From: Bacillota bacterium
Lineage (GTDB): Bacteria > Bacillota > DTU025
DNA length: 64,000 nucleotides
Direction of reading: 5' to 3'
Assembly: GCA_050951805.1 (NCBI GenBank)
Contig: JBMNJT010000005.1
Location: 1 to 64,000, forward strand
Part shown: one piece after another, positions 1-64,000 of the stretch
Layout: each line of letters opens with the position of its first letter
Position numbering within the stretch: position 1 is the first letter of the stretch
Position numbers and translations under genes: made by a program
The notes under the pieces: model-generated
Seen by the model: only the letters and a program-made list of their open reading frames with translations
Database searches by the model: none
Told to the model about the DNA's origin: nothing

Positions 1-54
1 CAGGGCGGTGCCCGCCAGGGCAAAGAACTCGCGGGCCTCGCACTCGGAGACCAT
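1..54 (-). CDS. 5' end of a probable gene running off the left edge (MVSECEAREFFALAGTAL...)
   Basis: ATG at 54 preceded by GAGGT; open frame to the window edge; too short to assign. Confidence 0.3.
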   Translation of the reverse strand, partial: MVSECEAREFFALAGTAL

Positions 55-131
55 CTTCAACCTCGCCTTCAAGACAAGCCTGCCCGCGCCGATGTTTCCG
101 CCCAGCCGCTATCACAGCTTAGTCTCAAAGC

Positions 132-1376
132 TCATCCATCCCTGGTATATGTCAACAACGGCACTCTGACTTTGCGGGGCAGCAGGCAGCCCCGATAGTC
201 TCCTAACAAACCGCGATCAGCCAGACCCCACTCCCATACCGAGCCATCCGATGTCACACAGGCCGAAAGGTGCAGGCCTGCGGCCACTGCCACTGCGCCG
301 GATATACCAGGCACTGGTTTCGGCGTAGCTCGGCTCTTCTCAGTCCCATCGCCCAATACCCCGAAGGAGTTATCTCCCCATGCCCATACTGTTCCATCAG
401 CCGTGACCACTAGACAATGTCCGGCGCCTGCGCTGATTCCTATTGCTGGCGGGAGACCTTGAACCCGCCTCGGGACCATCGTGATCTCATCGCTCACGCG
501 CGCCAAAGACGATGATGAAGCGCCCCACATCCACACCTCGCCATCTGCCGTGAGAGCCATCGAGAAACCTGCTCCGGCCTCGACTCGCACAGCGCGCGGT
601 AGGCCCTCAACCCTTGAAGGCATAGGAGAGCCGCTTGATTCAGCGTCAGCCTCGGCGCCGACACAATCTCCCCACGCCCAGACCGACCCGTCGTTGCAGA
701 GAGCAAGTGAATGGGAGCATCCAGCCGATATGTCCACTACCCCAGAAAGCTCGGCTACTGGCTGAGGAACCTCGCGTGTAGCCGTGCTCCCATCTCCAAG
801 TTGCCCCCAACGATTGCCCCCCCATGTCCATACAACGCCTTCGGAAGTCAGCGCCATGCAATGACCTCCACCGGCATCAATGGCAGACATGGGAGGAAGT
901 CCGGCAACTCGCCTTGGCTGGCTGCGGTTCCAGTTACCTTCTGGATAGTCGCCCCATGTCCATACGCTTTCGTCCAAGCCAAGAAGCAGGTTCTTCGAGA
1001 TGCCTATCGACACAGCCTTGGCCTTGGGCAAGCCCGGAATGGGCCTCGGACGCCTACACCAATTTCCCCACTTCAAGAGTAGTTGACCCCAATAACTGTC
1101 TCCCCAGCCCCACACGATCCCGTCGGGCGCTACAGCCATCCCACACACTTCAACTGTGATTAACGAACGAACATCAGTAGTCACATCCCCTATCTCCACA
1201 GCCACGCCACTCGGTTCGGCTTGGACTGTTGATTGCAGTGATGAGAAGCTGAAGCGCCCCAGATCGTGCGATGCCCACGCATCGCCGAAAACAAGCAGTC
1301 CAATGAAGACCGACGCAAGCGTTAGCAATGACAGGCCTGCATTCAGGCTGGAAACTCTGGTCTCTTGGGTCCTCAT
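132..1376 (-). CDS. secreted/membrane-anchored RCC1-repeat (BLIP-II/ATS1-like) beta-propeller protein; candidate immunity/accessory protein of the Rhs module
   Basis: AGGAGG RBS 6 nt before ATG 1376; N-terminal hydrophobic signal (LSLLTLASVFIGLLVFGDAWA); repeated AGxxHxxALxxDGxVWxWGxNxxGQLGDG units. Confidence 0.85.
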   Translation of the reverse strand: MRTQETRVSSLNAGLSLLTLASVFIGLLVFGDAWASHDLGRFSFSSLQSTVQAEPSGVAVEIGDVTTDVRSLITVEVCGMAVAPDGIVWGWGDSYWGQLLLKWGNWCRRPRPIPGLPKAKAVSIGISKNLLLGLDESVWTWGDYPEGNWNRSQPRRVAGLPPMSAIDAGGGHCMALTSEGVVWTWGGNRWGQLGDGSTATREVPQPVAELSGVVDISAGCSHSLALCNDGSVWAWGDCVGAEADAESSGSPMPSRVEGLPRAVRVEAGAGFSMALTADGEVWMWGASSSSLARVSDEITMVPRRVQGLPPAIGISAGAGHCLVVTADGTVWAWGDNSFGVLGDGTEKSRATPKPVPGISGAVAVAAGLHLSACVTSDGSVWEWGLADRGLLGDYRGCLLPRKVRVPLLTYTRDG

Positions 1377-3260
1377 AATAGCCCTCCTAGCACATTCGTG
1401 GGCACTAGGTTTCCACGGAGGCCCAATAGGAAAGGACACATGCCCATCTCCATTTCCAGGTATCCTAGTCCCATGTATATACGTCATACTCATACCAGCA
1501 CTCGCGATAATCATCGTATGCGGGCCACCTATATATGTAGTTGAATAGCCATTCCTCATCATTGTCGAGGAATCATGCACTCCTTCGTAGCGCGGCTCCA
1601 ACACGGACAGCATTTCTGCAAGCTGGGCAGCGCCACAGCGTTTGTCTGCGCTGCCCGACCCGTACAAGGGTTCGAACTCATGTCTCAGCTTTTGATCGCA
1701 GACGGCAGAGATGATTTCGGGAACAACTAGAAAGCTTGTGATTTCCTCGCTCGCCATTCCTAGAGCCGTTTTCGCCAAGCCCGAGGCATCACCGGCAACA
1801 GCGTCCAGGGCCAGATCCATAACATCCAGCAGTAATCCCAGTTGCTTCGATGATAGTGATAGTCCATGGGCCGCTGCAATCTTAAACGGATCATCGAAAG
1901 TCATTCCTACCCGGAAACACGTTACCATAAGCACACGTGAATCTCGCTTGCTAATCATTGACTGCCTGCCATATGAGGTGCGGTAGATCTCAAACATCCC
2001 TGTTGGATCTACGTATACCATGGGATTCCCGCCGCAATATGCGTACCAATTCAGCCCGTCCCTCGCCGGATCTCTGCTTATGAACCTCCCTACCTCGGGG
2101 TCATATTACCTGGCCCCGAAGTAGTAGAGCCCTATAGCGCCATCCTCAGGCTTTCCAGTGAATCTGTGCGCTCCGCTGGCCAGCGGCCCTGTTGATGTGG
2201 CAACCAACCCGAACGGTTCATATTCGAACCTCGCTGCGACCTCGCCCGAAGAGTCGGTGATCGCCCTTATGGATCCTAGCAAGTCGGTGTGGCAAAAGTA
2301 GACTTCAGCAGGATCCGAGTCTTGCTGTACTACCTTAGCCAAGTGTTTCCCGTTCAGGACAAGGTAGCATGTGACGAGTCTGTCATACTCCGTCACCGGG
2401 GAAGTGGGCGGGTCGCCCGTGCCGGGATCGTCTGGATCGGGATCATCTGGGTCAGGATCCTCTGGGTCATCAGGCGGTGGAGTCGGCGGATCCTCAATTA
2501 TCGGACCAATCGGATCGACTATTATCGGGTCGCCCGGGATTGCGTTTGGCCCAGCGTTCGAACCCGCAGCCTGCGACATTGTGCGAACCTCGTACACTAT
2601 ATCGTTCCCAGAGTGCAAGGTTATGGTAGTCGTTTCGCCCTGGATCGTCTTTATCCTGCGGCCCATGGCGTCGTACTCGTATTTCGCCAGAGCCACGCCG
2701 TCCACCTTCACCTCGTTCATCAGGCGCTGAGCGCTGTACGCATAATCCGTTCTTGTCTGGCCTTGCGTCTTTGATGTCAACTGCCCGTATGGCCCCCAGG
2801 AGTAGGCTGTCGTCCCCCGGGTCCTAAGGTAATTGCCGGGCAAGTACTGGTACTGCACTGTGCCAGTGTCCGACCAGCTTTCAACCGTTCGATTGCCTGC
2901 CCCGTCATACTGGTAGGTTGCGTTGGCCATTCCCCCGGGCCTGGGAACCTGGGCAAACGTGAGCCTGTTGATCCGGTCGTACCCGTAGTTCAGCTCAAAC
3001 GGAGAGCCCCCATTGATCCCAGATATGCGGGATACATTCCCTTGGGACGTGTACGAGTAGCCAAGTTGCAGTATGTTTTCAAACGGCTGTTGCCTTGTTG
3101 CAGTTATGGACTTCAGCCTGCCCTGGGCATCGGTCGCATAAGCGGTGCTCACCCCGTTGATCGAAGTAGAGCTTGCAAGATGGCCGTTGGCATCGTATGT
3201 AAACCCCACCTGCCCCGGCTGGGACTCAGACCCGTAAGCAGATTGATGTCGCATGAACAC
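1377..3260 (-). pseudogene. 5'-truncated Rhs/YD-repeat protein with Rhs-associated core and C-terminal domain; in-frame TAA at 2106-2108
   Basis: YD repeats (YDANG, YDRINRL, YDGAGNR, YDAMGRR), HTDLLGSIR, YEPFG, then GLYYFGAR*YDPEVGRFISRDP...NWYAYCGGNPMVYVDPTG in one frame. Confidence 0.85.
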
Positions 3261-3970
3261 GAACGGTCATGCAGCATAGTGAATAAAGGTATGCAAGCAG
3301 GATAGCTGTAATGCGCCGGCGGGTGGACGGCGCTCTCACGGGCTCAAAATGGCTAGTCGCGAAGTTGCCGAAGAACGCCTTTTTCATATCTTCTGCCTCG
3401 TGCCGAAAGCCACATGCTTGTTTCGTTGGGATATAGAAGACGATGGCCCTAGGTCCGATTTGTGGCTGGATTGTATGGTAACTATGTCATTCGCGGTGTT
3501 TTACCTAATCCTTTCGCACCGTTCTGCTTCTTAGTCATAAACGCACCAAATTGGCGCATCGAACACACGCTCTCTGTAATTCTTAGGTTATCACTAACTG
3601 CGCACATCTTCCGACAGGTTGGAGCAGGTCTCCCAGTCAGTTTGCCAAGCCGCCACATCACGTGAACGACTGATCTCAACATCGAATGTCATCTTATCGC
3701 GCAAAGCGCCCATAGAGCTTGCCTGCTACGCATGAGGCAACAGTCTTCACGGGCAGCACTCGCTAGCGGGACGACAACAAACAGCCTGAGGACACACAGC
3801 AATGCTCGGCGGCGCTTGGCGACACTGGCACGGCCCCGTTCCGCCTGTCTTGACTAGACAAAGTGGTTGCCAATAAGCCATTATGAACTTGCCCGGCCGC
3901 GACCGACCGCAATTGTGCCTGGCAAGAACGAGGCCGAAACCTGCCGGCCTATCGATAGAGGCAAAACCAG

Positions 3971-4267
3971 ATGGCTGAGAAGATAAGTGAGAAAACCAAG
4001 AAGATGCTTGTTCACATATACGCTCTATTCCTGGCGTTAGGAGACAGGCGAGTTCCCTGGCACGCCAAAGCAGTGGCAGCAATAACCGTGGGATACGCTT
4101 TCTCCCCAATAGACTTGATCACCGAAGGCCTCATGGATGAACTCCGTCTCAAAGTCCAATCCATGACGGACAGGGAAAAGCCAACCAGTTGGATCGCAGG
4201 GGCCGTTGTCGTCAGTATATGGGCACTGGCGATCATTGCCATAGTTCTCAAGATCATTCGAAGGTGA
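3971..4267 (+). pseudogene. YkvA/DUF1232-family membrane protein with apparent internal in-frame deletion
   Basis: DRRVPWHAKAVAAITVGYAFSPIDLI matches the family, but the following PDFIPxxGxLDD motif is missing. Confidence 0.65.
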
Positions 4268-4344
4268 GATTATTGGGCCACCAACCACAGACTTGGACAG
4301 CGTGTATGGGTAGCCGAGGGGCATGCCCCCATCCCTATAGGAAA

Positions 4345-4375
4345 GCGCCGGCAGGGAACCACGCCCCGCCGGCGC
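4345..4375. terminator. GC-rich hairpin between convergent genes
   Basis: GCGCCGGC...GCCGGCGC inverted repeat; no clear U-tract. Confidence 0.35.
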
Positions 4376-4425
4376 CGCCATGCATCTTAGTATCCTCGTC
4401 GATCTACGGCCAGTCTACGCCCTCG

Positions 4426-4935
4426 CTACCATCTATCCATGTGGATCCTTGACTCGTCGTATCTATCAGCCGTCTCCCTCTCCTCTCCGGGTCGGCCCAC
4501 CGACACGATCGACAGGGGAACCACATTGACGGGAATGCCGAGGATCTTCCTCAGATCCTCCACCCGCTCCACAACTGGATGAACTCCAAGCCAGACCGCG
4601 CCCAATCCCAATGCCGTTGCCGCCAGCAGCATGTTCTGCGTGGCAGCTGAACAGTCCTGCACCCAGAATCCATCATACTTCTGCTTTTTCACATCTCCGC
4701 ACACGACAATGGCAACCTGAGCTTGCTTGAGCATCTGCGCGTACTTATGTATCCCCGTAATCTCATTGAGCGTCTCTTTGTCCCTGATCACTATGAACTC
4801 CCACGGTCTCTGGTTGCCAGCTGACGGGGCATGCATCGCCGCCCTCAGTAACTGCTTAACTTCGTCATCGGTTACAGGCTCGGAAGTATACTTGCGAATG
4901 CTGCGCCTGGTTAATATAGCCTCCATGGCATCCAC
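4426..4935 (-). CDS. nitroreductase family protein
   Basis: RRSIRKY, APSAGNQRPWEF, QNMLLAATALGLGAVW motifs; GTG start behind GGGAG. Confidence 0.92.
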   Translation of the reverse strand: MDAMEAILTRRSIRKYTSEPVTDDEVKQLLRAAMHAPSAGNQRPWEFIVIRDKETLNEITGIHKYAQMLKQAQVAIVVCGDVKKQKYDGFWVQDCSAATQNMLLAATALGLGAVWLGVHPVVERVEDLRKILGIPVNVVPLSIVSVGRPGEERETADRYDESRIHMDRW

Positions 4936-5312
4936 TTGCTGACTCCCCCCCAAGTATGAGATGACATCTCGTTATTGGCCGACTCGACACAGCTTAAGCC
5001 GCGTAAGTCAGATAAATACTGCCGAATTCGCTGTGTTCACGTGATAGGCTCCCGTATCGTCCCCCTCCCATGTTCACTCAAGTCGCGCGACATGGGTTCT
5101 CCCGACCAGTGCCACACTCTGCCCATACGAAAACCCGCATGGCATTGCCGCCATCGCCCTCGCAAATCTACGGTTCAAGCAGGATATCGCAGCCTCCAAG
5201 GCGAAGAACAGGCGCTTGGAAGCAAGTAGACTCTACGTGCCTTAATCCGCGCAACGAGCGCCGGGATAATCAGTCACAGCCAACACCTCCGAAACAGCGG
5301 GAGGCGGACCAA

Positions 5313-6299
5313 ATGTTCGGATACACCAAACCTTACGGCCAACACAGCCCGGCCAATGCGGCGAATGTGCCTCGACAAGGGGCCCAGCCATGCCGAAATT
5401 TGGCTGCTAAAGAAACTTGCAGCTACAAAGCCCATTACTGCGGACTCTGTTTCGCTCTTTCGCGCCAATATGGCCCGCTTTGGCGAGCCTGCGCCAATTT
5501 CGACTCCACGCTCCTGCTCCTGCTCATGTCGGCACAGCAGCCGGACGCGCCCACGCTCACAAAAGCCTTTTGTCCATTGGGAGCACCCAGGCGGTATTGC
5601 GTCATAGACGGCGATGAACTCTTCATGAAAATAGGTTCCGCTTTCACAGTCGCCATGGTAGACTTAAAAAGTCAGGATGCGATCATAGACGGCGCCAGGG
5701 CGGCAAGACCGGCACGGCTTTTGGGCAGGCGCGCCTTCGCCCGAGCCGAGAGAGTCCTTGCCGAAAACCACTTCGACGCATCATCTCTTGACGAGATACA
5801 AAAGCGCCAAGGAAAACTGGAATCGATGGCTGTCGAGAATCCCCTGAGCGTTTCCTTTGACGATCTGGCTGCGCCGACCGGGCACGGGCTCGCCAAGGTC
5901 TTCGAATATACGGCCGACCTCGCCGGGCTCCGCCCGAACGCCGAGCCGCTTCGGAGAATAGGCAATGCTGCAGGCAAGATCATCTATGCCGCCGACTGCC
6001 TTGAAGACCTGGAAACCGACCTTGCCCGGGGGCGCTTCAACGGCTTGGCCGCATGTTCCATGGTTGTTCCGGGCACTCTGATCCTAACAGGCGAGGCATC
6101 CGCAGGACTCAAGTACCTACTAGACCGATGCCGGGCCGAGATAGCATACGCTCTTCGGGAGCTAGAGACCGTGCGCTACCGCGCCATAATCGAAAACATA
6201 CTTCTTACATCGCTTCCGCTGCGCGCATCCGAAGTTTTGGCGTCGCGGACGGAATCCGGGCACGAACCAAACCATCACAAGGTGGATGATATAGGATGA
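5313..6299 (+). CDS. DUF5685 family protein (predicted helical isoprenoid-synthase-like fold)
   Basis: MFGY start behind GGAGG; YKAHYCGLC motif; acidic motifs KSQDAIID and YAADCLEDLETDLARGRFN. Confidence 0.8.
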   Translation: MFGYTKPYGQHSPANAANVPRQGAQPCRNLAAKETCSYKAHYCGLCFALSRQYGPLWRACANFDSTLLLLLMSAQQPDAPTLTKAFCPLGAPRRYCVIDGDELFMKIGSAFTVAMVDLKSQDAIIDGARAARPARLLGRRAFARAERVLAENHFDASSLDEIQKRQGKLESMAVENPLSVSFDDLAAPTGHGLAKVFEYTADLAGLRPNAEPLRRIGNAAGKIIYAADCLEDLETDLARGRFNGLAACSMVVPGTLILTGEASAGLKYLLDRCRAEIAYALRELETVRYRAIIENILLTSLPLRASEVLASRTESGHEPNHHKVDDIG

Positions 6300-6769
6300 A
6301 AATCGAATCATTGAAGATAGTCATAGACAGCGACGAGCTCGAGGCCGCCCTCAAATGCATTGAGATGCCGCAGAACGTGAGGATACGTGGCGCTCACTTC
6401 GAACCTGACGAACTCGTAGTCGATCTCTCTGTGCTGGCGCCTATCCCCCTATACCCCTCATTCCACGTCTGTGTGATTCAGGCCGCTGGCCCAACCGTCT
6501 CCTTTCAGGTCTCCACCCCGCTCATGACAGGGCTGGTTGATCGTTTCATATCAAATGCAACAACGAACCTCCCTGATGGCGTAGCGTACCTTGGCAAAGG
6601 CATAGTAAGCCTCGACATACCCACGCTGGCAAATGGCACCGTCAGCTCGATCAACATAAGAGGTATCCAGTTTGAAGCGGGGCACGCCACTGTCGCAGTG
6701 GATGAGATCGACATCGACATCTCAGCCATCACTCAGCTGAGTTCGGTCAACCGACCCGGGTCCGTTTGA
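6296..6769 (+). CDS. hypothetical protein with two internal beta-rich repeats
   Basis: ATGA overlap with DUF5685 stop; IRGAHFEPDELVVDL / IRGIQFEAGHATVAV repeat. Confidence 0.7.
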   Translation: MKIESLKIVIDSDELEAALKCIEMPQNVRIRGAHFEPDELVVDLSVLAPIPLYPSFHVCVIQAAGPTVSFQVSTPLMTGLVDRFISNATTNLPDGVAYLGKGIVSLDIPTLANGTVSSINIRGIQFEAGHATVAVDEIDIDISAITQLSSVNRPGSV

Positions 6770-7457
6770 GGATCGCGAGGCCCCCAAAGTAGGCCGGCCG
6801 GTTCACCAGATACAGCATTGCGCCATAGCCCATGCCGACTACAGGCAGGATAATCCGCATCCAGTCCACGGCCGCTCCGACAACTGTATCGGCTGATATA
6901 TTCGCCAATGCCCAAAACCTCTCGAAAACATGGTAGCTAGTTGCTGCCATCGACCCTACGACATCGGATACCTTAGCGCCCATCAACGTCGCCAGCGCCC
7001 ATATGCGTGCAGGGTATAGAAGGGCATAGCTTAAGAGAATCATCGCCCACCATTTGCCGGCGCTCCAGGTATCGTGCCTCCTGAAAGAGGCCTCGGCCTT
7101 GCTTTTGTCAGTTTCAGTATTCAGGAGGCCAACCTCACATCTATCATCAGCAGCCTCGTCCCCATCAGGCCCGCCCGTCGGCAACATCAACCCGATCGGC
7201 GTGACGAGGAGCAAGGAGTCCAACAACTCTTTCGGGCCATACGCCAGGCCGACCAGAGCATTGAGACCCACAGCCGTCATCGTCGACCAGTGCCTTCCGT
7301 GCCTCGAACCAACAATGGCAATAAGGCTCGCGCTCATGTACTTGAAATATGGCCCGATACCCGGCATGGGCGCAAACACGTGCCACATGATCCCTGCTAA
7401 GGCCATGGCAATAGCTGATTCCGCGAGCGGCCTCGCCCCATTGTTTTTCTTTGCCAC
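6747..7457 (-). CDS. DUF2232/YybS-like integral membrane protein
   Basis: N-terminal ARPLAESAIAMALA resembles YybS; several TM segments; GTG start 1 nt after the upstream stop. Confidence 0.6.
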   Translation of the reverse strand: MAKKNNGARPLAESAIAMALAGIMWHVFAPMPGIGPYFKYMSASLIAIVGSRHGRHWSTMTAVGLNALVGLAYGPKELLDSLLLVTPIGLMLPTGGPDGDEAADDRCEVGLLNTETDKSKAEASFRRHDTWSAGKWWAMILLSYALLYPARIWALATLMGAKVSDVVGSMAATSYHVFERFWALANISADTVVGAAVDWMRIILPVVGMGYGAMLYLVNRPAYFGGLAILKRTRVG

Positions 7458-7458
7458 C

Positions 7459-8466
7459 TCAATCAGGCTCCCAAAACCACGATTCGAACATGTCTTTGCA
7501 GATGGACTCGAGAGCGTGCCTCTCGAAACTTTCGGGGAATGCCGACAATGCCCTGACAGCCTCCTGCTGGAGATCTTCCAAAATGCCCTCGAGCCACTGG
7601 CGAACAGGCCCTTCCTCTAAGAGCACTGACATCTCGATCCCAGCTTGCTTCGCCCCTTCCGCGTCTCGCCGCGCCTGGGCCGAAAGCGCCGCCAGCCGTT
7701 CCTCCCCTACTTGCATCGCAAGGCCGACCATGGGAAATCCGACTCTCTGTTCCTCGAGGTCGCCCAGTGAAGCGCCTTTTGTGTTTGAATCGAACCCTGT
7801 GAGATTGTTGATGTCATTTACCGTCTGAAAAATGAACCCAAGAAACCTTCCATACTTCGCAAGCGCATCGATCTCCTGCGCATTGCCTCCTCCAAGAACC
7901 GCACCTATTGCCAATGACTGTTCCATGAGGGATGCGGTCTTTCCCGAAATCACCCTCACAGCGCAATCAACGGTCGGGGCTCCGCGCCAAGGCATAAGTT
8001 CAAGCAGCTCACCTCGGCACATGTCGTAATGGGCGGCGACAAACCGCTGCCTCGCCCTCCGAGCAGCCTCCCCACGCACGAGATCTTCCAGACCATCTAT
8101 AGCCCGATAAGCCCTGGCTACGAGGAGGTCTCCCATGATAACGGCTCTTTGAGCCCCATACACATGGCAAAACGACGGCTTCCCTCGCCTCAGAGGATCC
8201 CCATCAACGAGGTCGTCATGGATTAACGAGGCTTTGTGGAGCAACTCCACGGCCAGGGCAGCAGGAATCCAAATCTCTTCGTCCTCTCCCCCGCACATCA
8301 CGAACGCGGTCTGCAGCAGGCAAGGACGAAACCTCATTCCGCCGCCTACAGCAGCCCAGTACATTTTCTCGAATTCGGGATCCAGGTCACTGCAATCCGC
8401 AAGCGCCTGCTCAACCCTGCGCACAATGGGACCGAGCCGCTCCTGATAAAGCGCACGCGTATCCAT
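7459..8466 (-). CDS. polyprenyl synthetase family protein with degenerate second aspartate-rich motif
   Basis: GGMRFRP, ELLHKASLIHDDLVDGDPLRRGKP (FARM), GKTASL, FQTVNDINN in place of FQxxDDxLD. Confidence 0.9.
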   Translation of the reverse strand: MDTRALYQERLGPIVRRVEQALADCSDLDPEFEKMYWAAVGGGMRFRPCLLQTAFVMCGGEDEEIWIPAALAVELLHKASLIHDDLVDGDPLRRGKPSFCHVYGAQRAVIMGDLLVARAYRAIDGLEDLVRGEAARRARQRFVAAHYDMCRGELLELMPWRGAPTVDCAVRVISGKTASLMEQSLAIGAVLGGGNAQEIDALAKYGRFLGFIFQTVNDINNLTGFDSNTKGASLGDLEEQRVGFPMVGLAMQVGEERLAALSAQARRDAEGAKQAGIEMSVLLEEGPVRQWLEGILEDLQQEAVRALSAFPESFERHALESICKDMFESWFWEPD

Positions 8467-9998
8467 CAGATTACCTCTGCGTCCTTCATGGCTTCACGTT
8501 TTTCCTCAACTTCAGCATTGGAAAGCCTTCCCCTCTCAGTTATCTGCAACGCTTTCGAGGCCCCTGTCTGAGGATCTGTAATAACAGCATCCATTCTCAT
8601 GTTCGAATCATACTTATAGACGACTTCTATCGGATAGTTGCGCGGCTTGGGCCCGTCCAACTCCAGCACAGCCTCGCCTATCTCGGTGCAGTTGGCAGGA
8701 TCGCTGTCCTCGCCCTGCAGAACCACCATCTCCACAATCCGCTGCCCGTCCTCGTGAACATAATAGGTCTCCTTCCGTTCGGCCGGAACGGGCGAGTTCT
8801 TGGGGATCATTATCTTGTTAATATCCTGGCCTGTCGCAGAATCGACCAGAAGTATGCCATAGCTATGGCTTGTCACGTCCTCTATTTTGGTATCGCGAAG
8901 CCTACGCCCGGCGTCGGTCAGGATTATGTCCGGATCTCCCTTGCCCGCAAGCATTATTCCAGCATAGATAGCGGCCCCGTGGGCGACTGCCTCATCCGGG
9001 TTGATGCTGACCGTGGGTTCTTTTCCCGAAGCCTTCCTAACGAGTTCGCACACCGCAGGCATCCTGGTCATCCCGCCCACAAGCAACGTCTGGTCGATGT
9101 CGTTCCAGGTCAACTCTGCCGATTTGAGGACCGTATCGAGCAATAGCTCTGACCTGCCCAAAAGGTCTGCGGTCATCTCCTCAAATTGCTCCCTCGAAAG
9201 CTCGACGGTGTGCCGTTTCCCCTGGGCGCTCACGGCTATCTTGGCAGACTGGCGAGTCGACAGCGCCTTCTTGGCCGCCTCCGCTCTTTGGCGCAGGTCC
9301 TGCAGAGCCTCTGGGTCCTCGAGAAGGTCGATCCCGTGCTCCTCCTCGAACTTGCGAGCGCAATGCATTATGATGCGATCGTCAAAATCCTTGCCCCCAA
9401 GCATGTGGTCGCCGTCGGTCGCAACGACCCTGATCTTGCCTTCTTCAACCTCCAGGATCGTTACGTCGAAAGTCCCGCCCCCGAGGTCATACACGATGAT
9501 GCGCTGGTTGATGTCGGGGTTGCTCATTCCGTAGGCGAGCGCGGCCGCAGTGGGCTCGTTCACGATCGCAAGCACATTGAGCCCGGCAATCTCCCCCGCA
9601 TCCATCGTGGCCTGTCTTCGCGCATCATCGAAGTAGGCCGGGACCGTGATTACTGCTCCGGGAAGTTCCGTGCCGAGCAAGACTTCTGCATCCGTCACCA
9701 GTTTCTTGATGATTAGCGCTGAAAGGTCTTCCGGGCGGAACTCGGTTTCGCCGTGAACAAATACATAGTCTGCATTTCCCATCTGCCTCTTCACGAACTC
9801 GACTACATTGCCAGGGTCGGCAACAGCGCTGTTTTTTGCGATGGTGCCCACTGTGAACTGGTTTTCTTGATCGAACATGATCACCGAGGGGGTGATGCGC
9901 TCTCCCTCTTTGTTCGGCACAATCTCGGGTTTGCCGTAATCATTGAGCACGGCGAGACACGAAAAAGTGGTCCCGAGGTCTATACCTACTGCCTTCAT
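8466..9998 (-). CDS. Hsp70-family protein (non-canonical, 510 aa, no alpha-helical lid)
   Basis: GIDLGTT, TVPAYF, NEPTAAA, DLGGGTFD, LVGGMTRMP, NPDEAVAHGAA. Confidence 0.95.
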   Translation of the reverse strand: MKAVGIDLGTTFSCLAVLNDYGKPEIVPNKEGERITPSVIMFDQENQFTVGTIAKNSAVADPGNVVEFVKRQMGNADYVFVHGETEFRPEDLSALIIKKLVTDAEVLLGTELPGAVITVPAYFDDARRQATMDAGEIAGLNVLAIVNEPTAAALAYGMSNPDINQRIIVYDLGGGTFDVTILEVEEGKIRVVATDGDHMLGGKDFDDRIIMHCARKFEEEHGIDLLEDPEALQDLRQRAEAAKKALSTRQSAKIAVSAQGKRHTVELSREQFEEMTADLLGRSELLLDTVLKSAELTWNDIDQTLLVGGMTRMPAVCELVRKASGKEPTVSINPDEAVAHGAAIYAGIMLAGKGDPDIILTDAGRRLRDTKIEDVTSHSYGILLVDSATGQDINKIMIPKNSPVPAERKETYYVHEDGQRIVEMVVLQGEDSDPANCTEIGEAVLELDGPKPRNYPIEVVYKYDSNMRMDAVITDPQTGASKALQITERGRLSNAEVEEKREAMKDAEVI

Positions 9999-10026
9999 AA
10001 ATCGTCACTCCTCCACACCAAACAAC

Positions 10027-10698
10027 TCATGCCAATTCCTGTCTGGCCCTGGCTATCAGCACCATCATCCGTTCGGCTTCCTGCCTCTTTTCAAGATCGG
10101 GATGGTTAACTCTGGCCCGATAGATATTGTACTGATCGAGCAGCATCTGCTCCTTCCGATCACGGCTAGCAGACCTGGGAATGCCCAGTTGGCTCCATAC
10201 ATCTTCGTGCCCATCGCGCTCCTCTAGCGGAGGAGGAAGCACGTCAGGCCTCCCGCGCCCCTCCCGGGGGCGGTCCTCGAACTGGCCCTGCCCTCCTGCA
10301 CTCGATAGCGCAAACATCAACACCCTTTTTCTCCTGGCCACAAGCTTGTCCCCATAGTAGATCCCCAGGTTGCAGTAGGCCTCAAAGTAGCCTGCCTTAT
10401 CGAATCCAAATGCGTCATAGGGCATGAAAACGGTGAAATCATCGTATGTGCTATCCCGATAAGGAGGGGTGAAATCCTCGGCTGTGCACGCATTTCCTGC
10501 AACATCTGCATATTCATCGATTGCTCCGCGCACGGGGGAATTGTCTGTATAGTAAAACCAATAGATTATGGTCATCTCACGACCTGCGCCGGGATTGTAT
10601 CCTCTCACTGTCATTGAAGAATGAATAACAAGTCCGTTTCTGCCGCCCATAGATACGTCAAAATCCGCCCAAATCCTATGTATTTCTGCAGTTGTCAT
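10027..10698 (-). CDS. two-domain protein: N-terminal beta-rich domain plus C-terminal degenerate J-domain with HPD
   Basis: C-terminus DVWSQLGIPRSAS...RARVNHPDLEKRQEAERMMVLIARARQEL parallels the DnaJ J-domain (YxxLGV...HPD...A...I..AY..L); lies between two Hsp70 genes. Confidence 0.75.
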   Translation of the reverse strand: MTTAEIHRIWADFDVSMGGRNGLVIHSSMTVRGYNPGAGREMTIIYWFYYTDNSPVRGAIDEYADVAGNACTAEDFTPPYRDSTYDDFTVFMPYDAFGFDKAGYFEAYCNLGIYYGDKLVARRKRVLMFALSSAGGQGQFEDRPREGRGRPDVLPPPLEERDGHEDVWSQLGIPRSASRDRKEQMLLDQYNIYRARVNHPDLEKRQEAERMMVLIARARQELA

Positions 10699-10719
10699 TT
10701 ACCGCTCTCCCGCTCGCGG

Positions 10720-12255
10720 CTAATCCACCCGCATTCTGTCCATGAGCCGCTTCTTTTCTGCCACTTCAGAATCTGTCAGCCTGCCCCTTTGGGATATGTG
10801 CAGTTCGGCGCGTCTTCCTGTCTTCTTGTCTTCCATATAGGCATGTATCATCATGTTGGCATCGTACTCATATGTCACTTCCACCGGGTATCCTTTGTGC
10901 ACAGGCCTCTCGAAAAGGAGCTTAGTCTCGCCTATGGCCACACAGTTTTCGGGATCTCTGTCCTCTCCCTGAAGGACGACAAAATCCACGCCTTCCTGCC
11001 CATGGGAGACCGTGTAGAAGCGGTCGACAATCCGCGCCGGGATAGGAGTGTTTTTGGCTATCATTATCTGGTTATACAGTTCATTTGTCATCGTATCCAT
11101 CAGTATGATGCCGAACGAATGAGACGTCACATCGGTGACCACGGTATTTGCAAGCCTGCGTCCCTCCGTAGTCTTGAGGATACTTGCATCTCCACGCTGC
11201 CCCATGATAATCCCCGCCTGAATCGCAGCACCTATTGCAACGGCCTCATCAGGGTTTATGGCCTGGTTTGGCGCCTTGCCCGACATCGACTCGAGCATCT
11301 CACGGACCATGGGCATCCTCGTGGAACCACCGACAAGGAGTATGGTGTCTATATCTTTCCATGAGGCTTTGGCGCTTGCCATGACAGACTCCACCAAGAG
11401 CCTCGTCCGTTGGAGCAAGTGGCCGGAAGCCTCTTCAAACTCGCTCCGCGTTATCTCATGCGACAGACGCTTGCCTGCAGCACTCACGCTGATCTTCGCA
11501 GATTCAAGGGTCGACAGAGTTTTCTTGGCAGACTCGGCGCGCTGCCTCAGGTCCATCTGGTTTTCAAGATCCTCCAGAAGATCAACTCCGTGTTCTTTCC
11601 TGAAAGCTTCGTTGACAAGGATCATGATCTGGTCATCGAAATCGTTCCCGCCCAACATGTGATCGCCATCGGTGGCCACCACCCTTATCTCACCGTGCGA
11701 GACATCCATGATGGTGACGTCGAAGGTTCCCCCGCCCAGATCGTAAACGAGGATTCTCTGCTTGGAAGCGTTATTGCCCATCCCATAGGCCAGTGCCGCC
11801 GCGGTAGGCTCGTTTATTATCCTCAGTGGATTGAGCCCTGCGATCTTTGCCGCGTTGAGCGTCGCTTGCCTTCTCACATCGTCGAAATAGGCTGGAACCG
11901 TGATCACAGCATCGGTGATGCCCTCGCCGAGGAGGGCCTCAGCATCCTGAACGAGCTTCTTCAAGATGAAGGCCGAGATCTCCTCAGGCCCGTACTCCCG
12001 CCCATCACGGAGAAACATATAGTCTGCATTCCCCATCTGACGTTTGACAAACTCCACGACATTGTATGGATCTGCAACAGCGGCATTTTTCGCCACCCTA
12101 CCGACGACGACAGAATCATCATCGCCGAAATAGACAACGGAAGGCGTCGTCCGTTCGCCTTCTGCATTTGGCACGATCTCTGCCTTTCCATATTCATTGA
12201 GGACCGCCAAAGTGGAGAAAGTTGTTCCAAGGTCAATCCCTACCGCCCGGCCCAT
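10720..12255 (-). CDS. Hsp70-family protein (non-canonical, 511 aa, no lid)
   Basis: GIDLGTT, TVPAYF, NEPTAAA, DLGGGTFD, LVGGSTRMP, NPDEAVAIGAA. Confidence 0.95.
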   Translation of the reverse strand: MGRAVGIDLGTTFSTLAVLNEYGKAEIVPNAEGERTTPSVVYFGDDDSVVVGRVAKNAAVADPYNVVEFVKRQMGNADYMFLRDGREYGPEEISAFILKKLVQDAEALLGEGITDAVITVPAYFDDVRRQATLNAAKIAGLNPLRIINEPTAAALAYGMGNNASKQRILVYDLGGGTFDVTIMDVSHGEIRVVATDGDHMLGGNDFDDQIMILVNEAFRKEHGVDLLEDLENQMDLRQRAESAKKTLSTLESAKISVSAAGKRLSHEITRSEFEEASGHLLQRTRLLVESVMASAKASWKDIDTILLVGGSTRMPMVREMLESMSGKAPNQAINPDEAVAIGAAIQAGIIMGQRGDASILKTTEGRRLANTVVTDVTSHSFGIILMDTMTNELYNQIMIAKNTPIPARIVDRFYTVSHGQEGVDFVVLQGEDRDPENCVAIGETKLLFERPVHKGYPVEVTYEYDANMMIHAYMEDKKTGRRAELHISQRGRLTDSEVAEKKRLMDRMRVD

Positions 12256-12813
12256 CTAGTCATCCACCCTTTCGTGGCCATCCCCGTCCCAGCGGGCAAC
12301 CGCAACCATCTGATGGCGCAAAACCTTGTCATCCTTGATGAAGCCGTCCTTCATCACTTTGACAACCTTCCCGTCTTCTCCAGGGCTGTTCGCGCGTTCC
12401 ACCCTTACAGCTCGCTGGCACTGAGGATCAAAGGCGTCCGATTCGCAAGCCATGCGCTCTATGCCGCGCCGATAGAGGACTTCGAGGACCTCTTCGAGGA
12501 CATATTCAAGGCACTCCCGGGCAACTTCGTTTTCGGGTGCTTGGACATCATCGCGCGAGATGTAGCTCTTGATATTGTCGTATAATAAAAGCAGGTCGGC
12601 ATAGACCTCATTCATGCGCCTATCGACGAAATCATTCTTGAACATGTCAAGCTCCTCATAGAGCTTGTTAAAAGCCTTGTCTTTAGCCTCATCATACTCG
12701 ATCTTCTCCTCGAACATGGCGATGAGAACATCGAGTTTCTCATGAATGCAAGGCGTCTGCACATCCGCAAGACCAATCGTATCATCGTCCATTCTGCCTT
12801 GGCCAGCGTCCAC
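12256..12813 (-). CDS. grpE: GrpE-family nucleotide exchange factor
   Basis: coiled N-terminus, LLLLYDN, FDPQCQRAV, VVKVMKDGF...VLRHQMVAV; abuts the Hsp70 gene. Confidence 0.85.
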   Translation of the reverse strand: MDAGQGRMDDDTIGLADVQTPCIHEKLDVLIAMFEEKIEYDEAKDKAFNKLYEELDMFKNDFVDRRMNEVYADLLLLYDNIKSYISRDDVQAPENEVARECLEYVLEEVLEVLYRRGIERMACESDAFDPQCQRAVRVERANSPGEDGKVVKVMKDGFIKDDKVLRHQMVAVARWDGDGHERVDD

Positions 12814-12857
12814 TCAGGATTCTCCTTTCCCCATGAGTTGCACATGCTTTTGCGCCC

Positions 12858-13292
12858 CTATCCCGAACAGGATTGGCAGATCGAATACACGCAGAGTCCG
12901 GCAACGCACTGCTCACACAGTTCATCATTATCGCAGGGTCCATCGCCTCCTGTCATTTTCGGACCAGGACTAGGCCCAGGGATAGGAAGCGGCGCATCAT
13001 CTCCGGGATCAGCCGGCCGTGCCTTGCCCCCCATGGTATATATAAAGGACTCGAGCTCTCCTTCCCGGACAAGCAGGTCTTCTAGGGTAGCGAGAAACGA
13101 GTGGCTATGCAGATACATGCCCGCTTGATCGGCTTTGAAGGCTTCCATGAGCAGATCATAAACGAGCTGCCCCAGTCCATGGTCGGAAAGGGTGCGGGTG
13201 AAACGTAACGTGTTTTCACGCCACGAGGCGGAATCGCAATTAAAATTGTCCCACATTACAGGGCCTATCGCCAACGACGTGTTCAGAACCAT
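12858..13292 (-). CDS. small protein with Pro/Gly linker and Cys-rich hydrophobic C-terminal tail
   Basis: GGAGGATGGAG RBS; ends PCDNDELCEQCVAGLCVYSICQSCSG; first gene of the Hsp70 operon. Confidence 0.75.
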   Translation of the reverse strand: MVLNTSLAIGPVMWDNFNCDSASWRENTLRFTRTLSDHGLGQLVYDLLMEAFKADQAGMYLHSHSFLATLEDLLVREGELESFIYTMGGKARPADPGDDAPLPIPGPSPGPKMTGGDGPCDNDELCEQCVAGLCVYSICQSCSG

Positions 13293-13672
13293 AACTCCAT
13301 CCTCCGTCCGCCTCCCAAGGGCGCTTCACAGATTTCATAACTAGTTTATGGTTTCTACAACCATCTATGGAATCCTTCACTATTTGCGTCCAAAGGCAAA
13401 GCAGAACATGACGGACGCAGGCAGAGTTACCCATAAATCACCTGCCTGTTCAACCAGGATGGGTCCCCGCGCTCTTCACTCATGCAGCTTGATCCTCGAC
13501 AGGCAACGTCTTGGCAATACTCCCTTCCGCCAGACCCGCTAACCTACGTTCATGCTATGGCTGCAGAAGCAAACACCGCTTGAATTTTCTCGCGCTGGCA
13601 GTGTACACTTAGAATTGCTAGTCCACAAATTGCCCGAGCAACCACGTGCTCAGGATACGAGGAGGCATGATC

Positions 13673-14194
13673 ATGTTTTCCGAAAACATGCTTGCAGAGC
13701 TTAACAAGCAGTATAACTATGAACTATACTCAGGCTATCTTTATATGGCCATGGAGGCCTACTTCCACGGCAAGGGCCTATCAGGTTTCGCCAACTTCTT
13801 CAAGGTACAAACTGAAGAAGAACGGGCCCACGCGCGCATCTTCTACGAGTTCATCATTCGCAAAGGTGGGACCATTACCCTTGATTCCATCGAAAAGCCC
13901 GAGGCTGACTTCGACAGTCCGCTCGATCTGTTCAAGAAAGCCCTAGCGCACGAGGAGTTTGTCACCTCCAGAATCAACAAGCTGGTAGATATCGCCCTTG
14001 AGGACAAAGACCACGCAACCAACAGCTTTCTCCAGTGGTTTGTGGATGAACAAGTAGAAGAGGAAGAGAACTTCCAAGGCATAGTCCAAAAGCTCGAGCT
14101 AATCGGCAACGACGCGCACGCCCTTCTGATGCTCGATGCCGAACTTGGGCAGAGGGTCTTCACAGTGCCCGCTCCTCTGGCCCAGGCACAGTAA
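13673..14194 (+). CDS. ftnA: non-heme ferritin
   Basis: NYELYSGYLY, EEERAHA, HEEFVT, FLQWFVDEQVEEE ferroxidase motifs; GAGGAGG RBS. Confidence 0.93.
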   Translation: MFSENMLAELNKQYNYELYSGYLYMAMEAYFHGKGLSGFANFFKVQTEEERAHARIFYEFIIRKGGTITLDSIEKPEADFDSPLDLFKKALAHEEFVTSRINKLVDIALEDKDHATNSFLQWFVDEQVEEEENFQGIVQKLELIGNDAHALLMLDAELGQRVFTVPAPLAQAQ

Positions 14195-14252
14195 GGGCCC
14201 AAGGTTTTATCAGTTGTCCATCAATTGCGGGCATTCAAAGCTAGAATGAGTT

Positions 14253-14306
14253 GAGGCACAGCCCGAAGCGCCAATGTGGTCGACATGTTGGCAAAGGCTG
14301 TGCCTC
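14253..14306. terminator. long hairpin, probable (bidirectional) intrinsic terminator
   Basis: GAGGCACAGCC...GGCTGTGCCTC outer stem with inner GCCAA/TTGGC stem, followed by TTTCTCT; between convergent genes. Confidence 0.65.
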
Positions 14307-14349
14307 TTTCTCTCCTGATCTGCCCTAGGCATATCGGTTGCGCAGTCTG

Positions 14350-14997
14350 CTAATCGGGGGATGAAACCGATGTGAGAGTGTAGCTGAATTCGATATCAGG
14401 CATGATGGTGGATGTGAAGGAGACAACTCCGATACCCTTCTTAAAAACCCTCGTCTCGTGATAGAGGCCATCGGGCATCTCAGGATCAGGAGCAGTATAC
14501 TCCACCTTGCAGTAGTCCAACCTGTCCTCGGCATCGACCCCGGTCTCAGTAATCTCAGCGTCGACACGGTTTCCATTCACTGATTCAAAAGACCACTTCT
14601 GCCCCTTTTCCAGCGGGGCTTTGAGCATCACGAGGCCGTCGATCCTATGCGGAAACACAACGCCTTTGTGGAGTATGCGCTCCACAACCTCATCCCCTCC
14701 GAAAACATACTGCAGTTGAAAGCCGAAGTCCTGTTCTGACTCGCCTCCGGACATGTCTTCCACCATGCCTGATATCTGGTGTACCACATCCCCTTTGGAG
14801 CGCACTTCCGTAATGCTATCTAAGATCATTCTGTGCCCATATTCGGCGAATCCTGAGTATACCCAGGTGAAGCCCGTTTTCTCCGGAAAATAGCTCCTCA
14901 ATTCGTTGCTGGAAGCCTTCTGTCGAAAACACCCTACAACGCCCAAAAGCAACACGCTAGCCACAGCGATGGCTGAGAAAGCCCTTTTGGTGTCCAT
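14350..14997 (-). CDS. putative lipoprotein
   Basis: signal peptide with lipobox-like LGVVGC; beta-rich body ending VFKKGIGVV. Confidence 0.75.
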   Translation of the reverse strand: MDTKRAFSAIAVASVLLLGVVGCFRQKASSNELRSYFPEKTGFTWVYSGFAEYGHRMILDSITEVRSKGDVVHQISGMVEDMSGGESEQDFGFQLQYVFGGDEVVERILHKGVVFPHRIDGLVMLKAPLEKGQKWSFESVNGNRVDAEITETGVDAEDRLDYCKVEYTAPDPEMPDGLYHETRVFKKGIGVVSFTSTIMPDIEFSYTLTSVSSPD

Positions 14998-15313
14998 CCC
15001 CAAACCCGCCTTTCATCCAATGGATAATTGCCTGAGCCAATCCATAACTATGCTGCCGCGAAGCCTTCCTCTTATTCATTGTCCGGCGCGACCCCTTGAT
15101 TCCGTAATCCCACTGCACGGGTGCTCTTGCAGTCCCCACTACTCAACCGGATCCAATGGCTCTGATAAGGTGCCCCACACGAATCCATATGCGCTTCGAT
15201 CTTGCCCAATCTCTGCCGCCAACTTAGACACTACAAGCCTGCTAGGGCCATGGTTTGACAACAGGCTTCCGCGTCGATAAACTGACGTGGTAAGCCAATA
15301 AAGCGGGCATGAG

Positions 15314-16141
15314 GTGATACCGATCAGAGCCTACTATTCTATTGGGGAAATATCGAGGCTTTTCGGCATGTCGATACAAACCCTAAGGCACTACGACAGA
15401 ATTGGGCTCCTCCGCCCAGCCTATGTGAACCATGAAAACAATTACAGGTACTACTCCCATGAACAATTTCTTCAGATCAAGCTGATAAAGTACCTGAAAA
15501 CCCTCGGCTTCTCATTGGCCCAGATCCGGGACATCGTCAACCAGGACCTGTCGTCCGAGGTGATAATCGAACTCCTCCGTGAGCAAGAAGAGGCGGTCAA
15601 TGACAGAATAGACCAGCTCCTCGCCTTGCGGCAAGACATGCGCGCCTTCGAAGAAAGGCTGGCCGGCCTCGCAGAACGGACCTTTGGAGAGGCTTTCTTG
15701 GATAGCAAGCCTGAACGAAAAGTCATAGCCTACGATTACATCAACAAACCGAATGCAAACTTGGCCGTTGGCATGAGGAAGATTCTCTCGGATATCGAGA
15801 GAGAACACAGTGTGCTCAAGTATGAGCCGGGTATGCTAGTATCATATGCCGAATTCGCAGCCTCAGGAAGAGTAGAGTTCAAGAAGATCATAGTCGAGTT
15901 GGACGATGAACTCGACTATCCTCACCACAACATATTGAGACTTCCCGCAGGTCCCCACGCCACTATCATATATGAGGGCGCCACAGAAGAGGGCCAAAAA
16001 TACTACGGCAAAATAGTAGAGTTCATATCCGACCATGGCCTAAGCCCGAAGGGCGATTTCATTCACGCTATAGCCGTCTCCTATGTTAACAGCAATGGCA
16101 CAGGAGTGTCTCTGCACGAGGTATCGGTTCTCACGGAATGA
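15314..16141 (+). CDS. MerR-family transcriptional activator with GyrI-like effector domain (BmrR/BltR type)
   Basis: YSIGEISRLFGMSIQTLRHYDRIGLLRP...NNYRYY HTH; C-terminal LPAGPHATIIYEG. Confidence 0.92.
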   Translation: MIPIRAYYSIGEISRLFGMSIQTLRHYDRIGLLRPAYVNHENNYRYYSHEQFLQIKLIKYLKTLGFSLAQIRDIVNQDLSSEVIIELLREQEEAVNDRIDQLLALRQDMRAFEERLAGLAERTFGEAFLDSKPERKVIAYDYINKPNANLAVGMRKILSDIEREHSVLKYEPGMLVSYAEFAASGRVEFKKIIVELDDELDYPHHNILRLPAGPHATIIYEGATEEGQKYYGKIVEFISDHGLSPKGDFIHAIAVSYVNSNGTGVSLHEVSVLTE

Positions 16142-16156
16142 TCTTCCCCCGTCAGC

Positions 16157-16187
16157 TTGACTCTATACCAACAATAGACTGTAAGAT
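16157..16187 (+). promoter_or_regulatory. MerR-type promoter/operator of the MATE gene
   Basis: TTGACT-19 bp-TAAGAT with TCTAT-N7-ATAGA dyad overlapping the spacer. Confidence 0.85.
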
Positions 16188-16212
16188 CTCCTGTTAGGGA
16201 GGCCTTTCAGTC

Positions 16213-17550
16213 GTGAGCAAATTCTTGCATTATACCGTCCCATCCGTGATGGGATGTTTAGTAACTTCATTGTATCTTGTCGTAGACGGCGTCTTCATTG
16301 CCAGGGGAGTTGGAGAAACAGCAGTAGCTGCCGTAACATTGGTGCTGCCTCTCACAATGGCCTTTGTGGCATTGAGCATGATCTTCTCTGTAGGCGGAGG
16401 CAATCTCGTATCAACTTCGAGAGGCGCAGGCGACCAAGCCCGGGCGGTCAATGTTTTCAGAGAGTCAATATACATGCTGCTTTCGATAGGAATTATCTTC
16501 AGCATCCTAGGAACCCTGTTCGCGGATGAAATAGCGATAATGCTGGGTGCAACGGGTGAACTCGTTAGCCCGGCCGCTGAATACACGAAATACTACATGC
16601 TTTTCACCGTGCCCGTCCTGCTCGCCATCGCATTGAGCACCTTCATACGACACGACGGATCTCCAAAGTTGTCGATGCGTTCTATGCTGTACGGAGCAGT
16701 CACCAACATCGTGCTCGACTATGTTTTCGTGTTCCCCCTCCAGATGGGGCTGCGCGGCGCCGCAATAGCTTCAGGGCTGGGCCAAATTGTCACCGTAATC
16801 ACGTGCATGAAACATTTCATCGAGCGACGCGGGATCCTGAGAATAGGCAAAGCCTCATTCGAATGGGAAGATATCAAAGATATATTCGTCATCGGGTTCC
16901 CTTCCTTTCTCACTGAGGTATCTTACTCCGTAATGATGTACCTGCACAATTTGGCAGTAATCAGCCAAGTCGGCGAGATAGGAGTGACCGCCTACGGTAT
17001 AGTCAACTACATCAACAACATCTCCTACATGGCCTTGTTCGGCATCGGCCAGGGGATTCAACCAATGGTCAGCTACTACTACGGACGAGGCAAGTTCGAC
17101 AAGGGACGCCAGCAGTATATATACGGGATAAAAGCGTCGCTTGTGATGTCAGTCTTGTTCCTGGTTATCTGCTTATTCGTCGGAAGACCACTTATAATGA
17201 TATTCGCCTCGTCGGAAGACGTGATCGACCTGGGTTACACGATACTGACATATCTGAACCTGGCCTACGTTCTGCTGGGCGTCAATCTGACTACGCAGAT
17301 GTATCTGCAATCCATGCACATGCCCAGATACGCCAATATCATCTGTGTGCTAAGAGGATTCGTATTCGTCAAGATTGGCCTTGCCTTGCTGCCGAAGGTG
17401 TTCGGGGATGCAGGAATCTGGGGCACACTATTGTTTGCCGAAGGAATGTCCCTAATTACGGCGCTCGTCATAGTCAGCGCCAGCGCCGAACCGGAGCAAT
17501 ATCCATCTCCGATAGGGAATAGCCAGACAGATCATGCTAGCAGACCCTGA
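16213..17550 (+). CDS. MATE family efflux transporter
   Basis: LYLVVDGVFIARGVG, NIVLDYVFVFPLQMGLRGAAIASGLGQ, GIQPMVSYYYG; about 12 TM segments. Confidence 0.93.
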   Translation: MSKFLHYTVPSVMGCLVTSLYLVVDGVFIARGVGETAVAAVTLVLPLTMAFVALSMIFSVGGGNLVSTSRGAGDQARAVNVFRESIYMLLSIGIIFSILGTLFADEIAIMLGATGELVSPAAEYTKYYMLFTVPVLLAIALSTFIRHDGSPKLSMRSMLYGAVTNIVLDYVFVFPLQMGLRGAAIASGLGQIVTVITCMKHFIERRGILRIGKASFEWEDIKDIFVIGFPSFLTEVSYSVMMYLHNLAVISQVGEIGVTAYGIVNYINNISYMALFGIGQGIQPMVSYYYGRGKFDKGRQQYIYGIKASLVMSVLFLVICLFVGRPLIMIFASSEDVIDLGYTILTYLNLAYVLLGVNLTTQMYLQSMHMPRYANIICVLRGFVFVKIGLALLPKVFGDAGIWGTLLFAEGMSLITALVIVSASAEPEQYPSPIGNSQTDHASRP

Positions 17551-17622
17551 AAACCGGCGCGATTCGCCTAAAACCCCGCACCAGCGCCGAACTTTGCACC
17601 ACGTATGCCGAGTATGGAGTGA

Positions 17623-18762
17623 TCATGGACGATATTCCTTCAATACCCTCGCCATCCTGGCCATGTCTTCCTCCGAATATCGCTGGTCGCAAGGGAGCGT
17701 CAAGATTCGGCGTGCCAACCACGCACTCTCCGGGTACTCCTCCTCAGGGACCTCTGGCGGCAATTCCCAGTGGATATCTGCATGTATCCCGTAATGTTCC
17801 AGATGGCGCCAGAGCAGGTCCCGATCTTCAACCACTACGGGAAACCCAAGCGGGACCGCGTCTTCCGGGAGTTCAGAGATGAGTGCATGCACGCCCCCAC
17901 ATGTTGCCAGCTCCTGAAGGAGTCTCCGAAAATTCCTGCGCCGCACCCGCCTGATCTCTTCGATTCCGACCCTTTTCAGTATTGACCTGGAAACAGGCGA
18001 CATGGCGGCACTCGCGCTGAAACTGCTATCCAGCGCCGCCTCAGCCTGGGCAAACAGGAGCACGTAGTCCCGGCGATTCCCGAATCCGTCAGCCACGTAG
18101 GCGCTCTTCATCATCATTGCCAACGCCCTCGCCGAGTGAAATCCGCTCAGCTGCGCCTCGTTGCCACAGAATGCAGGCTCACTTCCGTCCAGCCAGACGC
18201 AGACGGCACCGTCAACAACCGGAAGGCTCTTCCTGAGGCTCATTATGCACAGATTCGGCTCAAAGGTACTGTGCGGCCATGGGCGTTCACAAAGGGCGCT
18301 GTGGGTCGCATCGTAAACCACCGCACCGCCCCTCCGCCTGATCTCAGCGAGAGCGGAAAGCAGGTCTACTGAGTCAGGAAACCCGAAGTAATTGAGGGTC
18401 ACCACGAGTGTGCCTTGGATATCGTCAAACGCTTTTTCCATGAGATCGTCGGTATCGACAGAAAGATCTGAGAAGACCCGATAATGCTCGGTCTCAACTC
18501 CCATTCTGTGAAACGGGCTGAGCATGGAGTAGCAAAGGTAAGATGGCAACAGCGCCCTTCGCACCAGACTTCCGCCTTTTTTCAGGTTGAGCCATGCATT
18601 GAGGTAGGCGGTCCGCCCTGAAGCAAGCATGCTTACAGGACGCCCTTTGCTCAGCCCGTCCAGTACGTTTTGATATGACGGTTCGCCATTCGCACATCGA
18701 ATATCCGCAAAACAGAAATCTCCGCCGATCTCCATCACAACGCTCCCTTTCACCACAAGCAC
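17623..18762 (-). CDS. DegT/DnrJ/EryC1/StrS-like PLP-dependent protein
   Basis: SGRTA, LPSYLC, NYFGF, YDATHS, SLRKSLPVVDGA, RRRNF, LTLPCDQRY. Confidence 0.8.
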   Translation of the reverse strand: MLVVKGSVVMEIGGDFCFADIRCANGEPSYQNVLDGLSKGRPVSMLASGRTAYLNAWLNLKKGGSLVRRALLPSYLCYSMLSPFHRMGVETEHYRVFSDLSVDTDDLMEKAFDDIQGTLVVTLNYFGFPDSVDLLSALAEIRRRGGAVVYDATHSALCERPWPHSTFEPNLCIMSLRKSLPVVDGAVCVWLDGSEPAFCGNEAQLSGFHSARALAMMMKSAYVADGFGNRRDYVLLFAQAEAALDSSFSASAAMSPVSRSILKRVGIEEIRRVRRRNFRRLLQELATCGGVHALISELPEDAVPLGFPVVVEDRDLLWRHLEHYGIHADIHWELPPEVPEEEYPESAWLARRILTLPCDQRYSEEDMARMARVLKEYRP

Positions 18763-19212
18763 TGCATGTTAAGTATAACTCCGCACCATCCATCGCGCAT
18801 TATGACCTTACTATCCCACCCCAACAGGTCGAAAGCCCCTTTACAGCACTATATCGGGGCAATTGGGTTGGAACGGAGTTTTTGCGACGAATGACAAAGG
18901 CTTGCATTCAAGATGAGAATATGGATCCCTACGAGTCTAATCCGATGCCGATTATGTGCATTTGAGTCGTCGCCAAACTCGCATTGTCTGATGCCCAGTC
19001 CCTAGCTGCCGGTATTCGCGCACAATCAAATCTGCTGGCGCCGCGGTCATTTGAATGGTAACATTGAGAGCAGGTATAGACATGAAAATGCGGGGCCGAA
19101 AGGCATCGACAACATCCGCCGGCAAGCGTCAGTTGCATGCATTCATGCACCGCAGAGTGTCTGCACGAATAGCGCACTCACCAAATATAGGTGCGCCGAG
19201 GAGGAAGCTTTG

Positions 19213-20076
19213 ATGCAGATTGTAACAGACTACGCCGCCGACATCTCCCCCGAACAGCTTGAAGGTTTGGAGGTACATTACCTTCCCTTGATGATCACGG
19301 TAGATGGCAAAACGTACCGCAGCGGGGTTGACATCACTCCTGACCAATTCTACGAGTTACAGGCAACGGCAGTGGAGATACCTACCACGTCTCAACCTTC
19401 GCCCGGAGAATTCGCCGATCTCTATCGCAGCCTTGCGCAGACAGATCCGGATATTCTGTCCATTCATATATCCTCCGGGCTGAGCGGTACAGTGAATGTC
19501 GCAAGAATCGGGGCAAAAATGGTGCCTGAAGCCAATGTGGAAGTATATGACACAAAAACTCTTTCAGCCGCCCAAGGGTGGCACGTTGAGATGGCTGCAA
19601 AGGCTGTGCGTGCCGGATGGGAAAAATCCCGGATAGTGGCGATGCTCAAGCAGGTCACTGAAGCCTCAGAGACCCTCTTCACCCTCTCAACATTGAAGTA
19701 TCTAATCCACGGCGGACGAATCAGCCATCTCAAAGGACTGGTAGCATCGTTGCTCAACATAAAACCAATAATCGGCGTAGAAAAGGCAGGCGGCACATAC
19801 GTCACACGTGGACAGGCACGCACGATGACTAGGGCAATTGACGCGTTAGCAGATATCGTCAGTTCGATGTATCCTCCTGAGACGCCCATGCGTGCGCAGA
19901 TTCTCCATTCGCAAAACCCGACAGGCGTATCTCGGCTTCAGGACAAGCTCGATAAGGTCTTCGTTTGTAACTGGCTCCCAACAGGCCCGATAGCTCCGGT
20001 GCTCGGTGCGCATACAGGCCCAGGCCTTGTGGGGATAGCCATTGCTCCCGAAGCACTATTTCCGCAGATGCCATAG
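19213..20076 (+). CDS. DegV family fatty-acid-binding protein
   Basis: IVTD, PTTSQPSPG, ISSGLSGT, GGRIS, LLNIKPII, GAHTGPG. Confidence 0.93.
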   Translation: MQIVTDYAADISPEQLEGLEVHYLPLMITVDGKTYRSGVDITPDQFYELQATAVEIPTTSQPSPGEFADLYRSLAQTDPDILSIHISSGLSGTVNVARIGAKMVPEANVEVYDTKTLSAAQGWHVEMAAKAVRAGWEKSRIVAMLKQVTEASETLFTLSTLKYLIHGGRISHLKGLVASLLNIKPIIGVEKAGGTYVTRGQARTMTRAIDALADIVSSMYPPETPMRAQILHSQNPTGVSRLQDKLDKVFVCNWLPTGPIAPVLGAHTGPGLVGIAIAPEALFPQMP

Positions 20077-20128
20077 GAGGCTATCACCGTCTGCAGCGAA
20101 CAATCATGACCATGTTAGGAGCGAGCAT

Positions 20129-20725
20129 ATGAAACTCCGCGATCTTGCGCTTCGAATTCTCATGATGATTTCCGGCCTGTCCTTGATAGGCTTGGGGATA
20201 GCGATGTTCGTAAAAGCGGGCCTCGGAGCAGATCCGATAACCGTTCTATGCCAGGGAATATCGATCACAGCCAACATCAGTTTAGGCAGAGCGCTACAAC
20301 TTAACGGACTAGCCCTCTTTGTTGTATTGCTCATCATCGGCAGAGAATACATAGGATTGGGCACATTTGCGGGGTCTTTCGTCACTGGAGCCATGGCTGA
20401 TGTGTTTAGCGCCGCAATGCACAGCCCTACAGCCCCTTGGCAGTCGTGGCCCATACTGATAGCATCGATAGCGGTTATCAGCTCGGGAGTGGCAATCTAC
20501 CTCTCTGCAGAACTGGGAGACGGACCTTTGGAAGGAGTGATGATGCTTATCAGCGACCGCCTCGGAGCACCAATCGCCTGGGTCAAGATAGCAATGGACG
20601 TTGCCGCAACAGTTGCAGGTATTGCGATGGGGGCCGTGCCCGGAGTCGGAACGATCGCTTCCGTCCTCTTAACCGGCCCCATCATACAGACAATGCTTCA
20701 GGTAATCAAGAAGTCCATGGCTTAA
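20129..20725 (+). CDS. YczE/YyaS/YitT-family membrane protein
   Basis: AGLGADP, LGDGPLEG, GVGTIASVLLTGPIIQ. Confidence 0.85.
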   Translation: MKLRDLALRILMMISGLSLIGLGIAMFVKAGLGADPITVLCQGISITANISLGRALQLNGLALFVVLLIIGREYIGLGTFAGSFVTGAMADVFSAAMHSPTAPWQSWPILIASIAVISSGVAIYLSAELGDGPLEGVMMLISDRLGAPIAWVKIAMDVAATVAGIAMGAVPGVGTIASVLLTGPIIQTMLQVIKKSMA

Positions 20726-20764
20726 TCGCCAATTGAGTCGGAGCGTGCCTTTTTCCTTCGACTG

Positions 20765-21574
20765 CTACCACGCTACATCTGGCGCGTCTATCGTCACAAC
20801 AGCTTTCATGCCCTCATACGGAACTGGCAACTGAACCGGACTGTAAACCACTTCGACTGCGATGTCATCGACAGTCATAAGGCCCGAACATGGGTTCCCA
20901 TCTGCAGCCCTCTGCCTCGCCAAAGGCGAGCATGCGCTTGGATCAACAGCGAAATGATGACAACATTCCTCAGGAATCGGCTCAAACCCGAGTCTGCGCA
21001 GAAAACGGGGCGAAAGAGTGCTGCAGTTGCCACCGTCTGATATGGGCAGCAACTCGCACTCAGATCCAGGCCGCGCCGGCTTGTGCTCAACAGGCACTGA
21101 ACTTTTCAAAGCTGCTCGGATGACGCCATCATCCCCCTTTTCCATGGGAAATGGTTCAATGACCACCACCCCGGCGCGTGATCGCGCATATCTCAGAAAG
21201 CCCTCCAAAGCCGCGGTTCCAATACCACAGTTGCGATAAGGCTTTTCTACAAAAACGCATTCCAAGAGAATGATATCGTGCCTGTCCGAATCAGTGACAT
21301 CCCTTCGTATCTCAGGAGGCTCCGGCACAAGCAAGTCGCCTGCCAGGGAGACTTCCGGGCTGAACTGGCTGAACATATCCCGGTAATCACATGGTTTGCC
21401 CACGATGATCCAGTCATCGATCTGAAACCATAGGCCTGCTATTATCCCCACAGTCGTTTCCGATCCATCATCGTTCCTGTCAACAATGTGTCCGCATGTG
21501 CCTCTCACGAACCTGCCGATATCGCCGTTGGGTGTGAAAATTTGGTTGACGCCGATTCTAAGTGCAATCATCAC
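20765..21574 (-). CDS. GNAT-like hypothetical protein
   Basis: LECVFVEKPYRNCGIGTAAL resembles acetyl-CoA motif A; FLRRLGF; GGGAGGAGG RBS. Confidence 0.6.
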   Translation of the reverse strand: MMIALRIGVNQIFTPNGDIGRFVRGTCGHIVDRNDDGSETTVGIIAGLWFQIDDWIIVGKPCDYRDMFSQFSPEVSLAGDLLVPEPPEIRRDVTDSDRHDIILLECVFVEKPYRNCGIGTAALEGFLRYARSRAGVVVIEPFPMEKGDDGVIRAALKSSVPVEHKPARPGSECELLPISDGGNCSTLSPRFLRRLGFEPIPEECCHHFAVDPSACSPLARQRAADGNPCSGLMTVDDIAVEVVYSPVQLPVPYEGMKAVVTIDAPDVAW

Positions 21575-21746
21575 GACAGCCTCCTCCCGTAGATTACTGT
21601 GACGAGTAGGCCACCGCATCATAGCACACAGGTCGGCACAATCATGTCACCGGGCTAGTCCGACAGCTCACGACTTTCTTCAAACAAGGATTGGGCACGT
21701 GGCGCCACCGCCACAACCAGTTTCCAGCCGATTGTTGCAACGTCGT

Positions 21747-24038
21747 TCAACCAAGCTTTTCCTCTCCTATGTCCCTCATGGATAAGGCTATTCGGCCCCG
21801 CTCTATATCGACCGACAGCACGCGAACCTTCACGATATCCCCGATACTCACCACATCCAGCGGATGCCTGACGTACCTATTGGAAAGCTCGGATATATGA
21901 ACGAGCCCATCCTGCTGTACACCTATATCTACGAACGCGCCGAAGTCCACCACATTTCGCACAGTGCCTTCGAGCATCATGCCCGGACGCAGGTCATCCA
22001 TGGTCAGCACGTCCTTGCGGAGTATTGGCTGGGGAAACTCATCCCGCGGGTCGCGACCGGGCCGCTGAAGCGCTTCAATGATATCTTCCAGCGTAGGCAG
22101 GCCAACATCGAGCCGCTCAGCCCAATCTTGAGCATCCAAGGCGCTCAGCCTTTGACAAAGCTTAGTCCGATCGCGTTCCGCAACGTCGTCCACGGCAAAC
22201 CCCAGTTCTGCCAATAGATGTTCGGCCACAGGGTAAGATTCGGGGTGGATCGCGGTGTTGTCCAACGGATACCTGCCCCCCGGCACCCTCAAGAAGCCGG
22301 CGCACTGCTCGAAGGTTTTGGGGCCCAACCGGGAGACTGAAAGCAGTTCTTTTCTTTCGCCAAAAGGCCCTTCGGACTCTCGTTTTGCAACAATATTGGC
22401 GGCTACTGATGGGCTAATTCCCGCAACATACGACAGCAGAGGAACTGACGCCGTATTCAGGTCGACACCCACGCGGTTTACAGCAGACTCAACCACTCCA
22501 TTGAGCGTAGTGCTCAGCTCCTTGCCGGAAACGTCGTGCTGATACTGGCCGACGCCGATGGATCGCGGCTCTATCTTCACCAGCTCAGCCAGGGGATCCT
22601 GAAGCCGACGTGCTATGGAGACAGCGCTGCGCTCCGAAACATCCAGATCAGGGAATTCTTCGCGCGCAACCTTGGACGCGGAGTAAACTGATGCCCCCGC
22701 CTCATTTACAACCACATACGAAATTGACCGCTCCGCCTTGGGAATCAAGCCAGCCACAAACGCTTCCGCCTCGCGGGATGCTGTCCCATTGCCAATGGCA
22801 ATCAGGTCCACCCCGTGCTCGTCAATGATTTTGAGCAAGACTTGCTCGGCCTCCTCGATCCTTTTCTGAGGAGGTGTAGGATAGACTACAGTGGTCTCAA
22901 GCAGCTTACCCGTTGCATCTACCACCGCTATCTTGCACCCTGTGCGATACGCGGGATCGAGGCCGAGCACGACCTTGCCACGGATCGGCGGCGTCAGGAG
23001 TAAAGCCTTCAGGTTGGCTCCGAATACCCTGATAGCCTGCTGCTCTGCTTCTTCCGTCAGCGCATTACGCACGTCCCGTTCAACTGCAGGGGCCAACAGA
23101 CGGTCGTAGGCGTCTTTTGCCACGAGGGCCAATTCGGCATCTGCCGGACTCGACTTCGGCCCTTCTCGCATCAACCTCCGCTTCAGGTATGACACTATAG
23201 GCTCTGCTTCAAGCGTGATACGAACGCGCAAGACCTTCTCCCTCTCCCCCCTGTTTATCGCCAACACTCGATGGGGAGGAATTCTATTCACAGGCTCGCA
23301 GTAATCGTAATACTGCTCATAGGTAGTGCGCGCCTCAGAGTCGGTTGCTTCTGTTGATATTTCGCCATGGCCTGCCGTCCATTGGCGAGCCCATGCCCGC
23401 ACTTCAGGATCATCTGCCAGAATTTCGGCTACTATGTCGCGCGCACCTGCCAAAGCCTCTTCCGCGCTGGCAACACCCGCTTCAAGATTGACGTATTCCG
23501 CCGCCCGCTCGAGAGGATCACCAGTTTCAGGCCGCAAGAGCAACCATTCTGCCAATGGCCCCAAACCCCGCTCACGCGCCATGCTCGCCCTTGTTCTGCG
23601 CTTGGGACGGTATGGGCGGTATATATCATCAACACGTTGGAGGGTTTCAGCCGTCTCCAACAACTGCCTTATCTCTGGCGTCAGCGCCCCCTGCTCGTCT
23701 ATGAGCCTCATCACCTCGAGCTTGCGCGTCTCAAGATTCCGCAGGTAATCAAGCCTCTCATCTATAGAGCGAATGGCTTCCTCATCGAGTCCCCCGGTCT
23801 GTTCTTTCCTGTAGCGGGCTAAGAAGGGGATGGTGTTTCCCTCATCCAGGAGACGTATGACGCTATCCACCTTGGATCTTGCGATTCCAAGCTCCCCGCT
23901 GATCTTGGTTGCAATCCCCGCCCACATCTGCGCAGCGATTTCTGCCTCATTCGGAGTCCCTTGTCCTTCCATGTCCTCTGCGGTCGCACGTAGTCCATCT
24001 TTCTCTTGTTCTTCAGTTGCCAAAGACTCGACTTCCAT
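21747..24038 (-). CDS. tex: Tex-family RNA-binding transcriptional accessory protein
   Basis: GNTIPFLARYRKEQTG, DPAYRTGCK, NEAGASVYSAS, GVGQYQHD, C-terminal S1 (NVVDFGAFVDIG). Confidence 0.95.
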   Translation of the reverse strand: MEVESLATEEQEKDGLRATAEDMEGQGTPNEAEIAAQMWAGIATKISGELGIARSKVDSVIRLLDEGNTIPFLARYRKEQTGGLDEEAIRSIDERLDYLRNLETRKLEVMRLIDEQGALTPEIRQLLETAETLQRVDDIYRPYRPKRRTRASMARERGLGPLAEWLLLRPETGDPLERAAEYVNLEAGVASAEEALAGARDIVAEILADDPEVRAWARQWTAGHGEISTEATDSEARTTYEQYYDYCEPVNRIPPHRVLAINRGEREKVLRVRITLEAEPIVSYLKRRLMREGPKSSPADAELALVAKDAYDRLLAPAVERDVRNALTEEAEQQAIRVFGANLKALLLTPPIRGKVVLGLDPAYRTGCKIAVVDATGKLLETTVVYPTPPQKRIEEAEQVLLKIIDEHGVDLIAIGNGTASREAEAFVAGLIPKAERSISYVVVNEAGASVYSASKVAREEFPDLDVSERSAVSIARRLQDPLAELVKIEPRSIGVGQYQHDVSGKELSTTLNGVVESAVNRVGVDLNTASVPLLSYVAGISPSVAANIVAKRESEGPFGERKELLSVSRLGPKTFEQCAGFLRVPGGRYPLDNTAIHPESYPVAEHLLAELGFAVDDVAERDRTKLCQRLSALDAQDWAERLDVGLPTLEDIIEALQRPGRDPRDEFPQPILRKDVLTMDDLRPGMMLEGTVRNVVDFGAFVDIGVQQDGLVHISELSNRYVRHPLDVVSIGDIVKVRVLSVDIERGRIALSMRDIGEEKLG

Positions 24039-24245
24039 ATCTTAACTTGCCCCCTGTAATATCCAACTCAATGCGTGCGATAGTATTCCGCAATCGCCGA
24101 TTTAATCTTAGCATCCTTTTTGAGTCAGTGTCGAACGGCGCGGCCATGCGCGGCGACATAGACCTGTAACTTGCCATGACATAGCATATCGTCACAATCA
24201 GCACAATTGCGGCAGTGTAACCAGTCCAGCGGCTCACAAGACAAC

Positions 24246-24286
24246 GGCAAAGGCCTGCCAGAATGCCTTCTTGGCAGGCCTTTGCC
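24246..24286. terminator. intrinsic terminator hairpin ending the ECF/ARH operon
   Basis: 15-bp perfect inverted repeat GGCAAAGGCCTGCCA...TGGCAGGCCTTTGCC. Confidence 0.8.
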
Positions 24287-24338
24287 CCATGTACTACGAC
24301 TCAATCTGCATACATAGCTAACGCTAATCCGACAACAG

Positions 24339-25592
24339 TCAGATTCCTAACAGCTCTCTTACGATAGAAGCGATATCCGTTATCGAGCTCACGTTTTCTA
24401 TGTCCACACTATCCGCGTTCCGACCTACTACAATCAAAGGGACATCAACGTCAGTATCGAGGGTAGTCCCGTGGCTTCCCAGTGTGTAATCCATGAATAA
24501 CAATGCCTCTATAAACATGCAGCCACGGTCAGTCACTGCGATCAGCGGAGGGGTGCGAGGATGCTCTATGTGGAGTTCTGCGCGTCTAGTCACGTCTTCA
24601 GCCTCTATCACTTCAGCCACGCCCTCAGTCTGTCTCAGCGCATCCGCGATCTTCCCCCTGTTATCTTCGGCCCAAACGTATAGGACTCCACCGTCAAGAG
24701 TTATTGGCACATCTTCATCGGTGATATCGTCGATGATGTCCCTTGCCGCGATGCCGGTGTCGACCCTAGTCATGCCGTGGTCTGCCGTGATGATCAAACT
24801 CCACCGTCCCGGACGTGTCGCTTCCAGTGTTGCGGCCAATTCCTCAAGACCTTCGCTGATAGAGCAGAGGCACTCAGCTGTTTCGGCAGCGGGCAAAGGC
24901 CCGAACCTGTGTCCACACTTGTCAACGCTCCCAACGTTTATGCCGACAAATACAGGCATGTCATTCTGCTCTAGATAGGCCTCGACCGTCCTCAAAACCC
25001 ACCGATCTAGTTGGATATGCCATCCGGCGAAATCCTCATACTGGGTAGACTCATCGGGCGGAGGACCCACAGTTTCGATGACCCAATCCGGTACCGACTC
25101 GGGCCAGATTGCGAAGTCAGTAGCCTCCGAGAGCATCTTGCACAAGTTAGCTTTTGCGGAGATCATTGCGGTACCCAACCCTGCAGAGCGCGCCACATGG
25201 AACAGCGTCGGCTCTTCCAAAACCGCAGGATCCTTGAACCGCAATAGCTCCCCATCATCGTCTAGATACTCTTTGCCTGTTACCCCATTTCTCTCCGGGT
25301 ATGTTCCCGTGAAAATTGCCGCATGCCCGGCGGCTGTGGAAGACGGGAATACTGCCTCAATCGACTTATATTGGCATCTCTCGTCAGCACACAGTTGCCT
25401 CAGGTACGCGGTTTCAGGCAAGCAGCCCAGTGACAAGTTAGGGCACCCATCTATCACGCAGACTACCACCGTCATCTGCTCCTGCTGCTCTGACCCGGCG
25501 GCGCTGGTTGCCAGCGCCGCCTGCGGCCAGGCCATGATTATGGCCAATAGCAGCAGTAACAGGAACCTCCAATGCTGCTTTCGCAATGTCAT
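24339..25592 (-). CDS. secreted alkaline-phosphatase-superfamily (nucleotide pyrophosphatase/phosphodiesterase-like) protein
   Basis: signal peptide ending ALA; VIDG, VFPSSTAAGHAAIFTG, DKCGH, TADHGM, GSHG. Confidence 0.88.
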   Translation of the reverse strand: MTLRKQHWRFLLLLLLAIIMAWPQAALATSAAGSEQQEQMTVVVCVIDGCPNLSLGCLPETAYLRQLCADERCQYKSIEAVFPSSTAAGHAAIFTGTYPERNGVTGKEYLDDDGELLRFKDPAVLEEPTLFHVARSAGLGTAMISAKANLCKMLSEATDFAIWPESVPDWVIETVGPPPDESTQYEDFAGWHIQLDRWVLRTVEAYLEQNDMPVFVGINVGSVDKCGHRFGPLPAAETAECLCSISEGLEELAATLEATRPGRWSLIITADHGMTRVDTGIAARDIIDDITDEDVPITLDGGVLYVWAEDNRGKIADALRQTEGVAEVIEAEDVTRRAELHIEHPRTPPLIAVTDRGCMFIEALLFMDYTLGSHGTTLDTDVDVPLIVVGRNADSVDIENVSSITDIASIVRELLGI

Positions 25593-26104
25593 TTCGTCCT
25601 CACTTCAATGGTCGTGACAAACCAGTTCCAGCTCTCCTTCGGATACTGCTTGTCAAGGCCTGGGTTGTCATCATACGGGAAAACAAGCTTGACGGGGCCA
25701 CCAAGCCCTGATCCGATTGCTTTTCCGCCGTCTTTCGTGGCTACCATGATCTCGTACTTCGCAACGTCCGCAGCGCTTATAATGACCTCTTTGCCGTCCT
25801 TTGCGATTACCACGACCTCACTTACGTTCTTCGGCGCTCCCACGTAGCCCAATATCTTGGCGATATTCACGCCAGCGTATGTTTTTTTGCCAAGCCAGGG
25901 ATCTTTGACCTGATACTCAGTGAGTCCTAGTCCCTCAAGCATCTCCAAGTCAAACTCGCATGCCCCTTTAGCATTGGTGTTGGCTATAGGGCCTTTCACG
26001 GTCAGGACCACCTTGCCGCTGGGTTTCGCGGGACTCGCGAAGCACATCGAACCCAAGATTACGAACGTCAAGCAAAAGACAACAGCTAGTCTGTATTTGC
26101 GCAT
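25589..26104 (-). CDS. secreted small molybdopterin-oxidoreductase-like (COG3915/PruR-like pterin-binding) protein
   Basis: signal peptide; VLTVKG..FDLEMLEGLG..DPW..YAGV..GPVKLVFPYD pattern. Confidence 0.65.
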   Translation of the reverse strand: MRKYRLAVVFCLTFVILGSMCFASPAKPSGKVVLTVKGPIANTNAKGACEFDLEMLEGLGLTEYQVKDPWLGKKTYAGVNIAKILGYVGAPKNVSEVVVIAKDGKEVIISAADVAKYEIMVATKDGGKAIGSGLGGPVKLVFPYDDNPGLDKQYPKESWNWFVTTIEVRTK

Positions 26105-26185
26105 TTCGTCTCTCCCTTTCGATATGTTTTTGGCGCAACGCCATTTCAGTTGATCGCAAGATTCCTTGACCCAAGTTCCCCACGG

Positions 26186-27369
26186 CTATCCTTGCCCCTT
26201 ACGCACCTCCCCGACAATACGTATGGTAGACCCCTGCCTGATCAGCATCGTTCCTCCCACTACCAACAAGAGAGCTGCAATGTAGAATGGCGTGTTTTCC
26301 GATGTGGAATAGAAAAAGCCACCCAGGTAGGGTCCTACAATCGACGCCCCCCAAGTTGCCAAATTGAAGAGGGCAAAAGCCTTTCCGTCTGCGCCATCGC
26401 CGAGGACCTCCCCCACCCCTGCAAAGGCAACGCCATGGCCGGCCATGAATCCGCCCAGAAGGAAGAGGCATATGACCACAGCAACCTGGCCTGAAATGGC
26501 GATGAAACACAGCATCGAGATGACAAAGACAATCACATTGGCTCCTACCGCTACAAGAGTCCCCCGATTGTCTGCCATTCGCCCTACCACGACAGTTATC
26601 ATTGTTTGCCCAAGAGACATTATCGAACCAAGCAGACTGACAATGCTTATGTTTGTGTGGCGCACGTCGCTGAGATACTGCGGAATTATCTGCTGCACCA
26701 TGTAAAAAGAGAAAGCACAAAGAGAGTAGCAGAATACGAACTTCATGAACGATCGGTCGGCCAGCAGACTTGCATATGTAGAAACGCTTGCAGTGCTCTC
26801 ACTTTCGGGTTCTGGTGGCAGGAACGCTATCACGCAACATGCTGCTGCAAAGAACGCGAACGAAAGAAGGAACAGATTCTCGATGGGCCAAATGCTAGAC
26901 AGATAAGCGGATAGAATCGGGCTCGCTATCATTCCCCTGAAAATCCTGCGCTTATCAGCCCAAACGTTCGGCCCGACTCGCCTTCGGGAGAACAAGCCCC
27001 AGCATATGCGTTGAGTGCGGGGTAGCCCAACATCGACCCTGAGTAAAGAGCAATGCCAAGAGCAGCAAGTCTCCAGTCTTTCGCGAAATAGTACAATATT
27101 ACAGATGGCACGCCGATAATCCACGACAAAAGGATCACTCTTTTTCGGTCATACTTGTCGGCCAGCATTCCCCCTGGTATGCTCGACGCCGCCATAACCG
27201 CCATGGATATTGAGTAGACGAATCCCACTTCCTGTGGGGTGCATCCAATGTTGCGGAGATACACAGGAAACATGTATGAATGAAGACCATATCCGAATCC
27301 CCAAAGCAACATGCCTGCAGCTATTAATTGTATGCCCTTCGGCGTACGACTCGCTTGCGACTCCACCAA
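26186..27369 (-). pseudogene. MFS transporter split by a 1-nt frameshift in a G tract at about 26934-26937
   Basis: 5' part (GGMLADKYDRKRV) stops at GFSGE*; one extra G gives ...GFSGGMIASPIL... continuing into the 3' half (GRMADNRG). Confidence 0.8.
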
Positions 27370-27381
27370 CGTTACCTCCGA

Positions 27382-28866
27382 TCAATGCTGCGCAGGCCAG
27401 GTTGGTTCTGCACTATTCCAGAACTCCTGCAATGCACTTTCCGCCCTACAAAACGCCGCGTAACCACGGTCATATCCATCACCGCGCACGCCCTCCGGGG
27501 TGAATACAGCGTCCGTGAGAACTACAACCTGAACAGCCTCTTTGATGCTGCTGAATACATTTGCAGCGGTTCCTGCCAGAATCGCTGCGCCCAGAAGTGT
27601 GCCTTCCTTCACCTTCATGCTTGCCACCGGCAGATTGAGCACATCAGCCTTCATCTGCAACCAACCTCGGTGCCTTGCGCCGTTCCCTACAGCCCTAACA
27701 TCCACCGCTTTCATCGAATCCTGCCACGCCTCCATGCTCTGGCGCATGGCATAGGCACAGCCTTCCAAAACAGCACGGATCATGTGGCAAGAATCATGCT
27801 CCGGTCGCAGTCCAAGAAAAGCGCCTGTCGCCCTTGTAACCGCAACGGGGCTGCGTTTGCCGACGAAATATGGCAGAAACACCAAGCCAGACGCTCCAGG
27901 TTCTGAGCAATCGAGCGCTTCAGCGACCGTGTCCCTCCAGTCGAGCTTGCTTGAGTACACTTCTGGGTAGAGAACAGACATGGCCCAGGCAAGGCATCCA
28001 CCACTGTAGGATATTGGGGAAACTATCAATCGCTCTCCGGGAATGACATGTTTTACAGTCTGTATGCTGCATCCATCAGGAGCCACTGCAGAAACGCATG
28101 TTGACGTGCCGGTTGAGTCGCATATTAGCCCAGGACTAGTCACCCCTGCGCCCAGAGCCTCGACGAACGCGTCGATGCTTCCCGCAGCAACCGGTATTCC
28201 TGAGGGAAGCCCCGTCTCGTCTGCAGCCTCGCGGGTTACCTCCCCAATGGCCTCCCACGGATCCACCACCCTCGGAAACAGCCTGGCTCCGGGGGCAGAT
28301 GAGGTAATATCACCTGTATCGTCTGAGTGCCACCTCATACACGACGCCGCAGAAGAATCGATACACGTCTCGCCTGTAAGCTTTAACCCCACGTAGTCCT
28401 TGGGCTGCAGCACCCGGGCATTCGCTTCTACCCCTCCGCCTCCAGAAGCGTCACACAGCTGCCTATCTATCCACTCTGCAGTGGCCTCGAAAGATGGTCC
28501 CCCTTGCGACTGACAGCTCAGGCCCATGAGTGGCCTCGTATCCATCCAGGTGATAATGTTGCTGAGTGGATCTCCGCCTCTGTTGATCGCCATAAGCGAC
28601 GGCCCATGTCCTGACAGACCCACGCCGGCCACGCTGCCCGCATCCCATCCCTGCAACGCCTCTCGTATGCACTGAGTCACAATGCGCCACAGCGCAGCAG
28701 GATCCTGTTCAGAGGCAGCCACGCCCACACCCCGGCCCGTTACATATGATTCCTTGGCGCGACGGTATGCCGCCCGATGGGTGCCGTCTGAACGCCACAG
28801 CAACACCTTGACTGCTGAGGTTCCTATGTCTATCCCCATGAGAGAAAAGTCATGCATCGCCATCAA
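27382..28866 (-). CDS. FGGY-family carbohydrate kinase (xylulokinase-like)
   Basis: GIDIGTSAVK, EQDP, ITWMDTR, GSIDA, STGTS, RAVLEG, QMKADVL. Confidence 0.9.
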   Translation of the reverse strand: MMAMHDFSLMGIDIGTSAVKVLLWRSDGTHRAAYRRAKESYVTGRGVGVAASEQDPAALWRIVTQCIREALQGWDAGSVAGVGLSGHGPSLMAINRGGDPLSNIITWMDTRPLMGLSCQSQGGPSFEATAEWIDRQLCDASGGGGVEANARVLQPKDYVGLKLTGETCIDSSAASCMRWHSDDTGDITSSAPGARLFPRVVDPWEAIGEVTREAADETGLPSGIPVAAGSIDAFVEALGAGVTSPGLICDSTGTSTCVSAVAPDGCSIQTVKHVIPGERLIVSPISYSGGCLAWAMSVLYPEVYSSKLDWRDTVAEALDCSEPGASGLVFLPYFVGKRSPVAVTRATGAFLGLRPEHDSCHMIRAVLEGCAYAMRQSMEAWQDSMKAVDVRAVGNGARHRGWLQMKADVLNLPVASMKVKEGTLLGAAILAGTAANVFSSIKEAVQVVVLTDAVFTPEGVRGDGYDRGYAAFCRAESALQEFWNSAEPTWPAQH

Positions 28867-29890
28867 CCTTCAGGAGTATTTTCAAAGATTCCCCTGAGGA
28901 CGCCATATCAAAAGCTTCTACCGCCTGATCTACATCGAATTCGTGCGTGATGACGCTCCCCGCATCTATCGCGCCTCCTGTCAGCATGGTCAATGCCGTG
29001 TGAAACTGCAGGGGCGTGAAGCCGAAACTCCCGGTAAGAATGACTTCGTCATAATGAAGGATGTGCGGATCTACAGTTAGCCGAGACCCACTTGGCAGTC
29101 CGCCGAAAATGTTGACTGTTCCTCCCTTTCTGACACATCCAAGAGCCGCATCCACTGCCTCAGTAGCTCCAACGCAGACAAATACCACGTCAGCACCGAT
29201 CCCGTCCGTCTGTTCCTTTGCCCATGCCGAAACGTCCGTTCCTGAACATGCAGGATCTATAACCACCGCCCCTCTTTCAGCAGCCTTATTCCTTCTGAAA
29301 CCATTGGGCTCGCTCACCAGAATCTTCGAAGCTCCCATTGCCTTACACAGCTCGAGCATTAGGAGGCCCATTGGCCCTGCCCCAATTATCATGACCGTAT
29401 CCGCCAGCCTCACACGAGAATCCTGCGCAGCATTCACACAGCAGGCAAGTGGTTCAGCAAGGCACGCCAGTTTGATGTCTTCTTCTGACGGAATGTGGAA
29501 CGTCCCCTTGCTGACGACTTCGGCAGGAATCCTTACGTACTCCGCAAAGGCCCCCTCGATAAAACCCTTGTTAGTGCAAAGTTCCTCTCTGCCACTGCGG
29601 CAATAGGCGCAGCCGTAGCATGGGACATACGGGGCAACTGCTACCATATCGCCAACGGCAATGTCCGGCTTTACAGGCTCGCCTGCGATCTCCACTATTC
29701 TTCCGACCACTTCATGGCCGAGGATGCACGGAGGGGTAAACATGTGGTGCCCGCGCTTGTATGTCTTGACATCCGTCCCGCAGAGCCCGCAATAGGAGAC
29801 CCCAAGCAGCACGTCGCCCTCCTCGAGAACCGGATCATCTACGTTCTCCACACGAAGATCGCCAGGGCCGTGGTACACAACTGCTTTCAC
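28850..29890 (-). CDS. Zn-dependent polyol/sugar dehydrogenase (MDR family)
   Basis: CGTD, GHE, CYGCAYCRSGREELC, EPLAC, GAGPMG. Confidence 0.92.
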   Translation of the reverse strand: MKAVVYHGPGDLRVENVDDPVLEEGDVLLGVSYCGLCGTDVKTYKRGHHMFTPPCILGHEVVGRIVEIAGEPVKPDIAVGDMVAVAPYVPCYGCAYCRSGREELCTNKGFIEGAFAEYVRIPAEVVSKGTFHIPSEEDIKLACLAEPLACCVNAAQDSRVRLADTVMIIGAGPMGLLMLELCKAMGASKILVSEPNGFRRNKAAERGAVVIDPACSGTDVSAWAKEQTDGIGADVVFVCVGATEAVDAALGCVRKGGTVNIFGGLPSGSRLTVDPHILHYDEVILTGSFGFTPLQFHTALTMLTGGAIDAGSVITHEFDVDQAVEAFDMASSGESLKILLKVDGDA

Positions 29891-29892
29891 CG

Positions 29893-30651
29893 CTATCGTC
29901 CCTCCTTGCAGGAGCAATCTCCGTGGACAATGCTGTATAGCTCTTTGACCTTTGCTACCGGATCATCAGCCTGGAACACGTTGCGACCAAAAGCTATTCC
30001 CGCAGCCCCAGCTGACATGGCGCGGCGAACTACACTATTGGGATCCTCTACCTTAGGACCGCCTGCTATGACAATCGGGACTCTGCACGCCCTGACTATC
30101 TCCTCAAAGCCCTCGGCTGTGCAGTATGTCTTTATCGCATCCGCGCCCAGTTCGTATCCGACTCGTGCGCACACGCTTATCCATTCTGGATCGAAACTGT
30201 GCGCCGGATCGCACGGGATAACCTCGGCAAGAACGGGAATCCCGAAAACGTGTGCCTCAGAGACTACCTGGCCCATGATTTCGAACATTTCCTGCTCATA
30301 ATCGGAACCAACCAAAAGCATGATGCAGATGGCGTCGGCGCCAAGCCGACATGCTTCCTCCACCGAGCAGACCAGAGTGTGGAATGCGGGGTTCGGGCTG
30401 AATTTGGTGGAGCCTCCCGTCACCCTGACCACAAGGCCCGTCTTCCCTGCGAAGCTCTCCCATTCCGTGGCGGCTAAGCCCGGATTGACCAGTATGGCGT
30501 CGCACCCTCCTTCGACCACTTTTCTGACTGCCGCAGAGGGATCATACAGTCCCTTGACCGGTCCCATGAAACCTCCAAAATCGAGTGGGCATATGACCGC
30601 CTTCCCGTCCTCTCCGAATATCCGCCGAAGCCTAACATCTATTCCAGCCAT
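29893..30651 (-). CDS. class I aldolase, DhnA/FbaB/LsrF family
   Basis: SVEEACRLGADA, ELGADAIKT (Schiff-base Lys), PIVIAGGPK, GRNVFQ. Confidence 0.88.
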   Translation of the reverse strand: MAGIDVRLRRIFGEDGKAVICPLDFGGFMGPVKGLYDPSAAVRKVVEGGCDAILVNPGLAATEWESFAGKTGLVVRVTGGSTKFSPNPAFHTLVCSVEEACRLGADAICIMLLVGSDYEQEMFEIMGQVVSEAHVFGIPVLAEVIPCDPAHSFDPEWISVCARVGYELGADAIKTYCTAEGFEEIVRACRVPIVIAGGPKVEDPNSVVRRAMSAGAAGIAFGRNVFQADDPVAKVKELYSIVHGDCSCKEGR

Positions 30652-31660
30652 TATTGACGCGTCTCCTTTCCCTTACAGCCACAAGAATCACCGTGAGTTC
30701 TTCAAAATTCAGGTTGTTGACTTCTTCGACAGTACGCACCCATTCTTCCGGGAACGCCCCAATGCCGCGGTAAGCGCCTGACAAGGCCCCCACCATCGAT
30801 GCAAGAGTATCTGTGTCGCCTCCCATGTTTGCGGCCGCTGGCACAGTCCTCTGCGGATCGCCTTCGTGCAGAGCGAAGAGACCTATGGCCGTCGGCACCA
30901 GCTCTGTGGGATCCATTCCAACCCCGCACGTCGTGTAAAGCTGGTCCTCCGCCTCTGCCGCATCCCTGCTCTCGCGCACAATCCTGAGTGCGAGTTCAAT
31001 ACGAGCGCTCACCAGTGTACCCGCCCACTCGATTCCGAGGCGTTCCCCATGCCGGGCGCCAAACACGGTGGCATCGATCACCTCGTCCAGCGACTCTGCA
31101 ACAAGAGCAGCCGCTACACCGCAGCAGATTGCAGACGCCCCTGCAATAGCTATGTTCACACCGTGCGTCGGCAGGCACGACATATAGCACTCTTCAGCCG
31201 CACTTTCCAAGTTGGGGGAATTGACTATCCCGATTGGCGCAACGCGCATAGCAGCTCCGACGGTGTTCCCGGATGACCCCGTCACCCGAGGTTCTTCACC
31301 CGCCTTAAGCCTCTCCAAAGCTCTGCGCGAACTAGGCCCTAGCACCGATGATTCGTAGGCGTTACACTGCTGGGCCCATCGCAAATATGCGGCGGCAGCA
31401 ACCTCCGGAGTTATCCTATCGTGCCTTTCCAGTGCCTCGATGATCGCGATCGTCTGTTCCGTGTCGTCGGTGATGCAACCTCCGGCCATGCCGGCGTGGA
31501 TGTGTCCTTCATGGGGAACGCAGAATCCCTCTATCCTCCCATATACATCGCGAATCTCTTCACGCGTCATGAACTCCGACGGCATTCCCATTGCGTCCCC
31601 TATGGCAACTCCCGCAAGGGTGCCTGCTACTCTGCTTGGATCCAAGCTACCTCTCTGCAT
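30632..31660 (-). CDS. ADP-ribosylglycohydrolase family protein
   Basis: GDAMGMPSE, TDDTEQT, GAAMRVAP, PTH, GGDTDTLASMVGA. Confidence 0.92.
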   Translation of the reverse strand: MQRGSLDPSRVAGTLAGVAIGDAMGMPSEFMTREEIRDVYGRIEGFCVPHEGHIHAGMAGGCITDDTEQTIAIIEALERHDRITPEVAAAAYLRWAQQCNAYESSVLGPSSRRALERLKAGEEPRVTGSSGNTVGAAMRVAPIGIVNSPNLESAAEECYMSCLPTHGVNIAIAGASAICCGVAAALVAESLDEVIDATVFGARHGERLGIEWAGTLVSARIELALRIVRESRDAAEAEDQLYTTCGVGMDPTELVPTAIGLFALHEGDPQRTVPAAANMGGDTDTLASMVGALSGAYRGIGAFPEEWVRTVEEVNNLNFEELTVILVAVRERRRVNNGWNRC

Positions 31661-32678
31661 AACGCAGGAACTCCTCCAATTCTTCACTAGTGGGCATCGC
31701 CTCCCTGGCCCCAGTTTTCTGGATGGCCAGCGCTGCGCAGGCATTGCCCCGCTCAAGGCACTCGACTATATCAAAGCCCCGCAGCAGACCTGTGATGAAT
31801 CCCGCGGCAAAGGAATCACCGGCCCCAGTTGTGTCGACAACATTGGTAACACGGAAGGACTCTGCGCGCAACACAGTGTTGGTACCTCTACCATTGCTCG
31901 AGCCATTCACCATGTCATGGGCTACGTCGCCTGCCCGACCATTCCAAGAGCTGCCATACCAAGGACTTCGTCCAGCCCCGCGGGAGTGGCATTCCGATCC
32001 ATCGGAGCCCAGGGTAACAATGACGTTGCGGACGCCGCTCTCAAGCAGCCGCCCTGCACCCTCGGTATGCGAGGGACACGATGTGACGGCATCGAGCTCT
32101 CCGCGGGAGAGCAGAACATAGTCACATTCCTTCAGCAGCTGATAGAGTGTCGCGCTGTCGATCCATGAGATCCCGCCTCCGGGGCCATAGACGACAGTGA
32201 CGCCATACGACCTCGCAAGTTGGATGGCCCGAGCAGCTACGTCCGGCAACACCTCACCGATGTAAAGGATCTCCGCACCCTCCATGGCCACGTCCTCAAA
32301 CTCGTCCGGTTCCTGCAAAATAGCCTCGCCGCCAAGGGAATAGATGACCCTTTCGCCCCTTCTATCCACAGCAATTATGGTCTGGGCGGTCCTACCCCCC
32401 TCGATCTCCGCAAGCCACCTCACATCCACACCATCAGCTTCAAAAGCCCGCCGCAATCTACGGCCATTGTCGTCATTACCAACCCTGCCCACGAACCTAG
32501 ACCGATAGCCTAGCCGACCGATTCCTGCTGCGATATTCGCAGTTGACCCTCCTGGGAAAAAGCAGACCTCCCCTTCAGCAAATACCATCTCATCCGGCTC
32601 GGGCAGCTTACTCACGGAAAACACCATGTCCATCGCAGCAGCGCCGAGAGAGACTACAACACCATCCGTTCGGCCCAT
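31647..32678 (-). CDS. PfkB/ribokinase-family carbohydrate kinase
   Basis: GGSTANIA, VGNDDNG, VTLGSDG, DTTGAGDSFAAG. Confidence 0.92.
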   Translation of the reverse strand: MGRTDGVVVSLGAAAMDMVFSVSKLPEPDEMVFAEGEVCFFPGGSTANIAAGIGRLGYRSRFVGRVGNDDNGRRLRRAFEADGVDVRWLAEIEGGRTAQTIIAVDRRGERVIYSLGGEAILQEPDEFEDVAMEGAEILYIGEVLPDVAARAIQLARSYGVTVVYGPGGGISWIDSATLYQLLKECDYVLLSRGELDAVTSCPSHTEGAGRLLESGVRNVIVTLGSDGSECHSRGAGRSPWYGSSWNGRAGDVAHDMVNGSSNGRGTNTVLRAESFRVTNVVDTTGAGDSFAAGFITGLLRGFDIVECLERGNACAALAIQKTGAREAMPTSEELEEFLRYAER

Positions 32679-32679
32679 T

Positions 32680-33513
32680 CTAGAGCGCCCCCATTTTGTA
32701 CACGCAAAGCAGTACTATGCTTGCCGCTAAGGCCCCGATTGACAAGACAACCATCAACCAATCAGGCCAATGCATGTGGTACGGCCTGATCAATGTGAAG
32801 TTCTCGCTGTATCCAAATGCCCGAGATTCCATGGCTAATGCCATCGTATCAGCCATGGAAAGCGCATTGGCGAACAGCGGAATCAGCATGCTAGTGGTCT
32901 TGCTCACCTTCTGGGTGAAGGATCCTGAATCGAAGTCAACGCCTTTCGATCTCTCCGCGTCCCTCAAGGTGGCCATCTGCATCTGGATCACCGGCACGAA
33001 CTTTGAGGCCGCTGAGACCACGAATCCAGATTTGTAGGAAAAAAACGGGATGCGCACAATGATCTGCACTACTTCCGACGGCGATGTTACATATCCAAAT
33101 ACCGATATTACAATCAGGACCACGAATACTTTGAGCGCCATCCCGACTCCATAGAGGAATCCGCCAATCCGTATCGGGGCTGCCGGGTTAACCCCAGGAA
33201 TCCAGCCTGGCACCAAGTGGAACAACACCCGCTCCGGGTAAGCAAGGTTGGCAGCTTTGGGTACATACGTAGCCCCCTGAACCAGCGTGATTATTGCCGT
33301 GATGACAAGCAGGAACAAAAAGGTCCCTTTCATCTTCGCCCAGGGGAATTCTCCCATACAGCCAATGACGACAGTCACCAACCCCAGTGCAGCCAAATAG
33401 ACCGGGTTGGTCCAGATGATGCTTATGACTATCGTGGCAATCAACCAGATGAACTTGGCTCTGGGATCGAGATTGTGTATAGACGTTTGCTTGCTTTCGT
33501 ACTCGACAATCAC
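32680..33513 (-). CDS. ecfT: ECF transporter transmembrane (T) component
   Basis: HNLDPRAK, AERSKG, AMESRAF. Confidence 0.9.
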   Translation of the reverse strand: MIVEYESKQTSIHNLDPRAKFIWLIATIVISIIWTNPVYLAALGLVTVVIGCMGEFPWAKMKGTFLFLLVITAIITLVQGATYVPKAANLAYPERVLFHLVPGWIPGVNPAAPIRIGGFLYGVGMALKVFVVLIVISVFGYVTSPSEVVQIIVRIPFFSYKSGFVVSAASKFVPVIQMQMATLRDAERSKGVDFDSGSFTQKVSKTTSMLIPLFANALSMADTMALAMESRAFGYSENFTLIRPYHMHWPDWLMVVLSIGALAASIVLLCVYKMGAL

Positions 33514-35294
33514 TTTTGGGACACCTCTGCATTCGTCCTTGATGATTCTAAGAGCCTATACGCCGCCTCTTGCGGGGTCAGGCACACCTCGCCCCACAGG
33601 GCATCAGACAAGTCGGCAATCGCAGGCCTTCGCAAATACGCTTGTTCCATCAGTTGGGGCTGTGAGAAGATCTCACGCGGAGTTCCTTCACCGATCACAC
33701 GTCCATTCGCCATGACCACAACTCGCCTGGCATACAGACTGACTATGTTCATGTCGTGGGTGATTATCAGTATGGTCTTGCCCTTCTCCTTACGGAGCTT
33801 CTCCAGGTAGTCAAGTATCTGAAGAGACTCCAGCCAGTCAAGGCCAGTAGTCGGCTCATCCACGATGAGTATACGAGGTTCCATAGCCACGACAGACGCC
33901 AGGGCAAGTCTCTGCCTTTCTCCCTTGGTGAGGTAACGCGGCCATACTTGCCTGTACTTGTCGAGACCTATGTCGAGAAGAATGTCGCGCACTGCCTGCT
34001 CCATTCTGTCCTTATCCATGCCGATATTTGACGGCCCAAATCTCAGTTCATCCTCGACGGTGGTACAAAAAAGCTGCTCGTCCGGGTTCTGGAATACGTA
34101 GCCAACCATAGGACATAGCTTCGTTGTCGATTCATTCAAGATTGACTCGCCGAAAAGGCGTATGTCTCCTGATGAAGGCCTAAGCAGTCCGTTCAGATGC
34201 CTCGTTAGAGTGGTCTTCCCCGCTCCATTCTGCCCGACGATGGCCACGAATTCTCCCGAATCCACCTTCAGGTTTACGCCATTTAACGCCTTAGCTCCCA
34301 TCGGATACTTGAACTCAAGATCGATCACTTCCACTGCAGGCGACACACCATCAAATGACGTCGTCAACGCGCCAGGCTGAATTTTGTTTCCACTGCTCCC
34401 AGAGATGGACTGATCATTTGCCAGGCCAGTCTCCACACCTGCAGCCGGTTGCCAGGCTCCGCGCTCTACCACAGAGATGGCTTCTTCCACTGAAAAAGGC
34501 GCCTCGGCAGATCCTATCAAGTCTCCAAACTCGACTATGTGAGGTACCCTCACGCCAGCTGACTTGAGATCGTTAACACTGCCGAAGACCTCCCGCGGCG
34601 TACCCCCCAAAACAAACTTGCCCGACTTCATGACGTACACCCGGTCCGCCAGCTGAAGTATGTCATCTACCTCTTGCTCTATTAGAATGATGGTCATCCC
34701 GAGCGACTTGTTGAGGTGCCGCACTATCGAGAAGACGCGAGCCTTCCCCTCCGGATCCAGCATGGATGTGGGTTCGTCGAGCACCATTATCTTGGGCAAC
34801 ATTGCATAGACTCCCGCAATCGCTGTCGCCTGCTTCTGCCCGCCGGAGAGACGATGCGGGGCCCTTTGCTCCAAACCCTTGAGCCTCATATTCTCAATGG
34901 CTCTGTTTACTCGGCCCATGATCGTGTCATAATCGAACCCAAGGTTAGCCGGCCCAAACGCCACGTCTTCTTCTACTGTCATTCCAAAAAGCTGCGTATC
35001 CGGATCGCCAAAAACCAATCCTACCTTGGACGCCATCTGCGCAGTGCCTACCTCGTTAGGCACCTGGCCGTCAACGACGACTTCCCCGGTAAGCTCCCCC
35101 TCGAGAAACCGCGGGACTGTGCCGTTGATGACACACGCAAGAGTGCTCTTGCCCGCACCGGTAGGCCCCAGTATTGCTACGCACTCGCCCTCTTTGACAT
35201 CAAGCGAAACACCTTTTATAGCTTGTCTTTTCGATCCTTTGTAGGCAAAAGTCACGTCCTTAAGCGAGACAATGGTGGGCGCCAACTGCAACAC
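33510..35294 (-). CDS. ECF transporter double-domain ATPase
   Basis: two Walker A motifs (GPTGAGKST, GQNGAGKTT), LSGGQKQ, DEPT twice, FQNPD. Confidence 0.93.
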   Translation of the reverse strand: MLQLAPTIVSLKDVTFAYKGSKRQAIKGVSLDVKEGECVAILGPTGAGKSTLACVINGTVPRFLEGELTGEVVVDGQVPNEVGTAQMASKVGLVFGDPDTQLFGMTVEEDVAFGPANLGFDYDTIMGRVNRAIENMRLKGLEQRAPHRLSGGQKQATAIAGVYAMLPKIMVLDEPTSMLDPEGKARVFSIVRHLNKSLGMTIILIEQEVDDILQLADRVYVMKSGKFVLGGTPREVFGSVNDLKSAGVRVPHIVEFGDLIGSAEAPFSVEEAISVVERGAWQPAAGVETGLANDQSISGSSGNKIQPGALTTSFDGVSPAVEVIDLEFKYPMGAKALNGVNLKVDSGEFVAIVGQNGAGKTTLTRHLNGLLRPSSGDIRLFGESILNESTTKLCPMVGYVFQNPDEQLFCTTVEDELRFGPSNIGMDKDRMEQAVRDILLDIGLDKYRQVWPRYLTKGERQRLALASVVAMEPRILIVDEPTTGLDWLESLQILDYLEKLRKEKGKTILIITHDMNIVSLYARRVVVMANGRVIGEGTPREIFSQPQLMEQAYLRRPAIADLSDALWGEVCLTPQEAAYRLLESSRTNAEVSQK

Positions 35295-35297
35295 CTC

Positions 35298-35948
35298 TTA
35301 CATCTTGAAACTTTCATCCTCAGGCTCTACGAGCTCTTCAACATCGCTCTTTTCGTGCGTCTGAGCACTCTTCAGCGCCTGGGCTACGGTCAAACCAACG
35401 GCCGCATTCACGGCCGATCCGATCAGCTGAGACGGAAGAAGAGCAACCATCAGAGCTGGGCCAATCATGACTACCCATGGGCCTAGACAGGTGATCGTGT
35501 TTACCACTGTGCCGACGATTATCGCCAACACAATATTGGTTTTTTTGGCTACGAAAACTCCGATCGTGACCGTGAAAGCCATCGCACACACGTATATCGG
35601 GACCATCGGCAACCAGCTGGCAAAGCCCCCCAGGGCATTTGCTAGGAAACACCCTATGGCAGCTACAGTGGCACCTATAGGCCATCCAAAATACGAAGCT
35701 GCAAAATAGCCAGCAGCAGCATCAAGAGCAATCGTGGTAGCAGGTCCAGGTATCTTGATCATCGCTCCTGCCCCTGATACTGCGGCCAGTATTGTGACTC
35801 GAGAGATTGTGCGCGTATCCCAAACCACCTTGTGTTCCTCCGGATATTGCTTGGTCAGTATGTCTCCGGCTAGCTTCATCAGAAGCAAGTAGCAAATTGC
35901 CAATGCGTATGAGACCCCGAGACCCACAGCTCCTTGTCCAAGCGGCAT
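35298..35948 (-). CDS. ECF transporter substrate-specific (S) component
   Basis: IKIPGPATTIALDAAAGYFAA pattern; hydrophobic; directly upstream of ECF A and T genes. Confidence 0.8.
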   Translation of the reverse strand: MPLGQGAVGLGVSYALAICYLLLMKLAGDILTKQYPEEHKVVWDTRTISRVTILAAVSGAGAMIKIPGPATTIALDAAAGYFAASYFGWPIGATVAAIGCFLANALGGFASWLPMVPIYVCAMAFTVTIGVFVAKKTNIVLAIIVGTVVNTITCLGPWVVMIGPALMVALLPSQLIGSAVNAAVGLTVAQALKSAQTHEKSDVEELVEPEDESFKM

Positions 35949-35963
35949 TTTTTCGGGAGCGGG

Positions 35964-36200
35964 TGTCTAACTTTTAGACTGGCCCCGTCTAGATTTTAGC
36001 CACTTGAAGCTCTAAGGCAATCTTGGGCAGGGATGATCCAGCATGCCTTGCCATAAGGACCCAGTTTCCGGAGATAAATTACTATGCGGAAGTGCATACA
36101 CCCATATATTGGATTGGAGCGCAGACAGGTGTCTGAGTTTTAGACCGCTACCGTCTATTCTTTGAACGCTTTGCGATCGCAAATGGCTAGAATTTAGACA
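35964..36200. repeat. five imperfect GTCTAA-N3-TTAGAC dyads (operator array or mobile-element-end remnant)
   Basis: copies start at 35965, 35987, 36131, 36153 and 36185; two pairs each spaced 22 bp. Confidence 0.7.
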
Positions 36201-36446
36201 AACCTGCTCGCCCGCACGGCACTTCCCTGGGCTTCTACCGAAGGCTAAACAGACCCCGGCTAAGTCTGTCTACCTAACTACGAGGCCGTCCTAACCGGGT
36301 TGTCTTCCCGCTCATCGGGCAGGCAGCTCAACAGACATATTGGGCAAACACGCAAACATCCCCGGAGCCGCTGCCCCGGGGATGTTCTATCAACATCTTT
36401 CCGTTGTTCAACTACAGCCAATTGCGCTGTCTACAACCCGTGTATG

Positions 36447-37037
36447 CTACGCAACGACAATGCCACGCAGCGTTATGCCCTTCACTCCATGGAGAACACG
36501 TTCTGCCCACATCTCGTCTCCGATTCCTGTGGCCCATCCCAAGGCCGCTGTGGCAAGAGATGACACAATCGATTGTGTTATAGCATCAGTGTCTACGTTG
36601 TCGATACGGCCCATAGATTTACCCCTTGCTACTACGTCTTCTATGATGTCGACGAACCTGTGCCAATAAACGACCACGTCACTTGCCCACTCTCGCCCCG
36701 GGGCCAATGCTTCCTTAAACAGCAGGTACATGAAGTCGTCGAAAGTCTGAGCATAGTCTATCAGCGCGTCAAATATGGCGCTGAGCTGCTCCACAGGATC
36801 AGTGCTGCGCAAGGTTGCTCCCTCAACGTCCTCTATTAAGGCATCGAGTCCGTTTTCGATGATAGCGGAAAACAGATTGCTCTTGCTCTTGAAATGGTAG
36901 TAGACAGTGCCCTTAGCCACCCCTGCCTCCAAGGCTATCTGATCCATGGATGCAGCATCATATCCCTTTTCGGCGAATACACGCACTGCCGTGCGGCATA
37001 TGATGCCCCGTGTTCCCATTCCGTAGCATTGTGTCAC
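36447..37037 (-). CDS. TetR/AcrR family transcriptional regulator
   Basis: FAEKGYDAASMDQIALEAGVAKGTVYYHFKSK. Confidence 0.93.
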   Translation of the reverse strand: MTQCYGMGTRGIICRTAVRVFAEKGYDAASMDQIALEAGVAKGTVYYHFKSKSNLFSAIIENGLDALIEDVEGATLRSTDPVEQLSAIFDALIDYAQTFDDFMYLLFKEALAPGREWASDVVVYWHRFVDIIEDVVARGKSMGRIDNVDTDAITQSIVSSLATAALGWATGIGDEMWAERVLHGVKGITLRGIVVA

Positions 37038-37043
37038 AACAAC

Positions 37044-39080
37044 CTACCCCTTGTTCGAGGGGGCCTTCACCTTCATCAGAAAGCGAACCTCGCCGGCGGC
37101 ACCTGCGGGCTTCCCTTCGAACGTGTCATATTGATCGAGGCGCACTTTCATAGCATCCAATTGAGCCTTAGCCTTCAGCGCCTCAGCGAGCCCTTCGTTT
37201 ATGCCCTTCTTCATCTCCGACGTGCCCTCATTTCGTATCCTGCCCAACCCGGAAGCAAGCTCCTTGGTGCCAGCAGTCAGCTCAACGGTTCCGTTGCTCA
37301 ACTTGCTGATGCCATCGACGAGAGCCTCGAGACCGGATACTGCAGTATCGAGCCCGGGCACATTCTGACCGTCGACTGTACCGCCCACAGCAAGAAGGCT
37401 CAACCCAGTCTTGAGATCATGCGCTCCTTCATCGAGTTTGCGCAAGTTATCGCATATCTCATCTATGCTAGGCACCTCGTGGCCTTGCACTGTGCCTCCA
37501 TATAGGAGGGCATTGAGAACCTCTACGGCCCCCATGGCCTGGTTGAGGTAATCATCCACGGAATCCAGCGACACCTTTGATAGCTGGCTCGATGCCAGCG
37601 AAATCGCGATCTTAGCCTTGCTTCCCACGGAGGCCACACTCTTTGCGTCCTCCGCAAGCTCATCGATGCTCGGCACCTGTGAGAATCCAACCCTGCCTCC
37701 CGATTTGGCGGTCTCAAGAAGGGCGTCCTGCTTCTTGATGGAAGACTCCAGTTTCTTGTACTGCAGCGATTTCGTTATCTCCGGATTCGACTTGGCAAGC
37801 GCCTCAAGCGCAGCCATAGACTCCGAACTAGCCGACTTTGCCTGGGTTATCGTCTGCGAGCAACTGGACAACCCCTTGGATACCCTTTGCGCCTTGTCAT
37901 TGAGTTCGGTCGCCTGTTCCAAAAGCTTAGGCGCCAATTCCGCCGCTGTGCCAAGTTGATCCATTGGCAGCGACGACATCGCCTCGGATATCGTATCGGA
38001 AAGTTTGACCAGGATCGGCTTGGCTGACTCGACCAATTCTATCAGCTGTTTGGGTTTTTCGAGCATCTCCGGGGTAATAGCGTCATTCATCGTCTTTGCG
38101 ATCGTCCAGTGGGCATCTGCCAGCTTGCTGAGGTCAGACACCCCATTTCCGATTGCAATCATGCCGTCCGCTACCTGAGCCTGCCCGTCAGCAAGCTTCA
38201 GCGTGCCCGACTGAGCCTGTTCAATGGCGGAATCGAGCTGATCAACTCCGGACGCCAACATCCCAAGCGCGTCGATCGCCGTATCCAGCAACTCTTCGAG
38301 CTGAGGAATTGGAGGCATCGAAGGTATGACGGTGACATCAATATCGTTCAGCTGGATATTCTCGCCTTCCAGAACCAACGTGCACGAGGCATCCGGGTTG
38401 GGCATCAACGTCCAGTTGATCTTGAGGCTCTTGCCAGCCAGAACCGTAGTGGCGTCAGGCGCCTGTATAAGCGTGTAGTCTGGAAGAGGCACATCCGTCG
38501 ATACCTGCACTATCATTGGAACGCAAACATCTTCGGCAAATGTAGTATTCTTGCCATCAACCGTATAGCTCAGATTCTCTTTCCTCGCTGTCCTGTTCAC
38601 GAGATCTACAATCACTTCCAGCCTGCCGGAACTGCCCGGAACAGCAGAAGCCGGAACGACCTTGCCGTTAAGCTTGTAGGTAACCTTTACCCCGATCGGA
38701 AGCTGTTTTTTCGAAGTTCCGGAGTAGTTTATGTCCGTTATCCGAGTGGGGTCGGCATTCCACCTGAGCCCGCCGGAAACAACGTCCGGAACCTCGGCAT
38801 TCCTGAGGTTTACAGGATTCTCAATATTCCCAGGGTCAAAAACAGATACCGGGCCACCCTGCGGAACTCTGATCCAGTCCACTACGGTAGTGGACTCGGG
38901 CATGCCATCAGACGCCAGGACGCAAAAGACCGTCTCATACTCCTGTATTCTTCCATAAGTCCCTGAAGTGCCCGAAGTCTCCGAGACTCCTCCCGGCGAC
39001 TGTGCCATGCCCACACTGCAGAGCATGAGGATCGCACAGGCGCCTATTACAGCCGTGATCTTGGCAGTCCTATTCTTCAA
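37044..39080 (-). CDS. secreted MMPL-associated protein with XXXLXXG heptad repeats (YhgE/Pip-like)
   Basis: signal peptide; ETVFCVLASDG, LASGVDQL, LADGQAQ, LSNGTVELTAGTKELASG; C-terminal VRFLMK. Confidence 0.8.
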   Translation of the reverse strand: MKNRTAKITAVIGACAILMLCSVGMAQSPGGVSETSGTSGTYGRIQEYETVFCVLASDGMPESTTVVDWIRVPQGGPVSVFDPGNIENPVNLRNAEVPDVVSGGLRWNADPTRITDINYSGTSKKQLPIGVKVTYKLNGKVVPASAVPGSSGRLEVIVDLVNRTARKENLSYTVDGKNTTFAEDVCVPMIVQVSTDVPLPDYTLIQAPDATTVLAGKSLKINWTLMPNPDASCTLVLEGENIQLNDIDVTVIPSMPPIPQLEELLDTAIDALGMLASGVDQLDSAIEQAQSGTLKLADGQAQVADGMIAIGNGVSDLSKLADAHWTIAKTMNDAITPEMLEKPKQLIELVESAKPILVKLSDTISEAMSSLPMDQLGTAAELAPKLLEQATELNDKAQRVSKGLSSCSQTITQAKSASSESMAALEALAKSNPEITKSLQYKKLESSIKKQDALLETAKSGGRVGFSQVPSIDELAEDAKSVASVGSKAKIAISLASSQLSKVSLDSVDDYLNQAMGAVEVLNALLYGGTVQGHEVPSIDEICDNLRKLDEGAHDLKTGLSLLAVGGTVDGQNVPGLDTAVSGLEALVDGISKLSNGTVELTAGTKELASGLGRIRNEGTSEMKKGINEGLAEALKAKAQLDAMKVRLDQYDTFEGKPAGAAGEVRFLMKVKAPSNKG

Positions 39081-39102
39081 CGTAAGTCACCTCGTAAAAT
39101 GA

Positions 39103-41235
39103 TCATTTGTCGTCGGACGCCGCAACAGCCGACGTCCCCGCCTGTCTCACAGAGTCATGCTTGGGCCATCCGATAGAGGTCTTCTCAAGGATCGGATTGC
39201 ACACAACCAGCGTGGCAGGGAGCATGAAAGATGTAACCGCCACGCTCACCAAAGCACCCCTCGCCAGCAAGAGAGCAAGGTCCTTGATGGCCCTCAGATT
39301 GGTGGATGCGTAGACTCCGATTATGGCGCAGAACATTGCCAGGCCGCTGTTGAGAACCGCAGGCCCGCATTCTGCCACTGTCGACCGCATCGCATCAGGC
39401 GGCGCATTCTTGTTCAGCTTTCCCTTAAATGTATTGGTAACCAAGATCGCATAGTCCACAGTAGCGCCGAGCTGTATCGCCTCAATCGCCATCCTGGAGA
39501 AGAAGAAGACCGGCGCTCCGGTGAAATACGATATTGCCTGGTTAACCCAGATTGCCACCTTAATAGCGAGTATCAATAGAATTGGCACCGTCCATGACTT
39601 GAAGGCTATCGCCACTATGGCAAAGATGCCCGCCATTGAAACCCAGTTAACCAAATCAAGGTCCTTGGAGCTGAGATCTTCAAGATCCTTGCCTATCACT
39701 GAAGTCCCGGTAAAATAGACCTCTCCAGGCAAATCCTTGATAAGCTCCCTCGTTTGCGTTATGAACTCCGGCGTTCTAGGATCGAGAATTGAGCCTTCGA
39801 GAGTGATCACGGTGTTTTCATACTCGCCGCCCACGTACTGCTTGGATACCCCTTCAGGCACGAACTCCACGGGAATCCCGGGGTCGACCACGTCTCCAAG
39901 ACACGAAGCGTCTTTCACCCCGTCCATCTCTCGGATTTGGCGCGTGAGTTCTTGCAGCCTCCACTGAGGCACGCCACGAGTTATTATGTATGCCTCCTCC
40001 ACACTGCCAAGGTCGTCTTTGAACTCCTGGAGGGCCGCAATGGAAGGCAGATCCATCGGGAACGTGCTCTCTATATCGTAGCTCGGCTCAATCTTGTTGT
40101 ATCCGTACAACCCAACCAACGCCAAAACTACGGTGAGGGCAAATACCGGAACCCTCTGCTCAGTGAGCCAGTCTCCCAACCCTTTGTAGCTTGGAAGAAT
40201 GACCGGATGATTCCACTTTCCCAAGATTGGATTGAGGGTCAACACCAAGCTTGGAAGGATGGTCAGACAGCATATAACCGACAACAGCACGCCGCGTGCC
40301 ATTAGTATCCCCATATCTGCTCCGAGGGTAATACGCATCAGCGCCAAAGATCCAAAGCCCACAGCAGTCGTGGTTGCGCTTGACAATACCGCGTTGGCAG
40401 TATAGGTTATCGCCCGCACCATGGCTTCTTCAGAGTCATGCTTCTCGCACTCGGTTTGGAATGTGTGAAGTAGAAAAATACAATAGTCCATGGTAACACC
40501 GAGTTGCATAGCCGAAGCCACCGCATTGGTCACATACGACACGTCACGCCCTAGCAGGTAGTTGATCCCCATGTTGTAAGCATAGGCCACGCCTATGGTT
40601 CCCATGAAGACCAGCGGCATCAAGGGCGACGGCAGGGTCAAGAACAAGAGGATCAATATGAGCAGGACCGCAGTCCGGACCATGACAGGCGTCTGTTCAA
40701 CCCCCAAGTCCTTTAGCTCCAGACCGCTGACGAGCGCACCTATAACCCATTGCTCCTTGTCAAGCAGGTTCTTGATGTCATTGACCGCACGTTCAGTTCG
40801 GGGCGAAACCGCATCCTCCTCGAAATTGACAATCAGGAGTGTGATCTGGCCCCTGTAGAACTTAGAGACGATATCCTCGCCCAAATAATCATGGGGTATC
40901 GTCGGATCGACTAGGTCAGAAAGCCAGAAGACCGAGGAAACTCCGTCAACATGCTCGAGTTTCTCCTTCACCTTCAGCACTGCCCAATCAGGCTGATTCC
41001 GACAGACTACGAAAGCTCGCTCCGCATACTTGAATTCCTCATCGAGGACGTTCATCCCCTCAACGGAATTGAGGTCTTTAGGAAGATACGTGAGCAAGTC
41101 GTACTGTACCTTCCTGTGCTGCATCCCGTAGACCGACGGAACCAACAGCACGGCAGCGATGATCAGTATCGCCACTCTGTTTTTTACGACAAATTCAGCT
41201 AAGCCTTTCACTGATGAGTCCCTACTTCCATACAA
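39103..41235 (-). CDS. MMPL/RND-superfamily transporter
   Basis: YDLLTYLP, QLGVTMDYCIFL and QLGATVDYAIL duplicated motifs. Confidence 0.9.
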   Translation of the reverse strand: MYGSRDSSVKGLAEFVVKNRVAILIIAAVLLVPSVYGMQHRKVQYDLLTYLPKDLNSVEGMNVLDEEFKYAERAFVVCRNQPDWAVLKVKEKLEHVDGVSSVFWLSDLVDPTIPHDYLGEDIVSKFYRGQITLLIVNFEEDAVSPRTERAVNDIKNLLDKEQWVIGALVSGLELKDLGVEQTPVMVRTAVLLILILLFLTLPSPLMPLVFMGTIGVAYAYNMGINYLLGRDVSYVTNAVASAMQLGVTMDYCIFLLHTFQTECEKHDSEEAMVRAITYTANAVLSSATTTAVGFGSLALMRITLGADMGILMARGVLLSVICCLTILPSLVLTLNPILGKWNHPVILPSYKGLGDWLTEQRVPVFALTVVLALVGLYGYNKIEPSYDIESTFPMDLPSIAALQEFKDDLGSVEEAYIITRGVPQWRLQELTRQIREMDGVKDASCLGDVVDPGIPVEFVPEGVSKQYVGGEYENTVITLEGSILDPRTPEFITQTRELIKDLPGEVYFTGTSVIGKDLEDLSSKDLDLVNWVSMAGIFAIVAIAFKSWTVPILLILAIKVAIWVNQAISYFTGAPVFFFSRMAIEAIQLGATVDYAILVTNTFKGKLNKNAPPDAMRSTVAECGPAVLNSGLAMFCAIIGVYASTNLRAIKDLALLLARGALVSVAVTSFMLPATLVVCNPILEKTSIGWPKHDSVRQAGTSAVAASDDK

Positions 41236-41245
41236 CGCCTTTTTA

Positions 41246-41261
41246 TACTGACCGGTCAGTA
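41246..41261. promoter_or_regulatory. perfect 16-bp palindrome, probable TetR operator
   Basis: TACTGACCGGTCAGTA, immediately downstream of the -10 box of the MMPL operon. Confidence 0.8.
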
Positions 41262-41268
41262 CAACGAT

Positions 41269-41297
41269 ATCCTAGTCGCTTATGGCATTAATGTCAA
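41269..41297 (-). promoter_or_regulatory. sigma70/sigmaA promoter of the MMPL-TetR operon
   Basis: TTGACA-17 bp-TAGGAT on the minus strand. Confidence 0.8.
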
Positions 41298-41867
41298 GGG
41301 GCAATCTATAATATTCTGAATTTACAAATACGCATAATGCAGGGATTTTGTGCACGAAACCTTGCACACGGGTGGGAGATTACGGTAATTGAGGAGCCTC
41401 CCGGTGATGGTCGGGGGCTTCGTAGCCGAGGGCAAGATTCCCCAAGGCAACCAAACCATAGAGAATCACAAAACACAACATATCACCGATAACCTAATCT
41501 ACAGCATTGAGGAAGAATTCAAGCGCCAAGCCAACTTGAGTTCTGGAAGGAAATAGTTATATGAAAGGAACCAACCCAGAGAATACGCAAGTTTTTCGTA
41601 TACGCGTACAACACACCAAGCAAAGCAAGAGCGTGTGGACGCCAGCAGGTCGTACTCGCAGATGTGATGATTGCACTTTGAGTCAGCGTCGCCCTAGGCT
41701 AACCATTATCTCGTGTGCACAAACCGTATCCACGGCAATGAAAAACCCAATACCGAACATTCGCGTTGCAGAACACCCCCAACCACAAAGCCATTTCATC
41801 ACGAATCCACCACATCACCAGGCTGCTCAACGCCCCGAGCCGGCCATTTGCCAGCAAAGGGCAGAGA

Positions 41868-42491
41868 TCACAGACTCGCCGCCACCGCGTCGACTGCCGC
41901 CTCCAATGCACTCACAATGCATTCCTCCGACATGCTCGGAGTCTCCGTCTTTCCAACTGCCTGTTCAGGGAGGTATGGAACGTGCATAAAACCCACCTTG
42001 ATCGGCAGATTGTTCGCTGCAACGAAATGGCACGTTGAATAAAAGACGTGGTTGCACACGAAAGTTCCGGCGCTGTATGAGAGAAACGCCGGAATCCCTT
42101 TGGCCCGTACAGCCTCTACAACTCCTCGCACGGGAATAGTGGCCCAGTAAGCAACTGGCCCCTCCGGCTCAATAAGTCTGTCACTAGGCTGATTTCCTGA
42201 ATTGTCTGGAATCCTGGCATCATCAAGGTTAAGGGCCACCCTCTCAACGCGTATCCCGGTCGAGCCGCCCGCCTGGCCTACGCTTATAACCGCCTGGGGC
42301 GAAAGCTCGCATATTGCATCCTGCACTGCCCTGGCTGAAGCCCCATACACCGTAGGTATTTCCTTTGTTATCACCTTAACGCCGCCTTGCTTCCACACTC
42401 CAGACGCCCCAAGATGTTGAACCGCCCTGGAGGCGGGATTCACCTCCTCGCCTCCAAAAGCGTCAAACCCTGTTATAAGAATCCTGGCCAT
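41868..42491 (-). CDS. pcp: pyroglutamyl-peptidase I
   Basis: ILITGFDAFGGEEVNP, GQAGG, ERVALN, SAGTFVCN, GFMHVP. Confidence 0.95.
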   Translation of the reverse strand: MARILITGFDAFGGEEVNPASRAVQHLGASGVWKQGGVKVITKEIPTVYGASARAVQDAICELSPQAVISVGQAGGSTGIRVERVALNLDDARIPDNSGNQPSDRLIEPEGPVAYWATIPVRGVVEAVRAKGIPAFLSYSAGTFVCNHVFYSTCHFVAANNLPIKVGFMHVPYLPEQAVGKTETPSMSEECIVSALEAAVDAVAASL

Positions 42492-42598
42492 AGCTAAGCC
42501 CCCTCAAAGGCGTCCATTATAGCCGGTGCAGACTCCCTTTTAGCCTCAATGAACCACGCCGCCACGGGAGGCCACCCGAACACTGCCCCGGCATGCAC

Positions 42599-44710
42599 CT
42601 ACTTTGCGATAATGCACAGCACCTCGCCTGCCCCTTTGGGCAAAGATATCTCTGCAATCTCGGCAGCCCCCCGGCTCCCCCGCCTATACTCAATTGCGCC
42701 TTCGTTGCCGTCTATATCGAAGTATCGCACGCCTTCAATCCCGCCCTCCGGCAGCTCCGTTGCCAGCACGCCGCCTTCCACTCGCTCAGGGTTCGAGATG
42801 ATGTACAGATCGCCACCCCCGTCAAGACGCCAATGAACCACTTCCATGCCTTCGGGCTTCTCGACTATTCCTTCATCATCAACGAATGTCCCCCTTTTGA
42901 AGAAGGGGTTGAGCCTGTTCCTCAAGGTGATCGCGGCCTTCAGGTACGCGTGGAGCTCATCTTCGAGCGTGGCAGCCTTTTCGAGGCCCACCCAGAACAC
43001 AGAGCCCAAAAGCAGCGCCCTGTTGAGATCCTTGTGGAGCCTACACGCTCTGGCCTCGCCTTCCAGATGACGCTTGGGGTTGCACATGTTCACTTGAACA
43101 TACTCTGGAAACGTATACTTGAACAGGTTGTAAAACTCGTCATAATCCTCGCCGTTCCAAGTGAGGCTTCCCCAGACGTACGACCCGTATATGTCTCCGC
43201 AGTTCTCGATCATCAAAAATGAGTCTTCATTGATGCTGCGGATTCGGGCAAGAAGCTCCCTGAGAACTCTGAGATAGCCCTGGTTGAATCGGCCAATGTC
43301 GCTATGGGTGTGATCAGGATCGTAGCATGGAAACGGCTCTGCCGACCCGAGCTGGTCAAGGTAGATGCCCTTAGCACCGTAGCTTCGAACCATCCAGCTT
43401 CCCATCTCTATAAGGTAATCCTGCCACTCCTTGTTCGAAGGGCAAAGCACCACGAACTCGTGGGGACCGTATACCTCGTGGTACATCTCGCCTGCATGGT
43501 CCTTCATCGCCCATTTCTTGCCCAAAGTATCGAAGAAGTCGGACTTGACATGGAAGATTCGCGAGTTGATGTAGAATGTTACAAATCCCTCGTTCTCATT
43601 GACATACCGACACCCTTCAGCCAGCTGCCATGGCGTGCCGAGCTCCATGTCGGGTTGGTATTCCGGGTAATCCTGGTCGAATCCGCTCCGGTTCCATGAA
43701 GCGATGAACATGTGCCGCATGCCATAATCTAGTCGGCCCGCATCATACATCGATGGTATATCGCTAAAGCGGTTGAAGATAACACCATTTCTCTTGAAAT
43801 TGTAGCACTGGTTCAGTATCGTCTCATCCTTCAGATACTCTGGATTGTCGGGCATTTCGATGATGCCGTCGATCCACTTTCTGTACCTTCGCGCACCCCA
43901 GTGCCAGTCCTTGGTGGTAATGGCCACAGCAGACGGATTCGATCGCCACGTCTCGCCCTGCTTCACCACGACGTATTTCCGGAGGCCCCATCCCATCCAC
44001 GGATCATCCGGCCCGCCCGTCTCGACTCTCAGTCCTGTAACGAGGAAGTCCTTGTCATATGAAGCCAGATAGAAACCATTGCGGTCGTCATAATAGTACA
44101 TCCAGTCCATTGACGCCAGACCGCAGTAGTTGATTTCCCTGCTGAACACCCCGTCCTTCCCGCGCGTGGTAGCCCCCCTCCCGAAACCGAGGTAGCGCTC
44201 GGTCGTATACTCTCTCACAGGCGCAAGTGTTCGCTCGCCTGCGTGGTGAGGGTATATGATTACATCATCCTCCCATGTCTCTCCCAAGTAAAACCCGCGG
44301 AAATAGGGGAATAGGACTTCAACCACCTTGTAACGCTCGTCCTCGTTGCGGATCTCAATCGTCCACAGGCTCTCAGGATCATCATCTGCGGCATCAATGT
44401 TCACAGTTGCCCCTATATTTGCAGGTGCCTCGGCTGCCCCTGCAATGCGGCCACTATCGAAAGAAATCGCAAGCGATGATCTATCCCCCGCGACGCCCTC
44501 CTCGATGTTCACCGCGCTTTCCGGCAAAACCTCAACTTTCTCACCGGTCTCTTTGTCAATGCAGTATAGCTTGTACATGGAACCCGCAGCAGTACAAGAC
44601 TTCAAGTAATCATCACCAGTAAAACGATTCACGAGCCGACTTGTGCAGCCCCGTTCGCCATCTATGTAGAGCTCGAAATGCCTGTTGCCCAGAGAATACT
44701 CCTCAGTCAC
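42599..44710 (-). CDS. DUF6259-like putative glycoside hydrolase
   Basis: GFDQDYPEY, YINSR, GIYLDQLG pattern of GH36-like TIM-barrel proteins; last gene of a sugar ABC operon. Confidence 0.6.
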   Translation of the reverse strand: MTEEYSLGNRHFELYIDGERGCTSRLVNRFTGDDYLKSCTAAGSMYKLYCIDKETGEKVEVLPESAVNIEEGVAGDRSSLAISFDSGRIAGAAEAPANIGATVNIDAADDDPESLWTIEIRNEDERYKVVEVLFPYFRGFYLGETWEDDVIIYPHHAGERTLAPVREYTTERYLGFGRGATTRGKDGVFSREINYCGLASMDWMYYYDDRNGFYLASYDKDFLVTGLRVETGGPDDPWMGWGLRKYVVVKQGETWRSNPSAVAITTKDWHWGARRYRKWIDGIIEMPDNPEYLKDETILNQCYNFKRNGVIFNRFSDIPSMYDAGRLDYGMRHMFIASWNRSGFDQDYPEYQPDMELGTPWQLAEGCRYVNENEGFVTFYINSRIFHVKSDFFDTLGKKWAMKDHAGEMYHEVYGPHEFVVLCPSNKEWQDYLIEMGSWMVRSYGAKGIYLDQLGSAEPFPCYDPDHTHSDIGRFNQGYLRVLRELLARIRSINEDSFLMIENCGDIYGSYVWGSLTWNGEDYDEFYNLFKYTFPEYVQVNMCNPKRHLEGEARACRLHKDLNRALLLGSVFWVGLEKAATLEDELHAYLKAAITLRNRLNPFFKRGTFVDDEGIVEKPEGMEVVHWRLDGGGDLYIISNPERVEGGVLATELPEGGIEGVRYFDIDGNEGAIEYRRGSRGAAEIAEISLPKGAGEVLCIIAK

Positions 44711-44714
44711 CTCA

Positions 44715-45458
44715 TTAGTAACCTACCTTCTCATATTCTGCCCACGCCTTGGCATTGAACTCCCCAGCGCCGGGCATGTTGTTGCTCATGTATATGTGCG
44801 GCTTCTTGCCCCGCTCGAGCATCATCTCGACTACGCGCGCCTGAACCGCCCAGATGATGTATGAGGCGGCGATGCCCGACGACGGGCAGATGCCTTGCTC
44901 AAGCTCATCCACGTAGACCAGAGTATCGCCCACATTCGAACAATTGTCGAGCACGATGTCGCACACTTCAAATAGTCTTTTCCCGCTGGAATGCTTGGCC
45001 TCAAGGTTGCTGGAATATTCGACCGCCGTGAGCCCGATTACAGTCAACCCCAGTTTCTTCGCATCCATAGCCATCTGAACAGGCATGATGTTGATGCCCG
45101 AGACTGACCCTACAAGCAGCACATCGCCGGGCAGCATATTGCTTTTCTCGACTATGAACTGGGGCAGCCCTTCTATGGAGTCCATGAAGACCCGCTTTTT
45201 TGAGACCCCCCGCTCTCTGTAGCGGACGGGGTTTTCAACGTTGAGAGAGACTCTCACCGGTCGGACCGCCATAAGGCCGCCTGTCCTTCCAATCGCCTCG
45301 TACATGAGCATGTGCCCCGTGTCCATGATATGCCACGCCCCGTCTGAAAGCAGGGATTCTGTTATGGCCTCGGCACTTTTCTCGATCGCCTCCATCTGCG
45401 TGGATTCGATCCGTTCAAGAACAGCCTTCATGTTGGCAAAATACTCTGATGTAAGCAT
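44715..45458 (-). CDS. SIS-domain sugar isomerase protein (UPF0309-like)
   Basis: DTGHML, RTGGL, SVSGIN, SGKRLFEVCDIVLDN. Confidence 0.85.
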   Translation of the reverse strand: MLTSEYFANMKAVLERIESTQMEAIEKSAEAITESLLSDGAWHIMDTGHMLMYEAIGRTGGLMAVRPVRVSLNVENPVRYRERGVSKKRVFMDSIEGLPQFIVEKSNMLPGDVLLVGSVSGINIMPVQMAMDAKKLGLTVIGLTAVEYSSNLEAKHSSGKRLFEVCDIVLDNCSNVGDTLVYVDELEQGICPSSGIAASYIIWAVQARVVEMMLERGKKPHIYMSNNMPGAGEFNAKAWAEYEKVGY

Positions 45459-45564
45459 ACACACGCACCTCACGATACTTGCTAGGTTAAACGTCGCGGG
45501 TATTCCTAACGCGACAGGGCGCACCTGTTGCAGGGCGCCCCGTCACGCATCTATTGGATGAAAA

Positions 45565-46830
45565 CTAGAACTTGCCTGACAGGATATCCGCCGCCTGCTT
45601 CTCAACGGCCTTCACGGCATCCTCCACAGACTTCTGGCCCAACCACATCAGGTCGAATTCCTGCTCCACCATTTTGAAGAAGTCGACGCCATACACTGGC
45701 GATGGGAACGGTTTGCTGAAGGAGAGGGACTCGATCAGGTACTTGTGATCAGGACGGATCTTCACAAAAGCGCTGACATTTGTATCCTTCCTTGCGGGAA
45801 GGCCCATGCCGCTCATGAGGGCTATCTCCTGCGCTTCCTTGCTGGCGAAGAACTTCAGCACGCGCCAGGAGAGATCCGGCCTCTTCGCTCCCGACGGGAT
45901 GGCCCAGGCATTCACGAATGCAGTGGTTACGCGCTGCTTGCCCTTGGGCAGCGGTCTGATCACGTAATCAACCCCGGCGTTTTTCAGGTCGACTGTGGTA
46001 GACAGTCCGCCTTCAACCATTGCAACTCGGCCCGCGATGAACGGTGCCGTCTGAGCATTTCCGAACTGGCGAGCTTGTGTTTCTGTGGGCATCACGCCGT
46101 CAACCGCCAACTTCTGCAGGAACTTCAGAGCCTCAATGGTTTCAGGCTTCCCTATGAGGGACTTGCCTTCCTTGGTGCAAAGGCCTCCGCCGTTCTGCAT
46201 AAGCCAATGGGTAAACCCATCCATGTACTTTCTGAAGTAGAATCCCCACTGATCCGGCTTTCCGTCGCCATCGATGTCGCGGGTCATCTTTCTAGCTATA
46301 GCCTCGAAGTCGGCCCACGTCCAGTCCTCATCCGGTATCGCAACTCCTGCTTCCTTGAAGAGCTTCGTGTTGAAGAACATGACCTTGCTCGTGATGTCTC
46401 TCGGCATGGCATAGAAGCTGCCATTATACGTAAGGGCATCGGCCACGACCGGGAAGAGCTGCTTCATCTCGTCTTTGTAGTCCTTCTGAATGTACTTGTC
46501 GAGGTTCATGATCGCACCCTTGGATGCGTAGACTGGGATCTTGTCCATGGCAAGCATCATGACGTCAGGAAGGTCGGCGCCGCCTGCAATCATGACAAGC
46601 ATTTTATCGGCGTATCCGCTTCCTACCTGTAGATACTCGAGTTCCAGGTCGGGGTTGAGTTCTTCGAACTTCGCCTTGAGCCGCTTAAGCGGCTCGCTAG
46701 ATGTGAAGTCCCACCAGGATATAACCTGAACCTTGGTCCTGTTCGACTTTGCTTCCATAGGTACACACATTGAAAGCATGACTACCACAACTGCTGCTGA
46801 AAGCAACGCCCTTCTGAAAGAAGGTTTCAT
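45565..46830 (-). CDS. carbohydrate ABC transporter substrate-binding protein
   Basis: signal peptide; FEELNPD, YNGSFYAMP, FNTKLFKEAGV, DIDGDGKPDQWG. Confidence 0.92.
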   Translation of the reverse strand: MKPSFRRALLSAAVVVVMLSMCVPMEAKSNRTKVQVISWWDFTSSEPLKRLKAKFEELNPDLELEYLQVGSGYADKMLVMIAGGADLPDVMMLAMDKIPVYASKGAIMNLDKYIQKDYKDEMKQLFPVVADALTYNGSFYAMPRDITSKVMFFNTKLFKEAGVAIPDEDWTWADFEAIARKMTRDIDGDGKPDQWGFYFRKYMDGFTHWLMQNGGGLCTKEGKSLIGKPETIEALKFLQKLAVDGVMPTETQARQFGNAQTAPFIAGRVAMVEGGLSTTVDLKNAGVDYVIRPLPKGKQRVTTAFVNAWAIPSGAKRPDLSWRVLKFFASKEAQEIALMSGMGLPARKDTNVSAFVKIRPDHKYLIESLSFSKPFPSPVYGVDFFKMVEQEFDLMWLGQKSVEDAVKAVEKQAADILSGKF

Positions 46831-46965
46831 CTTTTCACTTCCTCCTTTTTGCTTGCGGAAAGGTAGTATTCACACGGTTCAGCAGTGATCAGATCATCGA
46901 CGCTTCGTAGCCGGTCTACCGCCCCCTTAAGTTGATGCATTACCATGACAGCCTTTGTCCAAACC

Positions 46966-47808
46966 CTATCGTCCCCCCATTCCGGATGTGAGCGATCCAG
47001 CCATGAAATACTGCTGGAAACAGATGAATATGAGGATGACGGGGACAATAGCTATTGTAGTGCCAGCCATGAGAATATCCCAGCTTGACTGAGCATTGCT
47101 CTGCAAATATGTCAGGCCGACCTGTATTGGCATTTTCATAAAATCGTTTATTACCACATTAGGCCAGAGGAAGCTGTTCCATTCAGTCTTGAATCCTATG
47201 ATCGCCAGGGCCGCCAGAGCCGGTCTGGAATTAGGCATCATGATGTTCCACCAGACGCCCCATTGCGAGCAACCATCAATCAAGGCAGCCTCCTCGAGTT
47301 CCCGGGGAATGCTCAGAAAATGCTGGCGCATAAAGAAGATCTTAAACACCAAGCTTGCGCTGAATATTGCAGGGATTATCAGGGCTATATACCTGTTGAC
47401 CCATCCCAGTTTAATCATCAAGGCATATCTTGGAATCAACGTTACGTGTCCCGGAAGCATCATTACTCCCAGCAGCAACATGAAGATGAAATCCCTGCCC
47501 TTAAACTCCAAGCGGGCAAAGGCATATGCCGCCATCGACGCCAGGATTATCGAGATCGCAGGAACTACTGTGGCTAGAAACATCGAGTTGAGAAGGAACC
47601 GGCCGAACGGAAGCAGTTCAAGAACCCTCTTGTAGTTGTTGAGGGTGAACGGTTTTGGAATCAGGTCGAGCGGGTTCCCTCCGTATATCTGCTGATTGGT
47701 CTTAAACGACGCTGTCACTGACCAGACAAAGGGATATATCATTATCACAGCCAGGAAGATAAGTACTATATACAAAATCACAGTGGAGATTCTCTTCTTG
47801 CGCTTCAT
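46966..47808 (-). CDS. carbohydrate ABC transporter permease (MalG-like)
   Basis: IPRELEEAALIDGC EAA motif. Confidence 0.93.
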   Translation of the reverse strand: MKRKKRISTVILYIVLIFLAVIMIYPFVWSVTASFKTNQQIYGGNPLDLIPKPFTLNNYKRVLELLPFGRFLLNSMFLATVVPAISIILASMAAYAFARLEFKGRDFIFMLLLGVMMLPGHVTLIPRYALMIKLGWVNRYIALIIPAIFSASLVFKIFFMRQHFLSIPRELEEAALIDGCSQWGVWWNIMMPNSRPALAALAIIGFKTEWNSFLWPNVVINDFMKMPIQVGLTYLQSNAQSSWDILMAGTTIAIVPVILIFICFQQYFMAGSLTSGMGGR

Positions 47809-47828
47809 GTTCTTTCCCCCTCCCCGGC

Positions 47829-48788
47829 CTAGTAGCCGATCTCCTCTTTTTTGCGACGGGCATTAAACTGAAGGATCGTTACCACAAACAAGATGGCAAA
47901 GAGTATCCACGCCATAGCCGACGCATAGCCCATCCTGTATCTCTCGAATGCTTGGGTATAGATGTAGTAGAGGATCGTGTTGGTGGTTCCGCCGGGACGC
48001 CCTTCAGTCATTACATAGATCGCTTCAAAGAGGTTGAAGGCTTCGATCGTCAACATGATGGTGGCGAATACTGTGGTATTTGCGAGAAGAGGAATCGTGA
48101 TGCTCTTTATCTGCTGCCATTTGGTGGCCCCGTCTATTTCTGCCGCTTCATAGAGGTCCTTTGGGATGTTCTGAAGGCCCGTGAGATACATGATCATGTA
48201 GTAACCCGACACCTGCCAAATGCGCATGATGCTTAAGGCGGGTTTCGCCCATTTGACACTTTCCAGCCAGCGAGGGGGATTAGCAACCCCCAAGAACTGT
48301 AGGATAGTGTTGAGCACTCCCTGGTCCGGGTTGAATATCCACAGCCACACCATTCCGATAGCGACGGTAGACGTGATCGATGGCATATAGTAGGCCCCTC
48401 TGAAAAACTTGAACCCTGGCCGCTCCTTATTGAGCGCTATAGCCATAGCCATTGCCAGGATTATCCCCAAGGGAACGATGGCTACAACAAAATAGAGGGT
48501 GTTTCCCATGCATTGGATGAAATTGGGATCTTTGAACGTTCGCGCGTAATTGGCCAGTCCAACCCATTTGGGAGGGGTGAGAAGATCCCAGCTTGTAAAG
48601 GATACGTACAGTGAATAGACAAGTGAGCCGTAGACGAATATGCCGAGGCCTATCAGTGATGGCAACACAAAAGACCACGCGGTAAGCTCGCGTCTGAGGG
48701 CAGCGCGTCTCTTGTTGCTAGGCTTCGGACTTCCGGAAGTAGTGGCCAGTCCACTATCAGCTTGCTTTCCCATGTAGCCAACCTCCAT
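47829..48788 (-). CDS. carbohydrate ABC transporter permease (MalF-like)
   Basis: GLQNIPKDLYEAAEIDGA EAA motif. Confidence 0.93.
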   Translation of the reverse strand: MEVGYMGKQADSGLATTSGSPKPSNKRRAALRRELTAWSFVLPSLIGLGIFVYGSLVYSLYVSFTSWDLLTPPKWVGLANYARTFKDPNFIQCMGNTLYFVVAIVPLGIILAMAMAIALNKERPGFKFFRGAYYMPSITSTVAIGMVWLWIFNPDQGVLNTILQFLGVANPPRWLESVKWAKPALSIMRIWQVSGYYMIMYLTGLQNIPKDLYEAAEIDGATKWQQIKSITIPLLANTTVFATIMLTIEAFNLFEAIYVMTEGRPGGTTNTILYYIYTQAFERYRMGYASAMAWILFAILFVVTILQFNARRKKEEIGY

Positions 48789-48971
48789 TAAGAAGAGTGC
48801 ACGGTAAGTATCACAACTCGCTACTGACCATATATAAGCTACAGCATCTCCGTGATAACCTTGGATTTTGCCCCAAGGCTTAATACTGTGTTATTCGCAA
48901 GCCAACATTCCTAGTTATATTTATTATACTCTTTCTATCTATAACTCAAGATCCCTTCTTCGAATCCACGT

Positions 48972-49958
48972 TTACGGACGGAGCTCGTCGAACCCCTCAG
49001 CGCACGCCAGGATGCGGTTCGATCTCTCCCAATCTAGTTCAATTCCTGCCAGATCATACGCTATAAGCAACGCGCCACCTGCAGGTGAAAGCTTCGGATC
49101 GGCTATCTTGCAGCTCGGATCGATCCGCTTTATCGTAGCCGCAAACGAATCGCGCAAGGGCGCTCCAGCCTTGGATGCACCCCCTGACAGGGCAACCGGA
49201 CACCCCTGACCCTTCATACCCAAACCGTTGATTATGTGTCCCCCAAGCCTTCCCAAGTCGGCTCCGGCATCAGCCAGTATCCTGCAGGCTACGTCATCTC
49301 CCTGGGCCGCCGCGGACGAAACAGCCATCGCAAATCCCGCTATTCGCTCCCGAGTCAGTCCAGCTTTGATAATGTCCCTGGCACGCTCGACAACGAACAT
49401 CTCCATGGCCATATCCATGAGCACAGTAGCTTCGCATCTGCCTTCCGAAGCAAGGGCAACAGCCCGGAGCCCGGCAAGTCCGATTGCATAACCACTTCCC
49501 TCGTCTCCTAGGAGAGGGCCCCAGCCACCGGCGGTCAAGGTGCGCCCGTCCGAAGAGCGTCCCATCGCAAAAGATCCAGTGCCTGCAAGGACAACGACCC
49601 CGTATCCCTCCGGGAAAGCTCCGCGGAAGGTAGCATAGTCATCGCCTTCGACCTGCAGAACGTCGTAGGCCACCAAACCCGACAGGCCAGCTTCGATTAT
49701 CTCCCTACTCGCCCCCGGCACACTGGCATAAACAGCCCGCACGTGCACAGGCGCATCGGCCTCGTCTGACAGCCCTGCCCGCTCCATCGCACCCTTCGCC
49801 GCATTCTGCACAGACTCGATTGCAGTACTATCAGGAACAAAGAGGGCATTCACGGGGCCGCCCTTCCCTATTCCCAGCACCTGACCGCAGCTATCCGCAA
49901 TAACAAGGACAGTTTTGGTGCCGCCGCCATCGAGCGCCGCCACTAGATCTTCTTTCAT
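48972..49958 (-). CDS. BadF/BadG/BcrA/BcrD-family sugar kinase (N-acetylglucosamine kinase-like)
   Basis: DGGGTKT, AGTGS, GGWGPLLGDEGSGY. Confidence 0.9.
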   Translation of the reverse strand: MKEDLVAALDGGGTKTVLVIADSCGQVLGIGKGGPVNALFVPDSTAIESVQNAAKGAMERAGLSDEADAPVHVRAVYASVPGASREIIEAGLSGLVAYDVLQVEGDDYATFRGAFPEGYGVVVLAGTGSFAMGRSSDGRTLTAGGWGPLLGDEGSGYAIGLAGLRAVALASEGRCEATVLMDMAMEMFVVERARDIIKAGLTRERIAGFAMAVSSAAAQGDDVACRILADAGADLGRLGGHIINGLGMKGQGCPVALSGGASKAGAPLRDSFAATIKRIDPSCKIADPKLSPAGGALLIAYDLAGIELDWERSNRILACAEGFDELRP

Positions 49959-49986
49959 CTGATGTTCCTCCCAAGATGAATCATAC

Positions 49987-50718
49987 CTACAACGACTTTA
50001 TCATCGGCCTGTATCTTTCCAAAAGCTTCGCATTGTGTTCCATGCCCCCCGGTATGTTAGCGCTCTTGAAGATGGGCGGATCAATGCCTCTGGCAACCAG
50101 GTTTTCCACTACACCAATGGTGATGGCATTGACTATTGCAGCGCCTATTACCGTGGATACGGGAGCAATCTTCTGGGCCACGCCATCTACTTCTATAGCT
50201 GCATCGCCATATAGAACAAGAGTGTCAATTACCACGTCCCCGACCTCGCACAAGCGCACGTTTCTGTCGTTCCTCAGCGGAGTGGCGCGGGAGTATTCCA
50301 CAGCAGTAAGCGCTACTACCTTTACACCAGCGGCCTTTGCCTCGCAAGCCATCTCGACAGGCACCTGATTGACTCCGGAGGTGGACGCCACGATTATCAC
50401 ATCGCCGGACTTGACTGACGATTCGTCGAGGACGATCTTGGCCAGCCCGGGAAGACGCTCCATTTTCGAGCTCTTCCCTGCACCGTAATTGACCATCAGC
50501 GCCGGCTCGAGTATGGCATTTACAGGGGCTAACCCTCCTGCTCTGTAAAAGAGCTCCTCGCCTAGCATGTGAGAATGCCCTGGGCCGAAATAGTGCAATA
50601 TGCGTCCTTCTGCCAAAGAATCAGCAACCAACTCCGAGGCCTTCTCTATGTTGCCGCATTGGGATTGATGGACTCTGGACAGCAAAGCCTCTACAAGCTC
50701 GAAATACTCATCCACCAA
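49987..50718 (-). CDS. SIS-domain protein (UPF0309-like)
   Basis: FGPGHSHMLGEELFYRAGGL, STSGVN, FKSANIPGG. Confidence 0.9.
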   Translation of the reverse strand: MVDEYFELVEALLSRVHQSQCGNIEKASELVADSLAEGRILHYFGPGHSHMLGEELFYRAGGLAPVNAILEPALMVNYGAGKSSKMERLPGLAKIVLDESSVKSGDVIIVASTSGVNQVPVEMACEAKAAGVKVVALTAVEYSRATPLRNDRNVRLCEVGDVVIDTLVLYGDAAIEVDGVAQKIAPVSTVIGAAIVNAITIGVVENLVARGIDPPIFKSANIPGGMEHNAKLLERYRPMIKSL

Positions 50719-50737
50719 CCTTCGCCTCCCTACCTCG

Positions 50738-51469
50738 TCAACGAGTGTTCATGTAGACATGCAGCTTGTATCTGTCTCCCCTGTATACCGATGCAGTATA
50801 TTCAATGGGAGTTTCCGAAGAATCGTAGGCAATGCGTTCAACGCGAAGGACAGGGGCGCCACGCCTGATCCCCAACAGTTCGGCCTCTCTTGACTTGCAC
50901 AGGGAAGCCTCGAAACTCTGCTTGGCCCATATGGGATCTATGTGATATCTCGTCCTAAGCAGTTCATACAAGGATTTATCCTCTATGTACTCATCCAAAA
51001 GTCCGGGGCAAAGGGCTGCAGGCATCCTAAATATTTCAATGGCCATTGGCTCACCTTCGGCAAGACGAACACGCTCTATCATCACCACAAGCGAACCCTC
51101 ATCGAGCCTGAGCGCTCGTGCCGTCGCAACGTCAGCTTCTTCCTCGGAAGCTAGAACCACCCGGCCACCCGGGACTAGCCCCCGGGATCTCATGTCCTCA
51201 GAGAAACTGGTCAATTTGACCAGTTGCTGGCTGAACTTGCGTTGGGCAACACGAGTGCCCGTGCGAGGCCGCCTTATCACTAGGCCTTCCTGCACCAGCA
51301 TTTGAATGGCCTGTCTCACAGTGATCTGGCTAACACCGTGCATCTCGCATAGTTCACGTTCAGTAGGGATCCTGTCGCCCGGCCTTAACTCTCCAGTTTC
51401 GATTTTGCGTTTCCATATGTCATACACCTGCTGATAAAGGGGCGTAGGAAGATCGTGATTGAGTTCCAC
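50738..51469 (-). CDS. GntR-family regulator with UTRA domain (HutC/NagR subfamily)
   Basis: PLYQQV, IPTERELCEMHGVSQITVRQA, LTSFSEDM, YRGDRY. Confidence 0.93.
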   Translation of the reverse strand: MELNHDLPTPLYQQVYDIWKRKIETGELRPGDRIPTERELCEMHGVSQITVRQAIQMLVQEGLVIRRPRTGTRVAQRKFSQQLVKLTSFSEDMRSRGLVPGGRVVLASEEEADVATARALRLDEGSLVVMIERVRLAEGEPMAIEIFRMPAALCPGLLDEYIEDKSLYELLRTRYHIDPIWAKQSFEASLCKSREAELLGIRRGAPVLRVERIAYDSSETPIEYTASVYRGDRYKLHVYMNTR

Positions 51470-51569
51470 GCATAAGCACCACCTACAGCGGATCTGGTCC
51501 GGGGAAACTCATGTAGCGGTACGTGATATATTCTTTATACTTATTATAGATCCTTCCGTGGCAAAAAGT

Positions 51570-51961
51570 TTTTCTCATCCGCCTCAACATCCACTCAACA
51601 AGGCGCGGTTCGCCGTGTGCGGCCGTCTATGAGTCCTGTCCCGCTTTCGGGTAGATAGTAAACCTCACATCGACGCCGCAATCCCGCAAAACACTCACTA
51701 TTGCCTCGGAAAACCCCACGGGGAACCACGTTGTCTTTTGCGCCATGGAACACCCATGTTGGCACATTGGCGAGGCTTTGGGCTTTCTTCGGATTCGCGA
51801 GCCACCCGAATATCGGTACAATCGCCTTTCTCCCACATCATGCAGAAACACGAACAAGGACAATCCTCGTGTTAGTTGTAATCCTTCGGCAAGTACAGAA
51901 AATAATCCGGGCAGACGTTCTTCGCAATCTCCTTCTCCAGCCTCATGTCTTTTTGTCCCAT
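51570..51961 (-). pseudogene. decayed phospholipase/carboxylesterase (alpha/beta hydrolase) gene
   Basis: fragments YFLYLPKDYN*, LFVFLHDVGER, AIVPI, VPTWVFHGAKDNVVP, VRFTIYPKAGQDS* across frames; central nucleophile region absent. Confidence 0.75.
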
Positions 51962-52061
51962 GAACAACATCACCCTTCTACGTCGAAGCATGTATGCGCA
52001 ACGCGGTTGTGCGATCCCCACATCTTCCGGAGTATACGCTTATACGATTTACGACTCTATT

Positions 52062-52628
52062 CTAGTTTCCCAACCCCTTCCCAAGCTCGAACGCCTCTCG
52101 CATAGCCTGTGCGTTCCTAGCAGCATCGCCCGGAGCGGATGCTGTGACGCCGAGAACCCCTACAAGATCTATCCCCGTGTAGTGGAAAGCCGTGCGGAAC
52201 ATGCCGATAACATGTTCCGGGGTCGTCGGATCATCATCACCATAGGCGGTCACGATGATGGCTTTCTTTCCCCTAAGCCTGTTGCCGTCATCGCCGTTTA
52301 CCAAGGCATACCATCGATCTATGAAGGCCTTCATCTGTGCAGACGGGCCCCAAAAGTAGACCGGGGTCCCCAGAACCAACACATCGGCTTCAGCAATCTT
52401 CGGGTATATGCTCCGCATATCGTCATCCTGAACACATATCCCGTTGGTGCTGCATGATTGGCACGCCCTGCACGGCCTAATATCGGCGGAGGCAACGTCC
52501 ACGACTTCACAATCCGCGCCCACGCTCGCGACGCCGCGCAGCACTTCGTCGATCAAAGTTCGCGTGTTTCCACAAGCTCTCGGACTGCCCGAAAAAGCCA
52601 CAACTTTCAAACAAAGCACCCCCATCAA
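52062..52628 (-). CDS. flavodoxin family / iron-sulfur flavoprotein (NADPH-dependent FMN reductase-like)
   Basis: GSPR..GNT, CRACQSC..CVQDDDM, GTPVYF, KAFIDR. Confidence 0.9.
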   Translation of the reverse strand: MMGVLCLKVVAFSGSPRACGNTRTLIDEVLRGVASVGADCEVVDVASADIRPCRACQSCSTNGICVQDDDMRSIYPKIAEADVLVLGTPVYFWGPSAQMKAFIDRWYALVNGDDGNRLRGKKAIIVTAYGDDDPTTPEHVIGMFRTAFHYTGIDLVGVLGVTASAPGDAARNAQAMREAFELGKGLGN

Positions 52629-52658
52629 CTTGCCTTAACGCAAAACAACAGTTTCCCG

Positions 52659-53651
52659 CTAGATCCGCCGCCTGTCCCACACCTCCGGATTGACCAAGTG
52701 TGCCGGCATCCGGCCTCCAAGCACGTCCATTGCATCCCTTGCGACCATCGTCGCCATCTTTGTTCTGGTTGCAACAGATGCGCTTCCGATGTGGGGAACC
52801 ATGACCACATTATCCATCTCAGCCAGCTCCGGTTCGAAGTCAGGTTCGTGCTCGTAAACGTCAAGACCCGCTCCGGCAATCTTTCCTGTCTTCAAAGCCC
52901 AAACCAGCGCTTTTTCGTCAACTACCGGGCCGCGGGCGGTGTTGATCAGTATCGCCGATTCCTTCATCATATCAAGCTGAGCGGCTCCAATAAGGTGATG
53001 TGTAGACTCGGTCAACGGTACGTGAAGGCTTACAAAATCCGACTCCTGCAGAAGGGTTTCCAGCTGGCAGAAAGAAGCATTGCAGGCTCTCTCGATCTCC
53101 TCGGGGGCCCTTTGCCTGCCGGAATAGAGGACCTTCATGTTGAATCCCAACGCTCTGCGCGCCACCGCCTGGCCTATCCTGCCGAATCCCACCACTCCAA
53201 GGGTCTTATCGTAAATGTCGTGGCCCAAATAGAGCATCGGGGCCCAACCCTGAAACCTGCCCGACCGCATGAACCTGTCCGACTCCACAATCCGCCGCGC
53301 CGTGGCCATCAGCAATGCCCATGCAAGATCGGCGGTGGTCTCAGTAAGCACCCCGGGTGTGTTGGTCACCGCGATTCCCCGTTCTGTGGCGGCCGCAATA
53401 TCTATATTGTTGAACCCCACCGCGTAGTTGGCTATGACCTTCAGTTTCGGTCCGGCATCCATCACCTCAGCATCTATGTTGTCGCTGAGAAGAGTCACCA
53501 GCCCATCAGCATCCTTGACGCACGCCATCAGCTCTTCGCGAGTCATCCCCCTGTCATGCGGGTTGAAGCCGACCTCGCAACCGCCTTCGAGCATATCCAT
53601 GCCCTCCTGAGGGAGCCGCCTCGTCACATAAACTCTTGGTTTCATATCCAT
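52659..53651 (-). CDS. D-glycerate dehydrogenase / glyoxylate reductase (D-2-hydroxyacid dehydrogenase)
   Basis: AVGFNNID, NTPGVLTETTAD, GFGRIG, NTARG, PHIGSA. Confidence 0.93.
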   Translation of the reverse strand: MDMKPRVYVTRRLPQEGMDMLEGGCEVGFNPHDRGMTREELMACVKDADGLVTLLSDNIDAEVMDAGPKLKVIANYAVGFNNIDIAAATERGIAVTNTPGVLTETTADLAWALLMATARRIVESDRFMRSGRFQGWAPMLYLGHDIYDKTLGVVGFGRIGQAVARRALGFNMKVLYSGRQRAPEEIERACNASFCQLETLLQESDFVSLHVPLTESTHHLIGAAQLDMMKESAILINTARGPVVDEKALVWALKTGKIAGAGLDVYEHEPDFEPELAEMDNVVMVPHIGSASVATRTKMATMVARDAMDVLGGRMPAHLVNPEVWDRRRI

Positions 53652-53671
53652 CTCACTCCTCTGCAATTGCC

Positions 53672-54622
53672 CTATAGTTGCCGCAACATGTTCTGGCTGA
53701 AAAGCCCCATCGATTGGACGCACTCACTAAGCGCATCCTCCCATGGGCGAAGAGCAAAACCGAAATCTCTCTTAAGGCGCGCGCAGTCCAAAGTTGTATT
53801 CTTCGTTCGCCTCGCAGGCTTTCCCTCGCGGCTTCCGGGACGCACGAGAGATCCATCGCAACTAGCCAGTTCCGCAAGCTTGCACGCAAACTCGTAACGC
53901 GACGCTTTCCCCTGGTTTGCCACCACGTAAACCCCATACTCACTTTGGGCCCGTGTTCTTTCGGAAGACCCGTTCGAAAAGCAGCAAGAAACGCGGCGCC
54001 CACCGGCCCAAGAGCGCGTCATGCACCCGATGGCCACAGCAACATCCCGCGCATACGTGGGCGATGTCCATTGGTCAATCGGAGCTGTCACACATTTCCC
54101 GCTACGCAAAGCTCTTACAAAGTTGAGTATCCGGTTATTGTCACTGTGCCCTTTCGCTCCGAACAGCAGCGGAACCCGAAGGATGAAATACCTCTCAAGC
54201 AACGACTTGACCTCTTCCTCGGCAGCTAGCTTGCTCCATCCGTACACACTCAAGGGAGCAGCAAGGTCAGATTCTGTATATGGAGCATCCTTTTCGCCAC
54301 TATAGACCGCTTCGCTGCTGATGAAGACCATTTTACAATCACACAGCCTTGCGGCGAGCGCCAGATTCCAAGTTCCAAAGGTATTAAGCATGTAGGCAGC
54401 TTTTGGATCGCGCTCAGCTGCATCCATGTCGCGCTCTGCCGCACAGTGGACGATCAAATCAGGTTGGGCCCTGCGCATAAAGGAAACAACTGCCCGGGTA
54501 TCAACTACGTCAAGATCACGTCTCCCGCAAAGTCCAATCAGTTCATGTCCCTCTTGGCCTGCCAACCAATCAGCGACCTCTTCGCCCAACAGGCCTGTTG
54601 CTCCAGTCACTACTGTTCTCAC
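53672..54622 (-). CDS. rfbD: dTDP-4-dehydrorhamnose reductase family protein
   Basis: VTGATGLLG, HCAA, YGWSK, DQWTSPTY; SSEAVY variant of STDYVF. Confidence 0.8.
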   Translation of the reverse strand: MRTVVTGATGLLGEEVADWLAGQEGHELIGLCGRRDLDVVDTRAVVSFMRRAQPDLIVHCAAERDMDAAERDPKAAYMLNTFGTWNLALAARLCDCKMVFISSEAVYSGEKDAPYTESDLAAPLSVYGWSKLAAEEEVKSLLERYFILRVPLLFGAKGHSDNNRILNFVRALRSGKCVTAPIDQWTSPTYARDVAVAIGCMTRSWAGGRRVSCCFSNGSSERTRAQSEYGVYVVANQGKASRYEFACKLAELASCDGSLVRPGSREGKPARRTKNTTLDCARLKRDFGFALRPWEDALSECVQSMGLFSQNMLRQL

Positions 54623-54799
54623 AAGCTACCGCCCCCGCGATTGCATTAGTATGATTCAAATAACACCCCAACTATGTTCTCCACCAGCTTTCCAATGGAT
54701 TCCTTCTCCAGCATATTGCCACAGGGCCACTCCGCGCCGGCGCACATATGCAAATCGCATGTTTCCTCGAGGCTCGCCTGCGCCTTGCGCCTTTTTCTA

Positions 54800-55720
54800 T
54801 CAAAGCGACGCCGCCGGAAGCTCCAGTGTGGCGATGTATGGGAGATGGTCAGATGCCATAGAATGGCGCACTCGCGCAGCCTTAGGCTCTCCCACTACTC
54901 GTATGTCGAAGGACGAGAATATGAAGTCGATGCGCCGGTTGGGATCAAACGGGTCAATCGTGTATCCGCCTTTGAGATAATCCCTTTCAAAAAGCCCCTC
55001 AGATGCAATTTCCGCGCTGTCGGTGAGCACCCTGTAGACTTGGTATGTATCGTTGTACTCGTGCAACATCAACGCGATCACTGAGGATGTGGGGATGGTG
55101 TTGAAATCCCCCATGATGATGCGAGGGCACTCTGTGCGCGAGGCGATCTCGAGGAGCGCCTGAGCCTGCGCCATGCGGGACTCGTGATCCTTGACCTCCA
55201 GGTGAGTGACGAACACATTGAGCAACGTACCGTCCACATCTACTTGAGCCTCGAGAACAGCGCGCTTTTGGTTGTCATTGAAGATAGGCAGTTGATGCGT
55301 CTCGTGAGAGACGATGGGATACCGACTGATCAGCGCATTGGAGAAATAGCCGCCATCCTTGCGAGCAAAAATAGGGCCATAAGCATAGTAGAAGCCAAGT
55401 TTATCGGCGATATGTCCGGCCTGATCTTGGTAATTGAATTTTTTTGTGCATTGCTCCACCTCACACAGGCCGATAATGTCGGCGCCTTCCTCTTCGATCA
55501 GATCCGCTATTCGATCCAGGTCATACACGAAGTCGAAACCGACTCCATAATGGATATTGTATGTCATTACTGTGATACGTTTCGACCCCACAAGTCCGCC
55601 GTCTGACCCAACTGGCACCCCGGCGCCGGCGCAACAACTTGCGCCAAACAACCCATACCCGAATGCCAACAAGGCAATGATGGAAAGCACCAAGCCCTTT
55701 CTGTGTGTACAAAGCAACAT
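54800..55720 (-). CDS. secreted endonuclease/exonuclease/phosphatase family protein
   Basis: N-terminal hydrophobic segment; MTYNIH, LCEV, THL, MGDFN, RIDFIF, SDHLP. Confidence 0.9.
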   Translation of the reverse strand: MLLCTHRKGLVLSIIALLAFGYGLFGASCCAGAGVPVGSDGGLVGSKRITVMTYNIHYGVGFDFVYDLDRIADLIEEEGADIIGLCEVEQCTKKFNYQDQAGHIADKLGFYYAYGPIFARKDGGYFSNALISRYPIVSHETHQLPIFNDNQKRAVLEAQVDVDGTLLNVFVTHLEVKDHESRMAQAQALLEIASRTECPRIIMGDFNTIPTSSVIALMLHEYNDTYQVYRVLTDSAEIASEGLFERDYLKGGYTIDPFDPNRRIDFIFSSFDIRVVGEPKAARVRHSMASDHLPYIATLELPAASL

Positions 55721-56227
55721 GTGACCCGCCCCCCAAAAATACATTCATGATATACAGACGCCGGCCTGTCGGCGTCGCTTCGCTCGCCATACGAAACTCT
55801 GGCGAACAGCTGGATACCGATGAATCTTCCGTTTCGGGTAACGATTTTCCTTCCCGCAAGTGCGAGTCTTAATCAACCTGGGCTAATGGATTATGAAAGG
55901 CGGGGCCCTAAAAGCGTGGCGCATGGTTCTGGATGCTCTCAACTCAAGCAGTCCCAAAGCAAATCCTGTTACGTGGTAATCGGCAGGCGCAATGCCAGTT
56001 TACACTGTTCTGGCGTTCACAAGCGAGTCGCATAAGAAACGCAGGACAGCGCCGCCGCGAGAACCTGTTGTCTCGCAACGGCGCCGTCATTTGTATGCAG
56101 ACGGGCTTCACTCGTTGACGATCCCGGACCCCGGCACATAGCCTAGCACGCATTCACACATACGAGCGCCGGTTCTCCACCCGGAAACGCCAACCCTTCC
56201 TGTCTCGCACACTCCACTTATGGAAGG

Positions 56228-57499
56228 CTACTTCCTCCGCATTATGCGGTTTGCCTCAGCAGTGCCCTCCTTCAATGCCGCCTCAACAGGCTTCAAGCCC
56301 AAAAGTGCATTCTCAATGGCAGGTTGCATCGTGCTGAGTACCTCTTGAATATAGAGGTGTGGTGTTTCCGGTCGGCAGTTCGGCGCCTGCTCGACGAATT
56401 GCTTGATCACCGGATCCGTGACGTATTTGGCCGGTGATACTGACTTTCTGGGGGCCACAAATCCTGTGTTCTTCATTATATAGGCCATATTGTCAGGTCT
56501 GGTGAGGAAAAGCACCCATTTTGCGGCTGCATCCTTGTTCTTCGATTTGCCGAGTATCCCATAAGAACCCACAGTGCCGTAACCTATCTTCTTTGCATCC
56601 TTAAGAATAGGGCCGGCTGCAATCTCGAAATCGAGGCCTTCGGCTCTGAGCTTGATGACGTCCATGTTCTCGCGCTGCAGATCTATGCCAATCTTGCCTG
56701 ACGTGAAGGGGAGTCCGCCCCCCTGAATGTTCGACTTCTGCATATAGCCCTTGTCAATAAGACCTTTAATGAACTCCACTGCTCTCACTGCCTCAGGGCT
56801 GTCATAGATAGCCTCAGTTCCATCGGCGCTAATGAGATCTCCGCCAGCCTGCCAGACAAACGGAACCACGCTCGTAATCGGGCTCGGACGATTGAGGTCA
56901 AATCTGATGCCCCACTGATCAATCTTGCCGTCTCCGTCGGTGTCGCAGGTCAACTTGCGCGCAGCCTCTTCCAACTCAGCCCATGTCTCCGGCGGAGCCT
57001 TAGGATCGAGTCCTGCCTTCTTGAAAAGGTCTACGTTGTATATATACGTGACCACACTCTGAAGTACGGGCATAGCATAGAGGCGTCCATCATACTGACA
57101 TGACTTGATAGCGCCTGAAAAGTAGTCAGCCCTAACGCCGGAAGGCAAATACTTGTCGAGGGGCGCCAGGTTCCCCGTAGCTGCCAGTTTCGGGACTAGA
57201 AACACGTTGAGGTACATCACATCAGGAGCCTGGTTCGCGGCTAGAGCTGCCATTAGCTTCTCCATACGGCCCTGCCACGGGAGAACCTCTACATGCACTT
57301 TGATATTGGGGTTTTCTTTCTCAAATTCATTAACGAGTTTGCTGTACATTTCGATGTCATCGCTACATAGCGGGAACGCCCACATGGTCACCGTCTCCTG
57401 CCGTGCAGCCAATCCCGTGGACGCAGCAAAAAGCAAGAGGATACAGATTGTGAGCAACGTAGCGCGGAGCATTCTTACGAGCTTTCCATGCGACTTCAT
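56228..57499 (-). CDS. carbohydrate ABC transporter substrate-binding protein
   Basis: signal peptide; FEKENPNIKV, YNVDLFKKAGLD, PETWAEL, DTDGDGKIDQWG. Confidence 0.92.
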   Translation of the reverse strand: MKSHGKLVRMLRATLLTICILLLFAASTGLAARQETVTMWAFPLCSDDIEMYSKLVNEFEKENPNIKVHVEVLPWQGRMEKLMAALAANQAPDVMYLNVFLVPKLAATGNLAPLDKYLPSGVRADYFSGAIKSCQYDGRLYAMPVLQSVVTYIYNVDLFKKAGLDPKAPPETWAELEEAARKLTCDTDGDGKIDQWGIRFDLNRPSPITSVVPFVWQAGGDLISADGTEAIYDSPEAVRAVEFIKGLIDKGYMQKSNIQGGGLPFTSGKIGIDLQRENMDVIKLRAEGLDFEIAAGPILKDAKKIGYGTVGSYGILGKSKNKDAAAKWVLFLTRPDNMAYIMKNTGFVAPRKSVSPAKYVTDPVIKQFVEQAPNCRPETPHLYIQEVLSTMQPAIENALLGLKPVEAALKEGTAEANRIMRRK

Positions 57500-57534
57500 A
57501 GTATGATATTCCTCCCCTTCAGCGCTTTTAGACG

Positions 57535-58389
57535 TCAGCCCTTGATTCCAGCTGACGAGACTCCCTCGACCAAGTACTTCTGCAACAACAGAAATAGAAT
57601 GAACGTTGGGATAAAGCCCCACACTGCTCCTGCCATGACCACCCCCATTCCTCCCATTTCTCCCCTTGACCCGCTGGCCTGAAGTGCAGACAACCCTATC
57701 TGCAGGGTGAACATGTCTCTGGTCTGAGTCATGATCAACGGATACAGGAAATCATTCCACTGCGTCACGAAATTGAACGTCGCAAGAACCGCCAGTGCCG
57801 GCTTGCACATGGGGAGCAGTATCTTAGAGTAGAACTGAAATCTAGTGCAGCCGTCGAGACTTGCTGCTTCGTCGTAATCCTTGGGAATTGGCTCCATGAA
57901 TTGCTTGAGCAAAAAGATCCCAAACGCGCTCGAAGCCGTGGGCAACAGCAATGCCGTGTAAGTGTTTGTAAGATTCAGTTTGGAAAAAAGCAAGAACAAC
58001 GGTACTAAGGTAGTCTGACTCGGTATTATCAGCATGGACATCATCATCCAAAAGAGTATGTCTTTGCCGGGAAATGACGTCCTGGCAAACGCATAAGCCG
58101 CAAGCGAACACGTTATCAGCTGTAGAATTGTGCTTCCGCCCGCCACAATAAAGCTGTTTAGTGTCCATCGCATGATCGGATTCTGCTTAAACAGCATCCT
58201 ATAGTTCTCCATCGATGGATTCTCAGGGATCCATCTGAACGGATACTCCAATACCTGCGAACCTGGCTTAAGAGACTGGGAAACCATTGCAATAAATGGA
58301 ACAATCATTGTTGATCCGAGCAATACTAGGATAAAGTAGGTCCAGAAGTTTTTCATCGGCATTTTTCTTAATCGATTCATCACTCTCAC
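57535..58389 (-). CDS. carbohydrate ABC transporter permease (MalG-like)
   Basis: IPKDYDEAASLDGC. Confidence 0.93.
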   Translation of the reverse strand: MRVMNRLRKMPMKNFWTYFILVLLGSTMIVPFIAMVSQSLKPGSQVLEYPFRWIPENPSMENYRMLFKQNPIMRWTLNSFIVAGGSTILQLITCSLAAYAFARTSFPGKDILFWMMMSMLIIPSQTTLVPLFLLFSKLNLTNTYTALLLPTASSAFGIFLLKQFMEPIPKDYDEAASLDGCTRFQFYSKILLPMCKPALAVLATFNFVTQWNDFLYPLIMTQTRDMFTLQIGLSALQASGSRGEMGGMGVVMAGAVWGFIPTFILFLLLQKYLVEGVSSAGIKG

Positions 58390-58393
58390 CCTC

Positions 58394-59272
58394 TCACCTT
58401 GCCCGCAGCAGCTTGCTTTGGAGTATGATGATCGGCAATACCATGATCAACATCACTACTGACATAGTTGAAGCGTATCCTAGGTCAAAGTATTGAAAAC
58501 CTGTTTCATACAAGTAGTAAACCAGCGTAGTTGTGGATCTGGCAGGTCCTCCATGGGTCATCATGTACGGTTGGACGAACATCTGGAACGACCATATTAT
58601 CAACATCACAGTGGAAAAAAGCGTCGTGGGCCTCAAAAGAGGCAGAGTGATATGCCTGAATACCTGCCATTCTGTGGCGCCTTCCACTCGTGCCGCCTCA
58701 TGAAGTGCAACGTCAATCTGCTGAAAGCCTGCAAGGAATATAACTATGGTGTAACCTACGTTCTTCCATATCGACATGAGAACGAGAGACGGCAGAGCAA
58801 GTTTGGGGCTTAAAAGCCATGGCACCGATGCGATTCCTATCTTGTTCAGAATCGAATTGAGCAAGCCGATGTCTGCGTCATATATCCATTGCCAAAGTAT
58901 TACGACAATGACATAGGATGTTATCACCGGCAGGTAGAAGATCGATCTGAACAGGTTCATCCCCTTGAGCTTCTTGTTGAGCACGAAAGCTAAGAGCACT
59001 GATATGATCAGGCTTGGCACTACATAAAGCGCACAGTAATACAATGTATTTACGAGCGCCTTTCTAAAGACGGCATCATGAAACAGCCTTCTGTAGTTGT
59101 CGAACCCTATGAATCTTGGCTCGGTCAGCGCTGACCAAGAATAGAAGCTCAGCACTACGTTGGCAACGAGTACACTCAACCCAAACACGAGGAATATGAT
59201 GAAGGAGGGGGCCAAAAAGTAGTATGACTCCCGCGATTTCCTCAGTTCCGACAATGTGTTCACAAACCTCAC
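58394..59272 (-). CDS. carbohydrate ABC transporter permease (MalF-like)
   Basis: LHEAARVEGA, GGPARSTTT. Confidence 0.93.
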   Translation of the reverse strand: MRFVNTLSELRKSRESYYFLAPSFIIFLVFGLSVLVANVVLSFYSWSALTEPRFIGFDNYRRLFHDAVFRKALVNTLYYCALYVVPSLIISVLLAFVLNKKLKGMNLFRSIFYLPVITSYVIVVILWQWIYDADIGLLNSILNKIGIASVPWLLSPKLALPSLVLMSIWKNVGYTIVIFLAGFQQIDVALHEAARVEGATEWQVFRHITLPLLRPTTLFSTVMLIIWSFQMFVQPYMMTHGGPARSTTTLVYYLYETGFQYFDLGYASTMSVVMLIMVLPIIILQSKLLRAR

Positions 59273-59295
59273 CTCGACTGTCTGCCGGATCTTGT

Positions 59296-60378
59296 CTAAA
59301 GCCTGTTCTCTCTCCTCAGAGCAAGAAGCAACGACTCCCTCACGCCCAGTGGAAGCTGAACGGGAGAATTCCCCCGTCTTTGCGACTCATAGATTGCCAT
59401 GATGGCCTCCAAGGCTGCACGTCCGTCCTCCCCCGTGCTCCTGCTTGGCTCCCCAGTCTCTACGCAGTGTATAAGCTCGCCTATTGCGTCCATATATACA
59501 TTGGCTTCTCGTTCAGGCTTCGGGAATTCAACCTTCTCAAGTTCCCGAAAGCCCGCAGCTCTCTTGCTCGGAACCACCTGCCACATCTCCGCATCGGGTC
59601 CAAGGAGTATCTTGCCGTCCGAACCCTGAAGTTCTATGTCAAACCGCATATACGACGTTCTCTCATTAACCAAGGCAACAGCGGATACGCCATTCTTGAA
59701 GCGCATATGCGAGAAGCAGGTGTCTTCGACGCCATAGTGCAGATGCTTGCGCTTTTCAGCACTGCCAACTACTGAATCAATGTCCCCTGCGAAGAACCTC
59801 ATGATATCGTAGAGGTGAGTGGCGTCGTGAAGCAGGGGGCCTTCTCTGTCGCTCAGCCAGTCGGGAGAAGGTTTGCACCCTTGACAATTCCCAAAGATGC
59901 TAACGAGTTCCCCGATGGCGCCCAAATCCAACAGCTCCTTAGCCTTCACGTAATAGCTGTTCCATCGCCTGTTATGCATCACCATGAGAACTGTGCCAGA
60001 TTTTCGACAGGCTTCTATCATGTCATCCGCATCATCAAGGCTCAACGAGATGGGCTTTTCGCATAGAATGCCGCGCACCCCGCACTCAGCGGCTTTGACC
60101 ACTATGTCGCGGTGAAGCTCCGGGTTAGTGGTTACACTGAGCAAATCCAGGTTCTCCTTCTCGAGCATCTCGTTGAAATCCGTATACAAAGCGTCGACGC
60201 CGAATCGCTCGCCGAAACCCTTCAAGCTTTTGTCAGTTCGTGATGAAGCAGCGACAATCTGAGTGTTAGGAATGCTCGCATATGCGCCCGCATGTGTACA
60301 CGGTTTGGGACGATTGGGGTCATCCTCAAGTTTCCACCCGATGCGGCCGCATCCAACGATCCCAGCTCGGTATCTCAT
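59296..60378 (-). CDS. Gfo/Idh/MocA family oxidoreductase
   Basis: GCGRIG, CEKP, HNRRW, LHDATHLYD. Confidence 0.92.
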   Translation of the reverse strand: MRYRAGIVGCGRIGWKLEDDPNRPKPCTHAGAYASIPNTQIVAASSRTDKSLKGFGERFGVDALYTDFNEMLEKENLDLLSVTTNPELHRDIVVKAAECGVRGILCEKPISLSLDDADDMIEACRKSGTVLMVMHNRRWNSYYVKAKELLDLGAIGELVSIFGNCQGCKPSPDWLSDREGPLLHDATHLYDIMRFFAGDIDSVVGSAEKRKHLHYGVEDTCFSHMRFKNGVSAVALVNERTSYMRFDIELQGSDGKILLGPDAEMWQVVPSKRAAGFRELEKVEFPKPEREANVYMDAIGELIHCVETGEPSRSTGEDGRAALEAIMAIYESQRRGNSPVQLPLGVRESLLLALRRENRL

Positions 60379-60412
60379 AACTCGATTCTCCTTCCTATCT
60401 GGATGACGACAA

Positions 60413-61405
60413 CTATATGAGCACAGGAGAATGCTGCTTAGCAGAAGCCCTCGCAGCGCTCAGGATTTTCACTATCTCGCCCATCTCCAACGGAGGCACA
60501 GGAAAGCAACGCCGATCTATGCATTTCAGGAACTGTCTCATGGTCTCCACAAACCCGCCATATGCCGACAAGGCGTTACCGATGCCGTCGGGCGTGCCAT
60601 ATCCTTCATTACATAACTTGGCACACAGTTCACGGCTGTCTATGGAGTCTTCTGAGCCATTGACCATCACAGAGTATTCGAGCTCGTTCGTTGCGCAAAC
60701 CACATCGCAGACCGCTATTGCACCATCCGCAAACTTGATGGTAATGGCTGCCGTATCCTCCGATTCTATGTCTTTGTACTTGACTCTGCTCGTCTCACAG
60801 TACACACTTGCTGCCCCGGGCCCAAGCATCATATATCCAAGCTCTACAGCATGAACACCAATGTCCACAACCATACCCCCGCCCAACGACAGAGAATCAT
60901 GCCATCTCTTTCTGGGGTCTGTAGCGAAATGATGCATAGTGTGAATGACCCTAGCATGAGCCAAAGTGGGAAGTCCTAGCCGCCCCTCCCTCACACTTCG
61001 CGCGATCTCCTGGAATACCGGCGAAAACCTGAGCGGACTGCAGGAGAGAATGGGGCAATCGTTGCTCACAGCCGTGTCAAGAAGGTCCTTTGCCTCTTCA
61101 TAATCAAAGCTCAGAGGCTTTTCAACATAGGCCGGCACACCTTGTTCAACAAAAGCCTTCGCCAGCTTGCAGTGATCGGCGTTTATGCTTTCGACAAGCA
61201 CCCCATCAAGGGGCGCCTTCAGAAGCTCCTGCCATGTTGGCGCCGCTTCACAGCCATTTTCCCTGGCAAAAGCCTCGGCGGCATCCCGGTGATAATCCCA
61301 CACATATGCGACATCTGCTCCTTCAGCCTTGAGTATCCGCGCAAATGTGTATGGGTTCGACAGTCCAAGCCCGATTATGCCGATTCGAGGTCTGTCATGC
61401 GACAC
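60413..61405 (-). CDS. Gfo/Idh/MocA family oxidoreductase
   Basis: IGIIGLG, VEKP, SPLRF, GGGMVVDIGVH. Confidence 0.88.
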   Translation of the reverse strand: MSHDRPRIGIIGLGLSNPYTFARILKAEGADVAYVWDYHRDAAEAFARENGCEAAPTWQELLKAPLDGVLVESINADHCKLAKAFVEQGVPAYVEKPLSFDYEEAKDLLDTAVSNDCPILSCSPLRFSPVFQEIARSVREGRLGLPTLAHARVIHTMHHFATDPRKRWHDSLSLGGGMVVDIGVHAVELGYMMLGPGAASVYCETSRVKYKDIESEDTAAITIKFADGAIAVCDVVCATNELEYSVMVNGSEDSIDSRELCAKLCNEGYGTPDGIGNALSAYGGFVETMRQFLKCIDRRCFPVPPLEMGEIVKILSAARASAKQHSPVLI

Positions 61406-61432
61406 TCTGCATACCCTCCAAGCTTCAATCTA

Positions 61433-62335
61433 CTAAATAAGACCATGCTCGCTCAGTATGCGAGATAGTATCTCCAAATCGTCCAGGGGTTTCTGGTCAT
61501 CGAGCGGATGGGTCAGTTTACCCGAGCCCTCCCCCATCATCTTGAGGCAGGCCTTGAGCGCCCCCACAGGAGAACCACCATGCTTATATACCTCGCATAG
61601 CGACGAGACCCCGGACTGCATCTTGACGGCTGTGGCTGCATCACCGCTTGCAGCCGCGTCGTACAGGTCAACGCATGCTTTCGGATCCAGGTTGGCTATC
61701 CCCGGCACAGCTCCATGCCCGCCCATAAGCACACTGGCTCCTATCGACAATTCATCGCCCTGGAGAACACTGAATCGGCTTGCTGATGAAGCCAGCGATA
61801 TGAGACGTTGGTGATAGTCGAAATCGCCGGAGCTATCCTTTATCCCGATGATGTTAGGGTTGTCGGTAAGTCGCCAGACCGTTTCAATGCCGATCCAGGT
61901 CTTGGTCGTCTGTGGAACATTATAGAGAACTACCGGGACTTGGCTCTTTTCTGCAATGTCCTCGTAGAACTTGACTAGCGCTTCCTGTTGGGTTGGGAAG
62001 TAGTAAGGGGTGCACACAACTATGGCGGATACGCCAGGCAGTGCAGCGGCCTGCATGTTCTCGAAGACCCTGGCTGTGCTGGTATCTCCTACTCCAACAA
62101 GCACCGGCATCTTGCCGCCAACCTCATCAACAGCAGTCTCGATCACCCGTGCCTTGCAGGCATCTGTCAGAGCCGCAAATTCCCCACTGGAGCCGAGAAT
62201 GAAAATACCCGATGCGCCTGCTCGAACCATTCTCCGTATGGATCTGCGGAATGCCTGCTCATCCAAGGCACCATCATCATCGAGAGGCGTAACAAGTGGT
62301 GGAATTATCCCTTTTAGTTCGAAGTCAGCTGTCAT
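61433..62335 (-). CDS. dihydrodipicolinate synthase/N-acetylneuraminate lyase family protein
   Basis: GIIPPLVTP, GSSGE, PYY, LYNVP, GIKDSSGD. Confidence 0.92.
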   Translation of the reverse strand: MTADFELKGIIPPLVTPLDDDGALDEQAFRRSIRRMVRAGASGIFILGSSGEFAALTDACKARVIETAVDEVGGKMPVLVGVGDTSTARVFENMQAAALPGVSAIVVCTPYYFPTQQEALVKFYEDIAEKSQVPVVLYNVPQTTKTWIGIETVWRLTDNPNIIGIKDSSGDFDYHQRLISLASSASRFSVLQGDELSIGASVLMGGHGAVPGIANLDPKACVDLYDAAASGDAATAVKMQSGVSSLCEVYKHGGSPVGALKACLKMMGEGSGKLTHPLDDQKPLDDLEILSRILSEHGLI

Positions 62336-63063
62336 TTTTCCGTATCCCCTTCTTGACGTTGAGCAAAGTAGTAGCGCTGTAAATGCCTCGTCATAAGCTC
62401 TTCACATTTGCCAACATTTTTCTGTCGAAAAGCATTGTAAATCTCTTTGTGCTCGCTGAGGATTCTGGCAGGGCTGACACCGGCACCTACCCCCTCTGCA
62501 GAGATGATATGGAAGAATTCCTGTAAAGTGTGGGAAGACTGACTCAGAATTGGATTGTGTGTTGCTTCTACAATTGCTTGGTGAAATGCAAGATCTTCTG
62601 CTGCACAGCTTTCGCCTGCTTCAACTTTTGCTTCCATTCGATATATGGTTTCTGCCATAGCTTCATAGTCGCTCTGGTCAGCCTTCTCCACAGCCAATTT
62701 CAAAGCCGCGGTCTCTAACACTAGGCGAGCCTCATTAAGCTGGAAAATCTTCTCTGTGTTGAGCCCGGAATTGAACGCAACTGCATGAATCAACGAGGCC
62801 ACATTGGGCTCGCTCACGGTAATACCTACCTTTGGCTTGGACTCCACTATCCCTAAAGCCTGCAAGCCCACAATTGCTTCTCTAACCGATGATCTGCTTA
62901 CGCCGAGCATTTCAGCGAGTTCCCTTTCAGTGGGCAACCTATCACCAGTTCTGAGGCCCTTCTGGACTATGTATCTTTTTATCGCCTCTTCAACTTGCTG
63001 GCTCACGGATTTGTGTTCAATCTTCTGCACAACGCCCTCTCCTTGCAGCCTCATTTTGGACAT
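62332..63063 (-). CDS. FadR/GntR-family regulator (FCD domain)
   Basis: LPTERELAEMLGVSRSSVREA, EARLVLE, DLAFH, EHKEIY. Confidence 0.93.
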   Translation of the reverse strand: MSKMRLQGEGVVQKIEHKSVSQQVEEAIKRYIVQKGLRTGDRLPTERELAEMLGVSRSSVREAIVGLQALGIVESKPKVGITVSEPNVASLIHAVAFNSGLNTEKIFQLNEARLVLETAALKLAVEKADQSDYEAMAETIYRMEAKVEAGESCAAEDLAFHQAIVEATHNPILSQSSHTLQEFFHIISAEGVGAGVSPARILSEHKEIYNAFRQKNVGKCEELMTRHLQRYYFAQRQEGDTEK

Positions 63064-63080
63064 ATCATCCTATGGTATTA

Positions 63081-63091
63081 TGGTCAGACCA
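63081..63091. promoter_or_regulatory. FadR-type operator
   Basis: TGGT-CAG-ACCA dyad just upstream of the FadR gene start, inside a larger ATCCT..GGT/ACC..AGGAT dyad. Confidence 0.65.
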
Positions 63092-63260
63092 CAGGATCGA
63101 TGTTTGTATTCTACACGCCTCGCAAAACTCCTTCTCTAAAATTGAAAAGGCCATCTGCATCAAAAAGCGAACTCTATACACTAGCAACCCAAAACTCTCA
63201 TGGACATCCGCCAGCGATCTTCCACCATGCTGGTCTCCATAGAGCAGGAGGGAAATACAC

Positions 63261-64000
63261 ATGAGCGTGCCAGGAGTCCCCAAGCCTGAAGTCGCAGTCA
63301 GGCCGGTCCTCGACAGCAAGCAAAGGGCGTTCGTCGATTGCCAACATGGGTGCGTGGTGCTGCACGCGCCTGTCGGTACCGGGAAAACCCTAGCCCTTGC
63401 CGAGAGGGCTGCAGAAGCCATACGCCACGGGGTTGATCCCAATAGAATACTGTGTGTCACGTTCACGAACAGGGCCGCAGAGGAGCTTCGCCAACGGATA
63501 AGAGTCAGTTGTGGAGAGCATGCAAGAGGCGTAGTGGTCCGCACCTTCCACAGCCTTTGCGCGTGGATGCTGAGGAGCGAGGCAAAACAGATGAGTCTTC
63601 CATCAGACTTTGTCATCTTCGATGACGACGACTCCATGGAGATCATCAGACAATGCGCGAAAAGGACTGGCGTTCATCTCGTTTGCTCAGGCTATGACGA
63701 TGAAGCGAGAGATGCGCAGGATGCGATCACAACTGCTAAGATAAATGCTCCTGATGCCGTGCTTTCCACAAATTCCGTGCAAGATGCGGTCTTCGACAGC
63801 CTGCCCCGAGCATGGCGTCGTCTGGCCCTTGCCTACCAGGATGAACTTGCTGCCCATCATGCCCTCGACTTCGCCGATCTCGTCTACTTTGCTCGCGCTA
63901 TGCTCTCTGTCGAGCCGGACATTGCCAACCGCTGGTCCGAACGTTTCTCCATGATACAAGTGGACGAAATGCAGGATACGCACGTGTCGGAATATCAGGT
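63261..64000 (+). CDS. UvrD/PcrA/Rep-family ATP-dependent helicase, 5' part (runs off the window; absent from the ORF track)
   Basis: AGGAGG RBS; translation gives HAPVGTGKT (Walker A), ILCVTFTNRAAEE, TFHSL, LDFADL, VDEMQD. Confidence 0.92.
   Translation, partial: MSVPGVPKPEVAVRPVLDSKQRAFVDCQHGCVVLHAPVGTGKTLALAERAAEAIRHGVDPNRILCVTFTNRAAEELRQRIRVSCGEHARGVVVRTFHSLCAWMLRSEAKQMSLPSDFVIFDDDDSMEIIRQCAKRTGVHLVCSGYDDEARDAQDAITTAKINAPDAVLSTNSVQDAVFDSLPRAWRRLALAYQDELAAHHALDFADLVYFARAMLSVEPDIANRWSERFSMIQVDEMQDTHVSEYQ

Follow-up and report, generated by a model that had tools for sequence, protein, structure and literature searches.

The nine genes at positions 5313-13292 of the window (the whole 64,000-nucleotide stretch of DNA analyzed here) are best explained as an expansion, specific to one lineage, of a widespread and undescribed bacterial module, in whose core a DUF5685 protein is paired with one bearing a cysteine-rich tail. 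For the expanded form we propose, tentatively and at somewhat less than even confidence, that the cysteine-rich tail is prenylated and becomes a membrane anchor, and that a private Hsp70/GrpE/J-like machine serves this protein.

Gene organization, expression, and conservation

ORF calls with checked junctions showed that the nine genes are tightly packed. A minus-strand row begins with the gene of the 144-aa Cys-tail protein (12858-13292) and continues with a divergent GrpE (185 aa, GTG start, 12256-12813), Hsp70-A (511 aa, 10720-12255), a J-like adaptor (10027-10698), Hsp70-B (510 aa, 8466-9998), a synthase-like protein of the polyprenyl_synt family (Pfam PF00348, 7459-8466), and, as the final gene, a polytopic membrane protein (236 aa, GTG start, 6747-7457). 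The gaps in this order are 44, 0, 21, 28, -1, and 1 nt, with the stop of the GrpE gene abutting the start of Hsp70-A and a TGATG overlap between Hsp70-B and the synthase-like gene. On the plus strand, the DUF5685 gene (5313-6299) encodes 328 aa from its MFGY start, in a reading frame open from 5070, and is translationally coupled by a 4-nt overlap (ATGA) to the gene of its 157-aa partner p157 (6296-6769), whose 3' end overlaps that of the membrane protein gene by 23 nt. The ORFs, the gene order, and the tight junctions of the preliminary description were confirmed by these ORF calls and measured gaps.

Contigs from RNA libraries (four runs, three studies) covered the locus and bridged every junction. 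As the convergent junction was likewise spanned, a single transcript is unproven, and DNA carry-over is possible. Contigs from three studies ended within 13197-13428 and restarted at 13460-13791, a weak hint that the promoter and 5' end of the row lie in the intergenic region upstream of it (13293-13645, minus strand); a promoter scan of this region did not rise above shuffled sequences.

The cluster is not the housekeeping hrcA-grpE-dnaK-dnaJ operon, in agreement with the preliminary description: the housekeeping DnaK (649 aa) is encoded on a separate contig of the genome, and a search of the window for CIRCE with up to three mismatches found none. By Pfam scan, the flanking genes encode nitroreductase, ferritin, MerR, and MatE proteins, and no mobile-element genes were recognizable among the scanned neighbors. 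These housekeeping flanks are syntenic and stable within the genus; the ferritin neighbor is present in the window and in genome G360 and missing from G334, G057, and G208. An RHS fragment lies 2 kb from the cluster. At E <= 0.1, Pfam gave no matches for the membrane, J-like, Cys-tail, and p157 proteins, which leaves the earlier label "DUF2232-like" for the membrane protein unsupported; NCBIfam gave no match for this protein either.

Within a phylum sample of 401 genomes, the J-like protein occurred in five. G360 and G334 showed full nine-gene synteny; G057 had a reduced set (GrpE, one Hsp70, Cys-tail, J-like, synthase-like, membrane, and DUF5685 proteins), and G208 the set minus Hsp70 and GrpE. 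Module genes were present in 7 of the 16 loci found among genome contigs, and the metagenome contigs L121, L122, L125, L126, L127, L129, and L130 carried the set, whole or in part. In every module locus extending that far, the membrane gene directly follows the synthase-like gene. Short Hsp70s (510-534 aa, at least 58% identity) were confined to G000, G360, G334, and G057 (4/401 genomes), all with the module; the best Hsp70 matches of the remaining genomes were DnaK proteins of about 610 aa with at most 48% identity. Related MAGs of uncultured Bacillota and metagenome contigs conserve the linkage of the short Hsp70, GrpE, J-like, synthase-like, membrane, Cys-tail, and DUF5685 genes, and as the gene set recurs in further genomes, the cluster is more than a chance arrangement.

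DUF5685 and its cysteine-rich partner

The window protein matched Pfam PF18937 with 116 bits (cut-off 26.7). The DUF5685 family comprises at least 6,891 cluster representatives and was present in 47 of the 401 genomes, of which G190 had two loci and the other 46 had one each; among 14 control genomes, it was found only in the anaerobe Thermotoga maritima. The AF2 model (pLDDT 89.9) gave 12 Foldseek matches at E <= 1e-3, namely ten MoeN5 chains, the GGPPS 3lmd, and the OPPS 3wjn. With VIA-align, all 50 matches listed were prenyl diphosphate synthases or MoeN5 (Z 17.2-20.3, sequence identity 11-20%), headed by 4jxy (Z 20.3, rmsd 3.7, 260 residues aligned). DUF5685 is predicted from its model to be a divergent enzyme with a trans-prenyl diphosphate synthase-like fold. 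It carries the motifs D122xxxD126 and D228xxxD232xxxD236 as well as Cys43/46/87; C43, C46, C87, D122, D126, E170, D228, D232, and N243 were invariant in 156 of 156 sequences, and D236 was kept in 155 of them. The second Asp-rich motif aligned with the SARM of 1wy0, with an E value of only 0.16. The prenyl-transfer role guessed earlier for DUF5685 is in keeping with its predicted prenyltransferase fold and conserved Asp-rich motifs. The three invariant cysteines are possible ligands of an Fe-S cluster.

The frequent location of DUF5685 genes next to those of J-domain and Cys-rich-tail proteins, suggested in the preliminary description, was confirmed by a survey of DUF5685 loci. Coupling to a protein whose C-terminal tail is Cys-rich, encoded directly downstream or fused, was found in 38 of 43 DUF5685 loci outside the module, compared with one such tail among 248 control ORFs more than 3 kb away. 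The adjoining downstream ORF had at least five cysteines in its final 40 aa in 31 of these loci, six more were recovered by a frame scan, and one (L082) is a fusion. An HPD motif near the N-terminus was present in 26 of the 31 adjoining tail ORFs (at least 26 of the 38), and one scanned partner, from L078, was recognized by Pfam as DnaJ plus TPR. The tail in ordinary loci is the end of a J-TPR protein of 190-240 aa. These tails contain many Cys, Asp, and Glu residues, with a highly variable number (5 to 11 or more) and spacing of the cysteines, and many are acidic (CCECMGGD), so that metal binding is conceivable. No synthase or other biosynthetic gene was seen near the ordinary loci, and their membrane partner reached only 42% in hhalign against the membrane protein of the window. 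The window module appears to be an elaboration of this far wider triad of DUF5685, J-Cys-tail, and membrane proteins. Of the "self-contained module" proposed before, the linkage of a private Hsp70 gene set stands, but a stand-alone invention does not, since the wider triad exists.

The Cys-tail protein of the window consists of a helical N-domain, a Pro/Gly/Asp linker, and the C-terminal tail C-x2-C-x4-C-x4-IC-x2-C, with C126, C129, C134, C139, and C142 invariant among the five sequences of alignment A6, in which the tails have no conserved Trp. No similarity of the N-domain to the J-TPR partners was found. Modeling of complexes, as had been suggested, gave an ipSAE of 0.84 for DUF5685 with the Cys-tail protein (runs 0.85, 0.84, 0.84), compared with 0.34 for the best of three controls; at least 35% of the contacts were shared among runs, and the partner pLDDT was at least 64. 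This mark was attained by 58 out of 80 solved complexes, as opposed to 2 out of 110 mismatched pairs; the counts are only a rough guide here because custom alignments were used and Zn was included. Residues 5-18 and 55-68 of the Cys-tail protein, including the invariant D55, Y60, L61, S63, and L67, contact a DUF5685 surface formed by residues 181-187, 218-222, and 264-279 in the model; the tail was not confidently positioned in the active site. The model supports binding of the Cys-tail protein by DUF5685.

The second DUF5685 partner, p157, is known only from the genome family of the window, where homologues adjoin DUF5685 in L014/L019, L015/L021, and L022 and are absent from L016/L017. Its Atlas neighbors were hypothetical proteins or "DUF4403" at 0.93 and LmeA at 0.79, a lead toward a possible lipid-binding protein.

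The synthase-like enzyme and the chaperones

The synthase-like enzyme matched PF00348 with 144.6 bits, under every NCBIfam equivalog cut-off, and no ComQ model was among its NCBIfam matches; the genome contains only one other PF00348 gene. In a residue-level alignment to solved synthases, the FARM was intact (DDLVDGDPLRRG), the SARM was changed to N-D-I-N-N and GGKR to GGMR, the C-terminus carried WFW, and further diphosphate-binding positions were also altered. Six subfamily members, the distant L082 among them, share N-D-x-N-N; in L082 and L130, WFW is kept as well, and the enzyme again occurs with DUF5685 and a Cys tail. By motif comparison, N-D-x-N-N is a ComQ-type pseudo-SARM, and ComQ is described as requiring NDxxx or GDxxx at this position (PMC5331326). 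Because of the pseudo-SARM and the changed diphosphate-binding positions, the enzyme may, as judged from its sequence, act as a transferase instead of a synthase; chain elongation may be retained. Of the "locally made polyprenyl-PP" in the preliminary description, the linked synthase-family gene is real, but the making of polyprenyl-PP is doubtful given the pseudo-SARM.

Hsp70-A and Hsp70-B matched the Pfam HSP70 profile with 469 and 466 bits but only at positions 1-509 and 1-514 of 599, respectively, and both are therefore lidless paralogues. Hsp70-B is 59.4% identical to Hsp70-A and 44.4% to the DnaK of the genome; in Hsp70-A, the linker VLLD is changed to VVTD and preceded by a 14-aa insertion. 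GrpE scored 63 bits in Pfam (cut-off 25.8) and lay under all NCBIfam GrpE equivalog cut-offs. The J-like protein (AF2 pLDDT 86.8) starts with a beta-sandwich (3-133), which a disordered linker (137-164) joins to a divergent J domain at the C-terminus. This domain contains the sequence VNHPD and was matched by hhalign to true J domains with 86.9% and E 4e-6. As the HPD of the window protein is not conserved in the family, where SPD and SAD also occur, and the Hsp70 linker is altered, the chaperone cycle may be unconventional. The N-domain of the J-like protein is shared with CHAT and caspase proteins.

Proposed function and relation to known systems

If the tail is prenylated as we propose, DUF5685 would hold an allylic prenyl diphosphate via Mg2+ on its two DxxxD motifs and move the prenyl group onto cysteine thiols of the tail; its three-cysteine (Cys3) site would perhaps carry Zn or an Fe-S cluster, and the ComQ-like synthase homologue would supply the donor or add a second prenyl type. 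Once lipidated, the tail would tether its protein to the membrane next to the dedicated membrane protein. The J-like adaptor would bring in the two lidless Hsp70s, with the private GrpE recycling them. Their task would be to hold the hydrophobic tail protein in a competent state until lipidation and insertion, or else to remodel a client located at the membrane. In ordinary loci, with J domain and tail on one protein, the housekeeping DnaK would serve; in the window, J-like domain and tail would have been split onto separate proteins and private Hsp70s added.

An unlikely alternative is that DUF5685 and the synthase-like enzyme produce or alter a free terpenoid or prenyl lipid in the manner of MoeN5, the lipid-on-lipid prenyltransferase of moenomycin synthesis, that the membrane protein holds or exports the product, that the Cys-tail protein serves as a scaffold, a carrier, or a regulator, and that the Hsp70s only aid enzyme folding or assembly. 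Such a pathway would suit the Foldseek matches, ten of the 12 being MoeN5 and the other two chain-elongating synthases, the same enzyme kinds in the top rows of VIA-align, the two isoprenoid-fold enzymes adjoining a membrane protein, the single other PF00348 gene, and the weak leads of p157 to lipid-binding families. However, it leaves unexplained the coupling to Cys-rich tails at 38 of 43 loci, the J-domain identity of the usual partner, and the modeled docking through invariant residues, and it does not fit the ordinary loci, which have no synthase or biosynthetic gene nearby.

Metal or Fe-S handling, with a metal- or cluster-binding tail, Cys3 as a cluster site, and the J-like, Hsp70, and GrpE proteins acting like HscB/HscA, appears quite unlikely. 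HscA and HscB are a precedent for a private Hsp70 and J-protein serving one Cys-rich client, and the NCBIfam HscA models reached 349-371 bits, below cut-off; the composition of the tails, the invariant cysteines of DUF5685, the adjoining ferritin gene in the window and G360, and the restriction of DUF5685 to T. maritima among the control genomes also point in this direction. Yet the tail cysteines vary too widely in number and spacing for a defined metal site, the ferritin gene is not linked in three of the other genomes (G334, G057, G208), and the genes for IscU, IscS, and Fdx are absent; in their place are prenyltransferase-fold enzymes with Asp-rich motifs, one of them ComQ-like, and a membrane protein, which would have no part in metal handling.

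We regard it as very unlikely that the Cys-tail protein is a RiPP-like precursor of a signal or natural product, prenylated like ComX, cleaved, and released. The pseudo-SARM, the docking of the N-domain rather than the tail in the fashion of a leader peptide, and a Peptidase_A24-like gene next to the L082 copy favor this idea, but the Pfam scan revealed neither a protease nor an exporter in the window cluster, there is no nearby two-component sensor, the tails have no conserved Trp, and the ordinary tails end J-TPR proteins rather than small precursors. A defense or conflict system around the Hsp70 triad, as the preliminary description had considered, is highly improbable, as PADLOC matched none of the nine proteins, the flanks are stable, the cluster contains no nuclease, toxin, or mobile-element gene, and DUF5685 is a single locus in 46 of 47 genomes, which outweighs the J-like N-domain in CHAT and caspase proteins, the E1/JAB/E2-like genes (named by motif reading only) next to the L130 variant, and the nearby RHS fragment.

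Among known systems, MoeN5 and the medium- or long-chain trans-prenyl diphosphate synthases match the predicted DUF5685 fold over about 240-260 residues (Z 17-20), with Asp-rich motifs on equivalent helices. Pfam keeps the families separate, however, and DUF5685 has in addition the three invariant cysteines, an MFGY...YCGLC segment at its N-terminus, and a beta hairpin. The trans-IDS-like peptide prenyltransferases ComQ/ComX, PalQ, and ChrPC resemble the synthase-like enzyme in keeping the FARM and having NDxxx for the SARM, and in ComQ-type systems the enzyme gene lies close to that of the target polypeptide, as it does here to that of the candidate target, in which modification would likewise be near the C-terminus. 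The characterized enzymes are described as all acting on tryptophan, not cysteine, and on small secreted peptides (PMC13290415). In contrast, the tail that is the candidate acceptor here is Cys-rich and belongs to a cytoplasmic protein of 144 aa, comP and comA are absent, and the constant partner is DUF5685, a second and far more divergent prenyltransferase-fold enzyme, with Hsp70s attached. With the housekeeping hrcA-grpE-dnaK-dnaJ operon, the module shares the grouping of Hsp70, GrpE, and J-type co-chaperone genes, but it has neither hrcA nor CIRCE, its Hsp70s are lidless with an altered linker and about 44% identical to DnaK, its J-like protein has no Zn-finger or C-terminal domains of DnaJ, and all its chaperone scores lie under the NCBIfam equivalog cut-offs.

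The cluster suggests that, in some anaerobic bacteria, a chaperone partner is fastened to the membrane by a lipid in a eukaryote-like manner. Ydj1 is a farnesylated J-protein, and the cysteine-string protein (CSP, DNAJC5) is described as palmitoylated; in Ydj1/DNAJA and DNAJC5, a J domain and a C-terminal or Cys-string lipid anchor bring Hsp70 to the membrane. The ordinary DUF5685 partner, with J domain, TPR, and Cys-rich tail, resembles these proteins. Eukaryotes, however, carry out the lipidation with alpha/beta CaaX prenyltransferases or DHHC acyltransferases, which do not have the trans-IDS fold, whereas lipidation in the DUF5685 systems is putative, and the J-like domain and the tail of the window reside on separate proteins.

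Layout and recurrence of the cluster

The cluster consists of nine packed genes in two convergent groups. Seven genes form a row on the minus strand, namely the Cys-tail protein (12858-13292), GrpE (12256-12813), Hsp70-A (10720-12255), the J-like protein (10027-10698), Hsp70-B (8466-9998), a polyprenyl-synthase-family protein (7459-8466), and a membrane protein (6747-7457), with intergenic gaps of 44, 0, 21, 28, -1, and 1 nt. They are faced on the plus strand by DUF5685 (5313-6299, MFGY start) and its 157-aa partner p157 (6296-6769), which overlaps DUF5685 by ATGA. Pfam named DUF5685 (PF18937), polyprenyl_synt (PF00348), GrpE, and two HSP70s that end at about position 510 of the 599 profile positions, and gave no family for the remaining four of the nine proteins, i.e., the membrane protein, p157, and the J-like and Cys-tail proteins. 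All chaperone and synthase matches in NCBIfam scored under their own equivalog cut-off.

The flanking genes are unrelated and encode a nitroreductase, ferritin, MerR, MatE, and DegV, as well as an RCC1-repeat protein (629 aa) and a 384-aa RHS-repeat fragment, which lie upstream of the cluster at 132-3260. A housekeeping chaperone operon was rejected, as the ordinary DnaK of the host genome (649 aa) is encoded on another contig and no CIRCE element was found in the window. With these unrelated flanks, the DnaK elsewhere, and the lack of a CIRCE, the dedicated gene cluster of the preliminary description, including its gene order and junctions, is therefore confirmed, apart from the label "DUF2232-like" for the membrane protein, which matched no Pfam or NCBIfam family at E<=0.1.

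A chance adjacency of the genes was rejected as well, since the set recurs in other genomes and in metagenome contigs. The most specific marker is the J-like protein, which turned up in 5 of the 401 genomes of the phylum sample, including the host genome G000. All nine genes are syntenic in a genome of the same genus (G360) and in one of the same family (G334). In G057, which represents a second family, GrpE, a single Hsp70, a Cys-tail protein of 162 aa, and the J-like, synthase-like, and membrane proteins are encoded in one row, and DUF5685 lies 5 kb away. In G208, a low-quality MAG (85% completeness, 450 contigs), we found the Cys-tail protein, the J-like N-domain, the synthase-like gene, the membrane protein, and DUF5685, and neither Hsp70 nor GrpE on the 11-kb contig. 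The synthase-like gene of this MAG (L016/L024:5611-6642) is split into two open reading frames of 95 and 228 aa, owing to a frameshift or to an error of assembly. When one genome per species was scanned, 16 loci were obtained; seven of them carry module genes and are all titled uncultured Bacillota MAGs, and the other nine have only the J-like N-domain in common.

When the 401 genomes were searched with Hsp70-A, frames of 510-534 aa with at least 58% identity were detected only in G000, G360, and G334 (two copies each) and in G057 (one copy), and the next matches were ordinary DnaKs of about 610 aa with at most 48% identity. Given this clean identity gap, the short Hsp70s are confined to the module in this sample of 401 genomes, which answers the refuting condition of the preliminary description that homologous Hsp70 pairs would show no conserved linkage.

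A metagenome scan with the synthase-like subfamily kept 80 loci, many of which are ordinary synthases that were caught by the pattern of the first Asp-rich motif (FARM) and are uninformative. The 14 best are subfamily members, four of them from the window's own species. The module is complete on three metagenome loci (L121, L122, L125), and parts of it, interrupted at contig ends, are present on L126 and L127. L129 has all module genes but p157 on one strand, with DUF5685 last, and L130 has just the synthase-like gene, DUF5685, and a 256-aa Cys-tail-type protein that combines the Cys-tail-type N-domain with zinc ribbons and a Cys-rich tail. On the examined DNA, no DUF5685 was found near the ND-x-N(N/D) synthase-like genes of L132, L134, and the FQIINDLND group. 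Because of the make-up of the loci L121-L130, DUF5685 and a Cys-rich tail, often accompanied by the synthase-like enzyme, are the co-travelling core, and the Hsp70 set is an addition.

Two side observations concern individual loci. Directly upstream of the minimal set of L130 (5865-9976), genes are found that read by their motifs as an E1 (ThiF-like), a JAB/MPN peptidase, an E2-like protein, and a Gly-rich membrane protein. Beside argC in another genome (L105, G099:C16), a short DUF5685 fragment accompanies a 97-aa remnant of a membrane protein of the module type, an arrangement that points to decay of the module there.

The stretch of the window was present in 22 public runs from 11 studies, 15 of them recorded as RNA, with labels of sludge, anaerobic digester, and activated sludge metagenomes. 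Contigs from four RNA runs of three studies (at least 95% likeness) span the locus with all junctions of the minus-strand row, and they cross the convergent junction too; as such contigs are blind to strand, level, and single transcripts, and DNA carry-over is possible, they are consistent with expression of the locus and nothing more. The contigs break off between 13197 and 13428 and restart at 13460-13791, and this stop upstream of 13292 is only a hint of a transcript end. Promoter and terminator scans gave 10 and 10 sites, compared with 5.5 +/- 2.0 and 7.8 +/- 3.4, respectively, in shuffled sequences, and were therefore given no weight.

DUF5685 and its Cys-rich partners

The module has to be seen in the context of DUF5685 in general. 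PF18937 occurs in 47 of the 401 phylum genomes and, among 14 control genomes, in Thermotoga maritima. We surveyed all 43 non-module DUF5685 loci, which derive from 42 genomes. In 31 of them, the next same-strand downstream open reading frame has at least five cysteines in its last 40 residues, and 26 of these 31 have an HPD inside the first 80 residues. A frame scan recovered the same kind of reading frame, missed by the crude gene caller, in six further loci, and in L082 the Cys-rich tail is fused onto DUF5685 itself, so that DUF5685 is coupled to a Cys-rich tail in 38 of the 43 loci. The remaining five comprise two contigs that end within 300 nt, two loci with only DUF5685 fragments, and one locus without a tail reading frame (L085). 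As a control, we counted such tails in reading frames more than 3 kb away from DUF5685 on the same DNA and found 1 in 248. The association of DUF5685 with Cys-rich tails is thus close to universal, and the preliminary description was right in placing DUF5685 beside J-domain and Cys-rich-tail proteins.

One of the partner proteins was scanned with Pfam and has a true DnaJ domain and TPR; in the alignment, a J domain, a TPR-like region, and a Cys-rich tail are found throughout. In 20 of the 43 loci, the next member is a small membrane protein that belongs to a single family (A3). Judged from gene content, the module is a variant of this much wider triad. Two separate proteins carry the J-like domain and the tail in the window, and private Hsp70s and GrpE are added. 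The membrane protein of the module belongs to a family (A2) whose possible relation to A3 reached 41.8% probability in hhalign, and neither local HMM retrieved the other set at E<=1e-3. A word-indexed search with the membrane protein gave 14 matches, all of them close relatives, unnamed, and devoid of Pfam domains, and added no depth to the alignment.

Some ordinary loci have additional neighbors. A full-length Hsp70 lies near DUF5685 in 2 of the first 20 loci (L066:6167-10065 and L074), and several loci (among L066, L074, L065, L067, L069, and L070) encode a protein of 130-140 aa that has a hydrophobic stretch at the N-terminus and a Zn-ribbon (CPxC...CPxC) at the C-terminus. At L082 (8053-10988, genome G165), the DUF5685 with its long fused Cys/Asp-rich tail precedes a protein of 161 aa that has a hydrophobic stretch and no Pfam match, an N-D-x-N-N synthase-like gene, and a Peptidase_A24-like membrane protein.

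DUF5685 of the window belongs to PF18937 with 116 bits (threshold 26.7) over residues 110-382 of the long reading frame. Its AlphaFold2 model, based on a 22-sequence alignment, has a mean pLDDT of 89.9 and a pTM of 0.89. Foldseek found 12 matches in the PDB at E<=1e-3, namely ten chains of MoeN5, a prenyltransferase, the GGPP synthase 3lmd, and the octaprenyl-PP synthase 3wjn. With VIA-align, the best value was obtained with the polyprenyl synthase 4jxy (Z 20.3, rmsd 3.7 A, 260 residues), and all 50 matches listed are trans-prenyl diphosphate synthases or MoeN5, with Z values of 17.2-20.3, well over the tool's caution level for helical proteins, and spans covering approximately residues 28-308 of the model. 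The predicted fold of DUF5685 is that of a trans-prenyltransferase. In this fold, two Asp-rich motifs bind the Mg2+ ions that hold and ionize the allylic diphosphate.

Clustering at 50% gave at least 6,891 representatives of the DUF5685 family. In an alignment of the best 150 of these 6,891 with six module-type sequences, all 156 sequences share C43, C46, C87, D122, D126, E170, G221, Y225, D228, D232, and N243, and 155 of them have D236. D122xxxD126 and D228xxxD232xxxD236 are placed at the positions of the FARM and of the second Asp-rich motif (SARM), respectively. The best relevant match of the DUF5685 profile to PDB sequences was 1wy0, which at E 0.16 is not significant alone; in this weak match, the second motif is aligned residue by residue with the SARM. 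The three invariant cysteines suggest a putative Zn or Fe-S site.

We also modeled the complex of DUF5685 (22-row alignment) and the Cys-tail protein (5 rows) with a riding Zn ion. The score was 0.84 (0.85, 0.84, and 0.84 in the runs), compared with 0.34 for the best of three controls. Of 80 solved complexes, 58 attain this mark, as do 2 of 110 mismatched pairs; these counts are approximate because custom alignments and a small molecule were used. Contact agreement between the runs was at least 35%, and the partner pLDDT was at least 64. The confident interface connects residues 181-183, 187, 218, 222, and 264-279 of DUF5685 with residues 5-18 and 55-68 of the Cys-tail protein, including the alignment-invariant positions D55, Y60, L61, S63, and L67; the Cys-rich tail itself lacks a confident placement. 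The model thus supports binding of the Cys-tail protein by DUF5685. The N-domain of the Cys-tail protein has no similarity to the J-TPR-Cys partners of the ordinary loci (probability 0.16%). For p157, the Atlas neighbors are hypothetical or "DUF4403" (0.93-0.94), with weaker leads to LmeA, DUF1439, and YpmS clusters (0.76-0.79), which we take to be lipid-binding families.

The synthase-like enzyme and the chaperones

The earlier name "polyprenyl synthase" holds only in part. The protein belongs to PF00348 (144.6 bits), and its FARM of the type DDxxD(x)nRRG is intact, with DDLVDGDPLRRG aligning with the FARM of 1wy0, 5xn5, and 7mxz. However, the SARM and the IPP-binding positions are changed: in the alignment to solved synthases, FQTVNDINN replaces the FQxxDDxxD of chain-elongating enzymes, and GGGMRFRP and QRVGFP are found instead of GGKRxRP and DKTTYP, changes that are conserved in the subfamily. 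All NCBIfam synthase equivalogs were missed, the best with 168 vs 450. The N-D-x-N-N motif and a C-terminal WFW are present in 6/6 aligned subfamily members, one of which is the L082 copy from a distant genome, again beside a Cys-tailed DUF5685. The host genome has a single other PF00348 gene.

According to section 7 of PMC5331326, the peptide prenyltransferase ComQ keeps the FARM, and its pseudo-SARM must be NDxxx or GDxxx; as described there, an N-to-D exchange in the pseudo-SARM sharply lowers activity, and DDxxD is unsuitable for peptide prenylation. The enzyme of the window shows this ComQ-type combination; no ComQ model was among the 16 NCBIfam matches. Section 2.4 of the 2026 review PMC13290415 describes the SARM of trans-IDS-like peptide prenyltransferases as repurposed for acceptor recognition and states that all characterized enzymes of this type target tryptophan. 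The Cys-tails have no conserved Trp in the alignment. Judged by its motifs, the "synthase" looks like a transferase.

The two Hsp70s are 59.4% identical to each other, and Hsp70-A and Hsp70-B are 44.7% and 44.4% identical to the ordinary DnaK of the host, respectively. Both C-termini lie just past the beta substrate-binding domain, and the alignment to this DnaK shows no lid. Both proteins have a 14-residue insertion, and their interdomain linkers read VVTD and KIED vs VLLD in DnaK. With 478.6 and 464.2 bits, they fall outside the DnaK family NF001413 (cut-off 648) and stop at positions 507-511 of its 625. A further 631-aa open frame with a partial HSP70 match (105 bits, profile positions 133-372) was seen elsewhere in the host genome (G000:C2:120027-121100; L004, L007). 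GrpE is a member of PF01025 (63.1 bits vs 25.8) and lies below every NCBIfam GrpE equivalog cut-off.

The J-like protein did not match the Pfam DnaJ family (PF00226) at E<=0.1. Its C-terminus aligned with the J domains of the ordinary DUF5685 partners (hhalign 86.9%, E 4e-6); five extra residues are inserted ahead of the HPD. The HPD is kept in the window, in the genome of the same genus (G360/L014), and at locus L020, and it is SPD or SAD at loci L015, L022, and L017. The AlphaFold2 model (pLDDT 86.8) consists of a beta-sandwich (residues 3-133), a disordered linker, and J-like helices. Foldseek gave no matches to this model at E<=1e-3; weaker matches were generic beta-sandwiches, among them a Wzt carbohydrate-binding domain (E 1.3e-3), and an Atlas search with the N-domain gave "hypothetical" clusters and weak leads only. 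The N-domain (residues 1-135, signature YDDFxxFxPY) is a mobile domain without a Pfam family, seen at loci L025-L033. It forms the C-terminus of CHAT-TPR proteins in Chloroflexota MAGs, is part of a caspase C14/BACON protein from Bacteroidales, occurs in tandem in Pyrinomonadaceae MAG proteins with a putative signal-peptide-like start, and lies after a Zn-ribbon and a hydrophobic, putatively transmembrane stretch in a Prevotella MAG.

Proposed function and related systems

We tentatively read the module as a system for prenylation and membrane anchoring of the Cys-tail protein with service by private Hsp70s, and hold this reading as a whole to be plausible at somewhat short of even confidence. 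DUF5685 would alkylate the tail cysteines from a prenyl diphosphate, and the ComQ-like enzyme would either add to this prenylation or feed it. The lipidated tail would sit in the membrane near the dedicated membrane protein. The J-like adaptor would recruit the lidless Hsp70s, GrpE would serve as their exchange factor, and the Hsp70s would handle the hydrophobic tail protein or act on a client at the membrane.

The tails vary widely in the number and spacing of their cysteines, and we argue that a lipidated "cysteine string" would fit this variation better than a defined metal site. Among the rival readings, a free-lipid or terpenoid pathway is in our estimate unlikely, and metal or Fe-S handling by the module is distinctly improbable. 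That the module produces a RiPP-like released peptide is very unlikely. No small ComX-like precursor with an acceptor Trp and no comP/comA were found in 4300-20000. The preliminary description had also considered a conflict system, and an RHS-repeat fragment does lie upstream of the cluster, but no component model of PADLOC-DB 2.0 matched any of the nine proteins at E<=0.01 (0 families for 9/9), so that a defense island was rejected and a defense function is highly improbable.

Beyond the prenylation reading of the module itself, we consider possible, though doubtful, the broader proposal that DUF5685 is the first dedicated bacterial protein cysteine prenyltransferase, with a trans-IDS fold, and lipidates "cysteine-string" tails of J-proteins. 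Thousands of anaerobic bacteria would then tether Hsp70 co-chaperones to the membrane by prenyl anchors, and the present lineage would have added two lidless Hsp70s of its own, GrpE, and the ComQ-like enzyme as a second transferase. In the literature searched, we found neither DUF5685 nor the J-Cys-tail partner described, and likewise no account of an Hsp70 operon joined to enzymes of the prenyltransferase fold; the name DUF5685 appeared in a single paper, as a list entry. Among the matches listed for bacterial cysteine-string or J-domain prenylation and for protein prenylation, none dealt with such a system, and a passage in PMC8669142 calls it "largely unknown" whether protein farnesyltransferase is present in prokaryotes.

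With this proposal, a large family of unknown function gains a testable function. If it is true, a Cys-directed enzyme of the trans-IDS fold would be new chemistry for peptide lipidation, and the connection of private lidless Hsp70s to a module that handles lipids would represent a new specialization of Hsp70. The pairing of a J domain with a Cys-rich tail would suggest that J-proteins came to be targeted to membranes by lipidation in bacteria too, as in eukaryotes, and farnesylated Ydj1/DNAJA and palmitoylated CSP would have their prokaryotic counterpart in this system. Of the known systems, ComQ/ComX and the lipidated eukaryotic J-proteins come closest; the module has a principle in common with each of them but is a member of neither.

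Follow-up and report, generated by a model that had tools for sequence, protein, structure and literature searches.

Among bacterial Hsp70 systems, HscA/HscB/IscU and HscC/DjlC are specialised; IscU carries an Hsp70-binding motif and is served by HscA/HscB. In eukaryotes, DNAJC5 and farnesylated Ydj1 are lipid-anchored J proteins, the cysteine string of DNAJC5 being palmitoylated. Eukaryotic farnesyltransferase uses zinc to activate the substrate thiol and, to our knowledge, protein S-prenylation counts as a eukaryotic trait.

ComQ is the tryptophan prenyltransferase of the ComX pheromone; according to PMC5331326, it requires NDxxx or GDxxx and an N-to-D exchange nearly abolishes its activity. 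The state of the second Asp-rich motif of ComQ is also covered in PMC10853753. According to a 2026 review (PMC13290415), the trans-IDS-like peptide prenyltransferases that have been characterised all act on tryptophan.

The stretch of DNA analysed here (64,000 nucleotides from the genome of an uncultured anaerobic-digester Bacillota bacterium, referred to as the window) encodes a small protein with a cysteine-rich C-terminus, which we call CysTail, together with an Hsp70 set and two prenyl-type proteins. The genes of the locus are:

12858..13292, minus strand: CysTail ORF, 144 amino acids plus stop, whose translation is the protein described here, ending in the six-cysteine tail
13301..13305, minus strand: Shine-Dalgarno sequence GGAGG of CysTail, 8 nt before the ATG, read from the sequence
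12256..12813, minus strand: GrpE-like nucleotide exchange factor (Pfam GrpE, 63.1 bits)
10720..12255, minus strand: Hsp70 paralogue A, 511 amino acids, lidless (Pfam HSP70, 468.8 bits, profile positions 1-509 of 599)
10027..10698, minus strand: J-like protein, 223 amino acids, with a conserved N-domain (family unknown), a linker and a C-terminal J domain with HPD (profile against the PDB)
8466..9998, minus strand: Hsp70 paralogue B, 510 amino acids, lidless (Pfam HSP70, 466.2 bits)
7459..8466, minus strand: polyprenyl_synt homologue (Pfam, 144.6 bits) with an intact FARM (DDLVD), a pseudo-SARM (NDINN) and GGMRFRP for GGKRxRP
6747..7457, minus strand: polytopic membrane protein, 236 amino acids, DUF2232-like via its orthologues (the window copy has no Pfam match)
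5313..6299, plus strand: DUF5685 protein (Pfam PF18937, 116 bits); the longest ORF runs from 5070, the conserved MFGY start lies at 5313
6296..6769, plus strand: 157-amino-acid protein of unknown family, its start overlapping the DUF5685 stop by 4 nt

This arrangement resembles ComQ/ComX, PalQ/PalX and the P domain of ChrPC in that an isoprenoid-synthase-fold protein stands beside a polypeptide with a likely C-terminal acceptor, the FARM being kept and the SARM having the form N-D-x-x-x. In contrast to ComQ/ComX, CysTail has 144 residues with a folded domain and no Trp in its tail (residues 120-144), ComP/ComA are not found nearby, and the locus adds DUF5685 as a further protein of this fold, along with an entire Hsp70 set. 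No NCBIfam ComQ match occurs among the 16 families listed. With DNAJC5 and Ydj1 the locus shares the tie between Hsp70 co-chaperone function and a Cys-rich segment of lipidation type; the canonical partners of DUF5685, described below, do combine a J domain with a C-terminal Cys string. CysTail, however, lacks a J domain of its own and has six cysteines rather than a long string; prenyl-type enzymes stand beside it in place of DHHC enzymes, and the comparison is one of likeness. As in HscA/HscB/IscU, additional Hsp70 paralogues and a J protein of their own are apparently dedicated to one Cys-bearing client, which has a Pro-containing motif beside a disordered stretch. Unlike in HscA/HscB/IscU, the client has no IscU/NifU match, the Hsp70s are lidless, the GrpE is private, the enzymes are of the prenyl fold and there is no desulfurase among the nine locus proteins.

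Our literature search, from which supplementary files were left aside, returned no paper on the function of DUF5685, on bacterial cysteine-string J proteins or on this operon; the single DUF5685 paper merely lists the domain. Since the characterised trans-IDS-like enzymes all act on Trp and the search gave no paper on the module, we rate it as lying outside the known kinds of system, with a presumed chemistry.

The CysTail gene and its operon

The CysTail ORF is real; it has a Shine-Dalgarno site, homologues in three lineages of uncultured Bacillota and cover by RNA-library contigs. An earlier reading of the window, made from the letters only (the sequence-only reading), had described a 144-residue ORF with a six-cysteine hydrophobic C-terminal tail, and the exact translation of 12858-13292 on the minus strand agrees with it. 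Sludge and digester metatranscriptomes (four RNA libraries, four studies) yielded contigs that cover the ORF and continue into the GrpE-like gene, which speaks for expression; DNA carry-over is possible in such contigs, and they do not strictly prove transcription. Their spans are:

11342-13428: RNA contig X1
12542-13197: RNA contig X4
12616-13326: RNA contig X7
12436-13280: RNA contig X8

Two X1 contigs end in adapter at 13428 and 13460, which may hint at divergent transcript starts, starts as such not being resolvable from contigs. Intergenic bins that have scant RNA cover, or none, were given no weight. A promoter and terminator scan upstream of the ORF gave nothing convincing.

Within its own genome (2.75 Mb, 8 contigs) the tail stands alone. 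Among 5663 six-frame ORFs of at least 100 residues, 12 have at least five Cys among their 25 final residues, and in 3 of these the number is at least six; the other Cys-rich ends are wrong frames, zinc-ribbon ends or ferredoxin-like ends, none of them like the tail of CysTail. The protein has no family in Pfam, NCBIfam or PADLOC and no usable match in the ESM Atlas, and PADLOC returned 0 families for all nine locus proteins.

CysTail heads an operon in which the genes for the GrpE-like protein, an Hsp70, the J-like protein, the second Hsp70, the polyprenyl_synt homologue and the DUF2232-like membrane protein follow on the minus strand, separated by gaps of 0-44 nt or joined by one-base overlaps. 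The DUF5685 and 157-residue genes are convergent to it. Both Hsp70s are read as lacking the helical lid because their match to the Pfam HSP70 model stops near position 510 of 599; the two share 60% identity with one another and 40% with the housekeeping DnaK on contig C2. The C-terminus of the J-like protein matches the J domains of DnaJ structures in the PDB (E 4.7e-4, profile of nine orthologues), its HPD reading SPD or SAD in the orthologues of a second genus (g2) and a second family (f10). The assignment of the membrane protein comes from orthologues that score 31.2 (L055), 25.1 (L014) and 21.2 bits (L048) against PF09991 (DUF2232; cut-off 27.8). Orthologues of the 157-residue protein occupy the same place in L011, L012, L014, L015 and L075, and a paralogue is found on contig C2. 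In the genus of the window, and only there, the operon has a divergent ferritin gene as its neighbour; in g2 a methyltransferase gene takes its place.

The order of the whole gene set is kept in g2. In f10 the order is GrpE, Hsp70, CysTail, J-like protein, synthase homologue and membrane protein, with DUF5685 a few kb further on, and in a third lineage, known from metagenomes, these seven genes, DUF5685 among them, share one strand. The seven-gene set (CysTail, GrpE-like protein, lidless Hsp70, J-like protein, polyprenyl_synt homologue, DUF2232-like protein and DUF5685) travels together in three arrangements, in separate lineages. The description of CysTail as an operon-leading gene is accurate here and in its family, whereas in two other lineages it is the third gene (GrpE-Hsp70-CysTail-J...). 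The private Hsp70/GrpE/J set had escaped the sequence-only reading, as had the phylum-wide tie of DUF5685 to cysteine tails.

The CysTail family has few members, and what stays constant throughout it is the helical domain, the junction motif and, above all, the cysteine-rich, greasy tail. A word-indexed search gave 3 CysTail proteins among 14 candidates, and a profile run against 1.84 billion representatives gave 8 homologues. The gene was present in 8 of 61 related genomes, all of one family (genus g1, 2 of 2 genomes; g2, 5 of 6). When 401 genomes of the phylum were searched with the profile, CysTail was found in 6 including its own genome, two of them from f10 and one regarded as spurious; scanning contigs brought in a further 8 genomic and 23 metagenomic loci. 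The match treated as spurious (G237, E 8e-4) lies inside a 3643-residue frame.

Domains and conservation of CysTail

The protein divides into four parts:

13032..13268, minus strand: helical N-domain, residues 9-87, holding the conserved block A-D-x-x-G-M-Y-L-x-S (AlphaFold2 and alignment)
13002..13019, minus strand: junction motif R-P-A-D-P-G, residues 92-97 (12-sequence alignment)
12936..13001, minus strand: disordered Pro/Gly-rich linker, residues 98-119 (pLDDT under 50; length and composition differ among homologues)
12861..12935, minus strand: acidic patch and six-cysteine hydrophobic tail, residues 120-144 (sequence, alignments and AlphaFold2)

AlphaFold2 models residues 9-87 as a confident helical bundle (mean pLDDT 88-95 for blocks within residues 21-80), leaves residues 92-128 without structure and gives the tail as a low-confidence helix. 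Foldseek found 0 matches for the N-domain in the PDB at E up to 0.001; a wide VIA-align comparison reached a best Z of 6.2 with generic helical bundles only, which is not evidence for a new fold. In an alignment of 12 sequences reaching down to 29% identity, D55, G58, Y60, L61, S63 and L67 of the N-domain are invariant. R92 and P93 of the junction are also invariant, and D95 and P96 are kept in at least 90% of the sequences. Thus the Pro/Gly/Asp linker that had been noted between the two halves is disordered in its Pro/Gly part, but it begins with a conserved junction motif, R-P-x-D-P-G, which is not a mere spacer.

In the tail, C129 is invariant and C134 and C142 are present in at least 90% of the 12 sequences. 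All six cysteines are invariant in the four closest sequences (64-99% identity), so the number six given by the sequence-only reading is fixed within the genus; across the family it becomes four to six with variable spacing. The last 30 residues hold 4-6 Cys in all 16 complete sequences of 17, the 17th being cut by a frameshift. Two homologues have CC or CCC runs, and in L010 seven residues extend past the last Cys. The cysteines are interspersed with L, I, V, F and A, and in most homologues an acidic run stands ahead of the first of them. The comparison of homologues that had been suggested as a check is borne out, in that the tail cysteines are kept while the remainder diverges (12-sequence alignment and 16 complete tails).

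A likeness to CYSTM had been proposed. It persists as a resemblance, since in both a low-complexity Pro/Gly region precedes a terminal Cys-rich hydrophobic stretch, but five members of the family remained without a Pfam match at E values of up to 10; CysTail is moreover less hydrophobic than CYSTM, is bacterial and lies in an operon with chaperones and enzymes. One reading of this architecture is a tail of CYSTM or cysteine-string type that is unmodified or S-acylated and seeks the membrane, the Hsp70 set aiding its post-translational insertion and the enzymes making a membrane lipid instead of modifying a protein. The terminal, hydrophobic position of the tail behind a low-complexity linker would agree with this, as would a mean Kyte-Doolittle value of 1.3-2.0 for the best 17-residue window in 13 of the 16 complete family sequences. 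A polytopic membrane protein is encoded in the operon, and the eukaryotic cysteine-string protein is a J protein anchored via its Cys domain (PMC10903463). Yet the tail in the window itself reaches just 1.09, within the range of 0.76-1.13 for its close relatives (window, P0002, P0003 and L009), which is weak for a transmembrane helix; the locus has no acyltransferase; and the association of DUF5685 with cysteine tails at 27 of 30 loci, described below, would be left without explanation. We regard such a membrane-seeking tail as distinctly unlikely.

Two prenyl-type enzymes and the cysteine tails of the phylum

Aligned residue by residue with the GGPP synthases 1wy0 and 5xn5, the operon synthase homologue retains the FARM and the RRG that follows it; the DDxxD of synthases is replaced by NDINN, and the Lys of their GGKRxRP motif by Met. 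Judged by these residues, its SARM is a pseudo-SARM of the ComQ type. NDxNN occurs in 8 of 8 DUF5685-linked synthase orthologues, one of which belongs to a distant family without the Hsp70 genes. The other polyprenyl_synt gene of the genome, which adjoins an xseA-like gene, encodes a canonical IspA with DDLED intact.

For DUF5685, sequence comparison with the PDB gave chance-level matches only (E about 0.9), the ESM Atlas returned DUF5685 clusters only, and NCBIfam had no match. The AlphaFold2 model (12 sequences; pLDDT 87.6, pTM 0.87), in contrast, resembles MoeN5 and the polyprenyl diphosphate synthases, and so would have the isoprenoid-synthase fold. Its best Foldseek matches are the moenomycin prenyltransferase MoeN5 (E 1.4e-4, TM 0.48-0.63) and octaprenyl/polyprenyl synthases (TM up to 0.62), over a range of E 1.4e-4 to 3e-3 and TM 0.46-0.63; these are moderate fold matches, with TM about 0.5-0.6, rmsd 5-7 Å and 11-15% identity. 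Like these enzymes, DUF5685 is predicted to be all-helical with two Asp-rich motifs: D122 and D126 form one group and D228, D232, D236 and N243 the other, all of them invariant in the 12 sequences, and each group lies where a long helix ends. Unlike MoeN5 and the synthases, it carries an additional N-terminal portion in which three Cys (C43, C46 and C87; 12 sequences) are invariant. Complex prediction for the synthase homologue and DUF5685 with CysTail as partner gave 0.71, 0.63 and 0.00, compared with 0.00 and 0.00 when the partner was replaced and 0.77 when chain 1 was replaced, and counts neither way on binding.

Of the 301 genomes sampled from the phylum, 36 (about one in eight) have DUF5685, and 30 loci from this sample were examined; 27 of them are tied to a cysteine-rich tail. 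At 22 loci a J-domain protein of about 130-240 residues, with 5-11 Cys in its last 30, lies directly downstream on the same strand. Two further loci (L036 and L037) encode a helical protein that has a tail of this sort but no J domain, two are the f10 clusters, with a separate CysTail gene in the Hsp70 cluster, and in one (L047) a His/Asp/Cys-rich tail with about 16 Cys is fused to DUF5685 itself. As for the other three, in one the J gene is cut off by the contig end, in another the downstream flank is only 185 nt long, and one has no partner in the available flanks. The linkage of CysTail to DUF5685 seen in the window is repeated in L011, L012, L014, L015, L048/L049, L083 and L084.

The canonical partners match DnaJ and, weakly, TPR in Pfam, with nothing in their tails, and gave generic DnaJ-type matches only in NCBIfam. 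CysTail has the same layout as the DUF5685 partners, a C-terminal hydrophobic stretch with at least four Cys after a helical domain and a low-complexity linker; it has no DnaJ match, and the J-like domain resides on a separate protein of the operon. An hhalign comparison of the CysTail profile with the canonical J-TPR-Cys partners gave a probability of 2% (shallow alignments of 8-12 rows). Since no homology is detectable between the N-domain and the TPR middle, the relation of CysTail to these partners rests on architecture and neighbours. In most Clostridia the string sits on a J-domain co-chaperone, and here on a separate carrier that private lidless Hsp70s would serve. The window holds the expanded and most dissected variant so far, in which the carrier has no J domain and is accompanied by two lidless Hsp70s, a GrpE and a ComQ-like paralogue.

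The fused DUF5685 of L047 is followed by an NDxNN synthase homologue and a Peptidase_A24-like membrane protein (28.1 bits, cut-off 26.5), and the locus has neither the N-domain nor the Hsp70s, GrpE or J-like protein. For this reason we suggest that the N-domain probably contacts the chaperone set and the tail the enzymes.

A pseudo-SARM of ComQ type beside a core-like C-terminal tail, and a Peptidase_A24-like protein after the synthase homologue in L047, would suit a pheromone or RiPP precursor of the ComX kind, in which the N-domain is a leader and the tail is prenylated by the ComQ-like enzyme, cut off and exported. The sequence-only reading had likewise considered a RiPP-like core behind a Gly-Gly site. 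The evidence does not support this proposal: Gly-Gly before the tail is absent in 4 of the 12 aligned sequences, CysTail has no NHLP, Nif11, NCBIfam or Pfam match, the operon encodes no peptidase-exporter, and the N-domain is conserved and folded, unlike a leader. The wider precursor model meets the same objections, because the supposed leader is a conserved, confidently modelled bundle and the operon lacks an exporter, a C39 peptidase and a two-component sensor. Furthermore, in most of the phylum a similar tail is borne by a full J-domain co-chaperone, not by a leader peptide, and the tail of CysTail has no Trp for such an enzyme. We consider a precursor of this kind highly improbable.

Possible functions of the tail

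The cysteines could instead bind metal (Zn, Fe-S, Ni or Cu), which would make CysTail a scaffold or metallochaperone with a dedicated Hsp70/J/GrpE set, passing the metal or cluster on to the three Cys of DUF5685. In most of the family the cysteines allow a CxxC ... CxxC reading, the tail is preceded by acidic residues, and the three invariant Cys of DUF5685 could form an open metal site. The fused tail of L047 is His/Asp/Cys-rich and, as its ORFs were read, lies among hyp (hydrogenase maturation) genes; a tail fused to DUF5685 would be sensible for a cofactor module. R-P-x-D-P-G could act as a counterpart of the Hsp70-binding motif of IscU. The divergent ferritin gene would also agree with a role in metal handling, but its adjacency is confined to one genus and in g2 the place is taken by the methyltransferase gene. 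The number and spacing of the cysteines are not fixed (4-6, CC or CCC runs, the seven-residue extension in L010), the residues between them are hydrophobic, unlike in known metal tails, and in the operon Pfam and NCBIfam show neither a cysteine desulfurase nor a NifU/IscU-type domain, nor any metal transporter. On sequence grounds, variable cysteines set among hydrophobic residues would fit lipidation or a membrane string better than a fixed metal site, and we judge a metal-binding tail to be unlikely, though a serious rival. If the tail does bind metal, the locus would represent a new dedicated Hsp70 metal-delivery system alongside HscA/HscB.

The reading that we prefer, which seems to us quite possible though short of probable, is that the prenyl-fold enzymes act on the tail or work together with it, most likely by S-prenylation, and that CysTail thereby becomes a lipid-anchored Hsp70 adaptor. 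Given the conserved tail cysteines and their tie to two proteins of the sequence-predicted or modelled isoprenoid-synthase fold, S-prenylation of the tail is a reasonable hypothesis, suggested by the enzymes that stand beside it. A more specific version, in which this is the first bacterial protein S-prenylation system, with DUF5685, aided or supplied by the ComQ-like homologue, lipidating the cysteine string for prenyl-anchored recruitment of Hsp70 to the membrane, is more doubtful and on balance somewhat unlikely.

According to the preferred reading, DUF5685 and the ComQ-like synthase homologue would work on or with the tail, and one or more of its cysteines would be S-prenylated, turning the protein into a lipid-anchored membrane adaptor. 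C43, C46 and C87 of DUF5685 might hold a zinc that activates the substrate thiol. We speculate that the private chaperones (two lidless Hsp70s, GrpE and the J-like protein) keep the tail, which would be unfolded and prone to oxidation, in a reduced state and pass it to the enzymes or to the membrane, a direction of hand-over that is itself presumed; alternatively, the anchored adaptor may recruit the chaperone set to the membrane. Several observations weigh against S-prenylation. The known trans-IDS-like peptide prenyltransferases target Trp, which the tail of CysTail lacks, and this weakens the case. A tail fused to the enzyme, as in L047, is odd for a substrate and would suit a cofactor or anchor module equally well. 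Acidic residues flank the tails and sit within them, and the His/Asp/Cys-rich fused tail has a metal-binding look.

If the tail is prenylated, the locus would reveal a lipidation chemistry that is new, show how Hsp70 can be brought to the bacterial membrane and give DUF5685 a function, and it would be a bacterial counterpart of the cysteine-string protein and of farnesylated Ydj1. CysTail is accordingly a candidate for a lipid-anchored adaptor of chaperones, a type for which no bacterial example has been described. The variant found in the window splits the carrier, the J-like protein, two Hsp70s, GrpE and two enzymes into separate genes, which makes each step separately testable.

Start and variants of DUF5685
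The longest ORF of the window's DUF5685 gene (5313-6299, plus strand, prenyl-synthase-like fold model) begins 81 codons ahead of the conserved MFGY start. A counterpart of this extension (5070-5312) is absent from 11 homologues, and we regard the extension as probably untranslated. Elsewhere, at locus L047 (genome G181, 9553-12488), DUF5685 itself bears a fused His/Asp/Cys-rich tail (∼ 16 Cys). After the fusion gene come genes for a 161-aa membrane protein, for the synthase homologue, in which the altered motif reads NDLNN, and for a Peptidase_A24-like protein; judged from their translations, the flanking ORFs resemble hypF and hypE/D/C/B. DUF5685 of L024 (genome G133, 383-1276) carries an internal C-A-C-C-C run close to its C-terminal part, and no tail-bearing neighbour lies within the flanks examined.

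Methyltransferase and IspA-like ORFs
A class-I-like methyltransferase ORF directly precedes (upstream) the gene of CysTail, the 144-aa protein with the six-cysteine tail, in three genomes of genus g2:
L004, 366-1247
L006, 301-1206
L005, 1496-2194
The window's own genome (G000) has its counterpart outside the window, on contig C2 (87387-88757) and away from the CysTail operon, where it neighbours a protein that is paralogous (26% identity) to the 157-aa protein of the operon. The methyltransferase may thus far be counted as a possible additional component of the system.

The same contig carries a housekeeping synthase ORF:
L057, 1363-2178 (G000 C2:∼1188065-1188880), IspA-like, 271 aa
In alignment it lacks the usual N-terminal GGKRxRP region, and its Pfam match spans profile positions 42-194. 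The short ORF may reflect a mis-called start or an assembly frameshift.

J-like protein and upstream interval of the operon
Among orthologues of the operon's J-like protein (window 10027-10698, alignment A5), HPD is found in the window's genus g1 only, the site being SPD or SAD in g2 and in the second family, f10. Weak Pfam hints point to an additional N-terminal glycine-zipper-like segment in the f10 copies.

In RNA-library run X1, two contigs terminate in adapter sequence at window positions 13428 and 13460, in the interval separating the operon from a divergent ferritin gene. Transcripts may start at these two positions and run in opposite directions, though contig ends cannot prove starts.

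Window edge
Two large ORFs lie here:
132-2021, minus strand
2106-3260, minus strand
Judged by the appearance of their translations, they seem RCC1-type and RHS/YD repeat-like, with a Pro/Asp-rich stretch.
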